A DNA stretch of 64,000 bases from positions 1,688 to 65,687 of the IMG/VR virus record IMGVR_UViG_2740892609_000001. One strand, given 5' to 3'. Positions within the stretch are counted from its first letter, which is position 1. Each line of letters begins with the position of its first letter. Positions 1 through 64,000 of this stretch are shown here, in pieces. Both the position numbers and the translations under genes were made by a program. Source of the DNA: a virus (Duplodnaviria; Caudoviricetes). Under the pieces are notes generated by a model. The model was given only the letters and a program-made list of their open reading frames with translations. It did not search any database and was not told where the DNA came from.

Positions 1-31
1 GGGTCGGTGTGACAGAAACGATCGGCTGCTA

Positions 32-537
32 CTACGCGCCGTCGCGGTCGGTCGGGTAGTTCAGCTCGCGCAGCATCGGCTGAACCCGACGCCACGCCTG
101 AAGGTTGCGCTGGCGCTCTTCAGGGGTGGGGCTCTTGGATGCGCCCTTCACGATGACAGTGACGCTGGTCCCGTCCGGGAGCTGGACGACGGCGGTATCC
201 ACCACGGCACCCTCTCGCTCAAGCTCATCCTGAACGGTCATAGGAAGGCCCTCCGCCAAGGATCGCCCAGGGCGGGTGCGGAGGCGTCGCCGGCAGCCAG
301 CGAAGGTTCGCCGCCCACCAGCACCGCCTCGGGCGAGTCGGGGGTCCAACCGACCAGCTCGGCATAGGCGCGAATCGTGTGCGTGACTTTGGTGTAGCCC
401 TCGCCGCGGTCGATGTTCTGCACTGTTGCACGGCTGACGCCGAGCTCCGCCGCGACGGCTTCTTGCGTCAACTTGGGCTTGCGAGCCAAGCGCGCGGCCT
501 TGAGTGCCGCACCCAGTCGTACCCAGTCCTGGTCCAT
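32..537 (-). CDS. XRE-family immunity repressor (cI-like), split by an apparent 1-nt frameshift near 270
   Basis: HTH LKAARLARKPKLTQEAVAAELGVSRATVQNID; divergent from a cro-like gene; adding one base joins ORF 238..537 to the 32..550 frame (507 nt). Confidence 0.8.
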
Positions 538-681
538 GGCTACTCATCATGCCCTAAGTGCGTGCAACCAAGAAGCTCACTTCTCAGCCTTTGACCAGCG
601 CATTAGTAGTCAATTCAAGCATCCAGGGTTGCATCTGGCGCTCATGAAGCGCCCCCGTCACAACCTGTCACTCCGTGTCAA

Positions 682-806
682 GCTCAAAACTTGAGCGTGA
701 AATGTAGGCAGACCGCTTGCACACGTAGCCAGAGTGAGCCTATGTTTTGAGCGTGAGACCGAACGGACCAGCCATACGGGCCATCCGAAGAGCTCAGCAC
801 TTGAGC
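682..806. promoter_or_regulatory. Candidate repressor operators GCTCA-N5-TGAGC
   Basis: GCTCAAaacTTGAGC at 682-696 and GCTCAGcacTTGAGC at 792-806; degenerate half-site ending at 752. Confidence 0.55.
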
Positions 807-962
807 CTCCGTGCGCTCCAGGAGATGACGGGCTTGAACCGGGGCTACCTCTCGCGAATGGAGAGGGGGCACATCCGGGAGTCGGCCGAAGAGCCGGTTC
901 GCAAGGTCGCCGACGCACTAAACGTGCCGCGGAAGGCCATCACCCACGAGGAGAAGACGTGA
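747..962 (+). CDS. Cro-like XRE HTH protein
   Basis: IRAIRRAQHLSLRALQEMTGLNRGYLSRMERG; divergent from the repressor. Confidence 0.85.
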   Translation: MSVRPNGPAIRAIRRAQHLSLRALQEMTGLNRGYLSRMERGHIRESAEEPVRKVADALNVPRKAITHEEKT

Positions 963-1249
963 CCACCGACGCCAGGAAGGCGCCTCCGACCCAAATCGCC
1001 AAGCGCCGATCGCTGGGCGCGAAGGCGGTACTCAAGCGCAAGGCCGCTGAAGAGCTGGACCTCATCCGCTGGGAGGTCGAGGAGGTGGTCGCTAAGCAGC
1101 TGCTGCCCTACAAGAGCGCCCGCGTCCTCAAGGAGAAGTGCTACCGACGCGAGGTCTACCACCACAACGACGGCGGGCGGATCACCTTCTCCCCCGAGAG
1201 CATCCGCCTCGAAAACGCCCGCACCCTCGTCGCCCCGATCGCCGCCTAG
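959..1249 (+). CDS. Small DNA-binding (Xis-like) protein
   Basis: GTG start overlaps the cro stop; basic protein with a wHTH-like pattern. Confidence 0.55.
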   Translation: MTTDARKAPPTQIAKRRSLGAKAVLKRKAAEELDLIRWEVEEVVAKQLLPYKSARVLKEKCYRREVYHHNDGGRITFSPESIRLENARTLVAPIAA

Positions 1250-1358
1250 CTGCGGCTATGCGGCCCCGACCGCCGGTGACGTCGCAGTAACCGCCGGCCA
1301 GGGCCTACGAGATCCACCCACGTCTCTCGCAACTACCTGCAAGAGGAAGAGGACCCCG

Positions 1359-1655
1359 ATGTCCCACATCATGCCCGATCGGGTCGCTGACCTGATCCCC
1401 TCCCAGCGTCCGAAGCCGCCGGCTCCGGCTCCGTCCCCCTTCAAGGTCGCCCTGTTCTCTGCGGCGAAGCGTCCGGCCCGTCAGGTTGAGGCCGCGGCCC
1501 GTCTGACGGACATCGAGCGCGAGCTTGCCCGTCTTCGTCCGCTGGTTTCGGTTGAGGACCAGGGTGACCGCGAGACGCTCCTCGCCCAGTGGTCGGCGGC
1601 CGACAAGGTTCTGTCCGGTGTTCCGCTGCGGCAGTCGACGGCGGTGCTGTCATGA
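1359..1655 (+). CDS. Hypothetical phage early protein
   Basis: GAGGA RBS; coupled to the next gene. Confidence 0.65.
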   Translation: MSHIMPDRVADLIPSQRPKPPAPAPSPFKVALFSAAKRPARQVEAAARLTDIERELARLRPLVSVEDQGDRETLLAQWSAADKVLSGVPLRQSTAVLS

Positions 1656-1990
1656 GCATCCGCAACAGCGCCCCCACGGCCCGCGACTGGCTGCTGAACT
1701 ACGCCGGCGACAGCGACTGGCAGACGCAGGTCGACCGAGTCCTGGCCCAGCACCGCGCCGAGGTCGAGCGTGAACTGCTCGGCGACGAGGCGAACCCCTC
1801 GCCCCTGGTCCTCAACGCCGTCTCGTACCGCCTGCTCGTCGAGCGCATCGAGGCAACGATGACCAACCCCGACCAGTGGGATGGCGACGACGCCGAGGTC
1901 GAGATCCTCGCCCGGTACGTCGAGTGGCTGGCTGCTGGCTCCCCCACGGAGGACGGCTGGCCGGTCCGGGTCGAAGGCGGTGCGCGATGA
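1652..1990 (+). CDS. Hypothetical phage protein
   Basis: ATGA overlaps on both sides; high GC3. Confidence 0.65.
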   Translation: MSIRNSAPTARDWLLNYAGDSDWQTQVDRVLAQHRAEVERELLGDEANPSPLVLNAVSYRLLVERIEATMTNPDQWDGDDAEVEILARYVEWLAAGSPTEDGWPVRVEGGAR

Positions 1991-2325
1991 GCCACGCCCG
2001 CCGTGAGGCACTGAAGGCGAAGGGCCAGAAGGCGGCCGACGCCTGGAACGCGAAGTACCCGGTCGGCACGCTGGTCATGGCGTACCCGTGGGTCCGGCCG
2101 GAGCACCCGGCTTTCGACGGAACCTCCCTCATCACCCGCACCCGCAGCGTGGCCTGGCCTCTCGGTCACGGTGACCTGCTCGTCCTCGTCGAGGACTACT
2201 CGGGCGGCATTTCCATCGACCACATCGACGTGATCGACGAGACGCCCGGAGACGTTTTCGGCGGGCACCACCAGCACTGCTACATCCGCGAGGGTCACCA
2301 CTGCTCATGCGGAGGCACCCGATGA
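1987..2325 (+). CDS. Hypothetical phage protein
   Basis: ATGA coupling. Confidence 0.65.
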   Translation: MSHARREALKAKGQKAADAWNAKYPVGTLVMAYPWVRPEHPAFDGTSLITRTRSVAWPLGHGDLLVLVEDYSGGISIDHIDVIDETPGDVFGGHHQHCYIREGHHCSCGGTR

Positions 2326-2597
2326 GCGACGTCCTCCCCATCGACAGCGGTTCCCCGGCCCGCGCCGAGCTGACCCCGGCCGCTGGTATCGCCCGCCTGG
2401 ACGTGCCGCTGGCCCAGCTGGACTTGGACCTGCAGGCCCTCCGCCTGAAGCGGGAGGCCGAGCGTGAGGCCCGCATCCGGGACGGTATCCGCGCCGAGAT
2501 GGCCCACCTGAAGCACGACGCCGACCCCGACGCGGTCACCCGCCCGTTCCCGTACCTGCGTAAGGGCATCAGCGCCCGCCGAGGAGGCCAGTCGTGA
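2322..2597 (+). CDS. Hypothetical phage protein
   Basis: ATGA coupling. Confidence 0.6.
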   Translation: MSDVLPIDSGSPARAELTPAAGIARLDVPLAQLDLDLQALRLKREAEREARIRDGIRAEMAHLKHDADPDAVTRPFPYLRKGISARRGGQS

Positions 2598-2896
2598 TGC
2601 GAGCAACCAGCTTCTGGACGGATCACGTATGGGTCGACCCCGGCTTCTCGTCGGAGCCGTCGCTCAACATCCACCCCGAGGGCCAGAACCGAGGCAGCGA
2701 CTTCACCCTCCTCTTCCCGCTCCGGACCTCGGCCGAGACGCAGCTGCGGATCGCCGACACGGTGCTGGCTGGCGTGCAGAAGTGGCGGGACCTGATCGCG
2801 GCCCGGGCCGAGCAGGAGCGCACGGCTGAGAGTGAGCTGGCGGCGGCCCGCGAGGAGATCGCTCGCCTCAAGGCAGAGGCTGAGGTGGCGGCATGA
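2594..2896 (+). CDS. Hypothetical coiled-coil phage protein
   Basis: GGAGG RBS; coupled. Confidence 0.65.
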   Translation: MMRATSFWTDHVWVDPGFSSEPSLNIHPEGQNRGSDFTLLFPLRTSAETQLRIADTVLAGVQKWRDLIAARAEQERTAESELAAAREEIARLKAEAEVAA

Positions 2897-3078
2897 CGGC
2901 CCCGGTGCAGGCTCTCGCCGATCAGGAGACGGCCGCTCTGGTCCAGGTGGAGGCGGAGTTCGCTCGCCGGTCGCACGGGTTCAAGCCGTGGACGATCCGC
3001 GAGTACCTCGACCAGATCGAGGCCGTACACGTCCGCTACAGCCGGCTCCGGCACTACCAGCAGAAGGCGGCGGCGTGA
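2893..3078 (+). CDS. Hypothetical phage protein
   Basis: ATGA coupling. Confidence 0.6.
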   Translation: MTAPVQALADQETAALVQVEAEFARRSHGFKPWTIREYLDQIEAVHVRYSRLRHYQQKAAA

Positions 3079-3266
3079 TGGCCCGCATCGAGTCGGTCAC
3101 GTCGGTCCTGCTGTCCGACCCGCCGCCGGTCTTGGTGACACCTGCCCTCCTGCGAGGTCTGGGCCTGCTGGAGCGGGAGGTCGATCCGGACTTCGCGGAC
3201 ACGCTGGCTGCCGGCTACGTCGAGGACTTGGAGGCGTTCGGCGCCCGGATCGGCGGCCGGTCATGA
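3078..3266 (+). CDS. Hypothetical phage protein
   Basis: TGATG coupling. Confidence 0.5.
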   Translation: MARIESVTSVLLSDPPPVLVTPALLRGLGLLEREVDPDFADTLAAGYVEDLEAFGARIGGRS

Positions 3267-3356
3267 CCCTCCGCCGTATCGCCGCCCTGGACGCCCTCGC
3301 GGGCCTCTTCTTCGCCACCATCGCCCTCGCCGGGCGCCACTACCTCAGGGGGAACC

Positions 3357-3707
3357 GTGCCTGACGCCACCACCGACCCGATCCGCAACCTGCACGAGTT
3401 CGCTCTCAACGCTCACATCGTGATCGGCATGCGCGTTGCGAAGGACGTCACGCCGTCGATGATGTGGGAGCGGGCCTCTGGCACCGCTGCGGCCTGGTGC
3501 GTCCACCGGCTGCTGGCCCGCCTCGCCGAGGTCGACCCGGAGGGTGTCCGCGCGTTCGTCGAGGAGCTCGCCGAGGAAGGCGAGATGCCGGAGCTGACGG
3601 ACCCGTTCGAAGCGGCCGAGGAGCTCGGCTTCAACCCGCAGGCATGGATCGACCGGGAGTTCGCCCGCCAGGACGCGCTGAAGGCAGGTGCCTCCGATGG
3701 ACGCTGA
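3357..3707 (+). CDS. Hypothetical phage protein
   Basis: RBS; codon bias. Confidence 0.65.
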   Translation: MPDATTDPIRNLHEFALNAHIVIGMRVAKDVTPSMMWERASGTAAAWCVHRLLARLAEVDPEGVRAFVEELAEEGEMPELTDPFEAAEELGFNPQAWIDREFARQDALKAGASDGR

Positions 3708-4034
3708 CACCCGCCTCGCCGAAGCACAGGCCCAGATCAAGCTGCTGCGGACCGGCCTGAACGCCGCGCACGAGATGAGCGGCCACATGCACCAGGTGTT
3801 CGGCGGGTGGAGCGAATGCTCCCCTGCGAGAAGGCCAACGACGAGTGCGACAGCGCCTTCGCCTGCGACAGCTACAAGACGTGGCAGCGCGAGTACATGG
3901 CCGGTCTCACCGCACGGGCCGAACTGGCAGTCGAGCAGCTCGGGTGCCTCCTCGCCGACCGCGACCAGGAGATCGCCGAGCTGCGGGCCGCCGAGCCCAC
4001 CCTCGACGACGACCAGCCGGGAGTGCCCGCATGA
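3697..4034 (+). CDS. Hypothetical phage protein (apparent 1-nt frameshift at G-run 3805-3807)
   Basis: Adding one base joins MDADTRL... to ...ERMLPCEK (339 nt). Confidence 0.55.
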
Positions 4035-4399
4035 GCGTCGCAACTGCGATAGCCGCGATAGCCTACCCCACGGGCCGACGCCGCGCGGTCGACGAGGTGG
4101 CCCGGCTGCGGGCCCTGAACTTGTCGCTGCTGGTCCTGCTCTGGCACCTGATGCGACGGCTGGTCGAGGCCACTACCGCCCGGGACGCCGCGAACGCGAA
4201 GGTCAGCCAGTTGGGCGAGGTCGAAGCCCAGCTCGCCGAGACCACGCAGCACGCGGCCCGGCTTGAGGCCGAGGTGACCGCGCTCCGGGCCCAGCTCGCC
4301 AACGCACGCAAGGTCGGCGACCTGGCCGCGCACTCGGCGGTCACGGAGACCCAGTCGATCCCGGTCCTGACCCTGCAGCAGGCATTCGGAGGGGTCTGA
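4031..4399 (+). CDS. Hypothetical coiled-coil protein
   Basis: ATGA coupling; heptad pattern. Confidence 0.6.
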   Translation: MSVATAIAAIAYPTGRRRAVDEVARLRALNLSLLVLLWHLMRRLVEATTARDAANAKVSQLGEVEAQLAETTQHAARLEAEVTALRAQLANARKVGDLAAHSAVTETQSIPVLTLQQAFGGV

Positions 4400-4608
4400 T
4401 GAGCTACCGCCCCGTGGCGTTCGTCGTCGACTGCGACGTCTGCGCCGAGTCCCTCGAAGACGGCGACCTCGTCGCCCGGTTCGCCACGCAGGCAGCCGCC
4501 GCCAAGGAGGCGGAAGCAGCCGGCTGGACGCGAGACGCAGCGGGTGGCCTGGTCTGTGCCCGCGACAACGAAGCGCACCGCGAAGCCCGCCTGCTCGGGC
4601 CCCTCTGA
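4399..4608 (+). CDS. Small Cys-motif protein
   Basis: CDVC motif; TGATG coupling. Confidence 0.6.
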   Translation: MSYRPVAFVVDCDVCAESLEDGDLVARFATQAAAAKEAEAAGWTRDAAGGLVCARDNEAHREARLLGPL

Positions 4609-4713
4609 CCGCTGACGCCGCGCATCCCACGGACCGCGGCGTCAGCCACCAACCACCGCCCCGGACGGGCATACCGCCCGCCCGCGGCCCGCCACACCCT
4701 CCGCGAGGACCAC

Positions 4714-4938
4714 ATGGCTATCCGACTCGGCCGCTGGGAGATCGACATCTACCAGCGTGCCATCCACATCACCCGCGAACCCGACCCCCACTGCCTCGAA
4801 TGCTCCGGCGAAAAGGGCGGCTGGATCGCCTACGGCGGAGACGTCGACTGGGACGAATGCGCCTGCCTCGACCAGCTCCGCACCTGGCGCCTCCCCCTCT
4901 GGGCCCGCCGCCCCTACCCGATGCAGGAGCCGTTCTGA
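4714..4938 (+). CDS. Small zinc-finger-like protein
   Basis: CLEC...CAC; RBS. Confidence 0.6.
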   Translation: MAIRLGRWEIDIYQRAIHITREPDPHCLECSGEKGGWIAYGGDVDWDECACLDQLRTWRLPLWARRPYPMQEPF

Positions 4939-5741
4939 TGATCGCCACCGGCAGCGACGCATACGGAGAGATCCTCGCCGAGCAGATCGCCGAGTTCATC
5001 GTCGACGCCGACCGCAACTCGGCCCGCTCTCTGCAGCGCTCGCTCGGCCCCAGCGAGGCTGGTGAACCCTGCGAGCGGCAGCTGACCTACAAGATCCTCG
5101 GCATCCCCGAGTCCAACGCCGAGCGCGACCCGATCGCCGCGATCATCGGAACCGGCTTCCACATGTGGATGGCCCAAGCCTTCGAGCGCCGCCAGGCGAC
5201 CCTGTCGGACGGCGGTCCCCGTTTCCTCGTCGAGAAGCGCGTCACGGTGCGCGACGGCCTCGACGGCACCGCCGACTTGTACGACCGGCTCGGCCGCATC
5301 AACAACGACTGGAAGCTCGTCGGCGCTAGCAGCCTCGACCGCTATCGCCGCCAGGGCCCCGGCCCCAAGTACCGCATCCAGGGGCACATGTACGGGCTTG
5401 GCCAGGAGAACGCCGGCCGCCGTCCCGACCGTGTCGCGATCACTTTCATCGCCCGGCACCACGAACTCCAGGTCCACGTCTGGTCCGAGCCCTACGACCG
5501 ACAGATCGCCCTCGATGCCCTTGCCCGCCTCGACCGTATCGAAGCCCGGGCTGCCGAACTGGACCTCGCGAACCACCCCGAGAACTGGGCGCTCATCCCG
5601 CTCGCCGACGACCCGACCTGCATCTGGTGCCCGCACCTGAAGCCGGGCAGTGACGACCTCGCCCAGGGGTGCCCCGGCAAGCCCGACCCCAACCCCGGCG
5701 CTTCGTTCGAAGCCCTCATCGCCAAGGAGCCGACCACGTGA
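4938..5741 (+). CDS. Cas4/RecB-like PD-(D/E)XK exonuclease
   Basis: LGPSEAGEPCERQ, GTGFH, GTADLYD, DWK, Q-x-x-x-Y and C-terminal CxWC...C. Confidence 0.85.
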   Translation: MIATGSDAYGEILAEQIAEFIVDADRNSARSLQRSLGPSEAGEPCERQLTYKILGIPESNAERDPIAAIIGTGFHMWMAQAFERRQATLSDGGPRFLVEKRVTVRDGLDGTADLYDRLGRINNDWKLVGASSLDRYRRQGPGPKYRIQGHMYGLGQENAGRRPDRVAITFIARHHELQVHVWSEPYDRQIALDALARLDRIEARAAELDLANHPENWALIPLADDPTCIWCPHLKPGSDDLAQGCPGKPDPNPGASFEALIAKEPTT

Positions 5742-6342
5742 CCACACCCCATCAGCCGCCCAGCGCCGACGAACTGCTCATGGGTGGAGGCGGCCCGCCC
5801 TCGGCCAAATTCCCCGTCCTCGGGTACGAGAACGCAGGCCGCATCGTCGGTAAGCCGACTGTCGAACAGCAGCGCGACTACGACAGCGACGAGCCCCTGT
5901 ACTGGGCCGACGGCAAGCCCCGCTGGCAGATCGTCGTCACCTTGGCTACCGGGGAGCGCGACCCGGAGATCAGCGACGACGACGGCCTCCGGCGCCTCTT
6001 CATCAAGGGCCAGATGAAGACGGCTGTCCAGGCCGCGCTGAAGACGGCGAAGGCCGATGGCTTGGAGGACGGCGGTCACCTCACCGTCACGTACACGGCG
6101 GACGGCGCCCAGCCCAACCCGAAGAAGAACCCGCCGAAGCAGTACACCGCTCGCTACGTAACCGCCGCCAACGCCGAGCTGATGGCTTCGGAGCCCATCA
6201 AGCACCCGCCGGCTGCAGCGCCGGCCGCCCCACCCACTCCCGGCCCGCGGCCGCGCTTCCGGCGGACCTGCTGGCCAACCCGCAGCTGATGCAGCTGCTG
6301 CAACAACTGGCCAGCGTCCCGCAGACGCCCCCGCCGCTCTAG
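5738..6342 (+). CDS. Phage ssDNA-binding/annealing protein (apparent frameshift near 6245)
   Basis: Follows the exonuclease; SAKF...QQRDYD...GKPRWQ...LFIKG...PPKQYTARY resembles actinophage SSBs; adding one base extends it to TAG at 6342. Confidence 0.65.
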
Positions 6343-6416
6343 GCCAACTCCGGTCCGGCCGCCGGGAATGCGGCCGGACCGATCCCCAGGACAGCACACG
6401 TGAGAGGACCCCCGCC

Positions 6417-6782
6417 ATGACCCGTCGCCTCACCGTCGCCGAACGCCACGCCTCCACCGCCCGAGACTTCCTGCTGGAGCAGATAGCCGAGCGGTCGACC
6501 TGGGACCAGTTCCTCGTCGAGCAGGCCGTCTTCGCCATCCTCCTCGCCTACGACACCGCCTCCGCCAACGACGTCCGCGACCTCCTCCCCCAGATGGGGC
6601 ACGGCTTTCTCGGCGCCGCGATCAACGCGATGCGGCGCGGCGGACTCATCCAGCACACCGGGCAGGTTGTCCCGTCCACGCTGGACTCCACCCACGGGCA
6701 TCGGATCGCGGTCTGGGAGTTCACCGCGAAGGGGCTGGCCGTCGCTGCGAAGAGCACCGCCGCGCGACGGGAGGCCGCGTGA
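6417..6782 (+). CDS. Winged-helix-like phage protein
   Basis: SANDVRDLLP...LGAAINAMRRGGLI...STHGHRIAVW. Confidence 0.6.
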   Translation: MTRRLTVAERHASTARDFLLEQIAERSTWDQFLVEQAVFAILLAYDTASANDVRDLLPQMGHGFLGAAINAMRRGGLIQHTGQVVPSTLDSTHGHRIAVWEFTAKGLAVAAKSTAARREAA

Positions 6783-7060
6783 TGGGCCCCTGGGAATGGG
6801 CCGTCGTCTTCGCGGTGTGCGGGCTGATCGTCGCCGCAGCCACCCACTGGAACCGCAGCGACGACTCCCGCACCTACCGCGGCGCATGGGGCGAATCGAC
6901 CCGCACCGAAGACGACGTCCGCGCCGACGTCACCGCCTGGCGCACCCGCCGGAACGCCGGACCCGCGATCGAAACCGAAGCCGGCGACCCGTACAGCGAC
7001 GACCGCATCACCGCCGAACTGATCTTCATCCCACAGCAGAGGACGGAGGACCACCGATGA
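6779..7060 (+). CDS. Small membrane-anchored protein
   Basis: N-terminal hydrophobic helix; coupled. Confidence 0.55.
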   Translation: MMGPWEWAVVFAVCGLIVAAATHWNRSDDSRTYRGAWGESTRTEDDVRADVTAWRTRRNAGPAIETEAGDPYSDDRITAELIFIPQQRTEDHR

Positions 7061-7454
7061 TCCGCTTCGACTGGATGGAACGAGCGCTCTGTGCCCGCAT
7101 GAACCCCGACAGCTGGTTCGAAGAAGACGACGCCGCCGAAGCCAAGACCGTCTGCGGCTGGTGCCCCGTCCGCACGATGTGCGAGGAACTCGCCGACGAC
7201 CTCGAAGGCAACCTCTCCCGCACATACCGGCACGGCGTCTGGGCCGGCCGAGGCACCTGCGAGCGCGAGGCCCGCAACCGCGACGGCGTACACGAAGCCG
7301 TCCGCAAGGCTGCGGAACTCCGCGATCGGATCCTCGCCCTACCTCGCGTTGAAGCACACGCCGTAGCCGCACGCCTCCACTGCACGGAAGACCACGTCTG
7401 GCGCGTCCGCCGGACCTTCGCCGCCCAGCAGCGGGACATGGGGTGGCCGCATGA
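7057..7454 (+). CDS. WhiB-family transcription factor with C-terminal HTH (apparent frameshift at G-run near 7441)
   Basis: W-x3-ALC...AKTVCGWCPVRTMC...GVWAG; adding one base gives a stop overlapping ATG 7451. Confidence 0.85.
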
Positions 7455-7861
7455 ACACCGTCGCCGCCATCCACGAACTCCTCCTCGCCGGCTACTCCAA
7501 CGCCGCCGTCGCCCGGCAGCTGAACGTCGCCCACGCCCGGGTCGCCACCATCCGCAAGGAGATGGGGCTGCCAGTCCACAAGGCGGGCAGCCCGGCCGCA
7601 GCCAGCCCCGAAGACCTCTTCTGGCGGCGGGCCCAGCCCACAGACGACGGACACCTGCTGTGGCCAAACCCGTCCGGCGACATCCGGCACATCACCGGTC
7701 GCACCAAGGCCGCACGGATCGCCTTCCGGATCCGCCACCGCCGCGAACCCGTCGGCAAGGTCCTCCCCGACTGCGGCCAGCCCGGGTGCGTCCACCCCGA
7801 GCACGTCGCCGACCAGCCCATGCGGCAGACCTACGCCGCGATCTTCGGCACCGCGGCCTAG
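7451..7861 (+). CDS. HTH plus degenerate HNH-like protein
   Basis: GYSNAAVARQLNV; FWRR...GHLLW...CGQPGCVHPEHV. Confidence 0.65.
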   Translation: MNTVAAIHELLLAGYSNAAVARQLNVAHARVATIRKEMGLPVHKAGSPAAASPEDLFWRRAQPTDDGHLLWPNPSGDIRHITGRTKAARIAFRIRHRREPVGKVLPDCGQPGCVHPEHVADQPMRQTYAAIFGTAA

Positions 7862-7901
7862 CCGCTTCCCCACCCGCACCAGCCAGAGAGAAGACGACGC
7901 C

Positions 7902-8477
7902 GTGGAACGCATTCCGGAGCCGCTGGCAGGGTCGCTCGCTTCGACGCTCCAGCACATACGGCTCATCCAGGAGAAGGAAGCCCGCCTCGCAGCCGCCCGA
8001 CGCGAGGCCCTCGCGCAAGTCCTTCACCGAATCGGAACCGAGTACCGAACCGGCTCGATCACCCAGCACCAGCTCTGCATGGCCCTCCTGGAGATCCGAA
8101 GCCTGGAGATGTCGGGGCGGATGACCGCCTGGGACGAGATCGTCGGCGTCTCCTGGAAGCGGCTATCCCAGATCGCCAAGCACCTCCCCAACGGGCCCGA
8201 AGGCAGCTGGATCGGGGAGCACCCCATTCCCGACGGCGCACCCCGGCCGATCTATGGCGTGCCAGTCGTCTACGTCCTGTTCGACGACGCCAATGAGCCC
8301 TGCTACGTCGGCTCGACGGACAAGTTCAGCGCCCGGATGACCGCCCACCACAAGAACGGCAAGCGGTTCATCCGCTGGCAGGCGCATCCGTGCGACGACC
8401 GAGAGCACGCCTACCGCCTTGAGGACCGACTCCTGAGAAGGCACAAGCCCTACCTCAACCAGAAGGCCAGCCGGTAG
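7902..8477 (+). CDS. GIY-YIG nuclease-domain protein
   Basis: VVYVLFD...CYVGST...RMTAH...LEDRLLRRHKPYLN. Confidence 0.8.
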   Translation: MERIPEPLAGSLASTLQHIRLIQEKEARLAAARREALAQVLHRIGTEYRTGSITQHQLCMALLEIRSLEMSGRMTAWDEIVGVSWKRLSQIAKHLPNGPEGSWIGEHPIPDGAPRPIYGVPVVYVLFDDANEPCYVGSTDKFSARMTAHHKNGKRFIRWQAHPCDDREHAYRLEDRLLRRHKPYLNQKASR

Positions 8478-8526
8478 CTGCCGGCCCACCTAGCCGTATC
8501 CGCATCAGTCAGAGAGAAGACGCCTC

Positions 8527-9507
8527 GTGAGGATCCGCCACAGCAGGCTGACGAAGGACTTCCTTCAGGTCCCTAACGCCACCGTGCGCGACGACCGCAT
8601 GAGCCACATGGCCCGCGGCATCCTCGTCGAGCTCCTCAGCCGGCCCGACGGATGGAACACGACCTGCGACGAAATGTGGCAGGCCTCGGTCGCTAAGCAC
8701 GGCAAGGCCAGTCCCGGCCGGCGGCAGTTCCGCGCCGCCTTCGCCGAGCTGAAGGAGCACGGCTACCTGCGCTCCGAGCGGGAGCTCCTGAAGGCCGGTC
8801 AGCACGCCACGATCCTGATCGTCTGCGACGTTTCCGCAGTTCGCGCCGACGTGCCACAGGGCGGTACGTCGGTACGACCTGCGGAAACGCAAGAAACCCC
8901 AGGTCGGGCCGACGTACCACACGGTGGTACGTCGGAGGGTGTCACCGACGTACCAGACGCTGGTACGTCGGAGCGACCTGCGGAAACGGGTATCCATGCA
9001 GCTCAGCCCGACGTACCAGCAGGTGGCACGTCGGCTTCACCTGCGGAAACGAGCATCAGCCCAGCTCGCACCGACGTGCCACACGGTGGTACGTCAAATA
9101 CAGAACACGGTGAGAAGAACACTGGGTTGAAGAACACTTCTTCCGCCGCCCCGGCCAGCAGCCAGCCAGGCGATGAAGAAGATCTCTCCGCCTTCGGAGC
9201 CTTCTGGATCGTCTACCCCAAGAAGATCCACATGGCGAAAGCCAAGACCGAGTGGATCGCTGCGATCCGCCGAGGAGCCAAGCCCGACCAGATGGTCGAC
9301 GCCGCCCAGGCCTACGCCCGATCAGTAGCCGGCAAGGACCCCCAGTACACGAGCTACCCCGCGAACTGGCTCCACTTCGAGCGCTACCACGACGAGTACC
9401 CCGAGTCGCCCACCGGGCAGCCCGACCTCCACGTCGTCGGCAGCCAGAAGCACCGCCCGTTCCAGCCCAACCCGAACGCCAACTACCACAAGGGATTCGG
9501 AGCATGA
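8527..9507 (+). CDS. Replication initiator (lambda O-like organisation)
   Basis: N-terminal VPNATVRDDRMSHMARGILVELLSRP, internal DNA repeats, C-terminal FWIVYPKK...YPANWL; precedes a DnaC-like ATPase. Confidence 0.8.
   Translation: MRIRHSRLTKDFLQVPNATVRDDRMSHMARGILVELLSRPDGWNTTCDEMWQASVAKHGKASPGRRQFRAAFAELKEHGYLRSERELLKAGQHATILIVCDVSAVRADVPQGGTSVRPAETQETPGRADVPHGGTSEGVTDVPDAGTSERPAETGIHAAQPDVPAGGTSASPAETSISPARTDVPHGGTSNTEHGEKNTGLKNTSSAAPASSQPGDEEDLSAFGAFWIVYPKKIHMAKAKTEWIAAIRRGAKPDQMVDAAQAYARSVAGKDPQYTSYPANWLHFERYHDEYPESPTGQPDLHVVGSQKHRPFQPNPNANYHKGFGA
8829..9095. repeat. Iteron array, probable phage origin
   Basis: Five ~27-bp palindromes at 8846, 8909, 8945, 9008, 9071; ACCTGCGGAAACG at 8877, 8976, 9039. 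Confidence 0.85.
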
Positions 9508-10244
9508 CCGAGCCAATGAGTCTCGGCGAGGCCGGTGCCGAGCGCATCGCCCGCCGTATCGCCGCCGCCCTCGAGGCCCGCGGCATCCCCCCAGTCGAAG
9601 GAGGACCCATCGTGGACAGGCCCGTCAACGAGCCCGGCGACCCGGAGTACCACCGTCAGCGCCGCGCCGAATGGGCGTTGAAGCGCTGGGAGGCTGCAAC
9701 CCCCTACCGCTACCAGCAGGCCGTCAGCAGCCACCCCGGCGTCCAGCAGTGGGCCCACCGCGTCGCCACCAACCCGCGCACCGCTGGCTTCCTGCTCCTC
9801 ACCGGATCCTTCGGCACGGGCAAGACCCACGAGGCCTACGGCGCGCTCCGCCTGATCGCCGACGCCGGCCCGGAGAAGTACGAGTTCATCGCGATCACCG
9901 CCCCCGACATGTACGCCCTGCTTCGGCCGGGTGGCAGTGACCGCGGCACCGAGTACGAGGTGAAGCGGCTGAAGCGGATCCCGCTGCTACTGATCGACGA
10001 CCTCGGCACCGAGAAGATCACCGAGTTCACCGAAGAGGCCACATACCGGCTCCTGAACGAGCGGTACAACGAATCCCTCCCGACGATCATCACCAGCAAC
10101 CTCGAGGCCGACTCGCGCGACGACAAGGGCGTTCGACGGGGACCTGACCTCACCACCACCCTCGGCGCCCGAATCACCGACCGACTCCGGCAGATGACGA
10201 CCGTCATCGGCATGGACGGCCCCAGCCGGCGAGGCGTGGCATGA
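9504..10244 (+). CDS. DnaC/IstB-like AAA+ helicase loader
   Basis: Walker A GSFGTGKT; Walker B LLLIDDLG; IITSN; RITDRL. Confidence 0.9.
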   Translation: MTEPMSLGEAGAERIARRIAAALEARGIPPVEGGPIVDRPVNEPGDPEYHRQRRAEWALKRWEAATPYRYQQAVSSHPGVQQWAHRVATNPRTAGFLLLTGSFGTGKTHEAYGALRLIADAGPEKYEFIAITAPDMYALLRPGGSDRGTEYEVKRLKRIPLLLIDDLGTEKITEFTEEATYRLLNERYNESLPTIITSNLEADSRDDKGVRRGPDLTTTLGARITDRLRQMTTVIGMDGPSRRGVA

Positions 10245-10558
10245 CCGACCGTCCCCGTTCCGCGCCGATGCCCGCCGCCCTCCGCGCCGGCCGTCAGGCC
10301 CCGCACCCCGCCCGCACGGTCCGCTGCCCCCACTGCGGCGCCGCCGAGGGAGCCCGCTGCACCACCCGCTCCGGCCGCGTGACGAAGACCGAGCCGTGCC
10401 CCGCCCGGTTGGCCGCCCACGCCACCGCCACCGCCGTCTGCCCCACCTGCCAGGTGCTCCAGACCTACCCCTGCCGCGACAACCACGGCAACGAACTCCC
10501 CGACAGCAGCCCCGTCCACCCCGCCCGCTACACCGAAGCAGGAAGGCCCGCAGCATGA
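10241..10558 (+). CDS. Zinc-finger protein
   Basis: CPHC...C and CPTC...C...HPAR. Confidence 0.7.
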   Translation: MTDRPRSAPMPAALRAGRQAPHPARTVRCPHCGAAEGARCTTRSGRVTKTEPCPARLAAHATATAVCPTCQVLQTYPCRDNHGNELPDSSPVHPARYTEAGRPAA

Positions 10559-10776
10559 ACGCCGAACCCGCCGCCGACCGATGCGGACGCTGCCGCCAGA
10601 CCCGCCCCTGCTTCGACGCCGAGCCCAAATGGGGAGACGTCCCCACCCGGCTCTGCTCCCCGTGCTGGAGCACCTACGCCGACGCCCGAGCCGCCAGCAC
10701 CTTCGTCGACTTCAACGACGCCTTCAACAACGCCAGCGACGAGGTGCTCGCCGCGGGCCTGAGGTTCACGTCATGA
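10555..10776 (+). CDS. Small zinc-ribbon protein
   Basis: CGRC...CSPC; coupled. Confidence 0.55.
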   Translation: MNAEPAADRCGRCRQTRPCFDAEPKWGDVPTRLCSPCWSTYADARAASTFVDFNDAFNNASDEVLAAGLRFTS

Positions 10777-11054
10777 GCCCCCTGGAACGGCTACTGGCCG
10801 AGGAGTGGCCCGACGGCACCTTCGGCGCCATGCGACCCCGCTACGCCCCGCCGACCCGCAGCGTCTGCGGCTGGTGCGGACACGACCGCGCCCTTAACGC
10901 CGACGGAACCCTCCGCGCCCACCGAATCGGCCGCAGCCTCGAACGCCAGCCGTGCCCGGGAAGCGGTCGCCGCCCCCGCACCCACCAGATCGACGCCGCA
11001 CGACACCGCGCCGAACTCCTCGCCGACCTCCGCACCCGCAAGGCCGCCGCGTGA
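10773..11054 (+). CDS. Small Cys/His protein
   Basis: CGWC...H...CPGSG; coupled. Confidence 0.55.
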   Translation: MSPLERLLAEEWPDGTFGAMRPRYAPPTRSVCGWCGHDRALNADGTLRAHRIGRSLERQPCPGSGRRPRTHQIDAARHRAELLADLRTRKAAA

Positions 11055-11112
11055 CCAGCACCGAGCCCCACCCCATCCGCCGACAGGCAACCCGACGACG
11101 AAAGGCAAGCCA

Positions 11113-11376
11113 GTGACCAGCACGCCGACCCCAACGCCCGCCGCCGACTTCCACGCCGCAGCCGACGCCCTCCGCGACGAGGTCTTCGCCCCCGGCGCCG
11201 AGACCGTGACCCTCCCCGCCGCCGTAGTCAACGCGTTCGCCAACTGGCTCGACGACGCCGGCGACGACGCCGAGCAGCTAGGCGCCAACCCCCTCGCCTT
11301 GATCGCGGCCATGCAGGTCCTCTACCCGAGCCGCAACCTCAGCGGCTGGTGCCTCGTCGAGGGGGACGGCCAGTGA
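11113..11376 (+). CDS. Hypothetical phage protein
   Basis: RBS; codon bias. Confidence 0.6.
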   Translation: MTSTPTPTPAADFHAAADALRDEVFAPGAETVTLPAAVVNAFANWLDDAGDDAEQLGANPLALIAAMQVLYPSRNLSGWCLVEGDGQ

Positions 11377-11717
11377 CCACCAAGCTGATCCGCGACCGCA
11401 TCCCCGAGATCGCCGCCGCCCGAGGCCAGCAACTCCAGGTCCACAACGCGGGCACCGTCGAGATGGCCGGACTCCTCCTCGAGAAGCTCGACGAGGAAGT
11501 CCTCGAAGCCTCCGAAGCCGACAGCGAGCAGGCCTTCCTCGAGGAGCTCGCCGACGTCCTCGAGGTACTGCACACGATCACCCGCTTCAACGGCTGGACG
11601 CTCGACGACCTCGAGGCCGCCCGGCTCCGCAAGCACGCCGAGCGCGGCGGGTTCGACCGGCAGCTCGTGCTCACGATGCCCGACCTTGACGAGCCCGCCC
11701 CTGACCTGTGCGGCTAG
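11373..11717 (+). CDS. MazG-like/PRA-PH nucleotide pyrophosphohydrolase
   Basis: KLIRDRIPEI...KLDEEVLE...EELADVLEV...KHAERGGF. Confidence 0.85.
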   Translation: MTTKLIRDRIPEIAAARGQQLQVHNAGTVEMAGLLLEKLDEEVLEASEADSEQAFLEELADVLEVLHTITRFNGWTLDDLEAARLRKHAERGGFDRQLVLTMPDLDEPAPDLCG

Positions 11718-11775
11718 CCCGCCGTCCGCGACAGCCCCGAGACGACAACCGCCCGCAGCGACCAAGGAGACCCCG

Positions 11776-11949
11776 ATGACCGACCTGCCCGAAGCCGACG
11801 AAGTGCGGCAGCTGCTAGTCCACCCGGCCGTCTGGCCGCGGCTCGAACTGTGGCTCGAAGCCCACGGCATCACCCTCGCCTGCGCCGGTCAGATCGGCGA
11901 GGACGACCTGCCGACGTGGGTCATGACCCTCACCCGCCCCACCCCGTGA
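11776..11949 (+). CDS. Small protein, paralog of 13840..14034
   Basis: AGGAG RBS; EVRQLLVHPAVWPRLELWL. Confidence 0.65.
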   Translation: MTDLPEADEVRQLLVHPAVWPRLELWLEAHGITLACAGQIGEDDLPTWVMTLTRPTP

Positions 11950-12022
11950 CGCAGACGGCTGGCCCCCTCGTCGGAACCGAGGGGGCCAGCCAGACCGAAT
12001 CATCCACCATCCCGAGGAGACC

Positions 12023-12454
12023 GTGATGCCGAACCGCATCCAGCGCAAGCGCACCCGCGGCTGGCGCAAGCCCGAGAACGCCGTGATCGTCAGCCGTCCC
12101 AGCCGGTACGGCAACCCCTGCAAGATCGCCACGATGCAGGAGATGGGCTACCACGACCCGCACGCCGCAGCCGTCGAGTCCTTCGAGGTCTGGCTCCGAG
12201 GGAGCCGCTTCGGCTGGAACACCGACGAAGGCGACCAGCGACGCGAACGCATCCTCGCCGGACTGCCCGAGCTCCGTGGCAAGGATCTCGCCTGCACCTG
12301 CAAGGCCGACCACGTCTGCCACGCCGATGTCCTTCTGCGTTGGGCCGCCCTGCCGGAGCAGGAGCTCGAGGAGCGCATCGCCAAGATCCGGGCCCGGGTC
12401 GACTGGCAGCGCGTCAACGACGGTGACGAGCCGATGTGCGGCGGCGAGTCGTGA
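12023..12454 (+). CDS. DUF4326-like protein
   Basis: RIQRKRTRGWRKP...SRPSRYGNP...LRGKDLACTC...CHADVL. Confidence 0.85.
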   Translation: MMPNRIQRKRTRGWRKPENAVIVSRPSRYGNPCKIATMQEMGYHDPHAAAVESFEVWLRGSRFGWNTDEGDQRRERILAGLPELRGKDLACTCKADHVCHADVLLRWAALPEQELEERIAKIRARVDWQRVNDGDEPMCGGES

Positions 12455-12810
12455 CCGCGCCCGCCCGGCCGGTGCTGACCGAGCTCGAGCTGCAGACCCT
12501 CGAGCTCTACACCGCGGGCCGCACCTACGCGCACATCGGCCGGCAGCGCGGAACATCCGGCGAGGCTGCCAAGCAGGCGATGCACCGGATCATGCGGAAA
12601 CTCGGCGCCGACAACACCGCGCAAGCCGTTCTGTTGGCCTGCCAGGCCGGGATCCTCGACGGCCGGCCGCAGCGTCACGGGGATCACGCCGGTTACGAGG
12701 CGCACCGGAAGCGCGGCGAGGATCCGAAGCTCTGCGAGGCGTGTTTGGCCGGGGAGCGGGAGCACAAGGCGGCCCTGAAGGCCCGCCAGAAGCCCTCAGT
12801 GTCCGCGTAG
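12451..12810 (+). CDS. LuxR-type HTH regulator with C-terminal His/Cys motif
   Basis: LTELELQTLELYTAGRTYAHIG...IMRKLGADN...GIL; HGxxxGYxxH...CEAC. Confidence 0.75.
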   Translation: MTAPARPVLTELELQTLELYTAGRTYAHIGRQRGTSGEAAKQAMHRIMRKLGADNTAQAVLLACQAGILDGRPQRHGDHAGYEAHRKRGEDPKLCEACLAGEREHKAALKARQKPSVSA

Positions 12811-12913
12811 CGCTTCGGGAGACCGCCAAGACTCAGTTCCCGCTCCGGGCGCCCTAGAGGCCCGCAGAAGCCCGTACAGCCGTCCGCCACTCCAACCGAC
12901 CGGAAGGCCTGAC

Positions 12914-13063
12914 ATGCCCGACCAGCCCACCCCCACCGCCGCGCAGCAGCGTCTGATCGCCGCCTGGAACGCCCGCCGCTTCGCCCGAGCCGCCCTCCAG
13001 CGCGGCGTCCAGCGCTCCACCGAACGCCTCCTGAACCGCCCGCCCACCCAGCCCGCGCCGTGA
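12914..13063 (+). CDS. Small hypothetical protein
   Basis: GGAAGG RBS; GTGA coupling to the next gene. Confidence 0.45.
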   Translation: MPDQPTPTAAQQRLIAAWNARRFARAALQRGVQRSTERLLNRPPTQPAP

Positions 13064-13380
13064 CCCCCCACGACGCCATACGCCTGGCCGCAGCCGTCAT
13101 CACCGCCAACGGCTTCCACCGCCACTACCTGTGGGACACCAGCCAAGCCCAGGCCGGCGCCCCGCCCGAATACTGCCGGGTCGACATCGCCGGCGCCCTC
13201 GCCATCGCCCTCCACGGACACCCCGCCATGGCCCACACGCCCGAAGTCCGAGCCGCAGAACAGATCCTCACGGCCCGCCTCGCCGCCCCGTCACTAGCCG
13301 CCTGGTATCACCAGCGCCCCACCCGCCAGCAGGTACTCGACCTGCTGAACGAAACCGCCCAAGGAGACCCCGCCCCGTGA
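13060..13380 (+). CDS. Hypothetical phage protein
   Basis: Coupled; codon bias. Confidence 0.65.
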   Translation: MTPHDAIRLAAAVITANGFHRHYLWDTSQAQAGAPPEYCRVDIAGALAIALHGHPAMAHTPEVRAAEQILTARLAAPSLAAWYHQRPTRQQVLDLLNETAQGDPAP

Positions 13381-13769
13381 TTCGCGAAGACCGTTTCCTG
13401 ATCTCCCGCAAGCCCTACGCCATCGACCTCAGCAGCCTCCGCGTCACCGAACCCGGCTCGCACGGATCAGTGTGGGCTGAGGTGGACGCGGTCTGGTTCC
13501 GGCGCCGACGCGGCGTCACGGTCGCCTGCACCGGCACCCTCCGCGACCTCCAGGACGCTACGCCTGCCGACGCCCACGCCTTCCTCGCCGCGCATGACGA
13601 CGGCCGTTACGGCGGTCACTGCAACGGCCGGTGGGACGGCGAGCGCTACTGGGGCGCGCAGGAGCCGTTCCGGATGGCCCTGGACCTCGAACTGCTCGAA
13701 CCGATGCTCGCCGCCTACCCGGCCATCCCGGACGGCTACGACGGCTGGTGGACGTTCCAGACCGCCTGA
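13377..13769 (+). CDS. Hypothetical phage protein
   Basis: AGGAG RBS; GTGA coupling. Confidence 0.65.
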   Translation: MIREDRFLISRKPYAIDLSSLRVTEPGSHGSVWAEVDAVWFRRRRGVTVACTGTLRDLQDATPADAHAFLAAHDDGRYGGHCNGRWDGERYWGAQEPFRMALDLELLEPMLAAYPAIPDGYDGWWTFQTA

Positions 13770-13839
13770 CCCCCGCCCCGTCGGTCGTCCCGCTCGGGGC
13801 GGCCGGCCCGGACCACCCACACCACCGGAAGGAACCGCC

Positions 13840-14034
13840 ATGACCAACCCGCCGCCCGTCGCAGGGGAGATCCGCCAAGTCCTCGTGCACCCCGTCGTCT
13901 GGACCAGCCTCGAACTATGGCTCGCCATGCAGGGCCTCGAACTGAACCTCATGAACCCTGGCGAAGAGCTGCCGACCTACACGATGAGCCCCGCCCAGTG
14001 GGTCGTGGACGCCGAGAAGGAGGCCGGACGATGA
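13840..14034 (+). CDS. Small protein, paralog of 11776..11949
   Basis: EIRQVLVHPVVWTSLELWL. Confidence 0.65.
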   Translation: MTNPPPVAGEIRQVLVHPVVWTSLELWLAMQGLELNLMNPGEELPTYTMSPAQWVVDAEKEAGR

Positions 14035-14388
14035 CCTGCACTGCGAGCCTCAACGACACGGTCACCGCCCGCCTCCACCACTGCACCCTCACCGCCGGAC
14101 ACGACGACTGGCACCGCGGACCGACCACCGACGGGACGACGCTCCGGTGGACCGACGCCCCCCGGCGCCAAACCGCACCAGCCCGGAACCGAACCCCAGC
14201 CCGAACCCGAACTCCTCGCCTGCGCCGATCAGCGGTCCGGGTGGACGTGCACCCTCCTCGCCGGACCTCACCCCGAATGGAAGCACTGGGACGGGGACGC
14301 CGGGCACTGGTGGCAGCAGAGCAGCGAAGCGCCGTACAGCAACCGGGACCAGATGGCCGCACTCGGGAGCGACGGGAGCAGCCAGTGA
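14031..14388 (+). CDS. Cys/His-repeat protein (apparent frameshift at C-run 14158-14163)
   Basis: Two CTLxAG(P)H-x3/4-H units; the corrected frame stops in a GTGA overlap at 14385-14388. Confidence 0.5.
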
Positions 14389-14543
14389 GCGACGACGAAC
14401 TCTGCACCGCCGAGTACCCCGGCAACGAAGTCTTCGTCGGCCAGCTCTGCGAGCGCCAGGCAGGGCACGAAGGACCGCACTGCGCAGCCGTCCAGGGGCT
14501 CGGGGACCTCTACACCTGGACGCTCACCTGGCCGACGCCGTGA
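14385..14543 (+). CDS. Small Cys/His protein
   Basis: [11 protein letters not shown]; GGAG RBS. Confidence 0.5.
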
Positions 14544-14724
14544 CCGTCCAGCCGCCGCTGTTCCTGCCCGGCTGGGACGTCGAGCCCTGCGACACCAGCC
14601 CGGCCCCCGACCCCGACGAACAAGCATTCGCCGACCTTCACGGCCCCCCGCCACGGAAACCCCGCGCCTACCGCCGGACGACAACCATCAGCGCCATCGA
14701 CGACTACGAACCAGAGGAGAACCA

Positions 14725-15321
14725 GTGGCCAAGAAGCATGAAGCAGTCATCGGAGCCCGATTCGGAAAGCTCGTGATTGTGGGCGATTGCCTACCGACGC
14801 GCCAAGCGACAGTTCCTGTCCGCTGCGATTGTGGGGTGGAGAAGACCGCCTACGTGCACCATCTGGGCGTCGAGGTGCGCTCCTGCGGCTGCGTCCAGCC
14901 GAGGCGCAAGGCCGTCCGCCACGGACGCTACGGCACGGCGGAGTACCGATCGTGGCAACACATGATCCAGCGATGCACGAACCCCAAGGACGCCAGCTGG
15001 GCGAACTACGGGGGCCGCGGCGTCGCCGTACACCCGGCATTCCGCGAGAACTTCGAGGCCTTCCTTGAGGAAGTTGGCGAGCGCCCCAGCTCTGCGCACT
15101 CCCTTGACCGGATCAATGTCGAGCGCGGCTACGAGCCCGGCAACATCCGCTGGGCAACACCCAGCGAGCAAGCGCGCAATAAGCGCCCCAGGGCGAAATG
15201 CAGGAACGGACACGTGATGGAGGGCGACAACGTCGCTACATCTCCCACCGGAGGCCGGGCCTGCGCGGCCTGCGCCAAGGCCAGGGCGGACCGAGCGATG
15301 GCGAAGCGGAGGCAGAAGTGA
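14725..15321 (+). CDS. HNH homing-type endonuclease
   Basis: IGARFGKL...CDCG...SCGC...YRSWQHMIQRC...YGGRG...SLDRINVERGYEPGNIRWAT. Confidence 0.9.
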   Translation: MAKKHEAVIGARFGKLVIVGDCLPTRQATVPVRCDCGVEKTAYVHHLGVEVRSCGCVQPRRKAVRHGRYGTAEYRSWQHMIQRCTNPKDASWANYGGRGVAVHPAFRENFEAFLEEVGERPSSAHSLDRINVERGYEPGNIRWATPSEQARNKRPRAKCRNGHVMEGDNVATSPTGGRACAACAKARADRAMAKRRQK

Positions 15322-15599
15322 CCGAGACCAACTCCACTGACCAGCCCGCCCGCACCGCCCTCCCCGACGTACAGGGCCGCTGCCCCGCCTGCAACGGTGC
15401 TTCGCTCTTCCTCGGCGACGGCGGTCACGTCACCTGCAGCCGGCTCGACTGCCCCAACCCGGTCGCCGCCGATGACCTCCTGCACGCTCCTACCGGCCCC
15501 CTCGTCACCGGCACCCTTGTCCAGCTGGCCGACGCCGCCGCAGGCCTGGCCGCCTGCCTCGATGACCACATCAACGCCGTAAGGAAGGCCGTCCTGTGA
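15318..15599 (+). CDS. Zinc-ribbon phage protein (DUF6085-like)
   Basis: VQGRCPACNGASLFLGDGGHVTCSRLDCPNP. Confidence 0.65.
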   Translation: MTETNSTDQPARTALPDVQGRCPACNGASLFLGDGGHVTCSRLDCPNPVAADDLLHAPTGPLVTGTLVQLADAAAGLAACLDDHINAVRKAVL

Positions 15600-16297
15600 C
15601 CAGCCAGCCCGAAGCCCCGGCAGAGACCGGCCCGGCCCCGTCCGACGCCGACGTGATCGCCGAACGTCGGACCCCCGCCTACACCGCCGTCCGCGAGTAC
15701 ATCCGCCAGCACCCCGGCCTCGAGGCGACCACCGTCAGCATCATCTGGCGGGCCCTCGAGCTCGGCCTCGACGCCATGCGGGTGGGCCAGTGCGACTCGT
15801 CCCACTGCGTCGAAGGCGACCACGTCCTCATCGTCAAGCCGGCCGGTGAGGCCCCCGACTGGACGCTCGACGAGCCCGCCGAGCCGCCGCTCCTCAACCA
15901 GATCCTCGCCGACGCCGCCCACCACACCGCATGCGCCGCCCGGTCCGCCGAGAAGAACCCCGACATACCCGAGCTGGCCGCCTCCCACGACGGCATGGCG
16001 GCCGGCCTGTACATCGCCGGCACGCACATCGCCCGCGGCAACCCGGCACTCCTCGCCCGGCTGAAGCAGCAGATCGACCAGCCGCAGCAGGAGCCCGTCA
16101 TACGGAAGCTGGCCGCCTGGGTACCCGCCTGCCCCACCGGCCGGCACACCGCTCACCCCGGCTACACGTGCGAAGAAGCCGACGCCGCTGCCGACCACTG
16201 GGCCGAGGTCTGCAACCAAGCCGCCCGCGTGTTCGACGCCCAGACCACCGACGTCCCCGCCGCACTCCGCGGACCCAACTGGAAGGCCAGGCCGTGA
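15596..16297 (+). CDS. Hypothetical phage protein
   Basis: Coupled; codon bias. Confidence 0.6.
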   Translation: MTSQPEAPAETGPAPSDADVIAERRTPAYTAVREYIRQHPGLEATTVSIIWRALELGLDAMRVGQCDSSHCVEGDHVLIVKPAGEAPDWTLDEPAEPPLLNQILADAAHHTACAARSAEKNPDIPELAASHDGMAAGLYIAGTHIARGNPALLARLKQQIDQPQQEPVIRKLAAWVPACPTGRHTAHPGYTCEEADAAADHWAEVCNQAARVFDAQTTDVPAALRGPNWKARP

Positions 16298-16485
16298 ACG
16301 CAAAACAGCTCACCGCCAGGACCGCCGTCCTCACCCTGCCCGCCGCCTTCGTCGTCGGCGCGTCCGTCGGCATGCACCACGACGGCGGCTGGGGACTCGT
16401 TGCCGTCGTCTGGGTGACCGTCGTCGCCGTCATGGCTGCAGGCCTGGCCATCGCTTGGGGCCTCGACAACTGGAACGACAACTAG
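16294..16485 (+). CDS. Small two-TM membrane protein
   Basis: Two hydrophobic segments; GTGA coupling. Confidence 0.55.
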   Translation: MNAKQLTARTAVLTLPAAFVVGASVGMHHDGGWGLVAVVWVTVVAVMAAGLAIAWGLDNWNDN

Positions 16486-16528
16486 CCCACCACCCGTCCC
16501 GCCCCGTACCGCCCGCACAGGAGAGACC

Positions 16529-17131
16529 GTGAACGACGCCACCAGCACCTGCGCGATCTGCCGGAACCCGTCCACCGTCCGCGTCCACCCCGGCTGCGAG
16601 GAACGCCTCGACGGCAACCTCGGCGCCCTCCCCGGCCTGTACCGGGAGCTCGAAGAGCACCTCGCCCCCTCCCGCCGCGGAGACAACGGGCGGACCGGCA
16701 GCCGCACCGCACCCCTCCCGGTCAACGAACGAGTGCTCGACCTCCGGGCCCGCGGCGGCATCGAAGGCGTCGTCACCACCTGGGAGAGGGACGCGCGGGA
16801 GACGCTGGGCTGGGAGCCGGCCCCGTTCCGCGGCGACGTACAGCAGACCGTCGATGGCGCCGTTGCCTTCCTCCGGCTGCAGGTCTCCTGGTTCTGCGAC
16901 GCCCACGAAGCCGTGTTCGAACTCGCGCAGGATATACGCCGGCTGAGGGCCGAATGCGAGGCGATCATCGGAGGCGACCGGCCGCCCCGCCGGATCCCCG
17001 TCACCTGCCCCTGCGGAACCATCCTCCGCATCACCATCGACACCCCCGGCGCCCGCTGCCCCGGCTGCGAAGCCCAGTACGGGCATGCGGAGGTGCTGAG
17101 GCTGCCGATGGCGGAGAGGTCCGCGGCATGA
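16529..17131 (+). CDS. Zn-binding protein ending the early operon (possible late-gene regulator)
   Basis: CAIC...C, APLPVNERVLDLR, CPC...CPGC; followed by a terminator. Confidence 0.65.
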   Translation: MNDATSTCAICRNPSTVRVHPGCEERLDGNLGALPGLYRELEEHLAPSRRGDNGRTGSRTAPLPVNERVLDLRARGGIEGVVTTWERDARETLGWEPAPFRGDVQQTVDGAVAFLRLQVSWFCDAHEAVFELAQDIRRLRAECEAIIGGDRPPRRIPVTCPCGTILRITIDTPGARCPGCEAQYGHAEVLRLPMAERSAA

Positions 17132-17162
17132 CGAAGGCCCCCACCGTTTGGTGGGGGCCTTC
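17132..17162. terminator. Bidirectional terminator hairpin
   Basis: GAAGGCCCCCACC-gttt-GGTGGGGGCCTT(T)C between convergent genes. Confidence 0.8.
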
Positions 17163-17176
17163 AGGCGTGTCCGAGG

Positions 17177-17623
17177 CTAGAGCTGGGGCGACTCGCGGCG
17201 GGCGGCAACGAGTGCAGCGTGCACCTCGTCCAGCCGATCGCAGTGCGCCCGAACCTGCGCGATCACCGCAGCGAACTGATCCGGGTCGAGGCACTCCATC
17301 ACCTCGTCCTCCCACGGCTGGAGCACTACGTGCGGGAGCCGGCGTTCCGGCTTGTCGCTGTACGGGTCCACGTTGATCCGGGCGTCGAGCACCGGCATCT
17401 CCAGAGTGCCCTCCTCCGCGTCGAACACCGGCAGCAGAGTCCCACCGAAGTCCCGGCCGTGCGACAGGTCGACGAGCGCCCCGTCCTCGTCGTTCCAGTG
17501 GCGATCCGTGCACCACGACGGGCACGACTCCACGATCTGGCCACCGCCCCAGATGCGACGCAGCCACGTCCGGACCTTCCCCGGCTCGGCGACGACAGGA
17601 CGCTCAGGCGATACGATGGACAT
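17177..17623 (-). CDS. DUF6907-like protein
   Basis: CPSWCTDRH...DLSH...INVDPYS...LDPDQFAAVIAQVRAHCDRL. Confidence 0.65.
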   Translation of the reverse strand: MSIVSPERPVVAEPGKVRTWLRRIWGGGQIVESCPSWCTDRHWNDEDGALVDLSHGRDFGGTLLPVFDAEEGTLEMPVLDARINVDPYSDKPERRLPHVVLQPWEDEVMECLDPDQFAAVIAQVRAHCDRLDEVHAALVAARRESPQL

Positions 17624-17724
17624 CGAGAACTCCTTCTTGACGGTTGGGTCTCTTGATCAGCGAGCTGCGAACTCGCTGGTTGAACATGGCCGGGCGGCTG
17701 CGAACCGCCCGGCCGTTCTGCTGT

Positions 17725-18222
17725 TCAGAACGTCGGTTCACGGACGACTGTGAGACGCATTCGGCGGCTGGCGTCGAAGCAATGGTCGTTGCCGCTGCGA
17801 CTGATGACAGACCAGACGGTGATCGTCGACACGTCGTACCGCTCTGCGAGCGACGGGACGTACACGGTCTTCCCGACGTGGAAGTAGTGGCGCTTCGAGT
17901 CTCGCCGGAGTAGCCGCTTAACACGGCGGCGGTCCTCCGCGTCGTCGTACTGCCCCTGAGTGGCGCGTGCATTCGGCACCTGGTCCACGTTGTAGAGCGG
18001 ATGCTCTGCGGCGATGGCCCTACTCTCGGCTGCCTCGGCGAGGGGCCGGTCGGGGTGCCAAAGAAGGTCTCGGCGCGCCACAAGATGCCACCACGGCTGA
18101 CATAGGGAGTGCTGATGCCAGCGCCGCTGAAGATCATTCGTAACGCCGACGTACAGCAGCTGTCCGGCTCCGTCGTAGAGCCGGTAGAGCGCAGTGCTGT
18201 CCGGCTCGCGACTTGCGGCCAC
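17725..18222 (-). CDS. GIY-YIG domain plus C-terminal HTH protein
   Basis: TALYRLYD...LLYVGVT...RWHQH...AESRAIAAEHPLYN; SLAERYDVSTITV. Confidence 0.8.
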   Translation of the reverse strand: MAASREPDSTALYRLYDGAGQLLYVGVTNDLQRRWHQHSLCQPWWHLVARRDLLWHPDRPLAEAAESRAIAAEHPLYNVDQVPNARATQGQYDDAEDRRRVKRLLRRDSKRHYFHVGKTVYVPSLAERYDVSTITVWSVISRSGNDHCFDASRRMRLTVVREPTF

Positions 18223-18369
18223 GTCTTCCCCTTCCGTTCGACGTGGAAGTTCTGCGTACAGTGGTGCGGAGGCATGCAGAGATTGCCCACTGGTGGTGGC
18301 ATCGCAGCAGATAGTCGCAGCCCAGTGGCTCTGCGTGCTTGTGGAACTACTGGAATACGGTCCGGCACA

Positions 18370-18387
18370 TAGACGTCTAAGTCAAGC
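18370..18387. promoter_or_regulatory. GntR operator (upstream copy)
   Basis: TAGACGTCTAAGTCAAGC is the exact reverse complement of 19250-19267. Confidence 0.75.
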
Positions 18388-18439
18388 CGGTCACCCAAAC
18401 CGGCTTCGACGCGCACCGTCGAGGCTCAGAGGAGGAGCG

Positions 18440-19186
18440 TTGGCCGGGTCAAAGGCGGGCTACAAGGACATCGTCGACGAGCTCCGCGGCCGTATCGAGC
18501 GCGGCGTCTATCCAGTCGGTTCAAAGATTCCAAGCGAGTCCGAAGTGGCCAGCGAGTTCGGCGCTGGCCGGGAGACGGTGGCGAAGGCCCTCCGTGAGCT
18601 GACGCACTACGGCTTGACCTCCGTGAGTCGCGGCGCCGCCGCCAGGGTGCGGGACTTCAGGCCCATCCGAAGGAACGCAGTGGAGCGCCTCTCGAAGGCA
18701 ACCTGGGGCGCCGGCGTTTCGATGTGGTCAGTCGACGTTCGCGACGAGAAGCCCAAGGTGGCAGGCCTGCAAATTGAGCGCCTGGAAGCGTCGCCGCGGG
18801 TCGCTGAAGCGCTCGGCTTGGAGCGTGGAGCTCCGGTGGTCATGCGCAGGCGGCACTACGTCCTAGGCGGCAAGCCCGTCCTCATGGCGGACTCATTCAT
18901 CCCTGCCGACCTCGCCGACGGGACCCAAATCGCGGAAGAGGACACCGGGGAGGGGGGCATCTATGCCCGCCTCGAAGAGATCGGACACGGCCCCGTTCGA
19001 TTCAAGGAGGAAGTCCTAGCGCGCATGCCGCGCAGGGCTGAGGAGTCGTTGCTGCGCCTCGAAGCTGGCACCCCGGTGCTTGGTGTCGTCCGCACGGCCT
19101 TCGATGCGCAGGGCCGTGCCGTCGAGGTGAACGACATGGTTCTGGATGCTGGTAACTACGTGCTCGACTACGTGACGGACGCCTAA
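18440..19186 (+). CDS. GntR/HutC-family repressor with UTRA domain (KorSA/TraR-like)
   Basis: GGAGGAG RBS plus TTG; YKDIVDELRGRIERGVYPVGSKIPSE...RETVAKAL; VVRTAFDAQGRAVEV. Confidence 0.9.
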   Translation: MAGSKAGYKDIVDELRGRIERGVYPVGSKIPSESEVASEFGAGRETVAKALRELTHYGLTSVSRGAAARVRDFRPIRRNAVERLSKATWGAGVSMWSVDVRDEKPKVAGLQIERLEASPRVAEALGLERGAPVVMRRRHYVLGGKPVLMADSFIPADLADGTQIAEEDTGEGGIYARLEEIGHGPVRFKEEVLARMPRRAEESLLRLEAGTPVLGVVRTAFDAQGRAVEVNDMVLDAGNYVLDYVTDA

Positions 19187-19201
19187 CCTGCAGCCCAGCT
19201 T

Positions 19202-19231
19202 GGCCCCCGCCTTTCGGTGGGGGCCTTTTTT
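19202..19231 (+). terminator. Intrinsic terminator
   Basis: GGCCCCCGCC-tttc-GGTGGGGGCC-TTTTTT. Confidence 0.85.
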
Positions 19232-19249
19232 GTACCCGGAACTCATGGA

Positions 19250-19310
19250 GCTTGACTTAGACGTCTAAGTCGGCGCACTCTTGGGACACGAGAACTTAGC
19301 CGTCTAAGTT
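19250..19310 (+). promoter_or_regulatory. Transfer-operon promoter with two palindromic operators
   Basis: Perfect palindrome GACTTAGACGTCTAAGTC (19254-19271) overlapping TTGACT; near-palindrome AACTTAGCCGTCTAAGTT (19293-19310). Confidence 0.8.
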
Positions 19311-19350
19311 GCTCGGATCTACCCCACCCATGCCTTCTCCGGGAGCTTCC

Positions 19351-19599
19351 ATGCGCCACGAGACCCCGGCCGCGGAGAACGTGGCCACCGAACAGACCGA
19401 GTTCCTCAACGCCGCGGAGGTTGCCACCCGCCTCCGCGTCTCCCGCTCTACCGTCTACAACCTGATCGCCGAAGGGCGACTCCCCGCCCACCGCAACGGC
19501 GGCGGGAAGATCCGACCGCGCGGCCTGCGGGTCCCCGAGGCGGCAGTCGACCAGTACCTCGCCAGCTCGCTCATCACGCCCTCGACGGACGCCGCCTGA
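19351..19599 (+). CDS. Excisionase-like HTH_17 protein
   Basis: FLNAAEVATRLRVSRSTVYNLIAEGRLPA...LRVPEAAVDQYL. Confidence 0.85.
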   Translation: MRHETPAAENVATEQTEFLNAAEVATRLRVSRSTVYNLIAEGRLPAHRNGGGKIRPRGLRVPEAAVDQYLASSLITPSTDAA

Positions 19600-19766
19600 T
19601 GGCCGCCTCCGCCCAGTCGGGCCACAGCATCATCGACCAGCCGGCCACCCCCGCCGCGTGCGCCCAGGACTACCGGCCGCCGGCGCAGGCCGCGCAGGCC
19701 GCCGCCGACGCCCGCAACGCCACCGCGCAGCTCGGCACCGGCCAGCAGCACACCCACCGCAGCTAG
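19599..19766 (+). CDS. Small hypothetical protein
   Basis: TGATG coupling; 55 aa. Confidence 0.45.
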   Translation: MAASAQSGHSIIDQPATPAACAQDYRPPAQAAQAAADARNATAQLGTGQQHTHRS

Positions 19767-19803
19767 ACCCACCCCACCCGCCTGACCAACGAGGAGCACC
19801 GTC

Positions 19804-20193
19804 ATGCCCGCTGACCCCTGGTCGAGCAGTCTCGCCCCGACCGTCACCTCGTTCATCCCGACCGCCAGCGACATGGAGTTCGAGCATGACGGGCTCCTCG
19901 TGTCCAGCCTCGGCGGCGAGGACGGGTACGGCGAGCTGATTGCCGTCGGGCCCGGCCTCACCCCGCGCCGAGCGTTCGCCGCGATGCTCGCCTACGCCCG
20001 TACCGAATGCAGCTGGGACGGCTACGACGCGGCTGCCGAACTCCGGGACCGGATCCGGGCCGACGAGATGACCCTCGCGATCGTGCCCACCGTGTTCATC
20101 CGCGAGCCCGACGGCGGCTGGGACCTGCGCCGCCACGCGGACGGACAGTCCGCAGCCTGGCTCGTCAGCCCCTGGCACCCCGCCACCCGCTAG
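19804..20193 (+). CDS. Hypothetical protein
   Basis: GAGGAG RBS. Confidence 0.6.
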   Translation: MPADPWSSSLAPTVTSFIPTASDMEFEHDGLLVSSLGGEDGYGELIAVGPGLTPRRAFAAMLAYARTECSWDGYDAAAELRDRIRADEMTLAIVPTVFIREPDGGWDLRRHADGQSAAWLVSPWHPATR

Positions 20194-20356
20194 ACCACCC
20201 CATCCCGGCACGACCAACCGGAGGACAGCCATGCCCGAAACCCCTGCCACCCAGGAGCCGGACGACGACCGCTCGTTCATTTGGGTTTTCGGCGACCTCG
20301 ACGACCCGCAGCCCGACACTGACCAGCCCGCCTGACCAACGGAAGGACCACCCGCC

Positions 20357-20575
20357 ATGAACGCCACCGCCACCGCCACCGCACAGCCGACCGACCTGGA
20401 GGCCGCCTGGGCCGAGTACGAAGTCCGCGAGCAGCTCATCGCCGCCTACGAGCAGGCGACCACCCGGGCCGGCCGGGCCGCGGCCCGCTGGGACGTCCTC
20501 TCCTACGACATGGCGAACCCCGGCGTCACCAAGCTCGCCGACCAGCTCGACGACCACGTGAGCCGGGCTGCCTGA
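20357..20575 (+). CDS. Hypothetical protein
   Basis: GAAGGA RBS. Confidence 0.6.
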   Translation: MNATATATAQPTDLEAAWAEYEVREQLIAAYEQATTRAGRAAARWDVLSYDMANPGVTKLADQLDDHVSRAA

Positions 20576-20605
20576 GATCCGCCGCGACTCTTAGGAAGGA
20601 AGATC

Positions 20606-21718
20606 ATGAGCCCCCCCGAATGGATCAAGAAGCTCGACGTATTCGCCCTCGTCGAGAAGCTCCTCACAATCGCGGCCCTCGTCCTCGTCGCCATCACGGT
20701 CGGCGGGCAGCTGGGCCACATGATCGGCCTGCACGGCACCCTGGCCACCGTCGCTGCATGGTCGATCGCGCTGGTGTACGACGCCCTGTGGATCGGCGCA
20801 CTGCGCATGTCCGAGGTGGCGATCCGACAGCGGTCCAGGATCGGCATGGCCGTCATGCTCGGCCTGACCGTCGCAGCCATCGGCGTATCCACCGCGACCC
20901 TCCTGGTCCTCGGACACGCCCAGATCTTCGCCGGCGTGCCGGCCGCCGCCGCGGTCTTCATGGGCCTTCGGATCTTCTCCAGCAACGTGCTGGCGGACTC
21001 CGCCACGGCCGATCGGATCGCCGATCAGTCCGCTGCCGCCCGCAACGCCCACGCCCTGGCAGCAGCTGACGCCCGGCACCTGGCGTCCGAGGCCCGCACG
21101 GACGTGCTCGCCGAGACGGCCGATCACCTTGCGGAGATGGCCCGGCAGATCGCCAGGGCCAAGGTCTTGACCGAGGCCCAGAAGAAGATCAGCAAGGCCC
21201 GAGCGAAGGCTGAGGAGACTCTCGCCGAAGCCGACGAGGAGTACGGCGAGAAGGCTGCCGCGTTCATGTCCCGGGAGCTCCTGACCGTCGGGTCACACCC
21301 CGGGGTCACGGCCGCGGGTCACACCCCGGCCGAGCTGGAGGGTCACACAGGGGTCACGCAGGTCACGCCGGAAATCGAGACCGTGACCCTCCAGCCCGTG
21401 ACCGCGGACGAAACGGACAATGACGACTGGCTGGAGCCCGACCCCGACGAGGTCGCCCCGACCGCGGAAGAACTCGCCCTGCTCGACGAACTCTCCCTCG
21501 CCGACGGCGTCAGCCGGCCCCGGCCGGGAGAGACGCTGAGCGCCGAACAGCTGGCCGTCGTACTCCGCTGGCTCCGCTACATGATGGAGCCGCCCCGCTC
21601 CTACCGGGAGGCAAAGAAGGCCTTCCGAAAGTTCGGCTTCCGGGCCAAAGAGCAGCGGGTCCGCCTCGCCTGGCGCGAGATCGACGCCCTCGAATCCCAG
21701 GTTGCCTCCACCGTCTGA
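20606..21718 (+). CDS. SpdB-like spread protein (4 TM, coiled coil, C-terminal HTH-like segment)
   Basis: Hydrophobic N-terminus with AWSIALVYDALWIGAL, then coiled coil and low-complexity repeat; in the tra operon. Confidence 0.65.
   Translation: MSPPEWIKKLDVFALVEKLLTIAALVLVAITVGGQLGHMIGLHGTLATVAAWSIALVYDALWIGALRMSEVAIRQRSRIGMAVMLGLTVAAIGVSTATLLVLGHAQIFAGVPAAAAVFMGLRIFSSNVLADSATADRIADQSAAARNAHALAAADARHLASEARTDVLAETADHLAEMARQIARAKVLTEAQKKISKARAKAEETLAEADEEYGEKAAAFMSRELLTVGSHPGVTAAGHTPAELEGHTGVTQVTPEIETVTLQPVTADETDNDDWLEPDPDEVAPTAEELALLDELSLADGVSRPRPGETLSAEQLAVVLRWLRYMMEPPRSYREAKKAFRKFGFRAKEQRVRLAWREIDALESQVASTV
21290..21404. repeat. GGGTCAC(A/G) repeat cluster
   Basis: Copies at 21290, 21303, 21316, 21340, 21351, 21360; inverted copies at 21382, 21397. 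Confidence 0.8.
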
Positions 21719-21895
21719 CAACCCCCGGCACAGCCGGCAGGGCCCAGCAGCACCAGCCGCTGGACCTTGCCGAGACTGCCGGAAGCAGTCGGAACCACAA
21801 ACCCGCAGGTCAAGCCGTTGAGTGACCCGGTGAGCGGAACGATCGCAGACCCGGCAAGCAGACCCGGAAGGCCGCCCAGCGAGAAGGGATCACCG

Positions 21896-22162
21896 ATGGA
21901 GCCCGGCATCAGCCCCTGGCAGCGGCCGCCGAAGCGCCCCAAGAAGCTGGCGCAGAGGAAGGCTGAACGCATGGCCCGCCGCGCCGAGTACTGGGGCGAA
22001 CGGCTGGCAGCAGCCCGGGAGCTGGGCCCGGAGGCGGCCGCCTCGATGACCTTCGATCGGGCCCGCAGCGAGCTCGACCGACTGCCAGCGGAGCAGCGGG
22101 AGCGGGCCTTCGGGGCCCTTGCTGACGCCATCGACCGGATCCGTGAAGCCCACGCACAGTGA
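21896..22162 (+). CDS. Hypothetical helical protein
   Basis: GAAGGGA RBS before ATG. Confidence 0.55.
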   Translation: MEPGISPWQRPPKRPKKLAQRKAERMARRAEYWGERLAAARELGPEAAASMTFDRARSELDRLPAEQRERAFGALADAIDRIREAHAQ

Positions 22163-22215
22163 CCGACAGCTGTGACGGCGATTGTGACCGGACCTGTGAC
22201 AAGCGGCTGTGACGG
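22158..22215 (+). repeat. Five TGTGAC-core direct repeats, candidate clt
   Basis: Copies at 22158, 22171, 22183, 22195, 22208 (12-13 bp period); mostly intergenic. Confidence 0.75.
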
Positions 22216-22331
22216 CCCAATCCCACGACACCCGTATCCGCACGCGCTCGCGCGCCCGTGCGCGCGCGAGGCTACGACGCTCTGTAACTGCCCGTCAAGT
22301 CCCTAGAGACCTCGGAAGGGATTGAAATTCC

Positions 22332-22799
22332 ATGATCGAAGCTGTTGTCAGCTCCGCCGCCGGCGGCGCCTGCGCTGGCTCCGCGGCCCTCCTCTACTAC
22401 TCGGAGAAGCTCCCCGGCCTCCAGAAGATCACCAACAAGCTCCACACCGACCGCGCCCAGGCAATCCTGATCGCCACCGCCTCGGCCGCGGTGGTCGCCA
22501 CCCCGGCCGGCGCCTGGTGGAACGAGACGGTCAACTCCATCGACGAGTGGGCCGTCGACCTGGTCGGCGCCTGGACGGGCCTCCTCATCACCGGAGTCCC
22601 CGCCCTCTTCGTGGCCGTGATCTTCGTCAACGACCTGGTCACCCGCAAGGTCGAGCACCGCACCCGCATCCTCGGCGCGATCCTCCCCGTCCTCGCCTCC
22701 ACCATCCCCGGCCCCATCGGCGAGGGAGTCCAGAGTGTTCTCGGCTGGGTCGTCACCAACGTCAGCAAGCTCGTCGCCGGCGCCTTCGGCCTGGCGTGA
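22332..22799 (+). CDS. Multi-TM membrane protein of the transfer module
   Basis: About four hydrophobic segments. Confidence 0.7.
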   Translation: MIEAVVSSAAGGACAGSAALLYYSEKLPGLQKITNKLHTDRAQAILIATASAAVVATPAGAWWNETVNSIDEWAVDLVGAWTGLLITGVPALFVAVIFVNDLVTRKVEHRTRILGAILPVLASTIPGPIGEGVQSVLGWVVTNVSKLVAGAFGLA

Positions 22800-22810
22800 G
22801 GAGCTGACCC

Positions 22811-23881
22811 GTGATCGAGCTCCTAGTCCTCGCGGCCATCGCATACGCCGGGGCGCGCGGCGTCGAGTCAGTGATCGGCGACCGTCGTCACGACACCCCC
22901 GCCGCCCGAGAGACCGTCCAGAAGGTCGCAGCTGGCACGCCTGCTGAAACTGCCAAGCCGAAGCCACCCACCCCCACCGACCCCGGCGGCACGTTCAGCG
23001 CGGCAGCCCCCCGCAGCGCGGCCCTCGGCGGTCGGGTTGCCGCCCCCCTGGCCGTCCTCACCGAGACCAGCGCCACCATGTGGAAGGCCATCGGTGAGGG
23101 CTACCGCGAGCGGTGGCCCGAAATCCGTGCGGAGCGCCGCAAGAAGATGATCGAGCGGGCCGCCCAGCGCAAAGCCGACAAGGCCGCCGCCGAAGCCAAG
23201 GCGCGATCGGACGCAGCGGCTGCCAAAGCAGGCCCACCTCCGCTGATTCCGCCCATGCCCGCCCACCCGCCCGCCCCCGTTACGCCTCTAAAGCCCACCC
23301 CGGCGGCAGGCGAACCGGAGGTGCCAAAGCTTCCATCCGTGCCCGATCTGCGGGTCGGGGAGGGCCGGGGATGGCCCGGCGACGGAACCGCGATCATCCC
23401 CACCACCCGCGACCCCGCCTTCAGCACCACAGCCCCGACCCGTCGCCTCGCCGCCGTACCCGACCTCGCCCAGAACGGAGACCTCATGAGCTCACCGGCC
23501 AACGTCATCCCCGAGATCCGGACCCTCGACGGGCTGCTGAACGCCCTGACCCTGGTCCGCGCCATGTGTGAGATGCGGTCCGAGGAGGCCATGGCCATCG
23601 CCGCCGACGACTTGGCCCTGTCCAACCGGCTCGATCAGATCGAAGCCGAGATGGCCGACCTCGAAGTCGACGCCAGCACCCGCGCTGAGATCGACGGCCT
23701 CCGTGAGTCCATCCACACCCAGTCGCAGGCCGCGGCCCAGTACGGCGGCGCCGCCAGGGACGCAGCCGACCTTGCCCTCGCCACCGCAGGAGCAGCCCAC
23801 AAGAACCACGGCGGGATCGCCGAGGCCGTCCAGTCCTCACCCATCGAAGTGGCCGCGCAGGCCGGCTACTACAACCGCTGA
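22811..23881 (+). CDS. Membrane-anchored protein with C-terminal TraA-like helical domain
   Basis: N-terminal TM, Pro-rich linker, C-terminus HKNHGGIAEAVQSS...AGYYNR. Confidence 0.7.
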   Translation: MIELLVLAAIAYAGARGVESVIGDRRHDTPAARETVQKVAAGTPAETAKPKPPTPTDPGGTFSAAAPRSAALGGRVAAPLAVLTETSATMWKAIGEGYRERWPEIRAERRKKMIERAAQRKADKAAAEAKARSDAAAAKAGPPPLIPPMPAHPPAPVTPLKPTPAAGEPEVPKLPSVPDLRVGEGRGWPGDGTAIIPTTRDPAFSTTAPTRRLAAVPDLAQNGDLMSSPANVIPEIRTLDGLLNALTLVRAMCEMRSEEAMAIAADDLALSNRLDQIEAEMADLEVDASTRAEIDGLRESIHTQSQAAAQYGGAARDAADLALATAGAAHKNHGGIAEAVQSSPIEVAAQAGYYNR

Positions 23882-23895
23882 CAAGGAGACCCCTC

Positions 23896-24285
23896 GTGGC
23901 CATCACAAAGATCGCGGACGTCATCAACCACCACGCCCTGCTCGCCGCACTCAACGCCATCCGCGCCGAGGTCGAATCCCGGCAGGAGGACGTCGACAAC
24001 CTCGCTGGCTGGGCCGGGGAGATGGCCGACCGGATGCAGGGCATCGCCGAGGAGCTGCAGAGCCTGCAGGTCGACGTCTACACCGTCGGCAACGTCGCCG
24101 CCCTCGGCGACGTCATCTCGGGCCAGGCCGCCGCTGCGGCCCGCTACCAGAACGCCACCGACAACTCCGTCACCCAGGCGGCATCGGCCGCGCGCACCGC
24201 GCACCGTAACCACGGCCGCATCCAGGACGCGGTCGACGACAGCACGGTGCCGATGGCGAAGAACACCTTCTACAGCGCTGAATAG
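23896..24285 (+). CDS. TraA-like helical hairpin protein
   Basis: HRNHGRIQDAVDDS...TFYSAE; paralog of the preceding C-terminal domain; directly upstream of the TraB-like gene. Confidence 0.7.
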   Translation: MAITKIADVINHHALLAALNAIRAEVESRQEDVDNLAGWAGEMADRMQGIAEELQSLQVDVYTVGNVAALGDVISGQAAAAARYQNATDNSVTQAASAARTAHRNHGRIQDAVDDSTVPMAKNTFYSAE

Positions 24286-24392
24286 CCGCCCTCCCCATGC
24301 TGCCCAGACGTCCCCGGCCACCGCCGGGGGCGGTGGGGAGCACCGGGCCCCGGCCCCCAACCCGTAGGACCCATGACCGAAGGGACCCCGTC

Positions 24393-26445
24393 GTGCGCGC
24401 CCCCAAGACCCCGACCCCCAGTACGCCGACTACGCCGCGTTCGTAGCCGCACAGGCCAACACGGCGACCGCCCGCGCAGCCACAGGGAAGAAGCCCCGCA
24501 CCGTCAAGAGCTGGGCATTCGCCAACCGCGGCAGGCTCGCCATCGCGGCGACCGCCGCCAGCCTCGGCCCGGCCGGAGACCTCCTGTCGGCGACCGGCGA
24601 CGGATGGAAGACCGCCCTCACCCTGGGCGCGGCGGGCGCCGCAGCGGCAGGGGCGTGGGGCTGGATGCCCGGCCTGTTCAAGTGGAAGGGCGACTGGAAG
24701 CCGGTCCGCACCCTCCCCAGCCTCAACGACCGCCGCACCGCCCTGTCCATGCCGGCCACCGGCGCCGCCCTCCTCACCGCAATGGCCGCGACCGGGGGGC
24801 CAGAATGGGGCGACAACCCCTGGTGGGGCTTCTCCCTCGCCTGGTCAGCCGCCTACGGCACCTGGGCATGGCAGCGCTGGGGCCGCCCCGTCGAGAACAA
24901 AGCCCCGGCCCTGACCCAGCACATGCTCGACTGGATGACCTACGCCGCCGCCACCGACGGCCCCTACCCGAAGAGCAAGCTCGTCTCCCCGCTCGCCACC
25001 TCGCAAGGAGGTTGGAGCGCAGAGATCCACATGCCCCGGGGCAAGGCCTTCCGCATTCAGGCAATGGATGACGTCCTGTCGGCCATCGGTATCGACGACG
25101 CCGACCTGGTCGCCCTGGAGAAGATCGCCCCCCGCAAGGGCAAGATCACCGTATTCACCGAGAACCCCCTGAAGAAGGGCAGCCTGTTCGGTCCGCAGCA
25201 CGTCCTGGACCTGGAAACCGGCCTCGCCCGATCGGCACCTACTACGACGGGGCCCCGTCCAACTACCGCTTCTTCCAGCCCGGATCGGGCGCCGTGCACT
25301 CGTTTGTCACCGGCACCTCCGGCTCCGGGAAGTCCCGGCTCCTCGACGCCCTCCTCGGTATCGAGCGCCGCAGCCCCGTGGTCTGCTCGTTCGTCATCGA
25401 CCCGCAGGCCGGCCTGTCCCTGCCGGACTGGCCCGACGGGGTCGCCGTGTTCGCCCCCGGCAACGACTTCGGCATCGTCGTCCTCCGCGCCTTCCAGGCG
25501 ATCATGAAGGAGCGGGCCAAACGCTACAACCGCATGAAGTGGACCGACGAGAAGGGCCGCACCCGCGTCGGCCGCGCCTTCTTCGTACCCGGCGACCCCG
25601 ACCCGCTGCTCTCCCTCACCCTCGACGAAGCCCACGACCTCCTCACCGACCCCAAATACGGCGAAGAAGCCGTCGACATCATCGGCAACTGCGCCAAGGA
25701 AGTCCGCAAGGTCGGCGGCAAGCTCCGCCTCGCCAACCAGAGCCCCAACGCCAGCGAACTCGGCGGGGAAACCCTCATCCGCGACATCCTCCAAGGCGGC
25801 AACAACGCCGTCCTCCGCTCCGGATCGTCCGCGACGGGCAGGCGCGCCGCCGGAACCGCCCTCGGAGACATCGACCCCGGCGCCATCCCCAAGGAATTCA
25901 ACGACGGCACCAGCACCGGCGGCCTCGGCTACCTCGCCGGCCCCGACAACCGGGCCGCCATGTGGCGCGCCCCCTACGTCGAAGACCCCTACGGACTCGC
26001 CCACGAAGGCTTCACCACCGGCATCGAGCAGGCCAGCATCGACGCCCTCCCGATCGTCCGGCACGTCCTCGAAGAGCACGCCCTCATGATCCGCCTGCGC
26101 AACGCCGGCCAGCAGTACACCTACGACCCCGGCCGCTTCCGCGACGAAACCACCGCCCCGGCCAGGAAGCCCCGCACTCCCGCCCAGCCCGTCGAGCACG
26201 TGCCCGCCGCAGTCGAACCGGAGGCCGCGGCGCTGTCCGCGACAGCCCGGAAGATCGTCGCTTTCCTGCACCAGCACGGAAAGCCCGTAGCCCCCGCCAT
26301 CATCGCCAAGTCGCTTGGCCTGACCGGCCCCCAGGTCCGCACCGCCCTCAAGCGCATGAAGGACGACCCCGCCGTGCCTATCGTCAACCTCGGCCACGGC
26401 GCATGGACCCACACCGACCACACCACGCCCGCCCTCGCCGCGTAA
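24393..26445 (+). CDS. traB: TraB-like FtsK/SpoIIIE conjugative DNA translocase (apparent frameshifts near 24402 and 25228)
   Basis: N-terminal TMs; Walker A GTSGSGKS; VIDPQ; MKERA; Walker B LTLDEAH; ANQ; GLGYL; C-terminal wHTH; one added C at each run restores a single ORF. Confidence 0.85.
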
Positions 26446-26456
26446 GGAGACCGACC

Positions 26457-26912
26457 ATGACCACCCACGCCGACCGCGACAGGGCCAAGAGCCTCATCGA
26501 CGCCGTCAACGAAGCCATGACCCAGACCGCCTACCGCGACCCCACCCCGACCCCCACCATCGGAGCCGCCGAGCCCGTGCCGCAGCCCGGACGGCCCCCC
26601 ATGAGCCAGAAGGCAACCGACGTCAGCGGCATCATGCTCGCCGCCGGCCTCGCGTCGATCCCCATGGGAGGCGCGACGTCCCTGGTCCTGTACACGCTCG
26701 GCCACGTCAGCCCCACAGCCCTTGCCATCGGAGGAGCAGCACCCGTGGCCCTGATCCTCGCCCTCGGCTCCCTGATCAAGGCCGCCAGTCGCGGCATGCA
26801 GGGCATTGGAGCGGAGCACCACCACCACTACGCCGGTCCTGTCAGCCAGCAGCATCACACTGTTAGCACGCAGACCCGCGGTCTGATCGCCAAGACGATC
26901 AACAAGCAGTAG
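26457..26912 (+). CDS. SpdD-like two-TM spread protein
   Basis: AGGAG RBS; PVPQPGRPPMSQKATD, two TMs, EHHHHYAGPVSQ. Confidence 0.65.
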   Translation: MTTHADRDRAKSLIDAVNEAMTQTAYRDPTPTPTIGAAEPVPQPGRPPMSQKATDVSGIMLAAGLASIPMGGATSLVLYTLGHVSPTALAIGGAAPVALILALGSLIKAASRGMQGIGAEHHHHYAGPVSQQHHTVSTQTRGLIAKTINKQ

Positions 26913-27089
26913 CTACCGCTCGACCGACAGGCCCTCGCCGACCGCGGGGGCCTTCGTCATAGGGACCGCGCGGGCAAGCCAGCCGTCGCCGCACCGGTCC
27001 GTCGGCAGCATCGTCACCACCGCGCCCAGAAGCCGACACAGCTTGTCGAGCGCGCTCCGACATTCGGACTCTGTTGACCCGCGGACCAT
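26913..27089 (-). CDS. Small hypothetical protein
   Basis: MVRGSTESECRSALDKLC...GWLARAV; convergent. Confidence 0.45.
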   Translation of the reverse strand: MVRGSTESECRSALDKLCRLLGAVVTMLPTDRCGDGWLARAVPMTKAPAVGEGLSVER

Positions 27090-27113
27090 GAAGGAGACAC
27101 CCATGACGCCAGT

Positions 27114-27746
27114 TTGACGCAAGCCGCAACGCGACCGCAGGCAGACCGATTTGTCGGCACCACCTGGGAGAATGTGAACGTGCCTCGATTCCTCGTCCAA
27201 CCCCAGCCTTGGTCGCAGAAGAACGTTGGCGACCGAATACCGCACTCCGACAAGGTTGACCCTGACGACCCGCTCAGGGCCAACATCCTCATCACCCTTC
27301 ACCGCATGGAGCTCGAAGGGATAGAGATCGACGAAAAGGCCGTCCAAATCGCCAAGGCCATGGTGCGGCGACACTATGCCGAGACGCACGCCCTGCCGCC
27401 CCCGCGCCAGCCTGACGTCGCCACAGCCGATGCAGCCAACAAGAAGCACTGGGTCTACTACGTCCGTTGCGGCTACCTCATCAAGATCGGCACCAGCTCA
27501 AATCTGCCAAGCAGGTTCCAGTCCGTCCGCCCGAACGAAGTGCTCGCATTGGAACCTGGCGGCCAGGAGCTTGAGACCGCACGCCACCGCCAGTTCAGGC
27601 CACTCCTGGCCGGCGGCGAATACTTCCACCCCGGGCCGCCCCTGCAGACGCACATCGATGAACTCCGAGACCGGCTAGGGCCACCGAACTGGGTCTACTC
27701 CGTCCTGAAGGATGGCCACGACTTCTACCCCGACAACCAAGGTTGA
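27114..27746 (+). CDS. GIY-YIG (T5orf172/MUG113-like) domain protein
   Basis: WVYYVRCGYLIKIGTSSNLPSRF...EPGGQELETARHRQF...GEYF; start uncertain. Confidence 0.75.
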   Translation: MTQAATRPQADRFVGTTWENVNVPRFLVQPQPWSQKNVGDRIPHSDKVDPDDPLRANILITLHRMELEGIEIDEKAVQIAKAMVRRHYAETHALPPPRQPDVATADAANKKHWVYYVRCGYLIKIGTSSNLPSRFQSVRPNEVLALEPGGQELETARHRQFRPLLAGGEYFHPGPPLQTHIDELRDRLGPPNWVYSVLKDGHDFYPDNQG

Positions 27747-27798
27747 CGTTCGGACCTGGGCGAGCGTACCGTGTGCTTGACTTGATCTCGCTGTCTTC

Positions 27799-27824
27799 AA
27801 GGGCCACCCATCGGGTGGCCCTTT
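27799..27824. terminator. Hairpin (terminator-like)
   Basis: AAGGGCCACC-catcg-GGTGGCCCTTT. Confidence 0.55.
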
Positions 27825-27842
27825 GCGCTGTCGGAGGTCGCC

Positions 27843-28073
27843 GTGGCTGAACTTGGAATGGTCACCGCGGATCTCGCGGCGATTTACTGCGGACGGCCGG
27901 TCTCGACAATCCGACGCTGGGCAGCCGAAGGCCGCATCAAACGGTACGGCGCGGGGCGCGGAAACGTCCGATACAACGTCTTCGAACTGCCCCGGAAGAC
28001 GGTCGACCCCTGGACGGGCGAAATCGACCTCGGCGATCCGCCGCCGCTACCCGCAGGAGCCAAGGCCGCCTGA
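27843..28073 (+). CDS. MerR-like HTH DNA-binding protein
   Basis: VTADLAAIYCGRPVSTIRRWAAEGRIKRYG...RY. Confidence 0.8.
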   Translation: MAELGMVTADLAAIYCGRPVSTIRRWAAEGRIKRYGAGRGNVRYNVFELPRKTVDPWTGEIDLGDPPPLPAGAKAA

Positions 28074-28092
28074 CTGACGAGGAGGTGCCGCC

Positions 28093-31000
28093 GTGTCGTT
28101 CCCCGTGGGCACCCCCGTCGTGACGTTCGTCGGTACCCTTCCGTCCGCTGTGGCCGGTACCCCGTTCCAGGGCCGCCTCGTTCTCACCCCGTCCGCGTAC
28201 CTTGTGGACTCCGGCCGTAATGCCGTCTATGCAGGTGGCGGGTCGGTGCCGATCACGAACGGCAGCTTCTCCGTTCAGGTCCTGCCCTGCGACGCGGCAG
28301 GCGTGCAGCCGACCGGCTGGCGGTGGCGCGTCGACATCCAGCCCACCGGCGGCAAGCGCATCCAGTTCTGGGCCAACATCACCGGCACCGGCACCGTCGA
28401 TCTCGCCGACCTCACTCCCGTTCCGGCCCCCAACGGCGGCTCTTCGGGCGGCGGCGGGGGCGCCGTCTCCTCGGTCAACGGGATGACCGGGACGGTCGTC
28501 CTCGACGCCGACGACGTCGACGCGGACCCGGAAGGGACCGCGGCGGCAGCCGTGTCCGCCCACGAGGCCGACACGACGGGCGTGCACGGCATCGCCGACA
28601 CGGCAACCCTGGTCGTCACCACTGACCCGCGGCTCTCTGACGCCCGCACCCCCGCCACGCACGCCGCCTCGCACGCTGCGGCCGGCTCCGATCCGGTGAA
28701 CCTGGCGCAGTCCCAGATCTCCGGCCTAGTCGCCGCCATCGCCGCCCTGTTGCCGAAGGCCGGCGGCACGGTCACCGGCGACCTCACCGTTGACGGCGCT
28801 AACCTCACCGTCACGCGCGCAGACGACAGTGGCGCTTACCGGCTGCGTGTCACCGGCGGCGGCCTCGACTTCGAGATCGCCGGGCTGGACGTCACCGTCA
28901 GCCATTGGCAGAACCCCGACTTCACGGGCACCCAGTCCAACGTCATGCGATGGGAGGCGGCCGGCCCGCACCTCATCGGCCGCACCCAGTTCGGCACCTC
29001 GCCCTTCGACACCGTCCACGACCTTGACGCCGGCACCGGCGTCGCCGCGGTCGGCAAGAAGAACAGCCTGAGCAACATCCGCTTCTGCGGGCGCCGCGCC
29101 AGCACGGGGGCGCCGACCAGCGGCACATGGTCCGCCGGGGACACCGTGCAGGACTCGGCGGGCGCACTGTGGCTGTGTACCGCAGGCGGTACTCCCGGCA
29201 CCTGGGTGGGCGGCGGGATCGATCCGTGGGTCTTCGACGTCACCGCCTACGGTGCCCTCGGTAACGGCAAGGTCGCCTCCGACGCGGCCATGACGTCAGG
29301 CAGCGCCGTCCTTACCTGCTCGACTAGCACCCCGTTCGCCGCGGGCGACGTCGGCAAGAACGTCTTGGTCCTTGGGGCTGGAGCCTCGGGCGAGACGCTG
29401 GTCGGCACGATCTCGGCGTACACCGACAGCAGCCACGTCACGCTGTCCGCGACCGCGGGCAGCAGCGTCTCCGGCGTGCCTGCGATGTGGGCCAGCGACG
29501 ACACCGCAGCCATCCAGGCCGCAGTCGACGCGGCAGTCGCCTACGCCAACGCCCACGCAGGCGCGGCCACCGTCCTCATACCGCCTGCCGCCAACAGTTT
29601 CTACGGCGTGGCGGGCGCCCTCAAGACCGGCGGCAGCACGCTCGGCAATGCGCAGATCGCGCTGCCCGTCGTGCCCGCCACCGGCCGCAAGCTCACCCTG
29701 TCCATCCAGGGCGCGCACACGGGGGCTGGCGTCCAGCACTGGCAGCAGAGCGTCCCGAACACGACCGGCAGCACGCTGGTCTCCTTCGGTCTGTTCGCGA
29801 ACTCGACGGCCCAAACGAACTCGATCAACGCGGCAGGCAACCCGGCAGTCATCGGTGGCCCGTCACAGCCCGGCGGCTATGGCGTTGCGCCCGGCAACTT
29901 CTCGAACCTGTACGTGGACATCGGCGACCTGTCGATCCTGACCTGCCACAGCAAATTCGGACTCACGTACACGGCAATCGACCTGTCTGGCGTTGCCAAC
30001 GCCCAGCTACGGGACGGCCAGACCAGCACCACCGGCGTCGTCGCCCCGCCCGCGGGCAGCTACGTCTCCCCGGGCGTCTTCGCGACCGGGCTGTCCATCG
30101 GGATCCTCCTGCCGGCCAACGGCAACAACGACTGCACGATCCTCCGCAACTGGACGATCGGCGGCGGCTACACCTACGGTCTGCTCGCCACCGAGCACAC
30201 CGACATCTACGGGCTGCGGATCCTCTACTGCTGGGCCGCGCTCTGCCCGGTCGGTACGTACTACAGCTCGGTCGGGGCGGCTCACTCGATCAACGGGTCG
30301 TTGATCAGCATCGAGCAGTGCACCTACTTGATCTACGTGTTCGGCCCCGCCACGGGCGGCCTCGGGCCGACCATGTACCTGAAGATCGACACCGAGACGA
30401 GCACGCCCCGGTTCGGCGACCGCACCAGCGGAACCGGCCTGGCCGCAGCCCGCGGTGAAGTCGTCCTCGCCGGCCTTTTCACGCCGTCCGGACTCACGCT
30501 CGATGCGCCGACCGGCCTGAGGATCCGCAACAGTCAACTGACCTACCCGATCGCGACCAAGACAGCGAACTACACCGCCACCAGCTTCGACGAGCACATC
30601 GCCGTTGACGCCAGCGCAGGTGCCGTCACGATCACCCTGCCGACCGCGGTAGGCCGCACCGACCCCATCACGGTCAAGAAGACGGACTCCAGCGCCAACG
30701 CGGTCACCATCGACGCGGCCGGCTCGGAGACCATCGATGGGCAGCTCATCAAGCGCCTCGACGCGCAGTGGGACTATGCGACCCTCGTACCGTCCGGCAG
30801 CGGCTGGTACGTCAAGGCCGCCCCCACCGTCACCGTGTGGCGGCGCCGTAACCTGCCCGACCCGGTGCTCGTCGACAGCCTCTACTCCGGAACGGCGCCC
30901 AGCATCAGCGTCGTCCAGACCAGCACCCCCACCGCGGGATACATCAAGTACGCGCCCGCAGGCGCGGCGATCAGCGGTAGCGACGTCACCGGCCCGTTCA

Positions 31001-32031
31001 CGTACCTCGGAGCCGGGGGATTCCAGATCGGATCCGGCACCCCCGACTCGACCTACGTCCTGCCGACCAGCCGCTACCCCAACACCCGCGGCAGCCTCAC
31101 CAGCAGCCAGTCGGTGTGGTCGCTGGAGTTCGGATGCGACACGCAGATCTTCCAGCTGCGCTTCAACTACCAGACCGCCGGGATGTACCGCCTGTCGATC
31201 GACGGGAGGCGCGTCACCGAGCTCATGCAGGCCGTCGGCGGCACCACCGCCGGCAGCACCCACCTCATGACCGTCGACCTCGGCAGCGCGGCCCCCCGCG
31301 TGATCCGGTTCGACTTCTACACCGTCCCGTTCGGCGGGGTCTACCTGCAGCCCACTGCCACCATGTGGTCCTCCGTCCCCAACGGCGGCCGCTTCATGGT
31401 CTTCGGCGACAGCCTCTCCGACGGGTCCGCCATCAACACCGGCGGCGGAGCCGGCACCTGGGTCCAGCGGGCCGCCAAGCTCCTCGGCTCCAACGACTTC
31501 TGGGACGAAGCCCGCGGCGGCACCGGCTACATCACAGCCGGCTCCTTCGCCACCCTCGCCAACCGGGTAGCCACTGACGTTGTCGCCTGGAACCCAGACC
31601 GCCTCGTCATTTGGGCTGGCTACAACGACAACGGCGGAGTCCAGGGAGACATCGCCACCGCAGCAGCGAGCCTGTACGCGACCATCAAGGCCGGCCTACC
31701 CAACACCACGGTCTACGTCATCGGCTGCTGGTCGCCGAGCGGTAGCCCTGCAGCCAGTCTCACGAACACCGACGCCACGCTGAGGACCGCAGCAGCAAGC
31801 GCCGGCTTCCCCTTCATCAGCCCCATCACCGGATCGATCTACAACGGAGCCGGCACTCTGGTGGCCACCCACGGCGGATGGATCACCGGCACCGGACGCG
31901 TCGGCGCGACCACAGGCAGCGGCAATGCCGACGGCTACATCGGCACCGATGCTGTCCACCCCACCGATGCTGGTCACATCTACCTGGCACGAAGGATCGC
32001 CGGGGCGATCCGGGAGCTCATGCCCGCCTAG
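28093..32031 (+). CDS. Tailspike/fibre-like protein with pectate-lyase-like beta-helix and SGNH esterase
   Basis: AVSSVNGMTGTVVL; FDVTAYGA...DDTAAIQAAVD; FGDSL, GGTGY, GYND, DAVHP. Confidence 0.8.
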   Translation: MSFPVGTPVVTFVGTLPSAVAGTPFQGRLVLTPSAYLVDSGRNAVYAGGGSVPITNGSFSVQVLPCDAAGVQPTGWRWRVDIQPTGGKRIQFWANITGTGTVDLADLTPVPAPNGGSSGGGGGAVSSVNGMTGTVVLDADDVDADPEGTAAAAVSAHEADTTGVHGIADTATLVVTTDPRLSDARTPATHAASHAAAGSDPVNLAQSQISGLVAAIAALLPKAGGTVTGDLTVDGANLTVTRADDSGAYRLRVTGGGLDFEIAGLDVTVSHWQNPDFTGTQSNVMRWEAAGPHLIGRTQFGTSPFDTVHDLDAGTGVAAVGKKNSLSNIRFCGRRASTGAPTSGTWSAGDTVQDSAGALWLCTAGGTPGTWVGGGIDPWVFDVTAYGALGNGKVASDAAMTSGSAVLTCSTSTPFAAGDVGKNVLVLGAGASGETLVGTISAYTDSSHVTLSATAGSSVSGVPAMWASDDTAAIQAAVDAAVAYANAHAGAATVLIPPAANSFYGVAGALKTGGSTLGNAQIALPVVPATGRKLTLSIQGAHTGAGVQHWQQSVPNTTGSTLVSFGLFANSTAQTNSINAAGNPAVIGGPSQPGGYGVAPGNFSNLYVDIGDLSILTCHSKFGLTYTAIDLSGVANAQLRDGQTSTTGVVAPPAGSYVSPGVFATGLSIGILLPANGNNDCTILRNWTIGGGYTYGLLATEHTDIYGLRILYCWAALCPVGTYYSSVGAAHSINGSLISIEQCTYLIYVFGPATGGLGPTMYLKIDTETSTPRFGDRTSGTGLAAARGEVVLAGLFTPSGLTLDAPTGLRIRNSQLTYPIATKTANYTATSFDEHIAVDASAGAVTITLPTAVGRTDPITVKKTDSSANAVTIDAAGSETIDGQLIKRLDAQWDYATLVPSGSGWYVKAAPTVTVWRRRNLPDPVLVDSLYSGTAPSISVVQTSTPTAGYIKYAPAGAAISGSDVTGPFTYLGAGGFQIGSGTPDSTYVLPTSRYPNTRGSLTSSQSVWSLEFGCDTQIFQLRFNYQTAGMYRLSIDGRRVTELMQAVGGTTAGSTHLMTVDLGSAAPRVIRFDFYTVPFGGVYLQPTATMWSSVPNGGRFMVFGDSLSDGSAINTGGGAGTWVQRAAKLLGSNDFWDEARGGTGYITAGSFATLANRVATDVVAWNPDRLVIWAGYNDNGGVQGDIATAAASLYATIKAGLPNTTVYVIGCWSPSGSPAASLTNTDATLRTAAASAGFPFISPITGSIYNGAGTLVATHGGWITGTGRVGATTGSGNADGYIGTDAVHPTDAGHIYLARRIAGAIRELMPA

Positions 32032-32249
32032 TCTTCGCCCTTCCGCCACGGCCTGTCGCCGGGACGCAGCAGCGTCTCCGGCGGCTTGCCGGTCGCACGT
32101 CGCTGGCCGGCCGTTGACGCACCGACGAACACGATCATCAACAAGCCAACGACAGCCACCGGCCAAGGCAGGAACAGCCCGCTGATCAACAGCAGCAGGC
32201 CCACGGCCAGCAGTCCTCTTGCCCAGTCCGGACCCTGATGCTCAGCCAT
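32028..32249 (-). CDS. Small two-TM membrane protein (moron-like)
   Basis: GGAG RBS; long hydrophobic stretch; antisense to the late genes. Confidence 0.55.
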   Translation of the reverse strand: MAEHQGPDWARGLLAVGLLLLISGLFLPWPVAVVGLLMIVFVGASTAGQRRATGKPPETLLRPGDRPWRKGED

Positions 32250-32301
32250 CTCGGCTCCCTCCATCGAGATCGCACACGGTACGCGCAGGGAGGCGGACAC
32301 G

Positions 32302-32661
32302 GTGGCCAGACGGACAGGATGGCGGGTGTGCTCAATCCCGGGCTGCCCGGAGTACACCGACCAGGGCGGTCGCTGCCCAGATCACAGACAGCAGGCCGAG
32401 GCCAAGCGTGGCAGCGCACGACAGCGCGGCTACGGACGTGAGCACGAGCAGACGTTCAGGCCTGGCGTGCTGGCGAGGGACAGGATCTGCGTCCTCTGCC
32501 GGCAAGCGCCCGCTGTCCACGCTGACCACCACCCGCTCAGCCGGCGAGAGCTGGTCGAGCAAGGCCTCGACCCCAACGACCCGAAGCACGGACGTGGTCT
32601 GTGCGGGCCGTGCCACAGCAGCGAGACGGCGAGGCACCAGCCCGGAGGGTGGCACGCATGA
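32302..32661 (+). CDS. Terminase-associated HNH endonuclease
   Basis: CSIPGCP...RGSARQRGYG...CVLC...ADHH...GLCGPCHS. Confidence 0.9.
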   Translation: MARRTGWRVCSIPGCPEYTDQGGRCPDHRQQAEAKRGSARQRGYGREHEQTFRPGVLARDRICVLCRQAPAVHADHHPLSRRELVEQGLDPNDPKHGRGLCGPCHSSETARHQPGGWHA

Positions 32662-32912
32662 AGCACCGGCTGCAGGTCGAGACTGAGGGGCCGCACAAGG
32701 CGCGGCTCCTGCTCGACGAGCAGGACATCAGTCGTGGCGTGACAGGCCTGACTCTGAGGCTGGGAGTCGGTGCAGTCCCGACGGCTGAGCTCGAGCTGGT
32801 CCTGCTCGACACCACGCGCATCGACTCGCTCGACACGGAGATCACGATGCCCAGTGCCACGCGAGACGCGCTGGTCGCCCTCGGTTGGACACCGCCCGAG
32901 GAGCCGGCCTGA
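32658..32912 (+). CDS. Hypothetical phage protein
   Basis: ATGA coupling; ALVALGWTPP. Confidence 0.6.
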   Translation: MKHRLQVETEGPHKARLLLDEQDISRGVTGLTLRLGVGAVPTAELELVLLDTTRIDSLDTEITMPSATRDALVALGWTPPEEPA

Positions 32913-32968
32913 CGGTTGGCTGGGCTTTCGGCCGCAGGCCAGGCTGCCGGCCTGCCGAGGTCGAAGGT

Positions 32969-33245
32969 GATCACGGTCAGGCTTGCTGATCACTGCACAC
33001 ATGATCACCGCAGTGGATCAGCTAGATCATCTCAACGATGATCACGTTACACAAAGTGACGATCTTGATTAAGTTACCCGGGGGTAGACCCCCATGATCA
33101 TTTCGATCAGGACCGCCGGGGAGGTGGCTGCCCGTCTCTACGGGTCTGGCACCCCCGGCGATCTTGAAATGCACTACCCAACGTGACCTCGCGCCGGCCG
33201 CAACGGCCAGCGCCATCGTGCCGCAACGGCACCAGGAGAGTGATC
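32969..33245. promoter_or_regulatory. Putative cos/packaging region
   Basis: AT-richer region between HNH and small terminase; 11 GATC copies; GGGGG-taga-CCCCC then ACCGCCGGGGAG. Confidence 0.6.
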
Positions 33246-33247
33246 AC

Positions 33248-33739
33248 ATGGCAGGGATGGGACCTCCTCCCAAGCCGGCCGGGCAGCGGCGGCGGAGCAA
33301 TGCCACCATCGCGATGACCCAGCTGCCGGCCGAGGGCAGGATGAAGGAAGCCCCGAGGTACCCGCTGCCGCCGGTCGTCGTAAGCGACGACGATGGCGGC
33401 TCGGAGATGGCCCGGGAGCGTGAGGCCGAGCTGTGGGAGTCCCTCTGGGAGACTCCTCAGGCGGTCATGTGGGAGCGGACGCACGCCGTGCTGACCGTGG
33501 CCCGCTTCGTCCGCTTCTCGGTGCTGGCCGAGGCTGGCAACGTCAAGGCCGCTACCGAGGCCCGGCAGTTGGAGGACCGGCTCGGGCTCAACCCGCAGGC
33601 CATGCTCCGGCTCCGCTGGGAGGTGGCGGCCGACGAGGTAGCCGATCAGCGGCAGGAGCGAACGTCCAGGGCGACCACAGTCAAGACGGCGAGGCAGCGC
33701 CTGAGGGTGGTCGACGCCGATGCCGTGGCGGGGTCCTGA
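33248..33739 (+). CDS. Terminase small subunit
   Basis: MAGMGPPPKP...RRRSN...LWETPQA...EARQLEDRLGLNP; precedes terL. Confidence 0.85.
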   Translation: MAGMGPPPKPAGQRRRSNATIAMTQLPAEGRMKEAPRYPLPPVVVSDDDGGSEMAREREAELWESLWETPQAVMWERTHAVLTVARFVRFSVLAEAGNVKAATEARQLEDRLGLNPQAMLRLRWEVAADEVADQRQERTSRATTVKTARQRLRVVDADAVAGS

Positions 33740-35291
33740 TCATCCGGGCGAGTTTCCTTCGTTGGGCTGGGCGGTCGGCGAGTGGATCGAGGCGCACTGC
33801 GTCATCCCCGACGGTGACCAGATCGGCGATCCGTACCTGCTGACCGACGAGATGTGGACCTTCCTGGCCTGGCACTACCGGCTCCGGCTGGATGCCACCG
33901 AGGAGGGCTGGCGGTCGGCCTGGTCCTATCGTCGCTCGCAGCTGGTTCGCCCGCAGAAGTGGGGCAAGGGCCCGCTGACATGTGCGATGGTCTGCGCGGA
34001 AGCGGCCGGCCCGGTGCGGTTCGCCGGCTGGGATGCCGCCGGGGAGCCGGTTGGCAGGGCCTGGGAGACGCCGTGGATCCAGATCGCGGCCACGTCCGAG
34101 GACCAGACCGACAACGTCTATCGCGCGCTCGTGCCGATGATCGACGAGGGCCCGCTCGCCAATCTCATCCCGGATACGGGCGAGACGCGGATCAACGTCC
34201 CTGGCGGCGGTCGCATTGAGCCGGTCACCAGCTCGGGGCGGGCCCGGCTTGGCCAGCGCATCACGTTCGCCGTCCAGGATGAGACGCATAGCTGGCTTGA
34301 GGCCAACGGCGGCTGGAAGCTCGCGGAGACCCAACGCCGCAACCTCTCGGGCACGGGTGGCCGCGCGGTGGAGACGACCAACGCCTGGGACCCGTCGGAG
34401 CAGTCGGTGGCCCAGCGGACCGCGGAGGCATCGGTCAAGGACGTGTACCGCGACCACCGGGTCCCGGCGCCGGCGTCGCTCGCCAATAAGCGGGAGCGGC
34501 ACAAGGCGCTGAGGGTCGCCTACGGGGACTCGTCGGTGCTTGTTGGCGGCTGGGTAGACCTGGACCGGATCGACGGCGAGCTCGTCGAGATCGCCGAGAA
34601 GGACCCGGCGCAGGCCGAACGTTTCTACCTGAACCGGATCGTGGCCGGCACCGGCGCATACCTCGATGGCGACCGCTGGGATCTGCTCCGCGAAGAGCGG
34701 GAAGTGCCCGCCGGAACCGCAGTGACGCTCGGCTTCGACGGCTCGGACATCGACGACTGGACCGGGATCCGCCTTGAGACCCTGGACGGCTACCAGTTCA
34801 CGCCGACCTACGGGCCCGACCGACTTCCCACGGTCTGGAACCCGAGGGACTGGGGCGGTCAGGTACCGCGCCTGGACGTCATGGCCGCCTTTGATGAGGT
34901 CTTCGCGACGTACAGCGTGGTGCGCGCCTACCTGGACCCGCCGTACTGGGAGTCAGAGGTCGACTCGCTCGCCGAGAAGCATGGCGAGAAGGTCGTCACC
35001 CGCTGGTACACCAACCGGATCGCGCAGATGCACGGCGCGGCCGAGCGGCTGGCCACCGATGTGTCGAAGAAGGACTCGACGCTCCGGCACGACGGCTGCC
35101 AGTGGGCTGGCCAGCACCTGCGGAACATGCGCAAGGGTGCAAGGCCGGCTGGCCGGTACGTCCTGAAGAAGGCTTCCGAGGCTCAGAAGATCGACCTTGG
35201 AATGTGTTCGATCCTCGCCCATGAAGCGGCTGGCGACGCCATCGCAGCCGGCCAGGCCAAGACGAAGAGGCGCCGCGCCCGCGGCTTCTGA
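33720..35291 (+). CDS. Terminase large subunit
   Basis: RPQKWGKGP; AATSEDQT; QDETH; LGFDGS..DD; KIDL. Confidence 0.95.
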   Translation: MPWRGPDHPGEFPSLGWAVGEWIEAHCVIPDGDQIGDPYLLTDEMWTFLAWHYRLRLDATEEGWRSAWSYRRSQLVRPQKWGKGPLTCAMVCAEAAGPVRFAGWDAAGEPVGRAWETPWIQIAATSEDQTDNVYRALVPMIDEGPLANLIPDTGETRINVPGGGRIEPVTSSGRARLGQRITFAVQDETHSWLEANGGWKLAETQRRNLSGTGGRAVETTNAWDPSEQSVAQRTAEASVKDVYRDHRVPAPASLANKRERHKALRVAYGDSSVLVGGWVDLDRIDGELVEIAEKDPAQAERFYLNRIVAGTGAYLDGDRWDLLREEREVPAGTAVTLGFDGSDIDDWTGIRLETLDGYQFTPTYGPDRLPTVWNPRDWGGQVPRLDVMAAFDEVFATYSVVRAYLDPPYWESEVDSLAEKHGEKVVTRWYTNRIAQMHGAAERLATDVSKKDSTLRHDGCQWAGQHLRNMRKGARPAGRYVLKKASEAQKIDLGMCSILAHEAAGDAIAAGQAKTKRRRARGF

Positions 35292-35306
35292 CCGAAGGGG
35301 GGCCAG

Positions 35307-36680
35307 ATGCCGCAGCCCCCTGCCGTTCAGTCGCCGGAGTGGTGGCGCGACCGCCTGTATGCCGCACTGTGCAAGCGGACGGAGCGGACGAATCTCTACG
35401 ACGACTACTACGAGGGCGAACACCGCCTGCCCCATCTCCATGAGAAGGCTCGCCGCCCGTTCCAGCGACTTCTGCGCATGTCGCGGGCGAACTACTGCCA
35501 GCTCGTGGTCGATGCCCTTGTAGGGCGTCTTGAGGTGGCGGGGTTCCAATCGGACATCGATGGCGAGGCTGACGACAGGGCTTGGGCGTTGTGGCAGGAC
35601 AACAACCTTGACTCAGGGAGCCAGCTGGGCTTCCTGGAGGCCGCGATCAGGGGGAACGCCTATCTGTTGGTGGCTCCAGAGAAGGGTTCTTTCCGGATCA
35701 CGCCGGAGCACCCTACTCAGGTGATCACCGAGGCTGTTCCTGGGTCTTCCTACGACCAGGCTGCTGGCTTCAAGCTGTGGATCGACGACTGGACGGCCAG
35801 GCTGTGCAGCACGATCTATTTGCCGGACCGGGTCTACAAGTTCCAGGCGCCTGAGCCGCGCGCCGGCGAGAAGCCTCGCTGGGAACGCCGGGAGGTGGCA
35901 GGCGAAGAGTGGGGAGGCAAGAACGTTCTCGGTGCGGTGCCTTTCGGTGAGCTGGCCAACCGGCCTCGGATGCTGAAACCCGGCGCCAGTGAACTGGAGT
36001 CCGTGATCGACATCCAGGACCGCGCGAACAAGACGCTCGGGGACCGGATGATGACGCAGGAGGCGGCGGCGTTTCCTGGCAAGTGGGCCACGGGACTAGA
36101 GATCCCGGTTGATGAGAACGGCCAGGAGATCGAGCCGTTCGATGTGGCAGTCAACAAGATCCTGATCGCCGAGGATGCTGGCGCCAAGTTCGGCCAGTTC
36201 GCGGCCGCCGACCTCAGCGGTTACCTCAAGGCGAAGGAGGCGGACATCCATGACATCGCTGCGATCACCTCGACTCCGCCGCACTACCTCCTCGGATCCA
36301 TGGTCAATCTCAGCGCCGAGGCCCTGAAGGCCGCCGAGGCAGGCCTGATCCACAAGATCTATCAGCGGCGCCGTTTCCTCGAGGAGGGCCTGGAGCGGAC
36401 GATGCGGCTGGCGGGGATCGCATCATCACAGGCCCGCATCGTCTGGAAGTCCCCGGAATGGCGAACCGAGGGCGAACTCGTCGACGCGCTGATGAAGATG
36501 TCCAGCCTCGGCGTGCCGCGGGAGGTGCTGTGGGAGCGCTGGGGGGCGACGCCCCAGGAGATCGAGCGATGGCGGCAGATGAACGAGGAATCGCTACAGC
36601 GGGCCATGTCTGGCGATTTCGCCGCGGAGTACGGGCCGAAGCCCCCGGCTGACGTGCCTCCTGCGCCGGTCGAGGCATGA
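35307..36680 (+). CDS. Portal protein (SPP1 gp6-like)
   Basis: YYEG...NYCQLVVDA...WQDNNLD...TPPHYL...SAEALKAAE. Confidence 0.93.
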   Translation: MPQPPAVQSPEWWRDRLYAALCKRTERTNLYDDYYEGEHRLPHLHEKARRPFQRLLRMSRANYCQLVVDALVGRLEVAGFQSDIDGEADDRAWALWQDNNLDSGSQLGFLEAAIRGNAYLLVAPEKGSFRITPEHPTQVITEAVPGSSYDQAAGFKLWIDDWTARLCSTIYLPDRVYKFQAPEPRAGEKPRWERREVAGEEWGGKNVLGAVPFGELANRPRMLKPGASELESVIDIQDRANKTLGDRMMTQEAAAFPGKWATGLEIPVDENGQEIEPFDVAVNKILIAEDAGAKFGQFAAADLSGYLKAKEADIHDIAAITSTPPHYLLGSMVNLSAEALKAAEAGLIHKIYQRRRFLEEGLERTMRLAGIASSQARIVWKSPEWRTEGELVDALMKMSSLGVPREVLWERWGATPQEIERWRQMNEESLQRAMSGDFAAEYGPKPPADVPPAPVEA

Positions 36681-37690
36681 CCGGGTCTACGGAGGCGCAG
36701 CAGATTGCGGTCGCTCAGTATGTCCGCCAGCAGAGGGTCGTCCGCTCGGCAGCTGATCGGGCGCAAGCATTCTGGCGGAGGCTCCGCCTGACGGACATCG
36801 AGGGCTCATGGCAGGCGATCGTGGCGCCTGGCCTGCTTACGTCCGTCACCGCCGCGCAGCGTGAGGCGGCATCCCACGCTGACTCCTATGTCGCGGCCGT
36901 TCTGGCGGCAGACGGCCTCGACTCTGACCCGTCCGGGAAGTTGGCGGCCGGCCGCTTCGCAGGCACCGCGGCGGACGGCCGTCCGCTGAAGTCGCTGTTC
37001 TACGAGTCGGTACTGGAGACACGATGGCTGATGGAGGAGGCCGACGCGTCGGATGTCGAGGCGATGATCGGCGGGCTGGAGAAGCTCCTAAGGGCTGTGT
37101 CGACTGAGGTAGCCGATGCCGGCCGTACCGCGACTGGCGCCTCGATCGCTGGCAACCGGACGATCAACGGGTACATCCGAGTGGTCAATCCGCCCTCCTG
37201 CTCCCGGTGTTTGATTTTGGCCGGCAAGGAGTACGGCTGGAACGCCGGCTTCCAAAGGCACCCGAAGTGCGACTGCATTCATATACCCGCCAAGCTGATC
37301 AAGCGGGGCGGCCGTCAGCCTGGCGTCCTCGATGTCCAGCGCTACTTCGGGAGCCTCTCGGCCGCCGAACAGAACCGGATCTTCACCAACGCCGGAGCGC
37401 AGGCCATCCGTGACGGGGCCAGCATCTCCAGCGTCGTGAACGCCCGCCGCGGCATGTACACCGCGAACGCCTATGGGCGCAGCGTGCAGGCTACCCGCGA
37501 CTCGGCCACCCGCCGCGGCGCCTGGTTCCGCCAGGAGCGCCAGCGCGCCATTCAGCGCGGTCTCGTGCCGCGGTCGGGGCAAGGGTTTCGCCTCATGAGC
37601 CCCCGGCTCCTGCCGGAGGAGATCTACCGCCTGGCCGGCAGCCGCAGCGAGGCCATCGCCATGCTGCACCGCTTCGGCTATCTGACCTGA
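36677..37690 (+). CDS. Minor head/capsid maturation protein (MuF-like)
   Basis: ADGRPL...CSRCLILAG...FQRHPKCDC. Confidence 0.8.
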   Translation: MTGSTEAQQIAVAQYVRQQRVVRSAADRAQAFWRRLRLTDIEGSWQAIVAPGLLTSVTAAQREAASHADSYVAAVLAADGLDSDPSGKLAAGRFAGTAADGRPLKSLFYESVLETRWLMEEADASDVEAMIGGLEKLLRAVSTEVADAGRTATGASIAGNRTINGYIRVVNPPSCSRCLILAGKEYGWNAGFQRHPKCDCIHIPAKLIKRGGRQPGVLDVQRYFGSLSAAEQNRIFTNAGAQAIRDGASISSVVNARRGMYTANAYGRSVQATRDSATRRGAWFRQERQRAIQRGLVPRSGQGFRLMSPRLLPEEIYRLAGSRSEAIAMLHRFGYLT

Positions 37691-37739
37691 CCCTGGCGCA
37701 AGGCCTCGGGTCATCGATCCCGCAATGGGAGACCTCACC

Positions 37740-38282
37740 ATGTCTGAAATCTCAGCAGAACCTGCCGCCCCCGAGGGCGGCTCTCAGATCGATCCGTCTG
37801 CTCTGCCCGAGGCTGACGCCGACGCCCCGCTCGGGCCGGCCGGCGAGAAGGCTCTCGACGAGTGGAAGCGGCGAGCGAAGGACGCCGAACGGGCGAGCAG
37901 GGACCAGGCCAAGCGCCTGCAGGCGATCGAGGACCGCGACAAGACCGAAGTCCAGAAGGCCTCCGAGCGAGCCGAGGCAGCCGAGAAGCGCGCCGCCGCA
38001 ATGGCCCAGCGCACCGTCCGCGCCGAGGTGCGGGCTCTCGCGGCGGCGACGTTCGCGGACCCGTCCGATGCCGCGGCGTTCCTCGACCCCAGCGATTTCG
38101 TGGATGACGACGGCGACGTCGACTCCAAGAAGGTCGAGAAGGCCCTCGCGGAGCTCCTCAAGCGCAAGCCGCACCTGGCCAAGGAGCAGGCGCCGCCCTC
38201 CTTCGACGGCGGCGCCCGCACAACGGCGGGTGCGCCGACCGACATGAACGCCCTGATCCGCCAGAAGGCAGGTCTGGGCTGA
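37740..38282 (+). CDS. Scaffolding protein
   Basis: LGPAGEKAL, coiled coil, KPHL, DMNALIR. Confidence 0.85.
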   Translation: MSEISAEPAAPEGGSQIDPSALPEADADAPLGPAGEKALDEWKRRAKDAERASRDQAKRLQAIEDRDKTEVQKASERAEAAEKRAAAMAQRTVRAEVRALAAATFADPSDAAAFLDPSDFVDDDGDVDSKKVEKALAELLKRKPHLAKEQAPPSFDGGARTTAGAPTDMNALIRQKAGLG

Positions 38283-38337
38283 CCCATCTCCGGCAGGGCG
38301 AGGTCCGGCCGGCTACGAGAAATGAGAGGGCCGGACC

Positions 38338-39282
38338 ATGGCCTACACCAACCTGACCTCCCGGACGGACGCCCAGGCGCTCATTCCGGAAGAGGTCTCC
38401 AACGAGATGCTCGGCAAGGCGCTGGAGCAGTCCGCCGTGCTGTCCCTGTTCCGGAGGGTTCCGGTCGGCCGGGCGCAGGTCCGCTTCCCGGTGCTCAGCG
38501 CGCTGCCGACGGCGTACTTCGTCGGTGGTGACACCGGTCTGAAGCAAACGACGGAGATCAACTGGGCGAACAAGTTCCTCAACATCGAAGAGATCGCCGT
38601 CATCATGCCGGTCCCGGACAACGTCCTGGCCGACGTGGACGCCAACATCTGGGACGAGGCGATGCCTCTGATGACGGAGGCCATGGGCCGGACCCTGGAT
38701 GCGGCGACGTTCTTCGGTACGAACGCGCCTTCGTCCTGGCCCACGAACATCGCGTCGGCGGCAACCGCCGCAGGCAACAACGTCACCGCCAACTCGGCGG
38801 CCACCGCCGGTGCCTTCTTTGGCGACATCGACAACGGCTACGGCCTCGTCGAGGCTGACGGCTACGAGGTGACCGGTTTCGTCGGCGCAACCTCGGTCAA
38901 GTCCAAGCTGCGCAAGTCCCGCGATTCGCAGGGCCGCAAGCTGGACGAGTCCCGCGTCGCCGGGAACCTCATGTCGATCGACGGTCTTCCGGTCGTCTAT
39001 CCGATGCGCGGCCTGTTCGGGACGGGCTCTGGCTCGCCGACGCTGTTCATGGGCGACTGGTCGCAGTTCGTCATCGGCGTCCGACAGGACATCACGATGA
39101 AGATCCTCGACCAGGCCGTCATCCAGGACAACACGGGCGCCATCGTCTACAACCTGGCTCAGCAGGACATGACCGCGATCCGGCTTACCTTCCGCGTGGG
39201 CTGGCAGGTCTCCAACACGATCAACAACGACCAGCCGACCGAGGCGAACCGCTACCCGGTCGCCCGCATCGACCTGCCGTAA
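38338..39282 (+). CDS. Major capsid protein (HK97 fold)
   Basis: ALIPEEVS...EEIAVIMPVP...GDWSQ...NLAQQDMTAIR. Confidence 0.93.
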   Translation: MAYTNLTSRTDAQALIPEEVSNEMLGKALEQSAVLSLFRRVPVGRAQVRFPVLSALPTAYFVGGDTGLKQTTEINWANKFLNIEEIAVIMPVPDNVLADVDANIWDEAMPLMTEAMGRTLDAATFFGTNAPSSWPTNIASAATAAGNNVTANSAATAGAFFGDIDNGYGLVEADGYEVTGFVGATSVKSKLRKSRDSQGRKLDESRVAGNLMSIDGLPVVYPMRGLFGTGSGSPTLFMGDWSQFVIGVRQDITMKILDQAVIQDNTGAIVYNLAQQDMTAIRLTFRVGWQVSNTINNDQPTEANRYPVARIDLP

Positions 39283-39312
39283 CCGACCGCGTTCCACAAG
39301 GAGAGTTCCCTC

Positions 39313-39720
39313 ATGCCCGACACCGCACCTCTGCAGCGGGTCCTGGAGCAGGACGTCGCTCCTGTGTCCACGGCCGGCAACGACCTCGACAGCGTCGTCT
39401 CCCAGGCGCCGTTCGACTGCACCGTCACCAAGGTCGAATTCGTTCCGGTGGCTGCGATCACCGGCGCCAACACCAACACCCGCTCCGTCACCCTCTTCAA
39501 CAAGGGTGCAGCCGGAAGCGGTACGACCACGGTCGCCACCCTCCAGTTCGACTCGGGCGTGAATGCCTCGGCGAACGACGAGAAGACGATCACGCTCTCG
39601 GGCACTGCCGCGAACCTGGACCTGTCGGCCGGAGACACGCTGCTCTGGAGGTCCCTGCACATCGGCACTGGAATCGCCGACCCGGGCGGCCTTGTCCGCG
39701 TCACCGTCACTCGCCGCTGA
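39313..39720 (+). CDS. Virion protein (possible capsid decoration)
   Basis: Beta-rich; follows the capsid gene. Confidence 0.65.
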   Translation: MPDTAPLQRVLEQDVAPVSTAGNDLDSVVSQAPFDCTVTKVEFVPVAAITGANTNTRSVTLFNKGAAGSGTTTVATLQFDSGVNASANDEKTITLSGTAANLDLSAGDTLLWRSLHIGTGIADPGGLVRVTVTRR

Positions 39721-39731
39721 GGAGCAGACCC

Positions 39732-39962
39732 ATGGCCGAGCGCAAGAACACCCAGCCGCCGCAGGATGCGGCACAGAAGGAAGTCCAGAAGGCCGTTGAC
39801 GAGGCGGAGGGCAAGGGCTACCTCGGCGTCGAGGTGGACCCGACGCCGGACGACCATTACACCGTCGCCGGCGTACTCGCAGGCAAGCCGACGCCCGAGA
39901 CCGACGCCGAGCACGCTCGGAAGATCCGGCAGCAGCTGGACGACGACGCGCGCGCCCGCTGA
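39732..39962 (+). CDS. Hypothetical head-region protein
   Basis: RBS; DPTPDDHYTVAGV...PTPETD. Confidence 0.65.
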   Translation: MAERKNTQPPQDAAQKEVQKAVDEAEGKGYLGVEVDPTPDDHYTVAGVLAGKPTPETDAEHARKIRQQLDDDARAR

Positions 39963-39977
39963 CGAAGGGAGGCCGCC

Positions 39978-40550
39978 GTGGCTCTCCCGGCTTTCGCGAC
40001 GGCGGCCGACCTCGCCGCCGCCACTCAGCGCTCCGACCTGAGCACGGAATCCGCTGACCTGGCTCTGGCTTCGGCTTCGGCGGTCATCCGGAGTTGGACC
40101 AGGCAGTCGATCACTCAGGTGATCGATGACGTCGTCACCCTGAGGGTGCTGACTGACTACGAGCTGATCCTGCCGCAGCGGCCGGTGGTCTCGGTGTCGC
40201 AGGTCCGCGTGAACGGGCTGACCCTGCTGGACTGGGTGCTATCCGGGGACCGGCTGCTCCGGACGGGCGGGTGGCGCCGCCTGCCCGGCACTACGACCTA
40301 TCCAGACCCTGGGCTGGTCGAGGTGACGTACACGCACGGGTATGCGGAGATCCCTGACGAGGTGCGGGCGGTCTGCATCGACCTGGCGGCTATGACGCTC
40401 ACGAATCCCGGGGGCTTGCGGGAGGTCGCCATCGACGACTACCGGCGTGTATTCGCCTCGGAGACGTTGGGGTCCGGCGTCCTGTCGCCTGCTCACCGGG
40501 AGATGCTCGCCGGTTACCGCAGGCGCATCGGAACGGTGGGCCTGCGGTGA
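39978..40550 (+). CDS. Head-to-tail adaptor
   Basis: FATAADL...ASAVIR...VEVTYTHGY..IP...NPGGL. Confidence 0.85.
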   Translation: MALPAFATAADLAAATQRSDLSTESADLALASASAVIRSWTRQSITQVIDDVVTLRVLTDYELILPQRPVVSVSQVRVNGLTLLDWVLSGDRLLRTGGWRRLPGTTTYPDPGLVEVTYTHGYAEIPDEVRAVCIDLAAMTLTNPGGLREVAIDDYRRVFASETLGSGVLSPAHREMLAGYRRRIGTVGLR

Positions 40551-40957
40551 GCGATCTGGAGGCTGCTCTTGCTGCGGGCCGCCTGGCCGCGTTGGAGCTG
40601 CAGCGGGAGACGATCACGCTGTATCGGCCCAGCAGCGACGACGGCTTCGACTGGGACACGGGTACGGACAGTCCGGCTGCGGCGACCGTCATCTACTCGG
40701 GCCCGGCCCGGGTGAAGCCGGCGGCACAGTCCCGCGGCGAGGAGATCGACGCGGGCGAAGCGAACGTCACGCTGCGCGAATACACGGTGTCGCTGCCATG
40801 GGACACGACGGTTGCTCAGCTTCCTGCCGTGGGCGACCTCATGGACGTCTCGGCGTCTCCGGATGCCCGGATGGTCGGCTTGCGCCTGTGGGTGACGGGC
40901 CTCCAGTACAGCTCGACGGCCACGGCCTGGCGAATTACCGCGGAGGACCGGTCATGA
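40547..40957 (+). CDS. Head closure protein (DUF6093-like)
   Basis: VIYSGPARVK...TAWR; position in the operon. Confidence 0.75.
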   Translation: MSDLEAALAAGRLAALELQRETITLYRPSSDDGFDWDTGTDSPAAATVIYSGPARVKPAAQSRGEEIDAGEANVTLREYTVSLPWDTTVAQLPAVGDLMDVSASPDARMVGLRLWVTGLQYSSTATAWRITAEDRS

Positions 40958-41346
40958 CAGCAGACACCCACGAACTGGCGCAATTGGCCATCGTGTTGGC
41001 GCAAGCCGCGCCGGAGGCAGAGCGAAGCATGGTCAGCATCGTCGTTCGGGGCGCACTCAACGTGAAGAACGAGTGGCGAGCCAACGCCATCGCCTCATCG
41101 CGCGAGCATGCTCGCCGGTACCCCTACACCATCAATTTCGACATACACCCCATGCCTGGCGGCGCCGAGGCGGATATCGGTCCGGACCGCAGTAGGGATG
41201 ACGTGCAGGCGTCATACGGTGCGATCCTCGAGTTCGGCAGCATCAACAACGCCCCTCACAACGACGGTGGACGGGCTTTGCTGGCGGAGGCGCCGCGCTT
41301 CGAGGCTCAGGTCGTAGCGCTCACCGAGCGACTGGGGCGCCTGTAG
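40954..41346 (+). CDS. HK97 gp10-like neck protein
   Basis: GALNVK...ADIGPD...ILEFGS.NNAP. Confidence 0.75.
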   Translation: MTADTHELAQLAIVLAQAAPEAERSMVSIVVRGALNVKNEWRANAIASSREHARRYPYTINFDIHPMPGGAEADIGPDRSRDDVQASYGAILEFGSINNAPHNDGGRALLAEAPRFEAQVVALTERLGRL

Positions 41347-41747
41347 TGGCGGCCCCGGACATCAAGCCGCACGTGGACGCCATCATGGCGGCCCTCACAG
41401 CGGGCGGACTGGCGGTGGGGGAAGGCGGGGCCCCATCCTCCGTGCCGACTACCGGTGCCTACGCGGCCCTCTACGTCGACCCGGGCCAGTCCCTCCCGGA
41501 GTCTCTCGCCGACCAGCGGACCAACTTCGCGCTGTCTTTCCAGATCACCTGCGTGGGTCCTACGCCGGAGAAATGCCGCTGGGCTGCCCAACGGGCCCGG
41601 ATGGCCCTGCATGCCCCACTAACGGTGGCTGGTCGTACAGCGTGGCGGCCTGAGGAGCTGGGTGGCCCGCCGATGCAGCGCGATGACGATGTTTCCCCGC
41701 CCCTCTACTACCTGCCGGTGCAGTACCGGCTGCAGTCCACGTCCTGA
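41346..41747 (+). CDS. Tail terminator
   Basis: FQITCVG...RDDDVSPPLYY. Confidence 0.8.
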   Translation: MAAPDIKPHVDAIMAALTAGGLAVGEGGAPSSVPTTGAYAALYVDPGQSLPESLADQRTNFALSFQITCVGPTPEKCRWAAQRARMALHAPLTVAGRTAWRPEELGGPPMQRDDDVSPPLYYLPVQYRLQSTS

Positions 41748-41759
41748 TCGGAGATTCCC

Positions 41760-42092
41760 ATGGCGCTCCTCGCGCAGCAGGTCGTCGCACTGAGCGGCCT
41801 GACCCCGACCTACTCGGCTGCCGCCGCATCCACCACGGTGACGTGCGGCGAGCGCAGCTTCCTCCACGTCAAGAACACGAACGGCTCGTCGATGACAGTG
41901 ACGCTGACCTCGACGGCCCGCGTCCGGGGCCAGCTCGCGGCGGACGTCGTCGTCACGGTCCCCGCGACGACCGGCGACAAGCTCATCGGCCCGATCACCG
42001 CCGATCTGTTTGCGAGCGCGGCCGACGGCGTCAGCTGCTCGGTCACGTACTCCAGCACCACCAGCGTCACCGTCGCCAGCCTGGTCATCTGA
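41760..42092 (+). CDS. Small virion-associated protein
   Basis: FLHVKNTNGSSMTVT...VTVPATTG..IGP. Confidence 0.7.
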   Translation: MALLAQQVVALSGLTPTYSAAAASTTVTCGERSFLHVKNTNGSSMTVTLTSTARVRGQLAADVVVTVPATTGDKLIGPITADLFASAADGVSCSVTYSSTTSVTVASLVI

Positions 42093-42112
42093 CCCCCACC
42101 CGCGTCCTGCTC

Positions 42113-42136
42113 GCCCCGTCCGGCGGGGCCTTTTTC
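42113..42136 (+). terminator. Terminator-like hairpin just upstream of the major tail gene
   Basis: GCCCCGT-ccg-GCGGGGC-CTTTTT. Confidence 0.55.
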
Positions 42137-42153
42137 ATGCCCTGGAGGGCCCC

Positions 42154-42633
42154 ATGTCCGACCTCATCAGCGACGGCAAGACCAAGGTGGTCTGGGCGTC
42201 GTCCATCGCCAACATCGCCGCCCCGACCACGACCGAACTCAATGCGGGCGCGGACTTCACGACCCGCATCACCCCCGACGGCCTCAAGCTCGACCCGTCC
42301 ACGGCGGACGTCGACACGTCTTCCCTCGCCTCGACCTTCGACACGAAGACCGTCGGTCGAGTCGGATTCGATGTGGAGCTGACTTTCAAGCGAGGCTCCA
42401 CGGGCGGCGAAGACCTGCCGTACACCACGCTCAAGTACGGCGTGAGCGGCTATCTCGTGGTCCGCCGTGGCGTCGACTACGCGACTGCCTGGGCCTCCTC
42501 CCAAAAGGTGGAGGTGTACCCGATCACCTGCGGCGAGCCCGCTAACAGCTCGCCTGCCGCCAACGAGGTCATGAAGTTCATGTCCCCGATGCGGGTCACG
42601 TCGGCTCCGGCGACGGCCGCGACGGTGGCCTGA
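42154..42633 (+). CDS. Major tail protein
   Basis: DGKTKV...IANIAAPTTTELNAG...GYLVVRRG...VEVYP. Confidence 0.88.
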   Translation: MSDLISDGKTKVVWASSIANIAAPTTTELNAGADFTTRITPDGLKLDPSTADVDTSSLASTFDTKTVGRVGFDVELTFKRGSTGGEDLPYTTLKYGVSGYLVVRRGVDYATAWASSQKVEVYPITCGEPANSSPAANEVMKFMSPMRVTSAPATAATVA

Positions 42634-43151
42634 TGCCCGACATCTCAGAGATCCTCAAGAAGGCCAAGAGGCGGCAGAAGTCCGTCTTTCTGTGCCTGGC
42701 TGGCGACGAGCTCGCCGTGCTGGAACGCCTTGAGAAGGAGCTCGCCGGCCTGGGCGATGCCTGGGCGCCGGGCAGTCTCGCCGAGAAGGACCCGCGTAAG
42801 AAGCTCGCCGAGAAGGTCGCAGCAGCCCGTCAGGCGGTCCGTGCGTCCGAGACGGAGTTCCGGTTCGAGGCCCTCGGCGACAAGGCCTGGTCGGACCTGA
42901 TCGCCGCGCACCCGCCGCGGGAGAAGGGGCAGGGGTTTGACCCCGAGACTTTCGCCCCTGCTCTGATCGCTGCCTGCGCGGTCGACCCGGTGATGACCGT
43001 GGACCAGGTCAAGGAACTGTTCGACATCCTCAACCATGCCCAGCGTGACGTCCTGTGGCAGGGCGCATTCGATGTCAACACGGAGGCCACGGGAATCCCT
43101 TTCTCATTGACCGCCTCCGGGATCTTGGACTCCCTCACCGGCGCGAAGTAG
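42633..43151 (+). CDS. Tail assembly chaperone (G-like)
   Basis: WSDLIAAHPP...F.PETF.PALIAAC; between major tail and tape measure. Confidence 0.85.
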   Translation: MPDISEILKKAKRRQKSVFLCLAGDELAVLERLEKELAGLGDAWAPGSLAEKDPRKKLAEKVAAARQAVRASETEFRFEALGDKAWSDLIAAHPPREKGQGFDPETFAPALIAACAVDPVMTVDQVKELFDILNHAQRDVLWQGAFDVNTEATGIPFSLTASGILDSLTGAK

Positions 43152-43456
43152 AGACAGCCCGCGCCTGGGGCGTCCCGCGGTCCGTGTTCCTTGGCCGGGC
43201 CGTGGCCCCAGGCGAGCCGCTATGGCTCGACGAGGACCGCGCCTGGGCACTCGCCCTCGCCGAGGTCGAGCGGGATTCATGCCCCGACTGCGGCCAGCCG
43301 TGGTCTGAGGCGTCCGCGGCGGAGAACGAGTTCGACTACGAGGCCACCCTCCTGGTGTGCCACGCCTGCGCGACTGGCGCCCGTAAGGCCCACGCCCACC
43401 AGAAGGCCGGCGGCGACCCCAAGGGGCTGCACGTCGCCATCACGAGACGGGGGTAG
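43097..43456 (+). CDS. Tail chaperone -1 frameshift extension (GT-like)
   Basis: Slippery C-CCT-TTC at 43097-43103; -1 frame open to 43456. Confidence 0.75.
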   Translation, partial: PFLIDRLRDLGLPHRREVETARAWGVPRSVFLGRAVAPGEPLWLDEDRAWALALAEVERDSCPDCGQPWSEASAAENEFDYEATLLVCHACATGARKAHAHQKAGGDPKGLHVAITRRG

Positions 43457-43459
43457 CGC

Positions 43460-46400
43460 GTGGCCACTCGTACCGTGAACGTCGTCCTGACCGGCACGGC
43501 AACGCCGTTCATTAGCGCCACCCAGCAGGCGGCGCGGGCTTCTCAGGCGGCGTCTCGGCAGATCGAGACGTCGATGCGGGCGGCGACGAACTCCTCGTCG
43601 GCCGCCCTGCAGAACATGGCGCGAGCAGCCGAGACGCAGGGCGCGCGTGCTGCTGCGAGCATGAACCGCACAGCGTCGGTGACTGAGTCGCAGATGCGGC
43701 GAGCCGGAGTGAGCGGCCGGGAGTCCCTGAATCAGGTGGGCGCGGGCGCCGCTCAGGCGGCGTCCAGTATGGGCGCGGTGAACCGGGCCGCGGCGACCAC
43801 CGGCGCCCAGCTGACTCAGCTGGGGGGCCGCGGCGCTGCGGGTGTGAACCAGGCCTCTGCTTCGCTGGGACAGCTGTCCTCGCGCCTGGGGGCAGTTAAC
43901 ACGGCCGCCGCGACGACGGGGGCACAGCTCACGGGGCTCGGCACTCGTGGTGCCGCGGCGGTCAACCTTGTTGCCGCCTCTTCGGCGCAGGCCGCTACTG
44001 GCATGGCGACGGTTGCGTCCGCGGCTACTGCGGCGGCAGCTACGACGGCCCGCCAGTTCACAGGCGCTGGCGGGGCGGTGACGCGGGTCTCTGCGGCAGC
44101 GCGCGCGGCGGCTGCAGCTGATGCCGGTCGCATCGCTTCGGCGTGGTCGTCTGCTGCGGCTGCCATCGGCGGCGGCATGCGTTTCGCGGCGTCGACCGTC
44201 GGTACGAGCATGGTCGAGGTTGCCAACACGTCCGAGAAGTCACTCAAGGCTGCCCGTGCGGCCTCGCTCGGGCTGGTAGCCGTGTTCGCGCTGGCCGCAG
44301 CGGCGGCAGCCCGCTTCGAGAAGGCGATGTCGGAGGTTCGGGCAGTTACAGGCGGCAACGCCGACGAGATGAAGGCCCTGTCGGCGGCCGCCTTGGAGGC
44401 TGGTCAGGCGACGGTCTATTCGGCGACTCAGGCGGCGAACGCCGAGGCGGAGCTGGCGCGAGCCGGCATCTCGACCGCGGACATCATCGGCGGTGCACTG
44501 CGCGGCTCGCTCGACCTGGCTGCATCCGGGCAACTCGCCCTCGGCGAGTCGGCGATCATCGCCGCTCAGGCTATGAACGCCTTCAAGTTGAAGGGTGGCG
44601 ACGTCGGGCACATCGCTGACGTCATCTCTGCGGGCGCCGGCAAGTCGGCTACCAACGTTCACGCGATGGGCCTGGCCTTCCGACAGGCAGCACTCCTGTC
44701 GTCGCAGACGGGGCTGTCGCTGGAGGAGACCGTCGGCACGCTGTCGCTCTTCGCCCAGAACGCCCTCGTTGGCTCGGACGCCGGTACCTCGCTCAAGGTC
44801 ATGCTTCAGAGGCTGGTCCCGCAGTCCAAAGAGGCCGCGACCATGATGGACCAGATTGGCTTCAGCGCCTACGACGCGTCCGGCCAGTTCATCGGCCTGT
44901 CGGCTCTCGCCGACGTCATGAAGTCATCCTTCTCAAAGCTGACGCCGGAGGCGCGCAACGCCGCAATGGCGACCATCTTCGGGGCAGACGCTGTACGGTC
45001 AGCGACCGTCCTGTATGAGGCGGGCTCTGCGGGAATCGATCAGTGGGTCAGTGCCGTCAACGATCAGGGGTACGCCACCCGCGTCGCTGCCACCATGACT
45101 GACAACCTCTCCGGTGACCTGGAGCGACTCAAGGGCGCCCTGGAGACTGCCCTGATCAGTTCGGGATCATCCGGCAACAAGATCCTTCGTGAGATGGCGC
45201 AGACCCTCGCTGGGGTCGTGAACTGGTACAACCAGCTGTCGCCGTCCGTGCAGTCCAACGTCACGATACTGGCCGGCCTCGTCGGCATCCTGGGCCTCGT
45301 CGGCTCCAGTCTGCTGCTGATGCTGCCTCGCATCATGGCCGTCCGGACCGAACTGGTCGCGCTAGGAGTCACGGCCGCCAGGGTTCGCGGAGCGATGCTG
45401 GGCCTGGGCGGGCTTGCGGTCATCCTGACTACTCTCGGCGCGGTCGCGACGGGCATCGGAAAGCTCACGGAGCGGTTCCGGGACGCCCCGCCCGAGATCA
45501 ACAAGATGGCCGAGAGCCTCGTCGACTTCGCCCAGAAGGGCAAAGTCTCCGGCGAGATGGCCCGAATCTTCGGCGCCAACTTGGACAAGGCCGGCGACGC
45601 AATCGAGCGCATTGCCCACCCGGGCGCCCTCGATCGCGTCGAGGACTTCTTCAGCACGTTCGACCCGAACGCCGATGCGGGACCGAGCCTGGAAGCAGCC
45701 CGCGAGAAGATCCGCGGGCTGGACGAAGCGCTGGCCGGGCTCGTCTCCGGCGGCGCAACCAAGGAGGCCGCGGAGAATTTCAAGCGGCTATCCGAGGAAG
45801 CCAACAAGCACGGAACCAGCACCGAAAAGCTCATGACGCTGCTGCCTCAGTATGAGGGCGCCCTGGCCGCGACCTCGACGTCGGCCAAGCTCGCCGCGGG
45901 CTCGCAGAAGGAGCTCGGTGACGCCACGCAGCTGACTGCGGGTGATCTGCAGGACACCCGCACCGAGGCTGACAAGTTGAAGGATTCGCTGGACCTGCTG
46001 AACGGGGCGGCGATCTCTTCAGCCGAGAAGGAGATCTCTTTCCGGGCGAGCCTGAAGGATCTCACCGACACGGTGAAGGAATCCGGCCACAGCCTGGACG
46101 TCACATCGGAAGCCGGCCGGAAGGTGAAGGGGAGCTTCCTCGATGCTGCGCAGGCGGCGATGGCGCACGCGAAGGCCGTCACCGAGCAGCAGAACAGTGT
46201 GGAGGCGGGCAACGCGGTCCTAGAGCAGGACATCGCTGTTCTGAAGCGGCAGATGGAGGCAGCCGGATTCTCGACCGAGGCGATCAACGGGCTGATCGGC
46301 GCTTACGCCCAGGTGCCCACCCAGGTCGTCACGGATATCAAGGCTGAGACCGATGCCGCTGTCGCTGACCTGCAGAACGTGCAGGCGGAACTCGGCAAGA

Positions 46401-47029
46401 CGAAGGGTAAGTCGATCACGATCGACGCCCTCACTCAGCAGGCCGAACTGAACCTGACGCAGCTCGGCTTCAAGGTCGTCCGGCTCCCGGACGGGCACGT
46501 CACGGTGTACATCCCGACCGGGCCGCCCAGCGCGGCTGTCGATGCGATTCAGGGCCGGATCAACAGCATCCAGGGCCGCACCGTGGGTGTCGGCGTCTAC
46601 CTCAAGGCGACCGCCTCCGACTCGGACGCCAACGGCATCCCCGACCTCATCCAAGCCCGACGTGACGGCGGCCTCGTGGGTTACGCCACGGGGGGCGCGG
46701 TCCGCGGCTACCCGACCGGCGGCGCGGTTCGCGGTCCCGGCTCGGGCACCTCGGATTCCATCCTTGCCCGCATCAGCAACGGCGAATACGTGATCCGGGC
46801 GGCGAGCGTCCGCCAGTACGGCGTAGGGCTGCTCGACCAGCTGAACGCGGGCCGGCTTCGCCCAGCGTCCGGCTACAGCGCACGGCCGGCAGCCCAGTTC
46901 GGGTCGGGCGGCTCTGGAGCCCCAGTTCAGGAGGTCGCCAAACACGTCACGATCAACCTGTATGGGGCCAAGCAGTCCTCTGCCGAGCAGGCTGCCGAAA
47001 TTCAGCGACACCTCGCCTTCGCGAACTGA
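43460..47029 (+). CDS. Tape measure protein
   Basis: 1189 aa, Ala-rich; FEKAMSEV...GSDAGTSLKVML...DNLSGDL; GPGSGTSDSI.A.ISNGEYV. Confidence 0.95.
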   Translation: MATRTVNVVLTGTATPFISATQQAARASQAASRQIETSMRAATNSSSAALQNMARAAETQGARAAASMNRTASVTESQMRRAGVSGRESLNQVGAGAAQAASSMGAVNRAAATTGAQLTQLGGRGAAGVNQASASLGQLSSRLGAVNTAAATTGAQLTGLGTRGAAAVNLVAASSAQAATGMATVASAATAAAATTARQFTGAGGAVTRVSAAARAAAAADAGRIASAWSSAAAAIGGGMRFAASTVGTSMVEVANTSEKSLKAARAASLGLVAVFALAAAAAARFEKAMSEVRAVTGGNADEMKALSAAALEAGQATVYSATQAANAEAELARAGISTADIIGGALRGSLDLAASGQLALGESAIIAAQAMNAFKLKGGDVGHIADVISAGAGKSATNVHAMGLAFRQAALLSSQTGLSLEETVGTLSLFAQNALVGSDAGTSLKVMLQRLVPQSKEAATMMDQIGFSAYDASGQFIGLSALADVMKSSFSKLTPEARNAAMATIFGADAVRSATVLYEAGSAGIDQWVSAVNDQGYATRVAATMTDNLSGDLERLKGALETALISSGSSGNKILREMAQTLAGVVNWYNQLSPSVQSNVTILAGLVGILGLVGSSLLLMLPRIMAVRTELVALGVTAARVRGAMLGLGGLAVILTTLGAVATGIGKLTERFRDAPPEINKMAESLVDFAQKGKVSGEMARIFGANLDKAGDAIERIAHPGALDRVEDFFSTFDPNADAGPSLEAAREKIRGLDEALAGLVSGGATKEAAENFKRLSEEANKHGTSTEKLMTLLPQYEGALAATSTSAKLAAGSQKELGDATQLTAGDLQDTRTEADKLKDSLDLLNGAAISSAEKEISFRASLKDLTDTVKESGHSLDVTSEAGRKVKGSFLDAAQAAMAHAKAVTEQQNSVEAGNAVLEQDIAVLKRQMEAAGFSTEAINGLIGAYAQVPTQVVTDIKAETDAAVADLQNVQAELGKTKGKSITIDALTQQAELNLTQLGFKVVRLPDGHVTVYIPTGPPSAAVDAIQGRINSIQGRTVGVGVYLKATASDSDANGIPDLIQARRDGGLVGYATGGAVRGYPTGGAVRGPGSGTSDSILARISNGEYVIRAASVRQYGVGLLDQLNAGRLRPASGYSARPAAQFGSGGSGAPVQEVAKHVTINLYGAKQSSAEQAAEIQRHLAFAN

Positions 47030-47044
47030 GAGAGGTGATCGCCT

Positions 47045-47914
47045 GTGCCGTACATCCCCGGCACCAGCCTCGGCGGCCGCCGGGTCGACCTCGGCAGCGT
47101 CTCCCTGGGAATGGTTGACGCTGCCGGAGTCGCCTGGCATCTGATCGCAATGGACGGCTGGGACAGCCCCGAGCTGCGTGCCGAGTACTCGCCGCGCGAG
47201 GCTGACCATGGCGCGTGGGCTGCCCCCGTCTACCTCGGGCAGAGACCGATCACCCTCGCTGGGAAGATCGAGACGTCGAGCCTGGCGGCCCTAGACAGCG
47301 CCATGGAGCGGCTGATTGCGGCCTGCGCCCTGACGGACACCACGCTCACGGTGTACGAGACGACGCCCAAACAGGCGACCGTCAGACGCTCCGGCCAGCT
47401 TCTTCTGCGCCCGATCACGGACCGCATCGCCGAGTATTCGATCCTCGTCACAGCCGCTGACCCGCGCCGCTATTCGACGGTGCAGCAGTCGCGATCGACG
47501 GGCCTGCCGTCCGTGACTGGCGGCCTGACAATCCCCGTCACCGTCCCGTTCACCATCAGCACGACCGTGACGGGCGGCGCCTTCACTCTGGTCAACGACG
47601 GCAGCATCGGCACACGCCCGACCTTCACGATCACCGGCCCTGCCGCAATGCCAGTCATCGTGTGCGAGCGGCAGGACGGGACGATCGTCCAACTCGCCTA
47701 CACGCAGACTCTCGGCGCCGGCGACACCCTCGTCATCGACACCGACGCGCACACGGTCACCCTCAACGGGACCGCGTCCCGACGCCGGTACCTGTCGGCG
47801 CAGCCGGCCTGGCCTGAGATCCCGCCCGGCGACTCCCTGTCGGTCCAATGGACCGCCTCAGCCTATGACGCCGCCGCCCTGCTCACCGGCACCTGCCGGT
47901 CCGCCTGGATGTAA
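47045..47914 (+). CDS. Distal tail protein
   Basis: GVAW...GW...HGAW...AADPRRY...RSAWM; follows the tape measure. Confidence 0.8.
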   Translation: MPYIPGTSLGGRRVDLGSVSLGMVDAAGVAWHLIAMDGWDSPELRAEYSPREADHGAWAAPVYLGQRPITLAGKIETSSLAALDSAMERLIAACALTDTTLTVYETTPKQATVRRSGQLLLRPITDRIAEYSILVTAADPRRYSTVQQSRSTGLPSVTGGLTIPVTVPFTISTTVTGGAFTLVNDGSIGTRPTFTITGPAAMPVIVCERQDGTIVQLAYTQTLGAGDTLVIDTDAHTVTLNGTASRRRYLSAQPAWPEIPPGDSLSVQWTASAYDAAALLTGTCRSAWM

Positions 47915-47926
47915 AGGAGCCCGATC

Positions 47927-48954
47927 GTGGTTGCTACAGATCCGACCTGGCTCGCTCTGACCTACGACGAGGTAGAGCTCCGTAAAATGGACTCCGCTTT
48001 CGTGATGGCCAACGGCTCCGCACTCGGGTCCCGCGGCGGGATCCGCCCCGGCGACCCCGGCTTGGCCGTCTCGCTGGCCGGCACGACGGTCAACGTCACC
48101 GCCGGTACAGGCGCTGTACACCGCTCGGGGCAGGGCGTGTACCGGGTGCAGCTCGCGGCGACCAGCCCCGGAACCCTGTCGGCCGCGCACGCAACGTTCA
48201 GCCGCATCGATCTCGTCTACGTGCGGGTCTGGGACAACTCGGTCGACTCCAGCGGGCTGAGCAAAGCGGACACCGTCTATTTGGCGGGCACGCCGTCCGG
48301 GTCCCCGGTTGCCCCGACCCCCGGCGCCACCGAAATCTATCTGCCTCTCGCGACGATCACCGTGCCGTCCACAGGTGGCGGCGGCACCGGTTCGGCGACG
48401 GTCTCCTCAACAGTCCGACAGGTGACCGTCGCTCCGGGCGGCATCCTTCCTGTGACATCCGCAGCCGACATCGCTATCGCCGGCGTCTATACCGGCCAGG
48501 CCCGCTACAACACCGTCCGCGGCACTGTCGAGTACTGGAACGGCAGCGCTTGGGCGGCGCCCGGCGACTGGGTCGCCTACACGCCGACCTGGGCGGGGAT
48601 GAGCGCCCTTGGCTCATCGGTGTCGACGGGGCGTTGGGCGCGCGTCGGTAACACGATCGACGTCACTGCACAGCTGGTCTGGGGTTCCGGCAGCACTATC
48701 GGCTCCGGTGCGATCACCGTGTCCCTGCCCGCGGCCGCAGCCTCCAGCGTCCCCGCTGGGTTGGCACCGGCTACTACAGCGACGGCCTCAACCCGTTCAA
48801 ACCGCTGGCCGGCATCATCTCCGCCGGCGGTTCGGTCATGTCGCTGTTCGCAACGCGTCAGTCCGACATCGGCTACCAGAGCCCCGGCTCGCTCGGCTAC
48901 TCCTGGGTCAGCGGGTCCTCCATGAACCTGCAGATCCGGTACGAGGCGGCCTGA
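47927..48954 (+). CDS. Minor tail protein (apparent frameshift at C-run 48751-48754)
   Basis: RIDLVYVRVWD...GTP...YTPTW; adding one base runs it to ...RYEAA stop coupled to ATG 48954. Confidence 0.7.
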
Positions 48955-50035
48955 TGAAGGGGCCTCTAGAGATCGCCTGGTACGGGTGTGCGCTCGCCGA
49001 CGGAGCCATAGCCGAAGAGCTCCGTTCTCTCGTCCCGGCAGGCGCCCTCAGCCGCAGGCTCGGTGCCGCCACCAGCACCAACTTCAATCTCACGGCCAGC
49101 GGCGCTCCTGACGAATGGGAGAGCGCCACCGACCCCGGCAGAACCATGGTCGTCGGAGTCGACACCCTCACGAACACCCCGATCTGGGCTGGCCTCAGCC
49201 TGGTACGGGATGGCGGCTCCGACGAGGAAATCGAGTTCGCTCTGACGAGCCCGAGGGCTACCTCGACCGCCGCTACCCAGGGACCTACTCCGCTACGCAG
49301 ACCGACGCCTCAACAGTGATGGCCGCCCTGGCAGCCCCCGTCACGACCGCCGGCCTGCCACTCGTCTTCGATACGACCCTGTCCGGCCTGCTGATCGACT
49401 TCGAGATGCTCGACAGCGACGACAAGACCATCTTGTCCGCGCTCCAGACGATCAGCGCCATGGAGGGTGCGCCGGAATGGACGACCGATGTCGTCTGGGC
49501 TAACGCCGCAAAGTCGGCCTTTCAGCTGGTGATGCGCATCCGCCCACGCATCGGCACCCAGACCGACACCCCAGAGGCGATCTTCGACATGCCCGGCTGT
49601 ATCAGCAAGTACCGCCTCCGGGAGTCCTACGAACACGGCAAAGGGGCGACCGTCGTGGTCGCGACGGGTGAGGGGCAGGGCGACTCCCGCATCGAGTCCG
49701 ACGTGCAGACCGCTACCGACTTGATCGCCGCGGGCTGGCCTCGCTGGATCTACCGGTACAGCCCCGGCACCGGCATCACTGATGTCGACCAGCTCAACGC
49801 TCACGCCGAGGCCACTCTGCAGCTGCTGCAGTCGGGCAGCCGGTCCTGGACGGTCAATGCCACAGCCTCTCAGGCTCCGCGCGTGGGATCCGACTGGTTC
49901 CTGGGCGACAGCCTCAGCGTGCAGATCGCCACCTCCCCGAGGCATCCCCGAGGCGCAACCGCCATCGCCCGCGCCTACGGATGGGATCTCGACGTCGCCG
50001 CGGACACGATCACCCCGATCCTGCTGGAGGAGTGA
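48954..50035 (+). CDS. Minor tail/baseplate hub protein (apparent frameshift near 49251)
   Basis: PIWAG...EGYLDRRY...GAPEW...GDS; adding one base gives 1083 nt. Confidence 0.75.
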
Positions 50036-50036
50036 C

Positions 50037-50756
50037 ATGCCGCTGCCCGTCGATCTTCTCCCGCCGACACCGCAGGCCATCTGGCAGGCGATCAAGCAGC
50101 TGCAGCGGGACTACCGAGAGCTGGTCGCGGCCCGCCGGTCGGAGCGGACGGGCACGCTGCGGGTGTACACGTCAGCCGGGACGCTCATCATCGAGACCGG
50201 CCCGACGCCGTCGACCCACCTGAACGGCAGTGTGCAGGAAGGGATCCGCCTGTACCGCGAGGACGGTTCGCTCGTCGCCGCGGTGCAGGCGGAGCCGTCC
50301 GTGACCGGCGTGAACACCCAGTCGTGGACGCTGTACGACCGGCTCGGGAACGCCGTCATGGGCGACGATCCGATCCCGGGCGCCGGGTTGTCCCGGCCGT
50401 ACATACCGATCGCGTTCGCCGACTCCAACTTCCTGGACTGGCCGGCAACGTTCAGCATTCCGTGGGTCGACCTGAAGCAGACCACGATCAAAAAGCAGCA
50501 GGCGATGGCCTACGTCGTCATGGGTCACACCATGGACACCTCCGGCGCCAACGGCCAGGTGCAGATGTACGTCAACGGCACGGCGATCGGCTCGCCTACC
50601 GCGGTGACGTTCAGCGTCACGACCACGACCGTCGGCCCGTTCGCGCTGCCCGGCAACCACCTCGACGACGTCGACATCCGGATGAAGGCACGTTTCACCG
50701 GCGGCGCTGGCAGCCTCCGCGGCCAGATCATGGCCGCCTCCCAGATCCAGTCGTAG
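50037..50756 (+). CDS. Minor tail protein
   Basis: N-terminal coiled coil; GLSRPYIP. Confidence 0.7.
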   Translation: MPLPVDLLPPTPQAIWQAIKQLQRDYRELVAARRSERTGTLRVYTSAGTLIIETGPTPSTHLNGSVQEGIRLYREDGSLVAAVQAEPSVTGVNTQSWTLYDRLGNAVMGDDPIPGAGLSRPYIPIAFADSNFLDWPATFSIPWVDLKQTTIKKQQAMAYVVMGHTMDTSGANGQVQMYVNGTAIGSPTAVTFSVTTTTVGPFALPGNHLDDVDIRMKARFTGGAGSLRGQIMAASQIQS

Positions 50757-50764
50757 GAGCCGCC

Positions 50765-50923
50765 ATGGGCACCCCGCCCGAGCCACCGGAACGGCCGCCC
50801 GGCTACGACAACATCATCGTCGAGCTGCCGATCCCGCTGTCCGAGCAGAACCCGCCCGAACTCCCCGACCCGCCCATCGAGCCCGAGCCCGACCCGGGCG
50901 GCGAGGCCACCATCGCAACGTAG
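50765..50923 (+). CDS. Small Pro-rich protein
   Basis: AGGAG RBS. Confidence 0.45.
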   Translation: MGTPPEPPERPPGYDNIIVELPIPLSEQNPPELPDPPIEPEPDPGGEATIAT

Positions 50924-50931
50924 GAGGCCTC

Positions 50932-51792
50932 ATGGCCTGGTACCCCGGAGCTACCAAGATGGAGCTCCAACCCGAGTCGGACAGCCAGCCGGCCATCGTC
51001 CCTACCCAGCTCATCTTCCACTCGGTCGCCGCACCGTGGACGAAGGAGCGGATCTTCGAATTTTGGCGCGACAGCACCAACCTCGACTCCCACTTCGGCC
51101 AGTCCTACGACGGCAGCATCGCCCAGTACATCGGCACCGAGACCCGCGCCGACGCCAACTACCTGGCAAACCGGCGGCCCGACGGGACTGGCGCGGTGTC
51201 CATCGAGACGGCATCGAACGACAACCACACGGACCCCTGGACAGACGCCCAGGTCGAAGGGCTGATCCGGCTCGGCGTGTGGATGCACGAGAGGCACGGC
51301 CTCCCGCTGCGAATCTGCCGCAGCGCTTCCGATCCCGGCTACGGATACCACCGCCTGTATGGCGACTGGGCCGTCAGCGGGACCGCCTGCCCGGGTGACG
51401 CGCGTGTCGCGCAGTTCAAGAACGTGATCTTCCCGGCCATCGTCGCCCGCGCGACAGGCCAGGCCCCCAACCCGTCCGAGGAGGACGACATGCCCACAGC
51501 CGACGAGATCGCCACCGCCGTCTGGCGCCACACGGAGACCAACGCCGCCACCGGCAAGCCGGTCGACATGGGCGCCGTCATGGCCTGGATGGACAAGGTC
51601 CACAACACCCAGGTCGACACGATCGCCAGGCAGCTCGCCGCAACCCAGGCCGCCGTCACCGCGCTCGCCACGCTGCTCGGCCAGCACGACGACGCCGACA
51701 CCGCCACCATCGTGGCCGCGGTCAAGAAGGCCATCGCCGACGCCGTCGTCAAGGTCGACGTCACTGTCAGCGGCACCCCGACGGAGGGCTGA
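50932..51792 (+). CDS. Endolysin, N-acetylmuramoyl-L-alanine amidase (Amidase_2)
   Basis: LIFHS...SHF...ADAN...SIET...WTDAQ...GYHR...TACPG. Confidence 0.9.
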   Translation: MAWYPGATKMELQPESDSQPAIVPTQLIFHSVAAPWTKERIFEFWRDSTNLDSHFGQSYDGSIAQYIGTETRADANYLANRRPDGTGAVSIETASNDNHTDPWTDAQVEGLIRLGVWMHERHGLPLRICRSASDPGYGYHRLYGDWAVSGTACPGDARVAQFKNVIFPAIVARATGQAPNPSEEDDMPTADEIATAVWRHTETNAATGKPVDMGAVMAWMDKVHNTQVDTIARQLAATQAAVTALATLLGQHDDADTATIVAAVKKAIADAVVKVDVTVSGTPTEG

Positions 51793-51794
51793 CC

Positions 51795-52154
51795 ATGAAG
51801 CTGTTCAATCGGGAGCCGGCGCTCTGGCTCGGTCTCGTCGCGATCACCGTCAAGCTCCTCGCCGCGTTCGGCCTCGACGTGAGCGCCGACCAGCAGGCCG
51901 TCATCAACGCGGTCGCCGCGGCCCTCGTCGGTCTCGCGCTCGCCGTGATGGCGCACGATGCGATCGGCGCCGCCGTCCTCGGCCTCGCCCAGGCCGTCCT
52001 CGCGCTCGCCGTCGGGTTCGGCCTGGACTGGTCTGCCGAGCAGCAGGCCGTCGTCCTCGCCGCCGCGTCCGCGGTCGTCGCCATGTGGGACCGGACGCAG
52101 ATCACCGCCCCGGCGCCGGCCGCCGCGGTACAGCGACCGCTCTCGGGCGTGTAG
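51795..52154 (+). CDS. Holin-like membrane protein
   Basis: REPAL...; internally duplicated TM hairpins; follows the endolysin. Confidence 0.75.
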   Translation: MKLFNREPALWLGLVAITVKLLAAFGLDVSADQQAVINAVAAALVGLALAVMAHDAIGAAVLGLAQAVLALAVGFGLDWSAEQQAVVLAAASAVVAMWDRTQITAPAPAAAVQRPLSGV

Positions 52155-52600
52155 TGCGGTGCCGCGTCGCCAGGTGGCTCGGCAAGCGCCTGGGCCGCCG
52201 CGGCCCTTTCCTGCTGTTCATGGGAATCGGCAAGATCTGTTTCGGCATCGGGCTGATCGTGGAACCGCCGTCCACGCTCGGCCTCAGCCTCCTCACCCAC
52301 TACGCCCCGCTGCACTGCTGGGCCTGGGTGTGGATCCTCGCCGGGATGGCCACGTTCATCTGCGCCTGGATGAGGTTCACCCAGGACGGCCTCGGCTTCG
52401 TCGCCGCCAGCATCCCGCCATCCCTGTGGGCGTTCGCCTACGGCTGGGCCGGGTTACTAGGCGACTACTCCCGAGGCCTATGGGTGTTCGCGTGGTACAT
52501 CACATCCCACTGTGGCGTTATCTGGTGGGCATCCCGTACACCTCCCGGCGGCGGACACACCCCACATCAGCGGGAGGTGGCTGAAGGGAGACCCGGATGA
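52154..52600 (+). CDS. Four-TM lysis-region membrane protein
   Basis: LGRRGPFL then four TMs; contains a TTA codon. Confidence 0.75.
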   Translation: MRCRVARWLGKRLGRRGPFLLFMGIGKICFGIGLIVEPPSTLGLSLLTHYAPLHCWAWVWILAGMATFICAWMRFTQDGLGFVAASIPPSLWAFAYGWAGLLGDYSRGLWVFAWYITSHCGVIWWASRTPPGGGHTPHQREVAEGRPG

Positions 52601-52926
52601 ACGGGATGTGGGGCCTGGTCGGCGCGGCGGTTACCGTGCTCGGCGTCATCACCACGGGATGGTTCACCTATAAGGGTACGCGGGTTGCGGCGGCTCTGGC
52701 CGCAGGGCCGGCCGCCAAGGCCCAGGATTTCGCCGTCCTCCAGGCGACGGTGGCGCGAGTCGACGAGGAGAACGGTGAACTGCGAGGCAGACAGTCCCGC
52801 CTGGAAGCCCTTCTCCGGGCGTTCGCCTGGACGACCGACAGGTGGGCGCAGCAGATGCACAGGAACGGCATCGAGCCCGAGCCGCCCCACCCTCTGGTGG
52901 ATGAATACAACCGAACTGGAGTGTGA
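52597..52926 (+). CDS. TM plus coiled-coil lysis-region protein
   Basis: N-terminal TM, heptads, GIEPEPP. Confidence 0.75.
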   Translation: MNGMWGLVGAAVTVLGVITTGWFTYKGTRVAAALAAGPAAKAQDFAVLQATVARVDEENGELRGRQSRLEALLRAFAWTTDRWAQQMHRNGIEPEPPHPLVDEYNRTGV

Positions 52927-53309
52927 TGATCGGTATCCTGCTTGCCCACTTGGCGGGCGACTACCTGCTCCAGTCCCACTGGATGGCAAACGAGAAGACG
53001 AAGCACTGGTGGCCCGCGTGGGCGCACGCGCTCACCTATGGACTGCCGTTCCTGCTCGTCACCCAGTCGCCTGCCGCGCTGGCCGTCATCGTCGGGACTC
53101 ACGCGGTCATCGATCACTACCGCCTGGCACGCCATGTCGTCTGGGTGAAGAACTTCCTGGCACCCCGCAGTCACTGGCGCACGTGGTCGGAGTGTTCCGC
53201 GACGGGGTACCCGAGCGAGACGCCGCCGTGGCTGGCAGTCTGGCTGATGATCATCGCCGACAACACCATCCACCTGATCATCAACGTGGCGGCCGTCCAC
53301 TACCTGTAG
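52923..53309 (+). CDS. DUF3307-like membrane protein
   Basis: AHLAGDYLLQSHWMA...H...THAVIDH...DNTIH. Confidence 0.85.
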   Translation: MMIGILLAHLAGDYLLQSHWMANEKTKHWWPAWAHALTYGLPFLLVTQSPAALAVIVGTHAVIDHYRLARHVVWVKNFLAPRSHWRTWSECSATGYPSETPPWLAVWLMIIADNTIHLIINVAAVHYL

Positions 53310-53315
53310 CCAGCA

Positions 53316-53345
53316 GCCCCCGCCCACCCGGGCGGGGGCGCTTCT
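53316..53345 (+). terminator. Terminator hairpin at the end of the late operon
   Basis: GCCCCCGCCC-accc-GGGCGGGGGC. Confidence 0.65.
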
Positions 53346-53394
53346 TCATACCCAACTCCCGCCGCGTGCCCGGCGATAAGATGCCAAATCGCCG

Positions 53395-53424
53395 GTGTCC
53401 AACAACCGATCGGTTGTTGGACAC
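53395..53424. promoter_or_regulatory. res site I-like perfect 30-bp palindrome
   Basis: GTGTCCAACAACCG-AT-CGGTTGTTGGACAC upstream of the resolvase. Confidence 0.75.
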
Positions 53425-53539
53425 GGCGCCCCGCGGGGACGGTCCTGGGGTTACACGACCGCCACCGCGTCCATAAAGGGTGTCCAAAAATTCGAAGCGT
53501 TCATTAACCATCAACCACCCCTTTCTGTACGGTTCTTGC

Positions 53540-54217
53540 ATGACCACAGCCGCCCAGTGGGCAGCCGACGGCGAAGACACCCTCGCCGCGTTCCCCGCCA
53601 ACGTGACTGGCGTCCTCATCGGATACGCCCGCGTCTCCACCAAGGGTCAGAACCTCGACCGCCAGATCGCCGCGCTCACCACGTGCGGCTGCGCCAAGGT
53701 CTTCGCGGACAAGAAGTCCGGCAAGACCGTCGAGCGCGAAGAGCTCTGGAAGGCGCTGGAGTACGCCCGCCCCGGCGACACCCTCGTCGTACCGTCCCTC
53801 GACCGTCTCGGCCGCTCCATCCAGGACCTCATCGCCATCGTCGCCGGCCTCCGCAAACGCGGCATCGGCTTCCGCTCACTGCATGAAGCCCTCGACACGA
53901 CCACCCCCGGCGGTCGGCTCGTCTTCCACGTCTTCGCCGCGCTCGCCGAGTTCATCCGCGAACTCATCGTCCAGGGCACCCATGAAGGACTCGCCGCCGC
54001 CCGAGCCCGCGGCGAGCGCATCGGCCGCCCGCCGGCCATGACCGAGGAGCAGATCCTGCACGCCCGGTCCATGCTCGCCAACCCCGAAGCCTCCATCGCC
54101 TCCATCGCCCGGCTGCTCGGGATCAGCCGGACCACGCTGTACAAGTACGTCCCAGAACTCCGAGCTGGCCACCGACCGGAGCTGACAGCCCGCGCCGCAA
54201 ACGGAGAGCTGTCATGA
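53540..54217 (+). CDS. Small serine recombinase (resolvase/invertase)
   Basis: IGYARVST..Q..DRQ...GDTLVVPSLDRLGRS...GRPP; C-terminal HTH. Confidence 0.95.
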   Translation: MTTAAQWAADGEDTLAAFPANVTGVLIGYARVSTKGQNLDRQIAALTTCGCAKVFADKKSGKTVEREELWKALEYARPGDTLVVPSLDRLGRSIQDLIAIVAGLRKRGIGFRSLHEALDTTTPGGRLVFHVFAALAEFIRELIVQGTHEGLAAARARGERIGRPPAMTEEQILHARSMLANPEASIASIARLLGISRTTLYKYVPELRAGHRPELTARAANGELS

Positions 54218-54789
54218 AGACATGCGGTCGCCTGACCAAGCGCAACGGCATCTGCCGTTCACCGGTGCTTGCCTACTGGGGCATGCCGCACACCGTGCCC
54301 AAGGCCGCCTCGTGCCGCGCCCACCTCACTCCGGAGGAGTCCGAGGTCTACGACAAGGCGGTCCAGGAGCGTGAGGCGAGCGTCGAAGCCTCCTGGAAAT
54401 GGTTCTTCGAGCAGGAACCAGCCTGCTGGCGTTGGCCCGCGGTCGGTGTGATTGCCGCCAGCGAGGCGGAGCAGTTCCAGGTCCTGTACGAGTGGCACGC
54501 CGACCGCTGTGCGATCTGCGGCCGTCGCGCCCACCTTGTCGAGGATCACGACCACGCCACCGGCTTGACCCGCGGCTACCTGTGCACCAGCTGCAACACG
54601 CGGGAAGGCATCTACGCAAGGGAGCCGGAGGGACCGTTCGCAAAGTACCGCGAACGCCACCCGACAACGATCCTCGGCCTGAGGCTCCGCTACTGGGACC
54701 CCTTTGCCAAGGCCTACGCCAAGCCACGCCCACCGCTGTCGGAGGCTGACGCCTGGACCGACGCCGCGTCCGACGACATCGGCCTGTAG
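54214..54789 (+). CDS. Endonuclease VII-domain protein
   Basis: CAICG...DHDHATGLTRGYLCTSCNTREG. Confidence 0.85.
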   Translation: MKTCGRLTKRNGICRSPVLAYWGMPHTVPKAASCRAHLTPEESEVYDKAVQEREASVEASWKWFFEQEPACWRWPAVGVIAASEAEQFQVLYEWHADRCAICGRRAHLVEDHDHATGLTRGYLCTSCNTREGIYAREPEGPFAKYRERHPTTILGLRLRYWDPFAKAYAKPRPPLSEADAWTDAASDDIGL

Positions 54790-54802
54790 AGAGGAACTCA
54801 AC

Positions 54803-54994
54803 ATGAACAGCAACACCCACCCGCTGCGTTACCGCCTCCGCGGGGGTCGCAACGTACACGCGGTCAAGTTCATCGCGCGCAACACCTCGGCCATCACCGC
54901 CTGCGGCGAGATGGTCCTGGACAAGGACGAGAGGCAGTACGAAGGGAAGCCCGTGACGTGCAGTGCCTGCGCCCGACGACTCCAACGCGCTTAA
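54803..54994 (+). CDS. Small Zn-binding protein
   Basis: VH...TACG...VTCSAC. Confidence 0.55.
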   Translation: MNSNTHPLRYRLRGGRNVHAVKFIARNTSAITACGEMVLDKDERQYEGKPVTCSACARRLQRA

Positions 54995-55033
54995 GGGAAC
55001 GTTATGCGCTAGCCCAACCCGAAGGAGGCCACG

Positions 55034-55288
55034 TTGAAGACCCCGATCGACATGCCCAGCTCATGGCTCGGCGAGCTGGAGCAGGCCGCCCAGGAGCGCG
55101 AGGATGAGATCGTGCGCTTCGTTCTCCAGCAGCCCGACTACCCGCCGCTACCCGCCTGCCCCGAGTGCGGCGCCGAACCCACGGAGATCAAGCAGCGGAT
55201 GGGGGACCCCGACTTCGACATCGACCACAACTTCGCATGGGTGGCCTTCGAGCCCTGCGGGCACGTCTTTCGAGCCCGCGCCGTCTGA
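55034..55288 (+). CDS. Small zinc-ribbon protein
   Basis: CPEC...PCGH; AGGAGG RBS. Confidence 0.55.
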   Translation: MKTPIDMPSSWLGELEQAAQEREDEIVRFVLQQPDYPPLPACPECGAEPTEIKQRMGDPDFDIDHNFAWVAFEPCGHVFRARAV

Positions 55289-55443
55289 CCGTCCTGCCAC
55301 ACTGGAGCCACCCGAAGGAGGGACGCCATGCGCGTGATCCGCTGGACCCAACGGAACTTCGAGCCAGCCGCCTACACGTTCGCCGCCACGTGCGCGATCG
55401 CCCTGGCGGCCATCGCGCCGATCGCCTGGAAGTAGGGGACGCC

Positions 55444-55656
55444 ATGCCGTACCGCCCGTACCCGAACGCGGACCGCGCCCTTCGGCAGCTCGCACGCCAG
55501 CAGGCCGAGACCGCGTTTCACCCGCACGTCATCTTCGATCCGAGTACCGGGGTCTTCGCCGAGTGGAATCGGATGCTAACCATCGCGGCGCGGCAGGCGC
55601 CGGAGGCGTTCATGAAGGAAGTCGCTAAGGCCTTCCGCGGCGCCCAGCGGGCCTGA
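55444..55656 (+). CDS. Hypothetical protein
   Basis: MPYRPYPNADRALRQ. Confidence 0.5.
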   Translation: MPYRPYPNADRALRQLARQQAETAFHPHVIFDPSTGVFAEWNRMLTIAARQAPEAFMKEVAKAFRGAQRA

Positions 55657-55660
55657 CGCC

Positions 55661-55682
55661 TGTCGGTGCCGCGCGCCACACT
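55661..55682 (+). promoter_or_regulatory. RecA-NDp/PafBC-like promoter motif
   Basis: TGTCGG-N10-CACACT versus consensus TGTCGG-N10-TA-N3-T. Confidence 0.5.
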
Positions 55683-55690
55683 GGGGGCAG

Positions 55691-55784
55691 TCCCTCGTGG
55701 CTTAGCGGCTAGAGCGCTCGGTGCACCGCCCTCCGGGGTAACTGAAAGACGAGATCGCGGGTTCGAGTCCCGCCGAGGGATCCA
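55691..55784 (+). tRNA. Atypical tRNA/tRNA-like RNA with expanded anticodon arm
   Basis: Acceptor TCCCTCG/CGAGGGA plus T-CCA; D stem GCTT/GAGC; T arm GCGGG-TTCGAGT-CCCGC; 29 nt enclosed by CTCG/CGAG. Confidence 0.75.
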
Positions 55785-55811
55785 GCCCCCACCTTCGGGT
55801 GGGGGCTTTCT
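55784..55811 (+). terminator. Intrinsic terminator
   Basis: AGCCCCCACC-ttcg-GGTGGGGGCT-TTCT. Confidence 0.85.
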
Positions 55812-55937
55812 CGTGTCCGGAATCTTGCTCTGTCATATGCCTACCGATGCCCCGGCCTGCGGGTTTACGGTGTCCGCACCCGATCCCCCCGGGGGCCGGT
55901 ATCCCTCCCGACCTCCCTGCGGGAGGGCTGCCGCGCG

Positions 55938-56174
55938 TCACGGCCCGTCGGGCTCCTCGTACACGTGCGGCTGTCCGCCCTGCCAGGCGATGACCTCCGA
56001 GTCGCCGAGGACCAGGTCGTCCGGGTCGGGTACTTCGATCCGCCGCAGGAACTCGATCAGGTCCGCATCGGAGTAGGCGACGCCGAGGACGGTGTCGACG
56101 CCGGCGATCCGGATCACGCCCCGCCGGCCACCCGACGGGGAGATCCGGTGCACGAGGATCGGCGCACGCTCCAT
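55938..56174 (-). CDS. Small hypothetical protein
   Basis: PILVHRISPSGGRR...LGVAYSDADLIEFLRR; GGAGG RBS. Confidence 0.7.
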   Translation of the reverse strand: MERAPILVHRISPSGGRRGVIRIAGVDTVLGVAYSDADLIEFLRRIEVPDPDDLVLGDSEVIAWQGGQPHVYEEPDGP

Positions 56175-56197
56175 CCCTCCAGCCTGCGTCGGGCCGG

Positions 56198-56533
56198 TCA
56201 GTCCAGCACGCCGAGCTCGACGTCCGGCCGGCAGTACGGGCAGGCCTCCAGCTGCTCGGCCAGCGCACGCAGCGCGGCATCACGGGTGAGTGCGTGCCGC
56301 CGGAAGCCCTTGCCGCCCATCGCGCAGCCACCGACGTGCACCGTGGTCGGCCGTCGGCTCAGATCGAGCTCCAGCTCCCACTCGGCGGGCGGGGCGGGCG
56401 GCAGACGCGCGGCCAGCTCGGCGAGCCGCTGCTCCTCAGCGGCGATCCAGCCGCGGGTCCGCTCCAGGTCCTGCAGCTGCACCCGCTCCAGGAAGCGGAG
56501 GAGGTCAAGACGGGACGGCTGCGGATCGGACAC
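56198..56533 (-). CDS. DUF6233-like protein
   Basis: VHVGGCAM...ACPYCRPDVELG. Confidence 0.75.
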   Translation of the reverse strand: MSDPQPSRLDLLRFLERVQLQDLERTRGWIAAEEQRLAELAARLPPAPPAEWELELDLSRRPTTVHVGGCAMGGKGFRRHALTRDAALRALAEQLEACPYCRPDVELGVLD

Positions 56534-56546
56534 AAGTTCGATTCTA
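56526..56546 (-). promoter_or_regulatory. LexA (SOS) box with adjacent -10 element
   Basis: Minus strand TAGAAT overlapping TCGAAC-TTGT-GTCCGA; 1 mismatch to TCGAAC-N4-GTTCGA. Confidence 0.65.
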
Positions 56547-56739
56547 CGCTGATCGGCGCATGCCCTTTGTCAGTGCCACCTGCGAACATGTCCACATCAG
56601 GCACTCACTCCTAGCTAGCGGGGATGCTGCTGGGCGAGTGCAGCACCGCCCCGCCGGGCCTGTCTGGGCTTGTGAGACCGGCGGGGCGGAGCGCTGTCAG
56701 GCCTCGGTCGGCTCCGGGTGCCGGACCGCCTTCTTCAGC

Positions 56740-56922
56740 CTAGGCGGCGGGTACGACAGTGGCCCGCAGCCATGCGGCGAGCAGACGCTGGTACTCCTCC
56801 GACCCGGCCCCACCGGAGGCGACGAGCGCGCGGATCCGCTCGTTCAACTCGGCAGCCTCAGGGGTCGGGATCATGCCGAACAGGATAGCGAGCAGCACCC
56901 ACAGTTGGCCCCGGCCGCCCAT
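56740..56922 (-). CDS. Small hypothetical protein
   Basis: AAELNERIRALV...EYQRLLAAW; start uncertain. Confidence 0.45.
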   Translation of the reverse strand: MGGRGQLWVLLAILFGMIPTPEAAELNERIRALVASGGAGSEEYQRLLAAWLRATVVPAA

Positions 56923-56933
56923 AGGATCGGCCC

Positions 56934-57596
56934 ATGATTCGAGCTGTCGTTTTCGATGTTGGCGAGTGCCTAGTAGACGAGACCCGCGAGTACGGCACCT
57001 GGGCCGACTGGCTCGGCGTCCCCCGCCACACCTTCGCCGCCATGTTCGGCGCGGTCATCGCCCAGGGCCGCGACTACCGCGAGGTCTTCCAGCCCTTCAA
57101 GCCTGGCTTCGACCTGACCGCCGAGCGGGAAGCGCGCGCCTCCGCCGGCCAGCCGGAGCACTTCGACGAGTCCGACCTGTACCCGGACGTGCGGCCCGCG
57201 CTGGCCAAGCTTCGAGCGGACGGCCTGTGGCTCGGCATCGCCGGCAACCAGACGGTCCGCGCGGGCGGCATCCTCCGAGGCCTCTTCGCCGACGACGTCG
57301 ACCTGATCGGCACCTCCGACGACTGGGGCGCCAGCAAGCCCGACCTCGCGTTCTTCGAGCGCGTGGCCGAGGTCGTCCCCTACATCGCCGGCGAGATTCT
57401 CTACGTCGGCGACCGCGTCGACAACGACCTCCGCCCCGGCGCCACCGCAGGCATGCACACCGCGCTCATCCGCCGCGGCCCCTGGGCCACCATCCAGTGG
57501 GACACCGAGGAAGCGAAGAAGCTGCCGACCTTCCGGGTCGACAGCCTCCTCGAGCTCCCCGCGCTGATCGGCGAGTTCAATTCGCGAGAGCGCTGA
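56934..57596 (+). CDS. HAD-superfamily hydrolase
   Basis: VVFDVGECLVD; LYPDV; GIAGNQ; SKPD; YVGDRVDND. Confidence 0.9.
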   Translation: MIRAVVFDVGECLVDETREYGTWADWLGVPRHTFAAMFGAVIAQGRDYREVFQPFKPGFDLTAEREARASAGQPEHFDESDLYPDVRPALAKLRADGLWLGIAGNQTVRAGGILRGLFADDVDLIGTSDDWGASKPDLAFFERVAEVVPYIAGEILYVGDRVDNDLRPGATAGMHTALIRRGPWATIQWDTEEAKKLPTFRVDSLLELPALIGEFNSRER

Positions 57597-58794
57597 GCAT
57601 CGCACCCCAGCTGAACAGCCGGTCATCGAGAGCACGGACGCACGGCTCGCTCTGCCACGGAGCGAGCCCTCGCCGAACCTCCCGCACCCGCTCCATGCCG
57701 GTCGCGTACCAGTGCGTCTCCAGCAGATCCAGGGCACGGACCGCGTAGTCGCAAGCCTCTTCCGGCTGGCCGGCCGCCACCTCGACGGCAGCGAGGTCAC
57801 CGAGGACGACCGTTCGCTGCTTGTCCGCGTCGGCCGGCAGATCGGCCAGGACGCCCAGCAGCGTCTCCCGGGCCTGCGGCAGATGCCCGGCACGCAGCTG
57901 GACGTTCCCCTTGAACGCCAACAGACGGACGGGGCTGAACCAGTCCATCCACTCCGGGGACGGCTCCTCGCGGCCGGCCGCCAGGACGTCCTCGCCGTGC
58001 GCGATCAGGTTCAGTGCGGTCCGCGTGTTGCCGCAGCGGGTCTCACACTCGGCCTCGACCGCGTCCAGCCACGCCAGCAGCTCCGCGGATGCCGGACCGC
58101 GGCGGGCTGATGTCCGGGCCATGGCCATCCGCTCCGCCGCGCCCGCCCGGTCACCCGCCCAGCCAGGGACGAACGCCGTGTGGGCGAGGATCGCCGCGCC
58201 GAGCAGCGCATCGTCCGCGTCGCCGGCAGCCTGCAGCGCGCGCAGCCACGTCTCCCGCGCCCGGCCCGGCTCGGACAGGTCGAAGAACTCGATGCGGCCG
58301 GCCAGGAGCCAGGACTCGGCGAGCGCCGACGCCACAGACTTGCGGATGACACCGGCCGTCGCGGGCAGCAGGGCGGCACCGAGCGTGGCGTGCGCCGCCA
58401 CCGCCGGATGCAGCGTGGCCGGCGCCACCGTCCAATACAGGCGCCGGTGGGCGCGGGTCACCGTGGCATAGGCGGAGGCCGCCGAAGCCGGTTGCGCGGC
58501 GTTCGGCACAGCCATCGGCGCCACCGGAGGCGTCCGAAGCACACGGCCCGCGTCGGTGCCCGAGGGAGCAGGGAAACCAAGATCTTCGATTGCGGTAACG
58601 TCGAGCAGGTCCATCAGCGCAAGCCGAAGATCAGGGGTCGGCAGCTGAGGGCTACTGGACTCCCAGCGGCGTACCTGGCGCTCACTGACGGCCAGCCCGC
58701 GGGCGGTCAGGGCGTCGGCGAGCTGCTGCTGCGAGCGGTATCCCGCTGCCTGACGCGCCGCCCTGAGGCGCGCATTGCCTAGCGGTCGGGACAT
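57577..58794 (-). CDS. XRE-HTH regulator with TPR-like helical C-terminus
   Basis: LRAARQAAGYRSQQQLADAL...VSERQVRRWES; helical repeats. Confidence 0.85.
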   Translation of the reverse strand: MSRPLGNARLRAARQAAGYRSQQQLADALTARGLAVSERQVRRWESSSPQLPTPDLRLALMDLLDVTAIEDLGFPAPSGTDAGRVLRTPPVAPMAVPNAAQPASAASAYATVTRAHRRLYWTVAPATLHPAVAAHATLGAALLPATAGVIRKSVASALAESWLLAGRIEFFDLSEPGRARETWLRALQAAGDADDALLGAAILAHTAFVPGWAGDRAGAAERMAMARTSARRGPASAELLAWLDAVEAECETRCGNTRTALNLIAHGEDVLAAGREEPSPEWMDWFSPVRLLAFKGNVQLRAGHLPQARETLLGVLADLPADADKQRTVVLGDLAAVEVAAGQPEEACDYAVRALDLLETHWYATGMERVREVRRGLAPWQSEPCVRALDDRLFSWGAMLSALAN

Positions 58795-58880
58795 CCCAAC
58801 CTCCATACGTCGTAGGGGCGGTGGCAAGTCTGGCAGCCGGGCCGCAACCAGGCCACGAATCACCCACACGAGACCTCAGA

Positions 58881-58943
58881 CGTCCGCAAAGCGGCCAACA
58901 AGAGGCCGCTTCATGTCCTCGTATCCCGTCCGCAAAGAGGCCA
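58881..58943. promoter_or_regulatory. Phased direct repeats in the divergent promoter
   Basis: CGTCCGCAAAG(C/A)GGCCA at 58881 and 58927; G(G/T)CC at about 11-bp period. Confidence 0.6.
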
Positions 58944-58985
58944 CGCTGTGCACCACCACTCGCCGCCGAGAGCAGGAGCACCGCT

Positions 58986-59297
58986 GTGGTCACAGACGAC
59001 CTACCAGACGTCGACACCGTCATCACGCAGACGCTGGTCCCCTACGGGAGGATGCCGTCCGCCGTCGAGGTGGCCCTGCTCACGGACCACCTGCTCACCT
59101 ACGGCCAGCAAGCCATTGCCCGGGTACAGCGCCTGCCCGAGGCTGACCAGCCGCCGTTCGCTGGCAGTCTGCGCGACTGGGAGTACCTGGTGGCTACGGG
59201 CCCGACGGACACGGCCGGCGTCGCGAACTGGACCTACGCCCGAGGCCTCGCCCGCGTCGTCCGAAACCTGTCGCACGGGCTACGGGCCGCCACCTAG
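58986..59297 (+). CDS. Small helical protein (DUF6415-like)
   Basis: AGGAG RBS; WTYARGLARVVRNL. Confidence 0.55.
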   Translation: MVTDDLPDVDTVITQTLVPYGRMPSAVEVALLTDHLLTYGQQAIARVQRLPEADQPPFAGSLRDWEYLVATGPTDTAGVANWTYARGLARVVRNLSHGLRAAT

Positions 59298-59348
59298 ACT
59301 CCCGCCCCTCCTGCTGCGGCGGCTACGGGAGGGGCGGGTATTTGACGG

Positions 59349-60119
59349 CTAGAGCGCCGTCACGAGGGCATCGAGGCCACCCCGGTCCCCACGCGTCCAC
59401 GGCCCAGTCACACTCCAGCCAGCAGCGTGCAGCGCCGCTTCGCAAACTGCGGGTCGCACCTCGCCCTGCGGGGCCGGCAGTGAGAGGAGGAGCAGGTTCT
59501 TGCCTTCGTCAAAATGCCCGCTGTACTGACGGACCTGCAGGTGAAGGCCATCCGGGCTGGTGTATGCCTCGGCTCGCAAGAGCGGCCGTGAGAACGGCTC
59601 CAGCGGCATGCCGGGGGTGAACGGGTTGAAGTCGCTGGGCGGATAGCCGTCGGCGCCCACGTCCCAGCGCTGCCGCCATAGACCATCGCCGACGAGCCGC
59701 CGAAGCAGCGCATTGAACTGCGTGACCACCTCGGGTTGGACGTGAGGCGGGCGGATCAGCCAGGCGAAGCCGCCAGGTCTCTCGACCGGCACGGCGATGC
59801 CTGGCGCGGGGAGCAGGCTTTCGGTTGCTGGGGTGAGGAGTTCCCAGCGGGCTTCGGCGATTCCCAGGCCTTGCGGAGGGAGTTCGAGGCGGGGTTGGCC
59901 TGGCACCCACACCTGTACCCAGCGATTGGCTGCCTCGGAAAGGATGTATTTGTGAGTTTCCGTCATGTAGTCGACGAAGGCTTGGCTGGCGCCGCCTCTG
60001 ACGATGCGGGTCACAGCGGTGCCCGGAGTTTCGGTGGTCTCGACGAGCCTGCCTTCGGGCAGGGCGTCGACGAGTTCGTAGTGGGAATCCGTGATCGGGT
60101 GTATCTCGTACTCGGGCAT
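59349..60119 (-). CDS. Hypothetical protein with an internally duplicated domain
   Basis: Two units ending RWVQVW and LWRQRW; downstream of an XRE gene. Confidence 0.6.
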   Translation of the reverse strand: MPEYEIHPITDSHYELVDALPEGRLVETTETPGTAVTRIVRGGASQAFVDYMTETHKYILSEAANRWVQVWVPGQPRLELPPQGLGIAEARWELLTPATESLLPAPGIAVPVERPGGFAWLIRPPHVQPEVVTQFNALLRRLVGDGLWRQRWDVGADGYPPSDFNPFTPGMPLEPFSRPLLRAEAYTSPDGLHLQVRQYSGHFDEGKNLLLLSLPAPQGEVRPAVCEAALHAAGWSVTGPWTRGDRGGLDALVTAL

Positions 60120-60146
60120 CGGCCCCCCAATGGCGCGCACACAAAA

Positions 60147-60162
60147 TCGAACACCTGTCCGG
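60147..60162. promoter_or_regulatory. Possible LexA box
   Basis: TCGAAC-ACCT-GTCCGG, 2 mismatches to consensus. Confidence 0.4.
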
Positions 60163-60228
60163 TCGATTGGCGTGTGGAGGCATCATGCCCGACTGTCCAA
60201 AATTCGACTACCGCCGAATGGGTCGCGA

Positions 60229-60636
60229 CTACGCCCCGTCAGCGCTGCTCGGGAAGGCGATGTCCATCAGCTGCCGCAGCCGGTCGCGCTCCTCGGCCGT
60301 CATGCGCTCGACGCGCTGCACCAGGGAGCGGACCTGCCCGTCCTCACTTTCGACGTTCTCCACGTCGTAGTACTGGGCCGCGGCGGCGTAGGCCACGGTC
60401 TTGTACGGCAGGTCCAACGCGACTGCAAGCCATTGCAGTTGGCGACGCGTCGGGTGCTTGGCGAGCGTGCCAGCCTCCAGCTTTTGGAACCAGGTTTTCC
60501 CGAGCGCAGGCATGCCTGTGTCGGGATCGAGGGTGCGCTGCTCCATGTCACGCAGGCTGAGTCCAGTGCGCTGGCGGTGAGCCTTGAGTAGATCCACGAG
60601 CTCGGTTCCGGTCGGCTGTTCGGGCATTGACTCCAC
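60229..60636 (-). CDS. XRE-family regulator
   Basis: GLSLRDMEQR...WFQKLE...LAVALDLP...AAAAQY. Confidence 0.8.
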   Translation of the reverse strand: MESMPEQPTGTELVDLLKAHRQRTGLSLRDMEQRTLDPDTGMPALGKTWFQKLEAGTLAKHPTRRQLQWLAVALDLPYKTVAYAAAAQYYDVENVESEDGQVRSLVQRVERMTAEERDRLRQLMDIAFPSSADGA

Positions 60637-60855
60637 CCCCGCGTTATTGAATCGTGACGCTGCTGCCGCGCTGCGTAGTCAACCCGGGCTCAGGGGTGTA
60701 CGCACGCTTGATTCCTTTAGTCCAGACCGGAGATTACCCGCGGCGACCCCAAATGGGAACGCTCGGGTCCGATCCGTGGACAACGCGATTCGGCCATGCC
60801 ATCCTGAATATGCCAACAGGCACCCGGCTCGGCGGGGCTGGATCCGCCTGCGTGA

Positions 60856-61086
60856 CTATGGCATGAGGTCTCTCGCCGGGAGGCGCAGGACGCGGGCGAG
60901 GCGGAGAAGCAGACTGAACTTCGGATCCGTCTTGCCGGCCTCAGTCTTTTGCAGGGTTGTCCGGTCGATCCCGGCCATCTCGGCCAACTTCTCCTGCGTG
61001 AGGTCCGCTTCCAGGCGGGCGTCGCGGATCCGATTGCCCAGGTCAATGCGGGCTTGAAGGATCCACGGAGGTGTAGCGGGCTGCAC
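60856..61086 (-). CDS. XRE-family HTH protein
   Basis: LGNRIRDARLEADLTQEKLAEMAGIDRTTLQKTEAG. Confidence 0.85.
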   Translation of the reverse strand: MQPATPPWILQARIDLGNRIRDARLEADLTQEKLAEMAGIDRTTLQKTEAGKTDPKFSLLLRLARVLRLPARDLMP

Positions 61087-61241
61087 CTACTAGACACTCA
61101 GACTTGAAGATCGTTTTGTCTGCGGGATATATCCCGCAATTTGTGATCAACGCCGCCACAGTCGGCGACCAGACGGCCGCGGGTGCAGCGGCGAGGGCCC
61201 CACTATCAGCGTGGTAGGGCGCGACAGGCATCCAGCGGCAA

Positions 61242-61283
61242 GGCGACCCCCCTCCGATGCATGGAGGGGGGGTCGCCGCTTTT
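61242..61283. terminator. GC-rich hairpin
   Basis: GGCGACCCCCCTCC...GGAGGGGGGGTCGCC followed by GCTTTT. Confidence 0.55.
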
Positions 61284-61471
61284 GGCCCCTGACCTGCAAC
61301 AACACCAAGATCCCTTGGGGGGATTTTAGGGGGCGGGACGCCGTAGCGACACTGCATGAGAGCGTAGCGAGGCTGCACTGACGCGTAGTCAAACTGCATA
61401 CAGATGCACGAAAGCCCAGGTGCAGATGGTTCTGACCTGGGCTTTCCCGACCTCCTTCGAGGTCAACGCGG

Positions 61472-61543
61472 TGGGCGTGGACGGTTTCGAACCGCCGACA
61501 TCTGCTTTGTAAGAGCAGCGCTCTACCCCTGAGCTACACACCC
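61472..61543 (-). tRNA. tRNA-Val(TAC), probable integration target
   Basis: GGGTGTG...CTGCT-CTTACAA-AGCAG...GGCGG-TTCGAAA-CCGTC-CACGCCC-A; CCA not encoded. Confidence 0.95.
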
Positions 61544-61648
61544 GTGGATGAGTGGACAGCCTACATGGCAGGCGCACCCCCCACGCAAACCCGCATCCGT
61601 GGGAGAGAATGGACCGGGGCATGGCGGAGGCGGTACGGGAGAGGGATT

Positions 61649-62893
61649 GTGACGACGGCATCCCGCAGGTGGTTCGGCGGGCGGGACGAGAGTCGGCGGG
61701 CGGATGCGCAGGCGGCGAAGGATGCCGCCGCGGCCGCGTTCTACGAGCTGGACACCGCGCAGCGGGATCTGCGGATCTCCATGGAGACCATCGCGGCCGC
61801 CGACGGGTCTCCCGCGGCGCGGCAGGCCGGGGAGGGGTTCGCCGCGCTCGGGCAGCGGATCGACCAGGTCAGCCACGTGTACATCGAGGCCGTCGACGCG
61901 CACGACCTCGACCGGGTGGACCTGGAGGGGTCCGTCGCCGCGCGGGCGCGGGAGCAGCTGACGCGGGCCCGCGACGAGCTGGTCCGGGTCAAGGGCGAGC
62001 TGGACCGCTTCGCCCAGGGGCTGCAGCCGCTGCTGGACAAGGCCGAGACGCAGCTGGCCCGGGTGGCGCCCGCGCGGGAGCGGGCGCGGGCGGCGCTGCT
62101 CGCGGCGAGCACGGCGCTGGACGACGTACGGGGCAAGGGGATGCGGGCCGACGAGTTCGCGGCGCGACTGGCCGCGCTCGGGCCCGAGCTGACCCTGCTG
62201 AACCAGGGCGCCGCGCAGCACGGGGTGCAGGAGACCATCCAGCGCGCGGACCGGATCCTGCGGGACGCGGAGGCGATACGGGCCGAGGTGGCGCGGCTCC
62301 CGGAGCGGGCCGCGGAGATCGACCGGCGGCTGGTGAGCCTGCGGACCCGGGCGCAGGCGCTGCGCAATCGGGCGGACCGGGTGGATCCGGTCCTCAGTGA
62401 GCTGCGCCGGCGGTTCAGTGCGGCGTGCTGGCAGGACCTGCAGCAGGTGCCGGATCAGGCCGTACGGGACGTGGCGCGGGCCGAGGAGCAGCTGAAGGAG
62501 GCCGCGCGGGCGCGCGAGGAGCAGCGCTGGGCGGACGTGTCGGCTTTGATCGAGTCGGTCCGGGGTGCGCTGGACGCCACCGACGAGGCGGTGTCTGCGG
62601 CGCAGGACCGGCTGTCGCGGCTGGAGGCGGTGGCGCGGGACCCGCAGGCGGAGGTGCAGCGGACCCGGTTCGCGATCCGGGATGCGCAGCGGCTGGCGAT
62701 GGAGGGCCGCAGTGTGCCCGATCCGCGGCACGCGCGGCCGCTGGACGAGTCGGTGGCGCGGATGGAACGGGCGCTCGCCGGGTTGGAGGAGCGGCATCCC
62801 GACTACTGGCATTTCCTTCAGGAGATGGAGCAGGTGCGGGCAGCCGTGGGGCGGGTCGTCTCCGACATCCGCGGCGGGCGCGGGAGCGGCTGA
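61649..62893 (+). CDS. Host coiled-coil hypothetical protein
   Basis: Long helical ORF; HPDYW motif; start uncertain. Confidence 0.8.
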   Translation: MTTASRRWFGGRDESRRADAQAAKDAAAAAFYELDTAQRDLRISMETIAAADGSPAARQAGEGFAALGQRIDQVSHVYIEAVDAHDLDRVDLEGSVAARAREQLTRARDELVRVKGELDRFAQGLQPLLDKAETQLARVAPARERARAALLAASTALDDVRGKGMRADEFAARLAALGPELTLLNQGAAQHGVQETIQRADRILRDAEAIRAEVARLPERAAEIDRRLVSLRTRAQALRNRADRVDPVLSELRRRFSAACWQDLQQVPDQAVRDVARAEEQLKEAARAREEQRWADVSALIESVRGALDATDEAVSAAQDRLSRLEAVARDPQAEVQRTRFAIRDAQRLAMEGRSVPDPRHARPLDESVARMERALAGLEERHPDYWHFLQEMEQVRAAVGRVVSDIRGGRGSG

Positions 62894-63027
62894 GGTCGGC
62901 TGAGGTCCACGTCGGCTGACGTCGGCCACCTCGGCCGACGCCGCCCGGGCCGGCCGAGGTCAAGGGGGTCCGCGCTTGTCGCGGAGGGGCCATCGGCGGA
63001 TGCTGGAGGTGGCTGGAATAGGAGGGC

Positions 63028-63732
63028 GTGATGGCTGCCCACACTTCGCACACCTCTCGTGAACCCGACGCACCCCCCGTGACCGCTCCGCACGCGGCCT
63101 ACGGGTGCCACGAACCGCACGAGCACTACGCGCCGTACGTGGCCCACGGGCCGATCGAGCTCCCCGCACCGCACGTCCCCTACCTGGTGCGGCGCATCGC
63201 ACGGCCCGTCAACACCCGGCTCGACGAGCACCTGCCCACCGACCACAAGCTCAGTAAGGTGTACCGGGTGGGCGCGGGCCTGATGGGGCTACTGCTGGTC
63301 GCCTTCGGGATCCTGGGCCTCATCGACCGGATCGGGTTCTTCGACACCGGTGGCGCCACTGTGATGGCGCTGAACACCAACGGCGCGCTGAGCGTCCTGT
63401 CGATCTGCATCGGGCTGCTGCTCTTCGTGGGGATGGTGATCGGCGGGAACTTCGCCTCCACCCTCAACATCGTGCTGGGGCTGGCCTTCATCGCCAGCGG
63501 GTTCGTGAATCTGGCCCTGCTGGACACCGGGCTGAACTTCCTGGCCTTCAAGATCCAGAACGTGCTGTTCAGCTTCGTCGTCGGCGTGATGCTGATGTGG
63601 TTCGGGATGTACGGGCGGGTGGGCAGCGCGCTGCCGCACGACAATCCGTACTGGCGGGCCCGCCACCCCGAGCAGGCCGCACGGGAGGACCGGGCCGCGG
63701 CAGCCGCCGGCAGGCTCAGCCACGGCTTCTAG
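63028..63732 (+). CDS. DUF4383-like membrane protein
   Basis: FGILG...LNTNGALS...NFLAF; four TMs; start uncertain. Confidence 0.8.
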   Translation: MMAAHTSHTSREPDAPPVTAPHAAYGCHEPHEHYAPYVAHGPIELPAPHVPYLVRRIARPVNTRLDEHLPTDHKLSKVYRVGAGLMGLLLVAFGILGLIDRIGFFDTGGATVMALNTNGALSVLSICIGLLLFVGMVIGGNFASTLNIVLGLAFIASGFVNLALLDTGLNFLAFKIQNVLFSFVVGVMLMWFGMYGRVGSALPHDNPYWRARHPEQAAREDRAAAAAGRLSHGF

Positions 63733-63734
63733 GT

Positions 63735-63766
63735 TTCTGGGCTTCTGGGCTTCTGGGCTTCTGGGC
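63735..63766 (+). repeat. Tandem repeat (TTCTGGGC)x4
   Basis: Read directly; intergenic. Confidence 0.9.
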
Positions 63767-63796
63767 CGCCGCCGCCCCTGTGGGTAGCCTGGGGCC

Positions 63797-64000
63797 ATGC
63801 CTCGTTACGAATTCCGCTGCCGGACCTGCGAAGACACCTTCGAGGTCAGCCGGCCCATGGCCGAGTCCTCCGCGCCCGCCGACTGCCCGGCCGGGCACGC
63901 CGACACCGTGAAGCTGCTCTCCGCCGTCGCCGTGGGCGGGACCAGCAGCGCCCCCGCCCCGTCCGGCGGGGGCTGCTGCGGTGGCGGAGGCTGCTGCTGA
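63797..64000 (+). CDS. FmdB-family zinc ribbon protein
   Basis: MPRYEFRCRTC...CPAGH...GGCCGGGGCC. Confidence 0.9.
   Translation: MPRYEFRCRTCEDTFEVSRPMAESSAPADCPAGHADTVKLLSAVAVGGTSSAPAPSGGGCCGGGGCC

What the first reader, a model, noticed from the sequence alone, without database searches (positions are those of the whole stretch)
55661..55811. Stand-alone tRNA-like RNA with an oversized anticodon arm behind a DNA-damage-type promoter motif
Seen: perfect 7-bp acceptor stem, encoded CCA, canonical D and T arms and a terminator right after. Where about 9 nt are expected, 29 nt lie inside the anticodon stem. Removing 55722-55741 leaves a Phe-like CTGAAAG loop, but with a G-A mismatch, a 3-nt variable loop and a U discriminator. 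An alternative fold (TCGGT/ACTGA plus ACC/GGT) gives a long irregular arm. Upstream is TGTCGG-N10-CACACT, near the actinobacterial PafBC/RecA-NDp consensus. Inference: intact flanking arms and expression signals argue for a selected non-decoding tRNA mimic (for example a decoy for anticodon nucleases) or a tRNA with a tiny non-canonical intron, induced with the prophage.
Basis: partly seen in the sequence, partly recalled or inferred. Interest (0 to 1): 0.78.

Follow-up and report, generated by a model that had tools for sequence, protein, structure and literature searches.

The report
Prophage tRNA-shaped RNA that cannot decode
A Streptomyces prophage carries a small gene for an RNA that keeps the full body of a transfer RNA but has a conserved 37-base arm where the anticodon arm should be, so it probably works as a tRNA-bodied regulatory or decoy RNA and not in translation.

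Summary
Window 55691-55784 (+) encodes a 94-nt tRNA-shaped RNA. It has a perfect 7-bp acceptor stem, D and T arms, all the usual tertiary-contact bases and an encoded CCA. A strong terminator follows, and TGTCGG-N10-CACACT lies upstream.

It is not a one-off. I found four homologues: two IMG/VR phage contigs, one soil contig and one prophage in a Streptomyces genome. All four keep the oversized arm. Stem changes preserve pairing:
- Acceptor pair 4-69: C-G, U.G, U-A.
- D-stem pair 10-25: G-C, A-U.
- Inner hairpin closing pair: G.U, A-U, G-C.

The arm holds an 8-10 nt palindrome, kept by a double change in one lineage, and a UNCG-type hairpin. No anticodon loop is conserved, so the Phe-like and mini-intron readings fail.

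The body resembles Streptomyces tRNA-Arg(CCU) most, up to 47 of 55 positions. Arg identity bases are lost and an invariant G-1 pairs with C/U73, as in tRNA-His.

The gene lies about 5.5 kb inside the prophage. In related phages the same promoter and terminator flank quite different small RNAs.

Best reading: a selected, non-decoding, tRNA-scaffolded small RNA. Expression, DNA-damage induction and target are untested. The family is rare: found in 1 of 401 Streptomyces genomes sampled.

The parts
55661..55666 (+). TGTCGG, a '-26'-type upstream promoter element (PafBC-like)
   Evidence: TGTCGG in 4 of 5 family members, TGCCGG in L032. Consensus tGTCgg(N10)tA(N3)T from passages of PMC8635444.
55677..55682 (+). 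CACACT, the -10 hexamer, part of the conserved GCCACACTGG block
   Evidence: Invariant in 5 of 5. The four homologues have TGC just upstream (extended -10, TGn); the window has CGC. The same block recurs at 55296-55305 ahead of small ORFs. The simple sigma-70 scan finds no -35/-10 pair here.
55689..55690 (+). Conserved A-2 and G-1: inferred transcription start 7-8 nt after the -10. G-1 can pair with base 73.
   Evidence: A39 and G40 are invariant in alignment A4. The start site is inferred from spacing and was not measured.
55691..55784 (+). 94-nt tRNA-shaped RNA, including discriminator U55781 and encoded CCA 55782-55784
   Evidence: ARAGORN. Rfam tRNA 42.7 bits, local alignment. Own covariance model R1 scores a homologue at 101.6 bits against 58.1 or less for host tRNAs.
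55691..55697 (+). Acceptor stem, 5' strand; pairs with 55774-55780
   Evidence: 7 of 7 pairs formed in 5 of 5 sequences. Pair 4-87 occurs as CG:2, UG:2, UA:1.
55700..55715 (+). D arm: 4-bp stem and 8-nt loop with G18 G19
   Evidence: Pair 10-25 occurs as GC:3, AU:2; pair 13-22 as CG:3, UG:2. RNAalifold instead proposed another pairing for this region.
55717..55753 (+). 37-nt arm replacing the 17-nt anticodon stem-loop: a 4-bp basal stem (55717-55720 with 55750-55753), a large internal loop and a distal hairpin
   Evidence: In L018, L033 and L037 the basal stem shifts register by one base (ACUC/GAGU, GCUC/GAGU).
55719..55728 (+). 10-nt perfect palindrome CGGUGCACCG (core GGUGCACC)
   Evidence: Self-match. 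L018 has CGGCGCGCCG, where two mirrored changes keep the palindrome. L033 has CGGUGCACCA.
55728..55739 (+). Distal hairpin GCCC-UCCG-GGGU
   Evidence: Closing pair 38-49 occurs as GU:3, AU:1, GC:1. Loops are UCCG, UUCG, CUCG. There is one C.A mismatch in L037. Recovered by RNAalifold and, in 3 of the 4 isolated arms, by single-sequence folds; the L037 arm folded otherwise.
55740..55749 (+). Purine-rich 3' strand of the internal loop; GAA at 55744-55746 is invariant and the rest varies
   Evidence: G54, A55 and A56 are invariant.
55757..55773 (+). T arm GCGGG-UUCGAGU-CCCGC
   Evidence: The stem is invariant in 5 of 5. The T loop is UUCGANU.
55784..55815 (+). Intrinsic terminator: 10-bp hairpin 55784-55807, then UUUCUCGU
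   Evidence: Conserved in L018 and L032. L033 and L037 have different hairpins at the same place.

Best explanation
The locus is a self-contained small-RNA gene made of a promoter, the RNA and a terminator. It sits in an accessory slot of a temperate Streptomyces phage. Its product is a tRNA-bodied RNA that does not decode.

Shown:
- The body (acceptor stem, D arm, T arm, U8, A14, G15-C48, G18G19, T loop) is kept as in a real tRNA.
- The anticodon stem-loop is replaced by a conserved 37-nt arm that has no anticodon loop.

Inferred working:
1. Host RNA polymerase starts at A-2 or G-1 from a -26/-10 type promoter, possibly helped by PafBC after DNA damage.
2. The terminator hairpin is trimmed and the CCA end is exposed or added by host tRNA 3'-end enzymes.
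3. The L-shaped body gives stability and access to tRNA-binding proteins.
4. The substituted arm (an exposed GGYGCRCC palindrome, a UNCG-capped hairpin and a GAA-containing purine strand) is the specific effector surface that binds a protein or an RNA.

This makes it a natural counterpart of the engineered 'tRNA scaffold'.

The end structure, G-1 paired with C73 (U73 in the window), is the main HisRS determinant, so histidylation independent of any anticodon is possible. The body descends from a tRNA-Arg(CCU)-like gene that has lost Arg identity.
For: - Five family members from four kinds of source keep the same 92-94-nt architecture.
- 94.2% of 120 pair cells form standard pairs, against 36-58% when partners are slid by 1-3 columns. 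The covariation score is 0.158 against 0.112 +/- 0.022, reached by 8 of 500 shuffles.
- Pairing-preserving changes occur in the acceptor stem, the D stem and the distal hairpin.
- The palindrome is kept in L018 by two mirrored changes.
- Tertiary-contact bases are invariant.
- Promoter and terminator are the best conserved parts of the locus.
- G-1 is invariant and pairs with C73 in 3 sequences and U73 in 2. The host tRNA-His also has an encoded G-1 and C73. HisRS charges mini- and microhelices bearing G-1:C73 (passages of PMC9976931).
- The body matches host tRNA-Arg(CCU) at 41-47 of 55 positions, and host tRNA-Arg genes are the next-best hits of model R1.
- A20, the main bacterial Arg determinant, is kept only in L033. 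Base 73 is C or U rather than A or G.
- Two further tRNA-bodied RNAs with other arms sit in the same kind of slot in related phages: L008:2621-2730 and L074:2952-3031.
- A tRNA body with a foreign hairpin in place of the anticodon arm is stable and processed in vivo in E. coli (passages of PMC3753655).
Against: - There is no expression evidence of any kind.
- There are only 5 sequences (4 distinct lineages, one of which differs from the window by 1 nt), so covariation is thin. 'Pairs with a change on both sides' is 2, a value reached by 213 of 500 shuffles.
- Folding energy is not special (z = +0.42 for the whole RNA; -0.31 to +0.98 for the arm). The minimum-energy fold of the whole RNA is not a cloverleaf.
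- RNAalifold did not recover the D stem or the basal stem of the arm.
- The basal stem changes register between lineages and is paired in only 70% of cells in one fixed register.
- The 3' strand of the arm is poorly conserved.
- CCA is encoded in only 3 of 5 (CCG in L033, CUG in L037). The window itself has U73, a weaker His determinant.
- No partner or target was found. The cofold test did not separate these RNAs from ordinary tRNAs.
- The family is rare: 1 of 151 (model R1) and 1 of 401 (BLAST) sampled Streptomyces genomes, and that one is the genome already known.
Confidence: 0.5

Rival explanations
1. It is an acceptor-end or body decoy for a host tRNA-targeting factor. The RNA would soak up a defence toxin or enzyme that recognises the elbow, the acceptor stem or the CCA end. 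The arm would matter only in making the RNA useless to, or invisible to, the ribosome.
For: - The body and 3' end are the most conserved parts.
- Promoter-RNA-terminator cassettes that differ between close relatives look like an accessory or counter-defence slot.
- Phage tRNAs that neutralise tRNA-cleaving defences are in print: PMC10264068, PMC11464382, PMC11555353 and PMC13056530 (search listing and starts of abstracts only).
Against: - The 5' half of the arm (CUCGG-YGCRCC-RCCC) is as conserved as the body, which a pure end-decoy does not need.
- The published cases are decoding tRNAs with altered loops, not loop-less mimics.
- No tRNA-targeting defence gene was looked for or identified in any host here.
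Confidence: 0.2
2. It is a decaying or neutral relic of a phage tRNA-Arg gene that picked up an insertion in its anticodon arm. It persists only because the phages that carry it are recent relatives.
For: - The family is small and rare.
- The body is clearly tRNA-Arg-like.
- Folding energy is not exceptional.
- The 3' strand of the arm drifts and the basal stem slips register.
Against: - The carriers are diverged elsewhere. L018 matches the window at only 65-82% in the flanking genes that align at all, and most of L033 does not align.
- Even so, every change in the acceptor and D stems keeps pairing, and the only break in the distal hairpin is a single C.A in L037.
- Promoter, start-site spacing, G-1 and terminator are conserved.
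- The palindrome is kept by a double change.
Confidence: 0.12
3. The selected feature acts on DNA rather than RNA. The 10-bp palindrome CGGTGCACCG, with or without the adjacent inverted repeat, would be a binding or recombination site for a dimeric protein, lying inside an old tRNA gene.
For: - The palindrome is perfect in 4 of 5 (9 of 10 positions in L033) and is kept by mirrored changes in L018.
- A small serine recombinase (53480-54217) and an endonuclease VII-like gene (54214-54789) lie 1-2 kb upstream. L018 also has a resolvase-type gene upstream.
Against: - It does not explain pairing-preserving changes in the acceptor stem, D stem and hairpin, the invariant tertiary bases, or the conserved promoter and terminator.
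- Relatives with the same recombinase region carry other cassettes.
- The gene is not at the prophage end.
Confidence: 0.08
4. It is a decoding tRNA whose ~20-nt insert is removed after transcription (a mini-intron). That would give a Phe(GAA)-like tRNA, or a Cys(GCA)-like tRNA if the loop is read as GUGCACC.
For: - Removing 55722-55741 leaves CUGAAAG, and GAA is invariant.
- The window has U73 and a UGCA motif, both Cys-like. U73 and the GCA anticodon are the Cys determinants in passages of PMC9976931.
Against: - The base at position 33 would be U, G, G or U. The loop would be AGGAAAA or CGGAAGA in other members.
- GCA becomes GCG in L018, and base 73 is C in 3 of 5.
- No Rfam intron family matched.
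- Known bacterial tRNA introns are group I introns of about 200 nt or more, and bacteria have no known bulge-helix-bulge splicing enzyme (recalled, not from a call).
Confidence: 0.04

Closest known systems
Engineered 'tRNA scaffold' chimeras (passages of PMC3753655)
   Same: Acceptor stem, T arm and D arm are kept. The anticodon stem-loop is replaced by a foreign hairpin. The body is there for recognition by cellular tRNA factors and for stability.
   Different: This one is natural and phage-borne. It has its own promoter and terminator and a conserved insert of unknown function.
Phage-encoded tRNAs that counter tRNA-cleaving defences (PMC10264068, PMC11464382, PMC11555353; search listing only)
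   Same: A phage-borne tRNA-type gene in an accessory region.
   Different: Those are decoding tRNAs with normal 7-nt loops carrying point changes. Here there is no anticodon loop at all.
tRNA-His and histidine-accepting viral tRNA-like structures (passages of PMC9976931)
   Same: A base at -1 paired with base 73, giving an 8-bp acceptor helix. G-1:C73 alone suffices for HisRS on minihelices.
   Different: There is no GUG anticodon. The window has G-1.U73. The rest of the body is Arg-like, not His-like (32-34 of 55 positions against host tRNA-His). Charging is untested.
tmRNA tRNA-like domain, and the bacterial Y-RNA-like YrlA (features recalled, not from a call)
   Same: A tRNA-like acceptor and T-arm module joined to a non-tRNA part.
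   Different: tmRNA is several hundred nt long, with a G3.U70 pair and a tag reading frame. ARAGORN called no tmRNA here and the acceptor has C3-G70. In YrlA the RNA ends lie in the stem opposite the acceptor mimic, which is the reverse topology. Neither Rfam family matched.
PafBC-dependent (RecA-NDp) promoters of actinobacteria (passages of PMC8635444 and PMC6789036)
   Same: tGTCgg, a 10-nt spacer, then -A---T. No -35 element.
   Different: The -10 starts with C instead of T. Sister cassettes carry CGCCTG or CGTCTG instead of TGTCGG. Dependence on PafBC is untested, and such a promoter on a phage small-RNA gene did not turn up in my searches.

Membership tests
Canonical decoding tRNA (Rfam RF00005) | 7-bp acceptor stem, D arm, T arm with a T-loop, and the tertiary bases U8, A14, G18G19 and G15:C48 | tested here: met
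   All are present and invariant or covarying in 5 of 5.
Canonical decoding tRNA (Rfam RF00005) | 5-bp anticodon stem with a 7-nt loop, U33, a purine at 37, and an anticodon conserved among orthologues | tested here: not met
   37 nt stand in place of 17. cmscan skips 33 nt. ARAGORN's 'anticodon' changes between ccg, ??? and cca across homologues.
Canonical decoding tRNA (Rfam RF00005) | Reaches the family's gathering score | tested here: inconclusive
   42.7 bits against 29 in the permissive short-stretch scan. Not reported in the standard gathering scan of the window. L033 was not reported.
Intron-containing tRNA (group I or bulge-helix-bulge type) | A recognisable intron fold, and a normal anticodon loop once the intron is removed, conserved across homologues | tested here: not met
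   No intron family matched. The residual loop is not conserved.
tmRNA | G3.U70 pair, a tag reading frame and pseudoknots | tested here: not met
   ARAGORN found no tmRNA. The acceptor has C3-G70. 37 nt leave no room for a tag frame.
tRNA-His identity set (bacterial) | G-1 present | tested here: met
   G is invariant at -1 in 5 of 5. Whether it is in the transcript is inferred from promoter spacing.
tRNA-His identity set (bacterial) | C73 pairing with G-1 | tested here: inconclusive
   C73 in L018, L033 and L037. U73 (a G.U pair) in the window and L032.
tRNA-His identity set (bacterial) | GUG anticodon (minor determinant), and actual charging by HisRS | not testable with these tools
   There is no anticodon loop. 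Aminoacylation needs a bench assay.
tRNA-Arg identity set (bacterial) | A20, C35 and A/G73 | tested here: not met
   Position 20 is C, U, A or C. Base 73 is U or C. There is no position 35 (identity set from PMC9976931).
PafBC-dependent promoter | tGTCgg(N10)tA(N3)T with no -35 element | tested here: met
   TGTCGG-N10-CACACT. Only the first -10 base differs. No sigma-70 -35/-10 pair was found.
PafBC-dependent promoter | Activation by PafBC after DNA damage | not testable with these tools
   No RNA data were available.
Phage 'moron'-type accessory cassette (concept recalled) | Own promoter and terminator; present or absent, or swapped, between close relatives | tested here: met
   In L003, L004, L006 and L008 homology stops at the promoter and resumes at 55784-55787, with other inserts in between.

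The most novel reading that the evidence does not exclude
Temperate Streptomyces phages may carry a hypervariable array of structured small RNAs, driven by a shared DNA-damage-type promoter (yGyCkG-N10-CACACTGG). One recurrent module of this array would be a natural 'tRNA scaffold': a tRNA body with a His-type G-1:N73 end that displays interchangeable effector arms. The versions seen are a 37-nt arm here, a 56-nt arm in L008 and a 6-bp stem with a 6-nt loop in L074.

On this reading the window's RNA is made on prophage induction, is matured and perhaps histidylated like a tRNA, and dimerises through its palindrome. It would then bind and disable a dimeric host tRNA-binding protein, such as a defence toxin or a synthetase. 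That would be a new class of RNA-based host-takeover or counter-defence factor.
Probability: 0.2. Interest if true: 0.85.

Novelty: new variant of a known kind. Interest (0 to 1): 0.66.

Why it matters
Phage tRNA genes are usually explained by codon supply or by replacing tRNAs that defence nucleases cut. A conserved phage RNA that keeps the whole tRNA body but has no anticodon loop cannot do either. It would show that phages also use the tRNA fold as a carrier or decoy.

The gene sits in a slot where relatives hold other structured RNAs under the same promoter. That points to a largely unexplored set of phage small RNAs in Streptomyces, possibly wired to the PafBC DNA-damage response.

It is also a natural test case for anticodon-independent synthetase recognition through G-1:C73, and a ready-made scaffold for expressing RNAs in actinobacteria.

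Tried and rejected
**Attachment-site remnant.** Rejected. No repeat of the tRNA-like 3' half occurs elsewhere in the window. L033 joins window 60873-61069 to window 1216-1372. In L018 a host-type aminopeptidase gene starts about 300 nt after the stretch matching window 60856-61150. Both place the right prophage end near tRNA-Val (61470-61543, minus strand), about 5.5 kb beyond the RNA.

Not conserved.

**ARAGORN's reading** (anticodon CCG, long variable arm). The stem has a U.U or C.U mismatch, there is no U33, and the call changes with single substitutions.

**Isolated phages.** No match in the phage collection for the locus or for window 54200-57000.

**Pattern scans that found nothing.**
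-, viral contigs: nothing.
-, genome contigs: nothing.

**Pattern scans whose extra hits were not family members.**
- 2 of 3 metagenome hits were chance matches in what looks like coding DNA (not checked).
- 15 of 16 genome hits were chance matches.
- 1 of 3 hits was a chance match.
- 16 of 18 promoter-pattern hits were unrelated.
- of 21 hits, about 7 lie in non-actinophage-like coding DNA.

**Expression.** No RNA holder was listed for the stretch. The contigs of four runs covered only the promoter flank and 55806-56000, not 55687-55788. This says nothing about expression.

**Dimerisation by cofold.** ddG was -7.7 to -16.7 kcal/mol for the family and -8.9 to -12.7 for ordinary host tRNAs, so the test did not discriminate.

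**Mimicry of a host RNA by the arm.** A degenerate pattern allowing 3 mismatches gave 527 forward and 562 reverse matches in G001, against 723 and 759 for the reversed control. That is no enrichment.

**Antisense targets in the window.** Only 10-11-nt chance-level matches.

**Co-occurring gene.** The flanking genes are shared with relatives that carry other cassettes, and L033 lacks the right-hand genes. No gene is specific to RNA carriers.

**Integrase.**
- No Pfam hit at E <= 0.01 in 7 left-end ORFs of the record.
- Of 10 right-side ORFs tested, none matched an integrase or recombinase family. Five matched other families: DUF6233, HAD hydrolase, a weak HTH_31, weak coiled-coil families and DUF4383.
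- Left open.

**Literature.** Searches turned up no description of such an RNA. This covers only the held library. Supplementary files were not consulted.

Full report
**1. What is there**

The window is bases 1688-65687 of a 65,687-nt IMG/VR provirus record with 68.9% G+C.

At 55691-55784 (+) lies a 94-nt tRNA-shaped sequence:
- Acceptor stem UCCCUCG/CGAGGGA: 7 perfect pairs.
- U8.
- D arm GCUU-AGCGGCUA-GAGC.
- T arm GCGGG-UUCGAGU-CCCGC.
- Discriminator U, then CCA.

How the tools treat it:
- ARAGORN calls it 'tRNA-Arg(ccg)'.
- Rfam's tRNA model aligns end to end at 42.7 bits, but only by skipping 33 nt where it expects 15.
- The standard gathering-threshold scan of the window did not list it.

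A 10-bp GC-rich hairpin (55784-55807; -22.7 kcal/mol; z = -2.9) followed by UUUCUCG comes directly after. TGTCGG-N10-CACACT lies at 55661-55682.

Whole-RNA folding energy is unremarkable (z = +0.42) and the minimum-energy fold is not a cloverleaf.

**2. Where it sits**

Plus-strand phage genes run up to 55656:
- Large terminase 33720-35291, major head protein 38338-39282 and a tail protein 47045-47914.
- Endolysin 50932-51792, a small serine recombinase 53480-54217 and an endonuclease VII-like gene 54214-54789.
- Small ORFs up to 55656.

To the right lie minus-strand genes:
- 55938-56174, phrog_17005.
- 56198-56533, DUF6233.
- An HTH regulator at 57577-58869.

A plus-strand HAD-type hydrolase gene (56934-57596) lies among them. 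tRNA-Val is at 61470-61543 on the minus strand.

Two lines of evidence put the right end of the prophage beyond 61,150:
- Contig L033 runs from the RNA to a match of window 60873-61069, and then to matches of window 1216-1372 and 2352-2412.
- In L018 a host-type aminopeptidase gene begins about 300 nt after the match to window 60856-61150.

So the right end lies at about 61.15-61.5 kb, next to tRNA-Val, and the RNA gene is about 5.5 kb inside. It is not an attachment-site hybrid. No repeat of its 3' half exists in the window.

**3. Homologues**

Pattern scans and a neighbour-protein search gave four homologues:

| Locus | Source |
|---|---|
| L018:4877-4970 | IMG/VR |
| L033:2461-2553 | IMG/VR |
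| L032:701-794, minus strand | Soil-type metagenome contig; 1 nt different from the window |
| L037:3661-3753, minus strand | Contig titled Streptomyces sp. cmx-4-9 |

L037 identifies the host genus.

The carriers are diverged. L018 aligns to the window only in patches at 65-82% identity, and L033 barely aligns outside the RNA.

All four keep the oversized arm. On the five-sequence alignment with the cloverleaf plus arm structure:
- 94.2% of 120 pair cells are standard pairs, against 36-58% with slid partners.
- The covariation score is 0.158 against 0.112 +/- 0.022, reached by 8 of 500 shuffles.
- Pair 4-69 is C-G, U.G or U-A.
- Pair 10-25 is G-C or A-U.
- Pair 13-22 is U.G or C-G.
- The closing pair of the distal hairpin is G.U, A-U or G-C.
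- The T stem is invariant.

Weak points:
- There are only four distinct lineages.
- 'Pairs with a change on both sides' (2) is not unusual; 213 of 500 shuffles reach it.
- The basal stem of the arm slips by one base between lineages (70% paired in one fixed register).
- RNAalifold recovers the acceptor stem, T arm and distal hairpin, but not the D stem or the basal stem.

**4. The arm**

The arm reads, in order:
- CUCGG.
- The palindrome core GGYGCRCC. The full palindrome is CGGUGCACCG in the window, L032 and L037, CGGCGCGCCG in L018, and CGGUGCACCA in L033.
- A hairpin RCCC-(UCCG, UUCG or CUCG)-GGGY.
- A purine-rich strand in which only UA...GAA is fixed.

In L018 the palindrome is kept by two mirrored substitutions. 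I estimate the chance of that for two random changes in ten bases at roughly 0.04. This is my own rough arithmetic, not a tool result.

Folded alone, three of the four arms give a basal stem, a large internal loop and the distal hairpin, with ordinary energies. The L037 arm folded otherwise.

No 7-nt loop with U33 is conserved:
- A GUGCACC 'Cys-like' loop becomes GCGCGCC in L018.
- ARAGORN's anticodon changes from ccg to cca, or to none.

Decoding, with or without removal of an insert, is therefore not supported.

**5. Origin and ends**

My covariance model R1 scores L037's copy at 101.6 bits. The next-best hits in that genome are all host tRNA-Arg genes:

| Host tRNA-Arg | R1 bits |
|---|---|
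| UCU | 58.1 |
| CCU | 57.0 |
| ACG | 52.0 |
| CCG | 51.7 |

Outside the arm, L018 matches the host tRNA-Arg(CCU) at 47 of 55 positions and the window at 41 of 55.

The bacterial Arg determinants are gone. A20 survives only in L033, base 73 is U or C, and there is no position 35 (identity set from passages of PMC9976931).

Instead, the base before U1 is G in 5 of 5. It can pair with base 73, which is C in three sequences and U in two. That gives the 8-bp acceptor helix typical of tRNA-His. The host's own tRNA-His has an encoded G-1 and C73. HisRS charges mini- and microhelices that carry G-1:C73 (passages of PMC9976931).

The -10 hexamer ends 7 nt before A-2 G-1 in all five. Transcription probably starts at the mature 5' end; this is inferred.

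CCA is encoded in 3 of 5. The host tRNA genes examined do not encode it, so host CCA addition is presumably available.

**6. Promoter**

The published PafBC motif is tGTCgg(N10)tA(N3)T, with no -35 element (passages of PMC8635444; PMC6789036). The window has TGTCGG-N10-CACACT.

The homologues have TGTCGG (TGCCGG in L032), plus TGC before CACACT, which is an extended -10. The window has CGC there.

The conserved core is really GCCACACTGG. It recurs at 55296-55305 before small ORFs, with CGTCTG upstream. It also recurs in relatives with CGCCTG upstream.

The DNA-damage reading is plausible but unproven.

**7. A variable small-RNA slot**

In relatives found through the neighbouring 78-aa protein, homology with the window stops at the promoter and resumes exactly at 55784-55787, the terminator. 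In between, each has a different insert.

A scan for the promoter (read) shows several cassette types behind it:
- About 45-nt hairpins with a CCCCCGUC loop.
- An RNA of about 125 nt.
- An RNA of about 190 nt with a weak, sub-threshold match to Rfam DUF3800-IV (29.2 bits against a gathering score of 60.7).

Two further tRNA-bodied RNAs also occur:
- L008:2621-2730, with a 56-nt arm (R1 22.4 bits, E = 0.0017).
- L074:2952-3031, with G-1/C73 and a 6-bp stem with a 6-nt loop (R1 32.3 bits; ARAGORN 'tRNA-???', 4-nt anticodon).

In L037 the tRNA-like RNA is followed by the first hairpin of another cassette type before a terminator.

Soil contigs laid on the locus cover both flanks but not 55687-55788.

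**8. Interpretation**

The evidence best fits a selected, non-decoding, tRNA-bodied small RNA. The body provides maturation, stability and access to tRNA-binding proteins. The substituted arm is the specific part. This matches the design of engineered tRNA scaffolds (passages of PMC3753655).

Whether the RNA acts through the arm (binding a protein or RNA, or dimerising through the palindrome) or through its acceptor end (as a decoy or HisRS ligand) cannot be settled here. The cofold test, the host-mimicry test and the antisense-target test were all uninformative.

Rivals are given with odds in the Rival explanations section: a neutral relic, a palindromic DNA site, and an intron-bearing tRNA.

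**9. Rarity and limits**

- The family was found in 1 of 151 Streptomyces genomes with R1 and in 1 of 401 with BLAST. In both cases the one genome is the one already known.
- It was not found in the isolated-phage collection.
- No RNA data were available.
- Supplementary files of papers were not consulted.
- Statements about tmRNA, YrlA, bacterial intron sizes and the 'moron' concept are recalled, not taken from a call.

Noticed in passing
L003:3190-3420, L004:3350-3560, L006:1490-1660, L008:2560-2910 (all minus strand); window 55661-55811: Related phages have the same promoter and terminator at this locus but entirely different small inserts between them. L008 has two cassettes in tandem. Homology with the window resumes exactly at 55784-55787.
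   Followed up: partly
L064, L067, L068, L071, L072, L074, L077 (just downstream of GCCNCGTGCCACACTGG): A recurrent ~45-nt hairpin RNA with a conserved CCCCCGUC-type loop and a U-rich tail follows the same promoter in several IMG/VR actinophage contigs. No Rfam check was made on these.
   Followed up: no
L074:2952-3031 (-): A tRNA of about 80 nt with G-1 and C73 and a 6-bp anticodon stem with a 6-nt loop. ARAGORN reads 'tRNA-???' with the 4-nt anticodon ccac. It lies right after a hairpin cassette in the same kind of slot.
   Followed up: partly
L008:2621-2730 (-): A second, distant tRNA-bodied RNA: D arm GCUCAGCGGCCAGAGC, T arm GCCGGUUCGACUCCGGU, an imperfect acceptor stem and a 56-nt arm. 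R1 gives 22.4 bits, E = 0.0017. Rfam tRNA did not report it.
   Followed up: partly
L059:3627-3725 (+): A lower-GC phage contig carries a 99-nt odd tRNA with the same acceptor stem, UCCCUCG/CGAGGGA. It has a 6-bp anticodon stem with a 5-nt loop CACUA (or a 7-nt loop without U33), a long variable arm and an encoded CCA. ARAGORN calls it 'Asp gtc'.
   Followed up: no
L003:3276-3356 (-), also L075 and L076: The ~190-nt cassette of L003 has a sub-threshold match to Rfam DUF3800-IV RNA (29.2 bits, gathering score 60.7, E = 0.0043). Its first hairpin (GCUGAMCCGG...CCGGUGUAGG) also follows the tRNA-like RNA in L037.
   Followed up: partly
window 55296-55436: A second copy of GCCACACTGG (CGTCTG-N10-CACACT) precedes a ribosome-binding site and a 35-codon ORF with a hydrophobic tail. 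The 70-codon ORF 55444-55656 follows it. The 35-codon ORF was read by eye and was not analysed.
   Followed up: no
window 56000-64000 and record bases 1-3000 (L002): The prophage right end appears to lie next to tRNA-Val (61470-61543, minus strand). No integrase domain was found in the 17 end-region ORFs tested with Pfam. The stretch 58.9-61.4 kb has few ORFs with coding-like GC3. Window 60856-61150 is conserved at 68-82% in L018, L033 and L037.
   Followed up: partly
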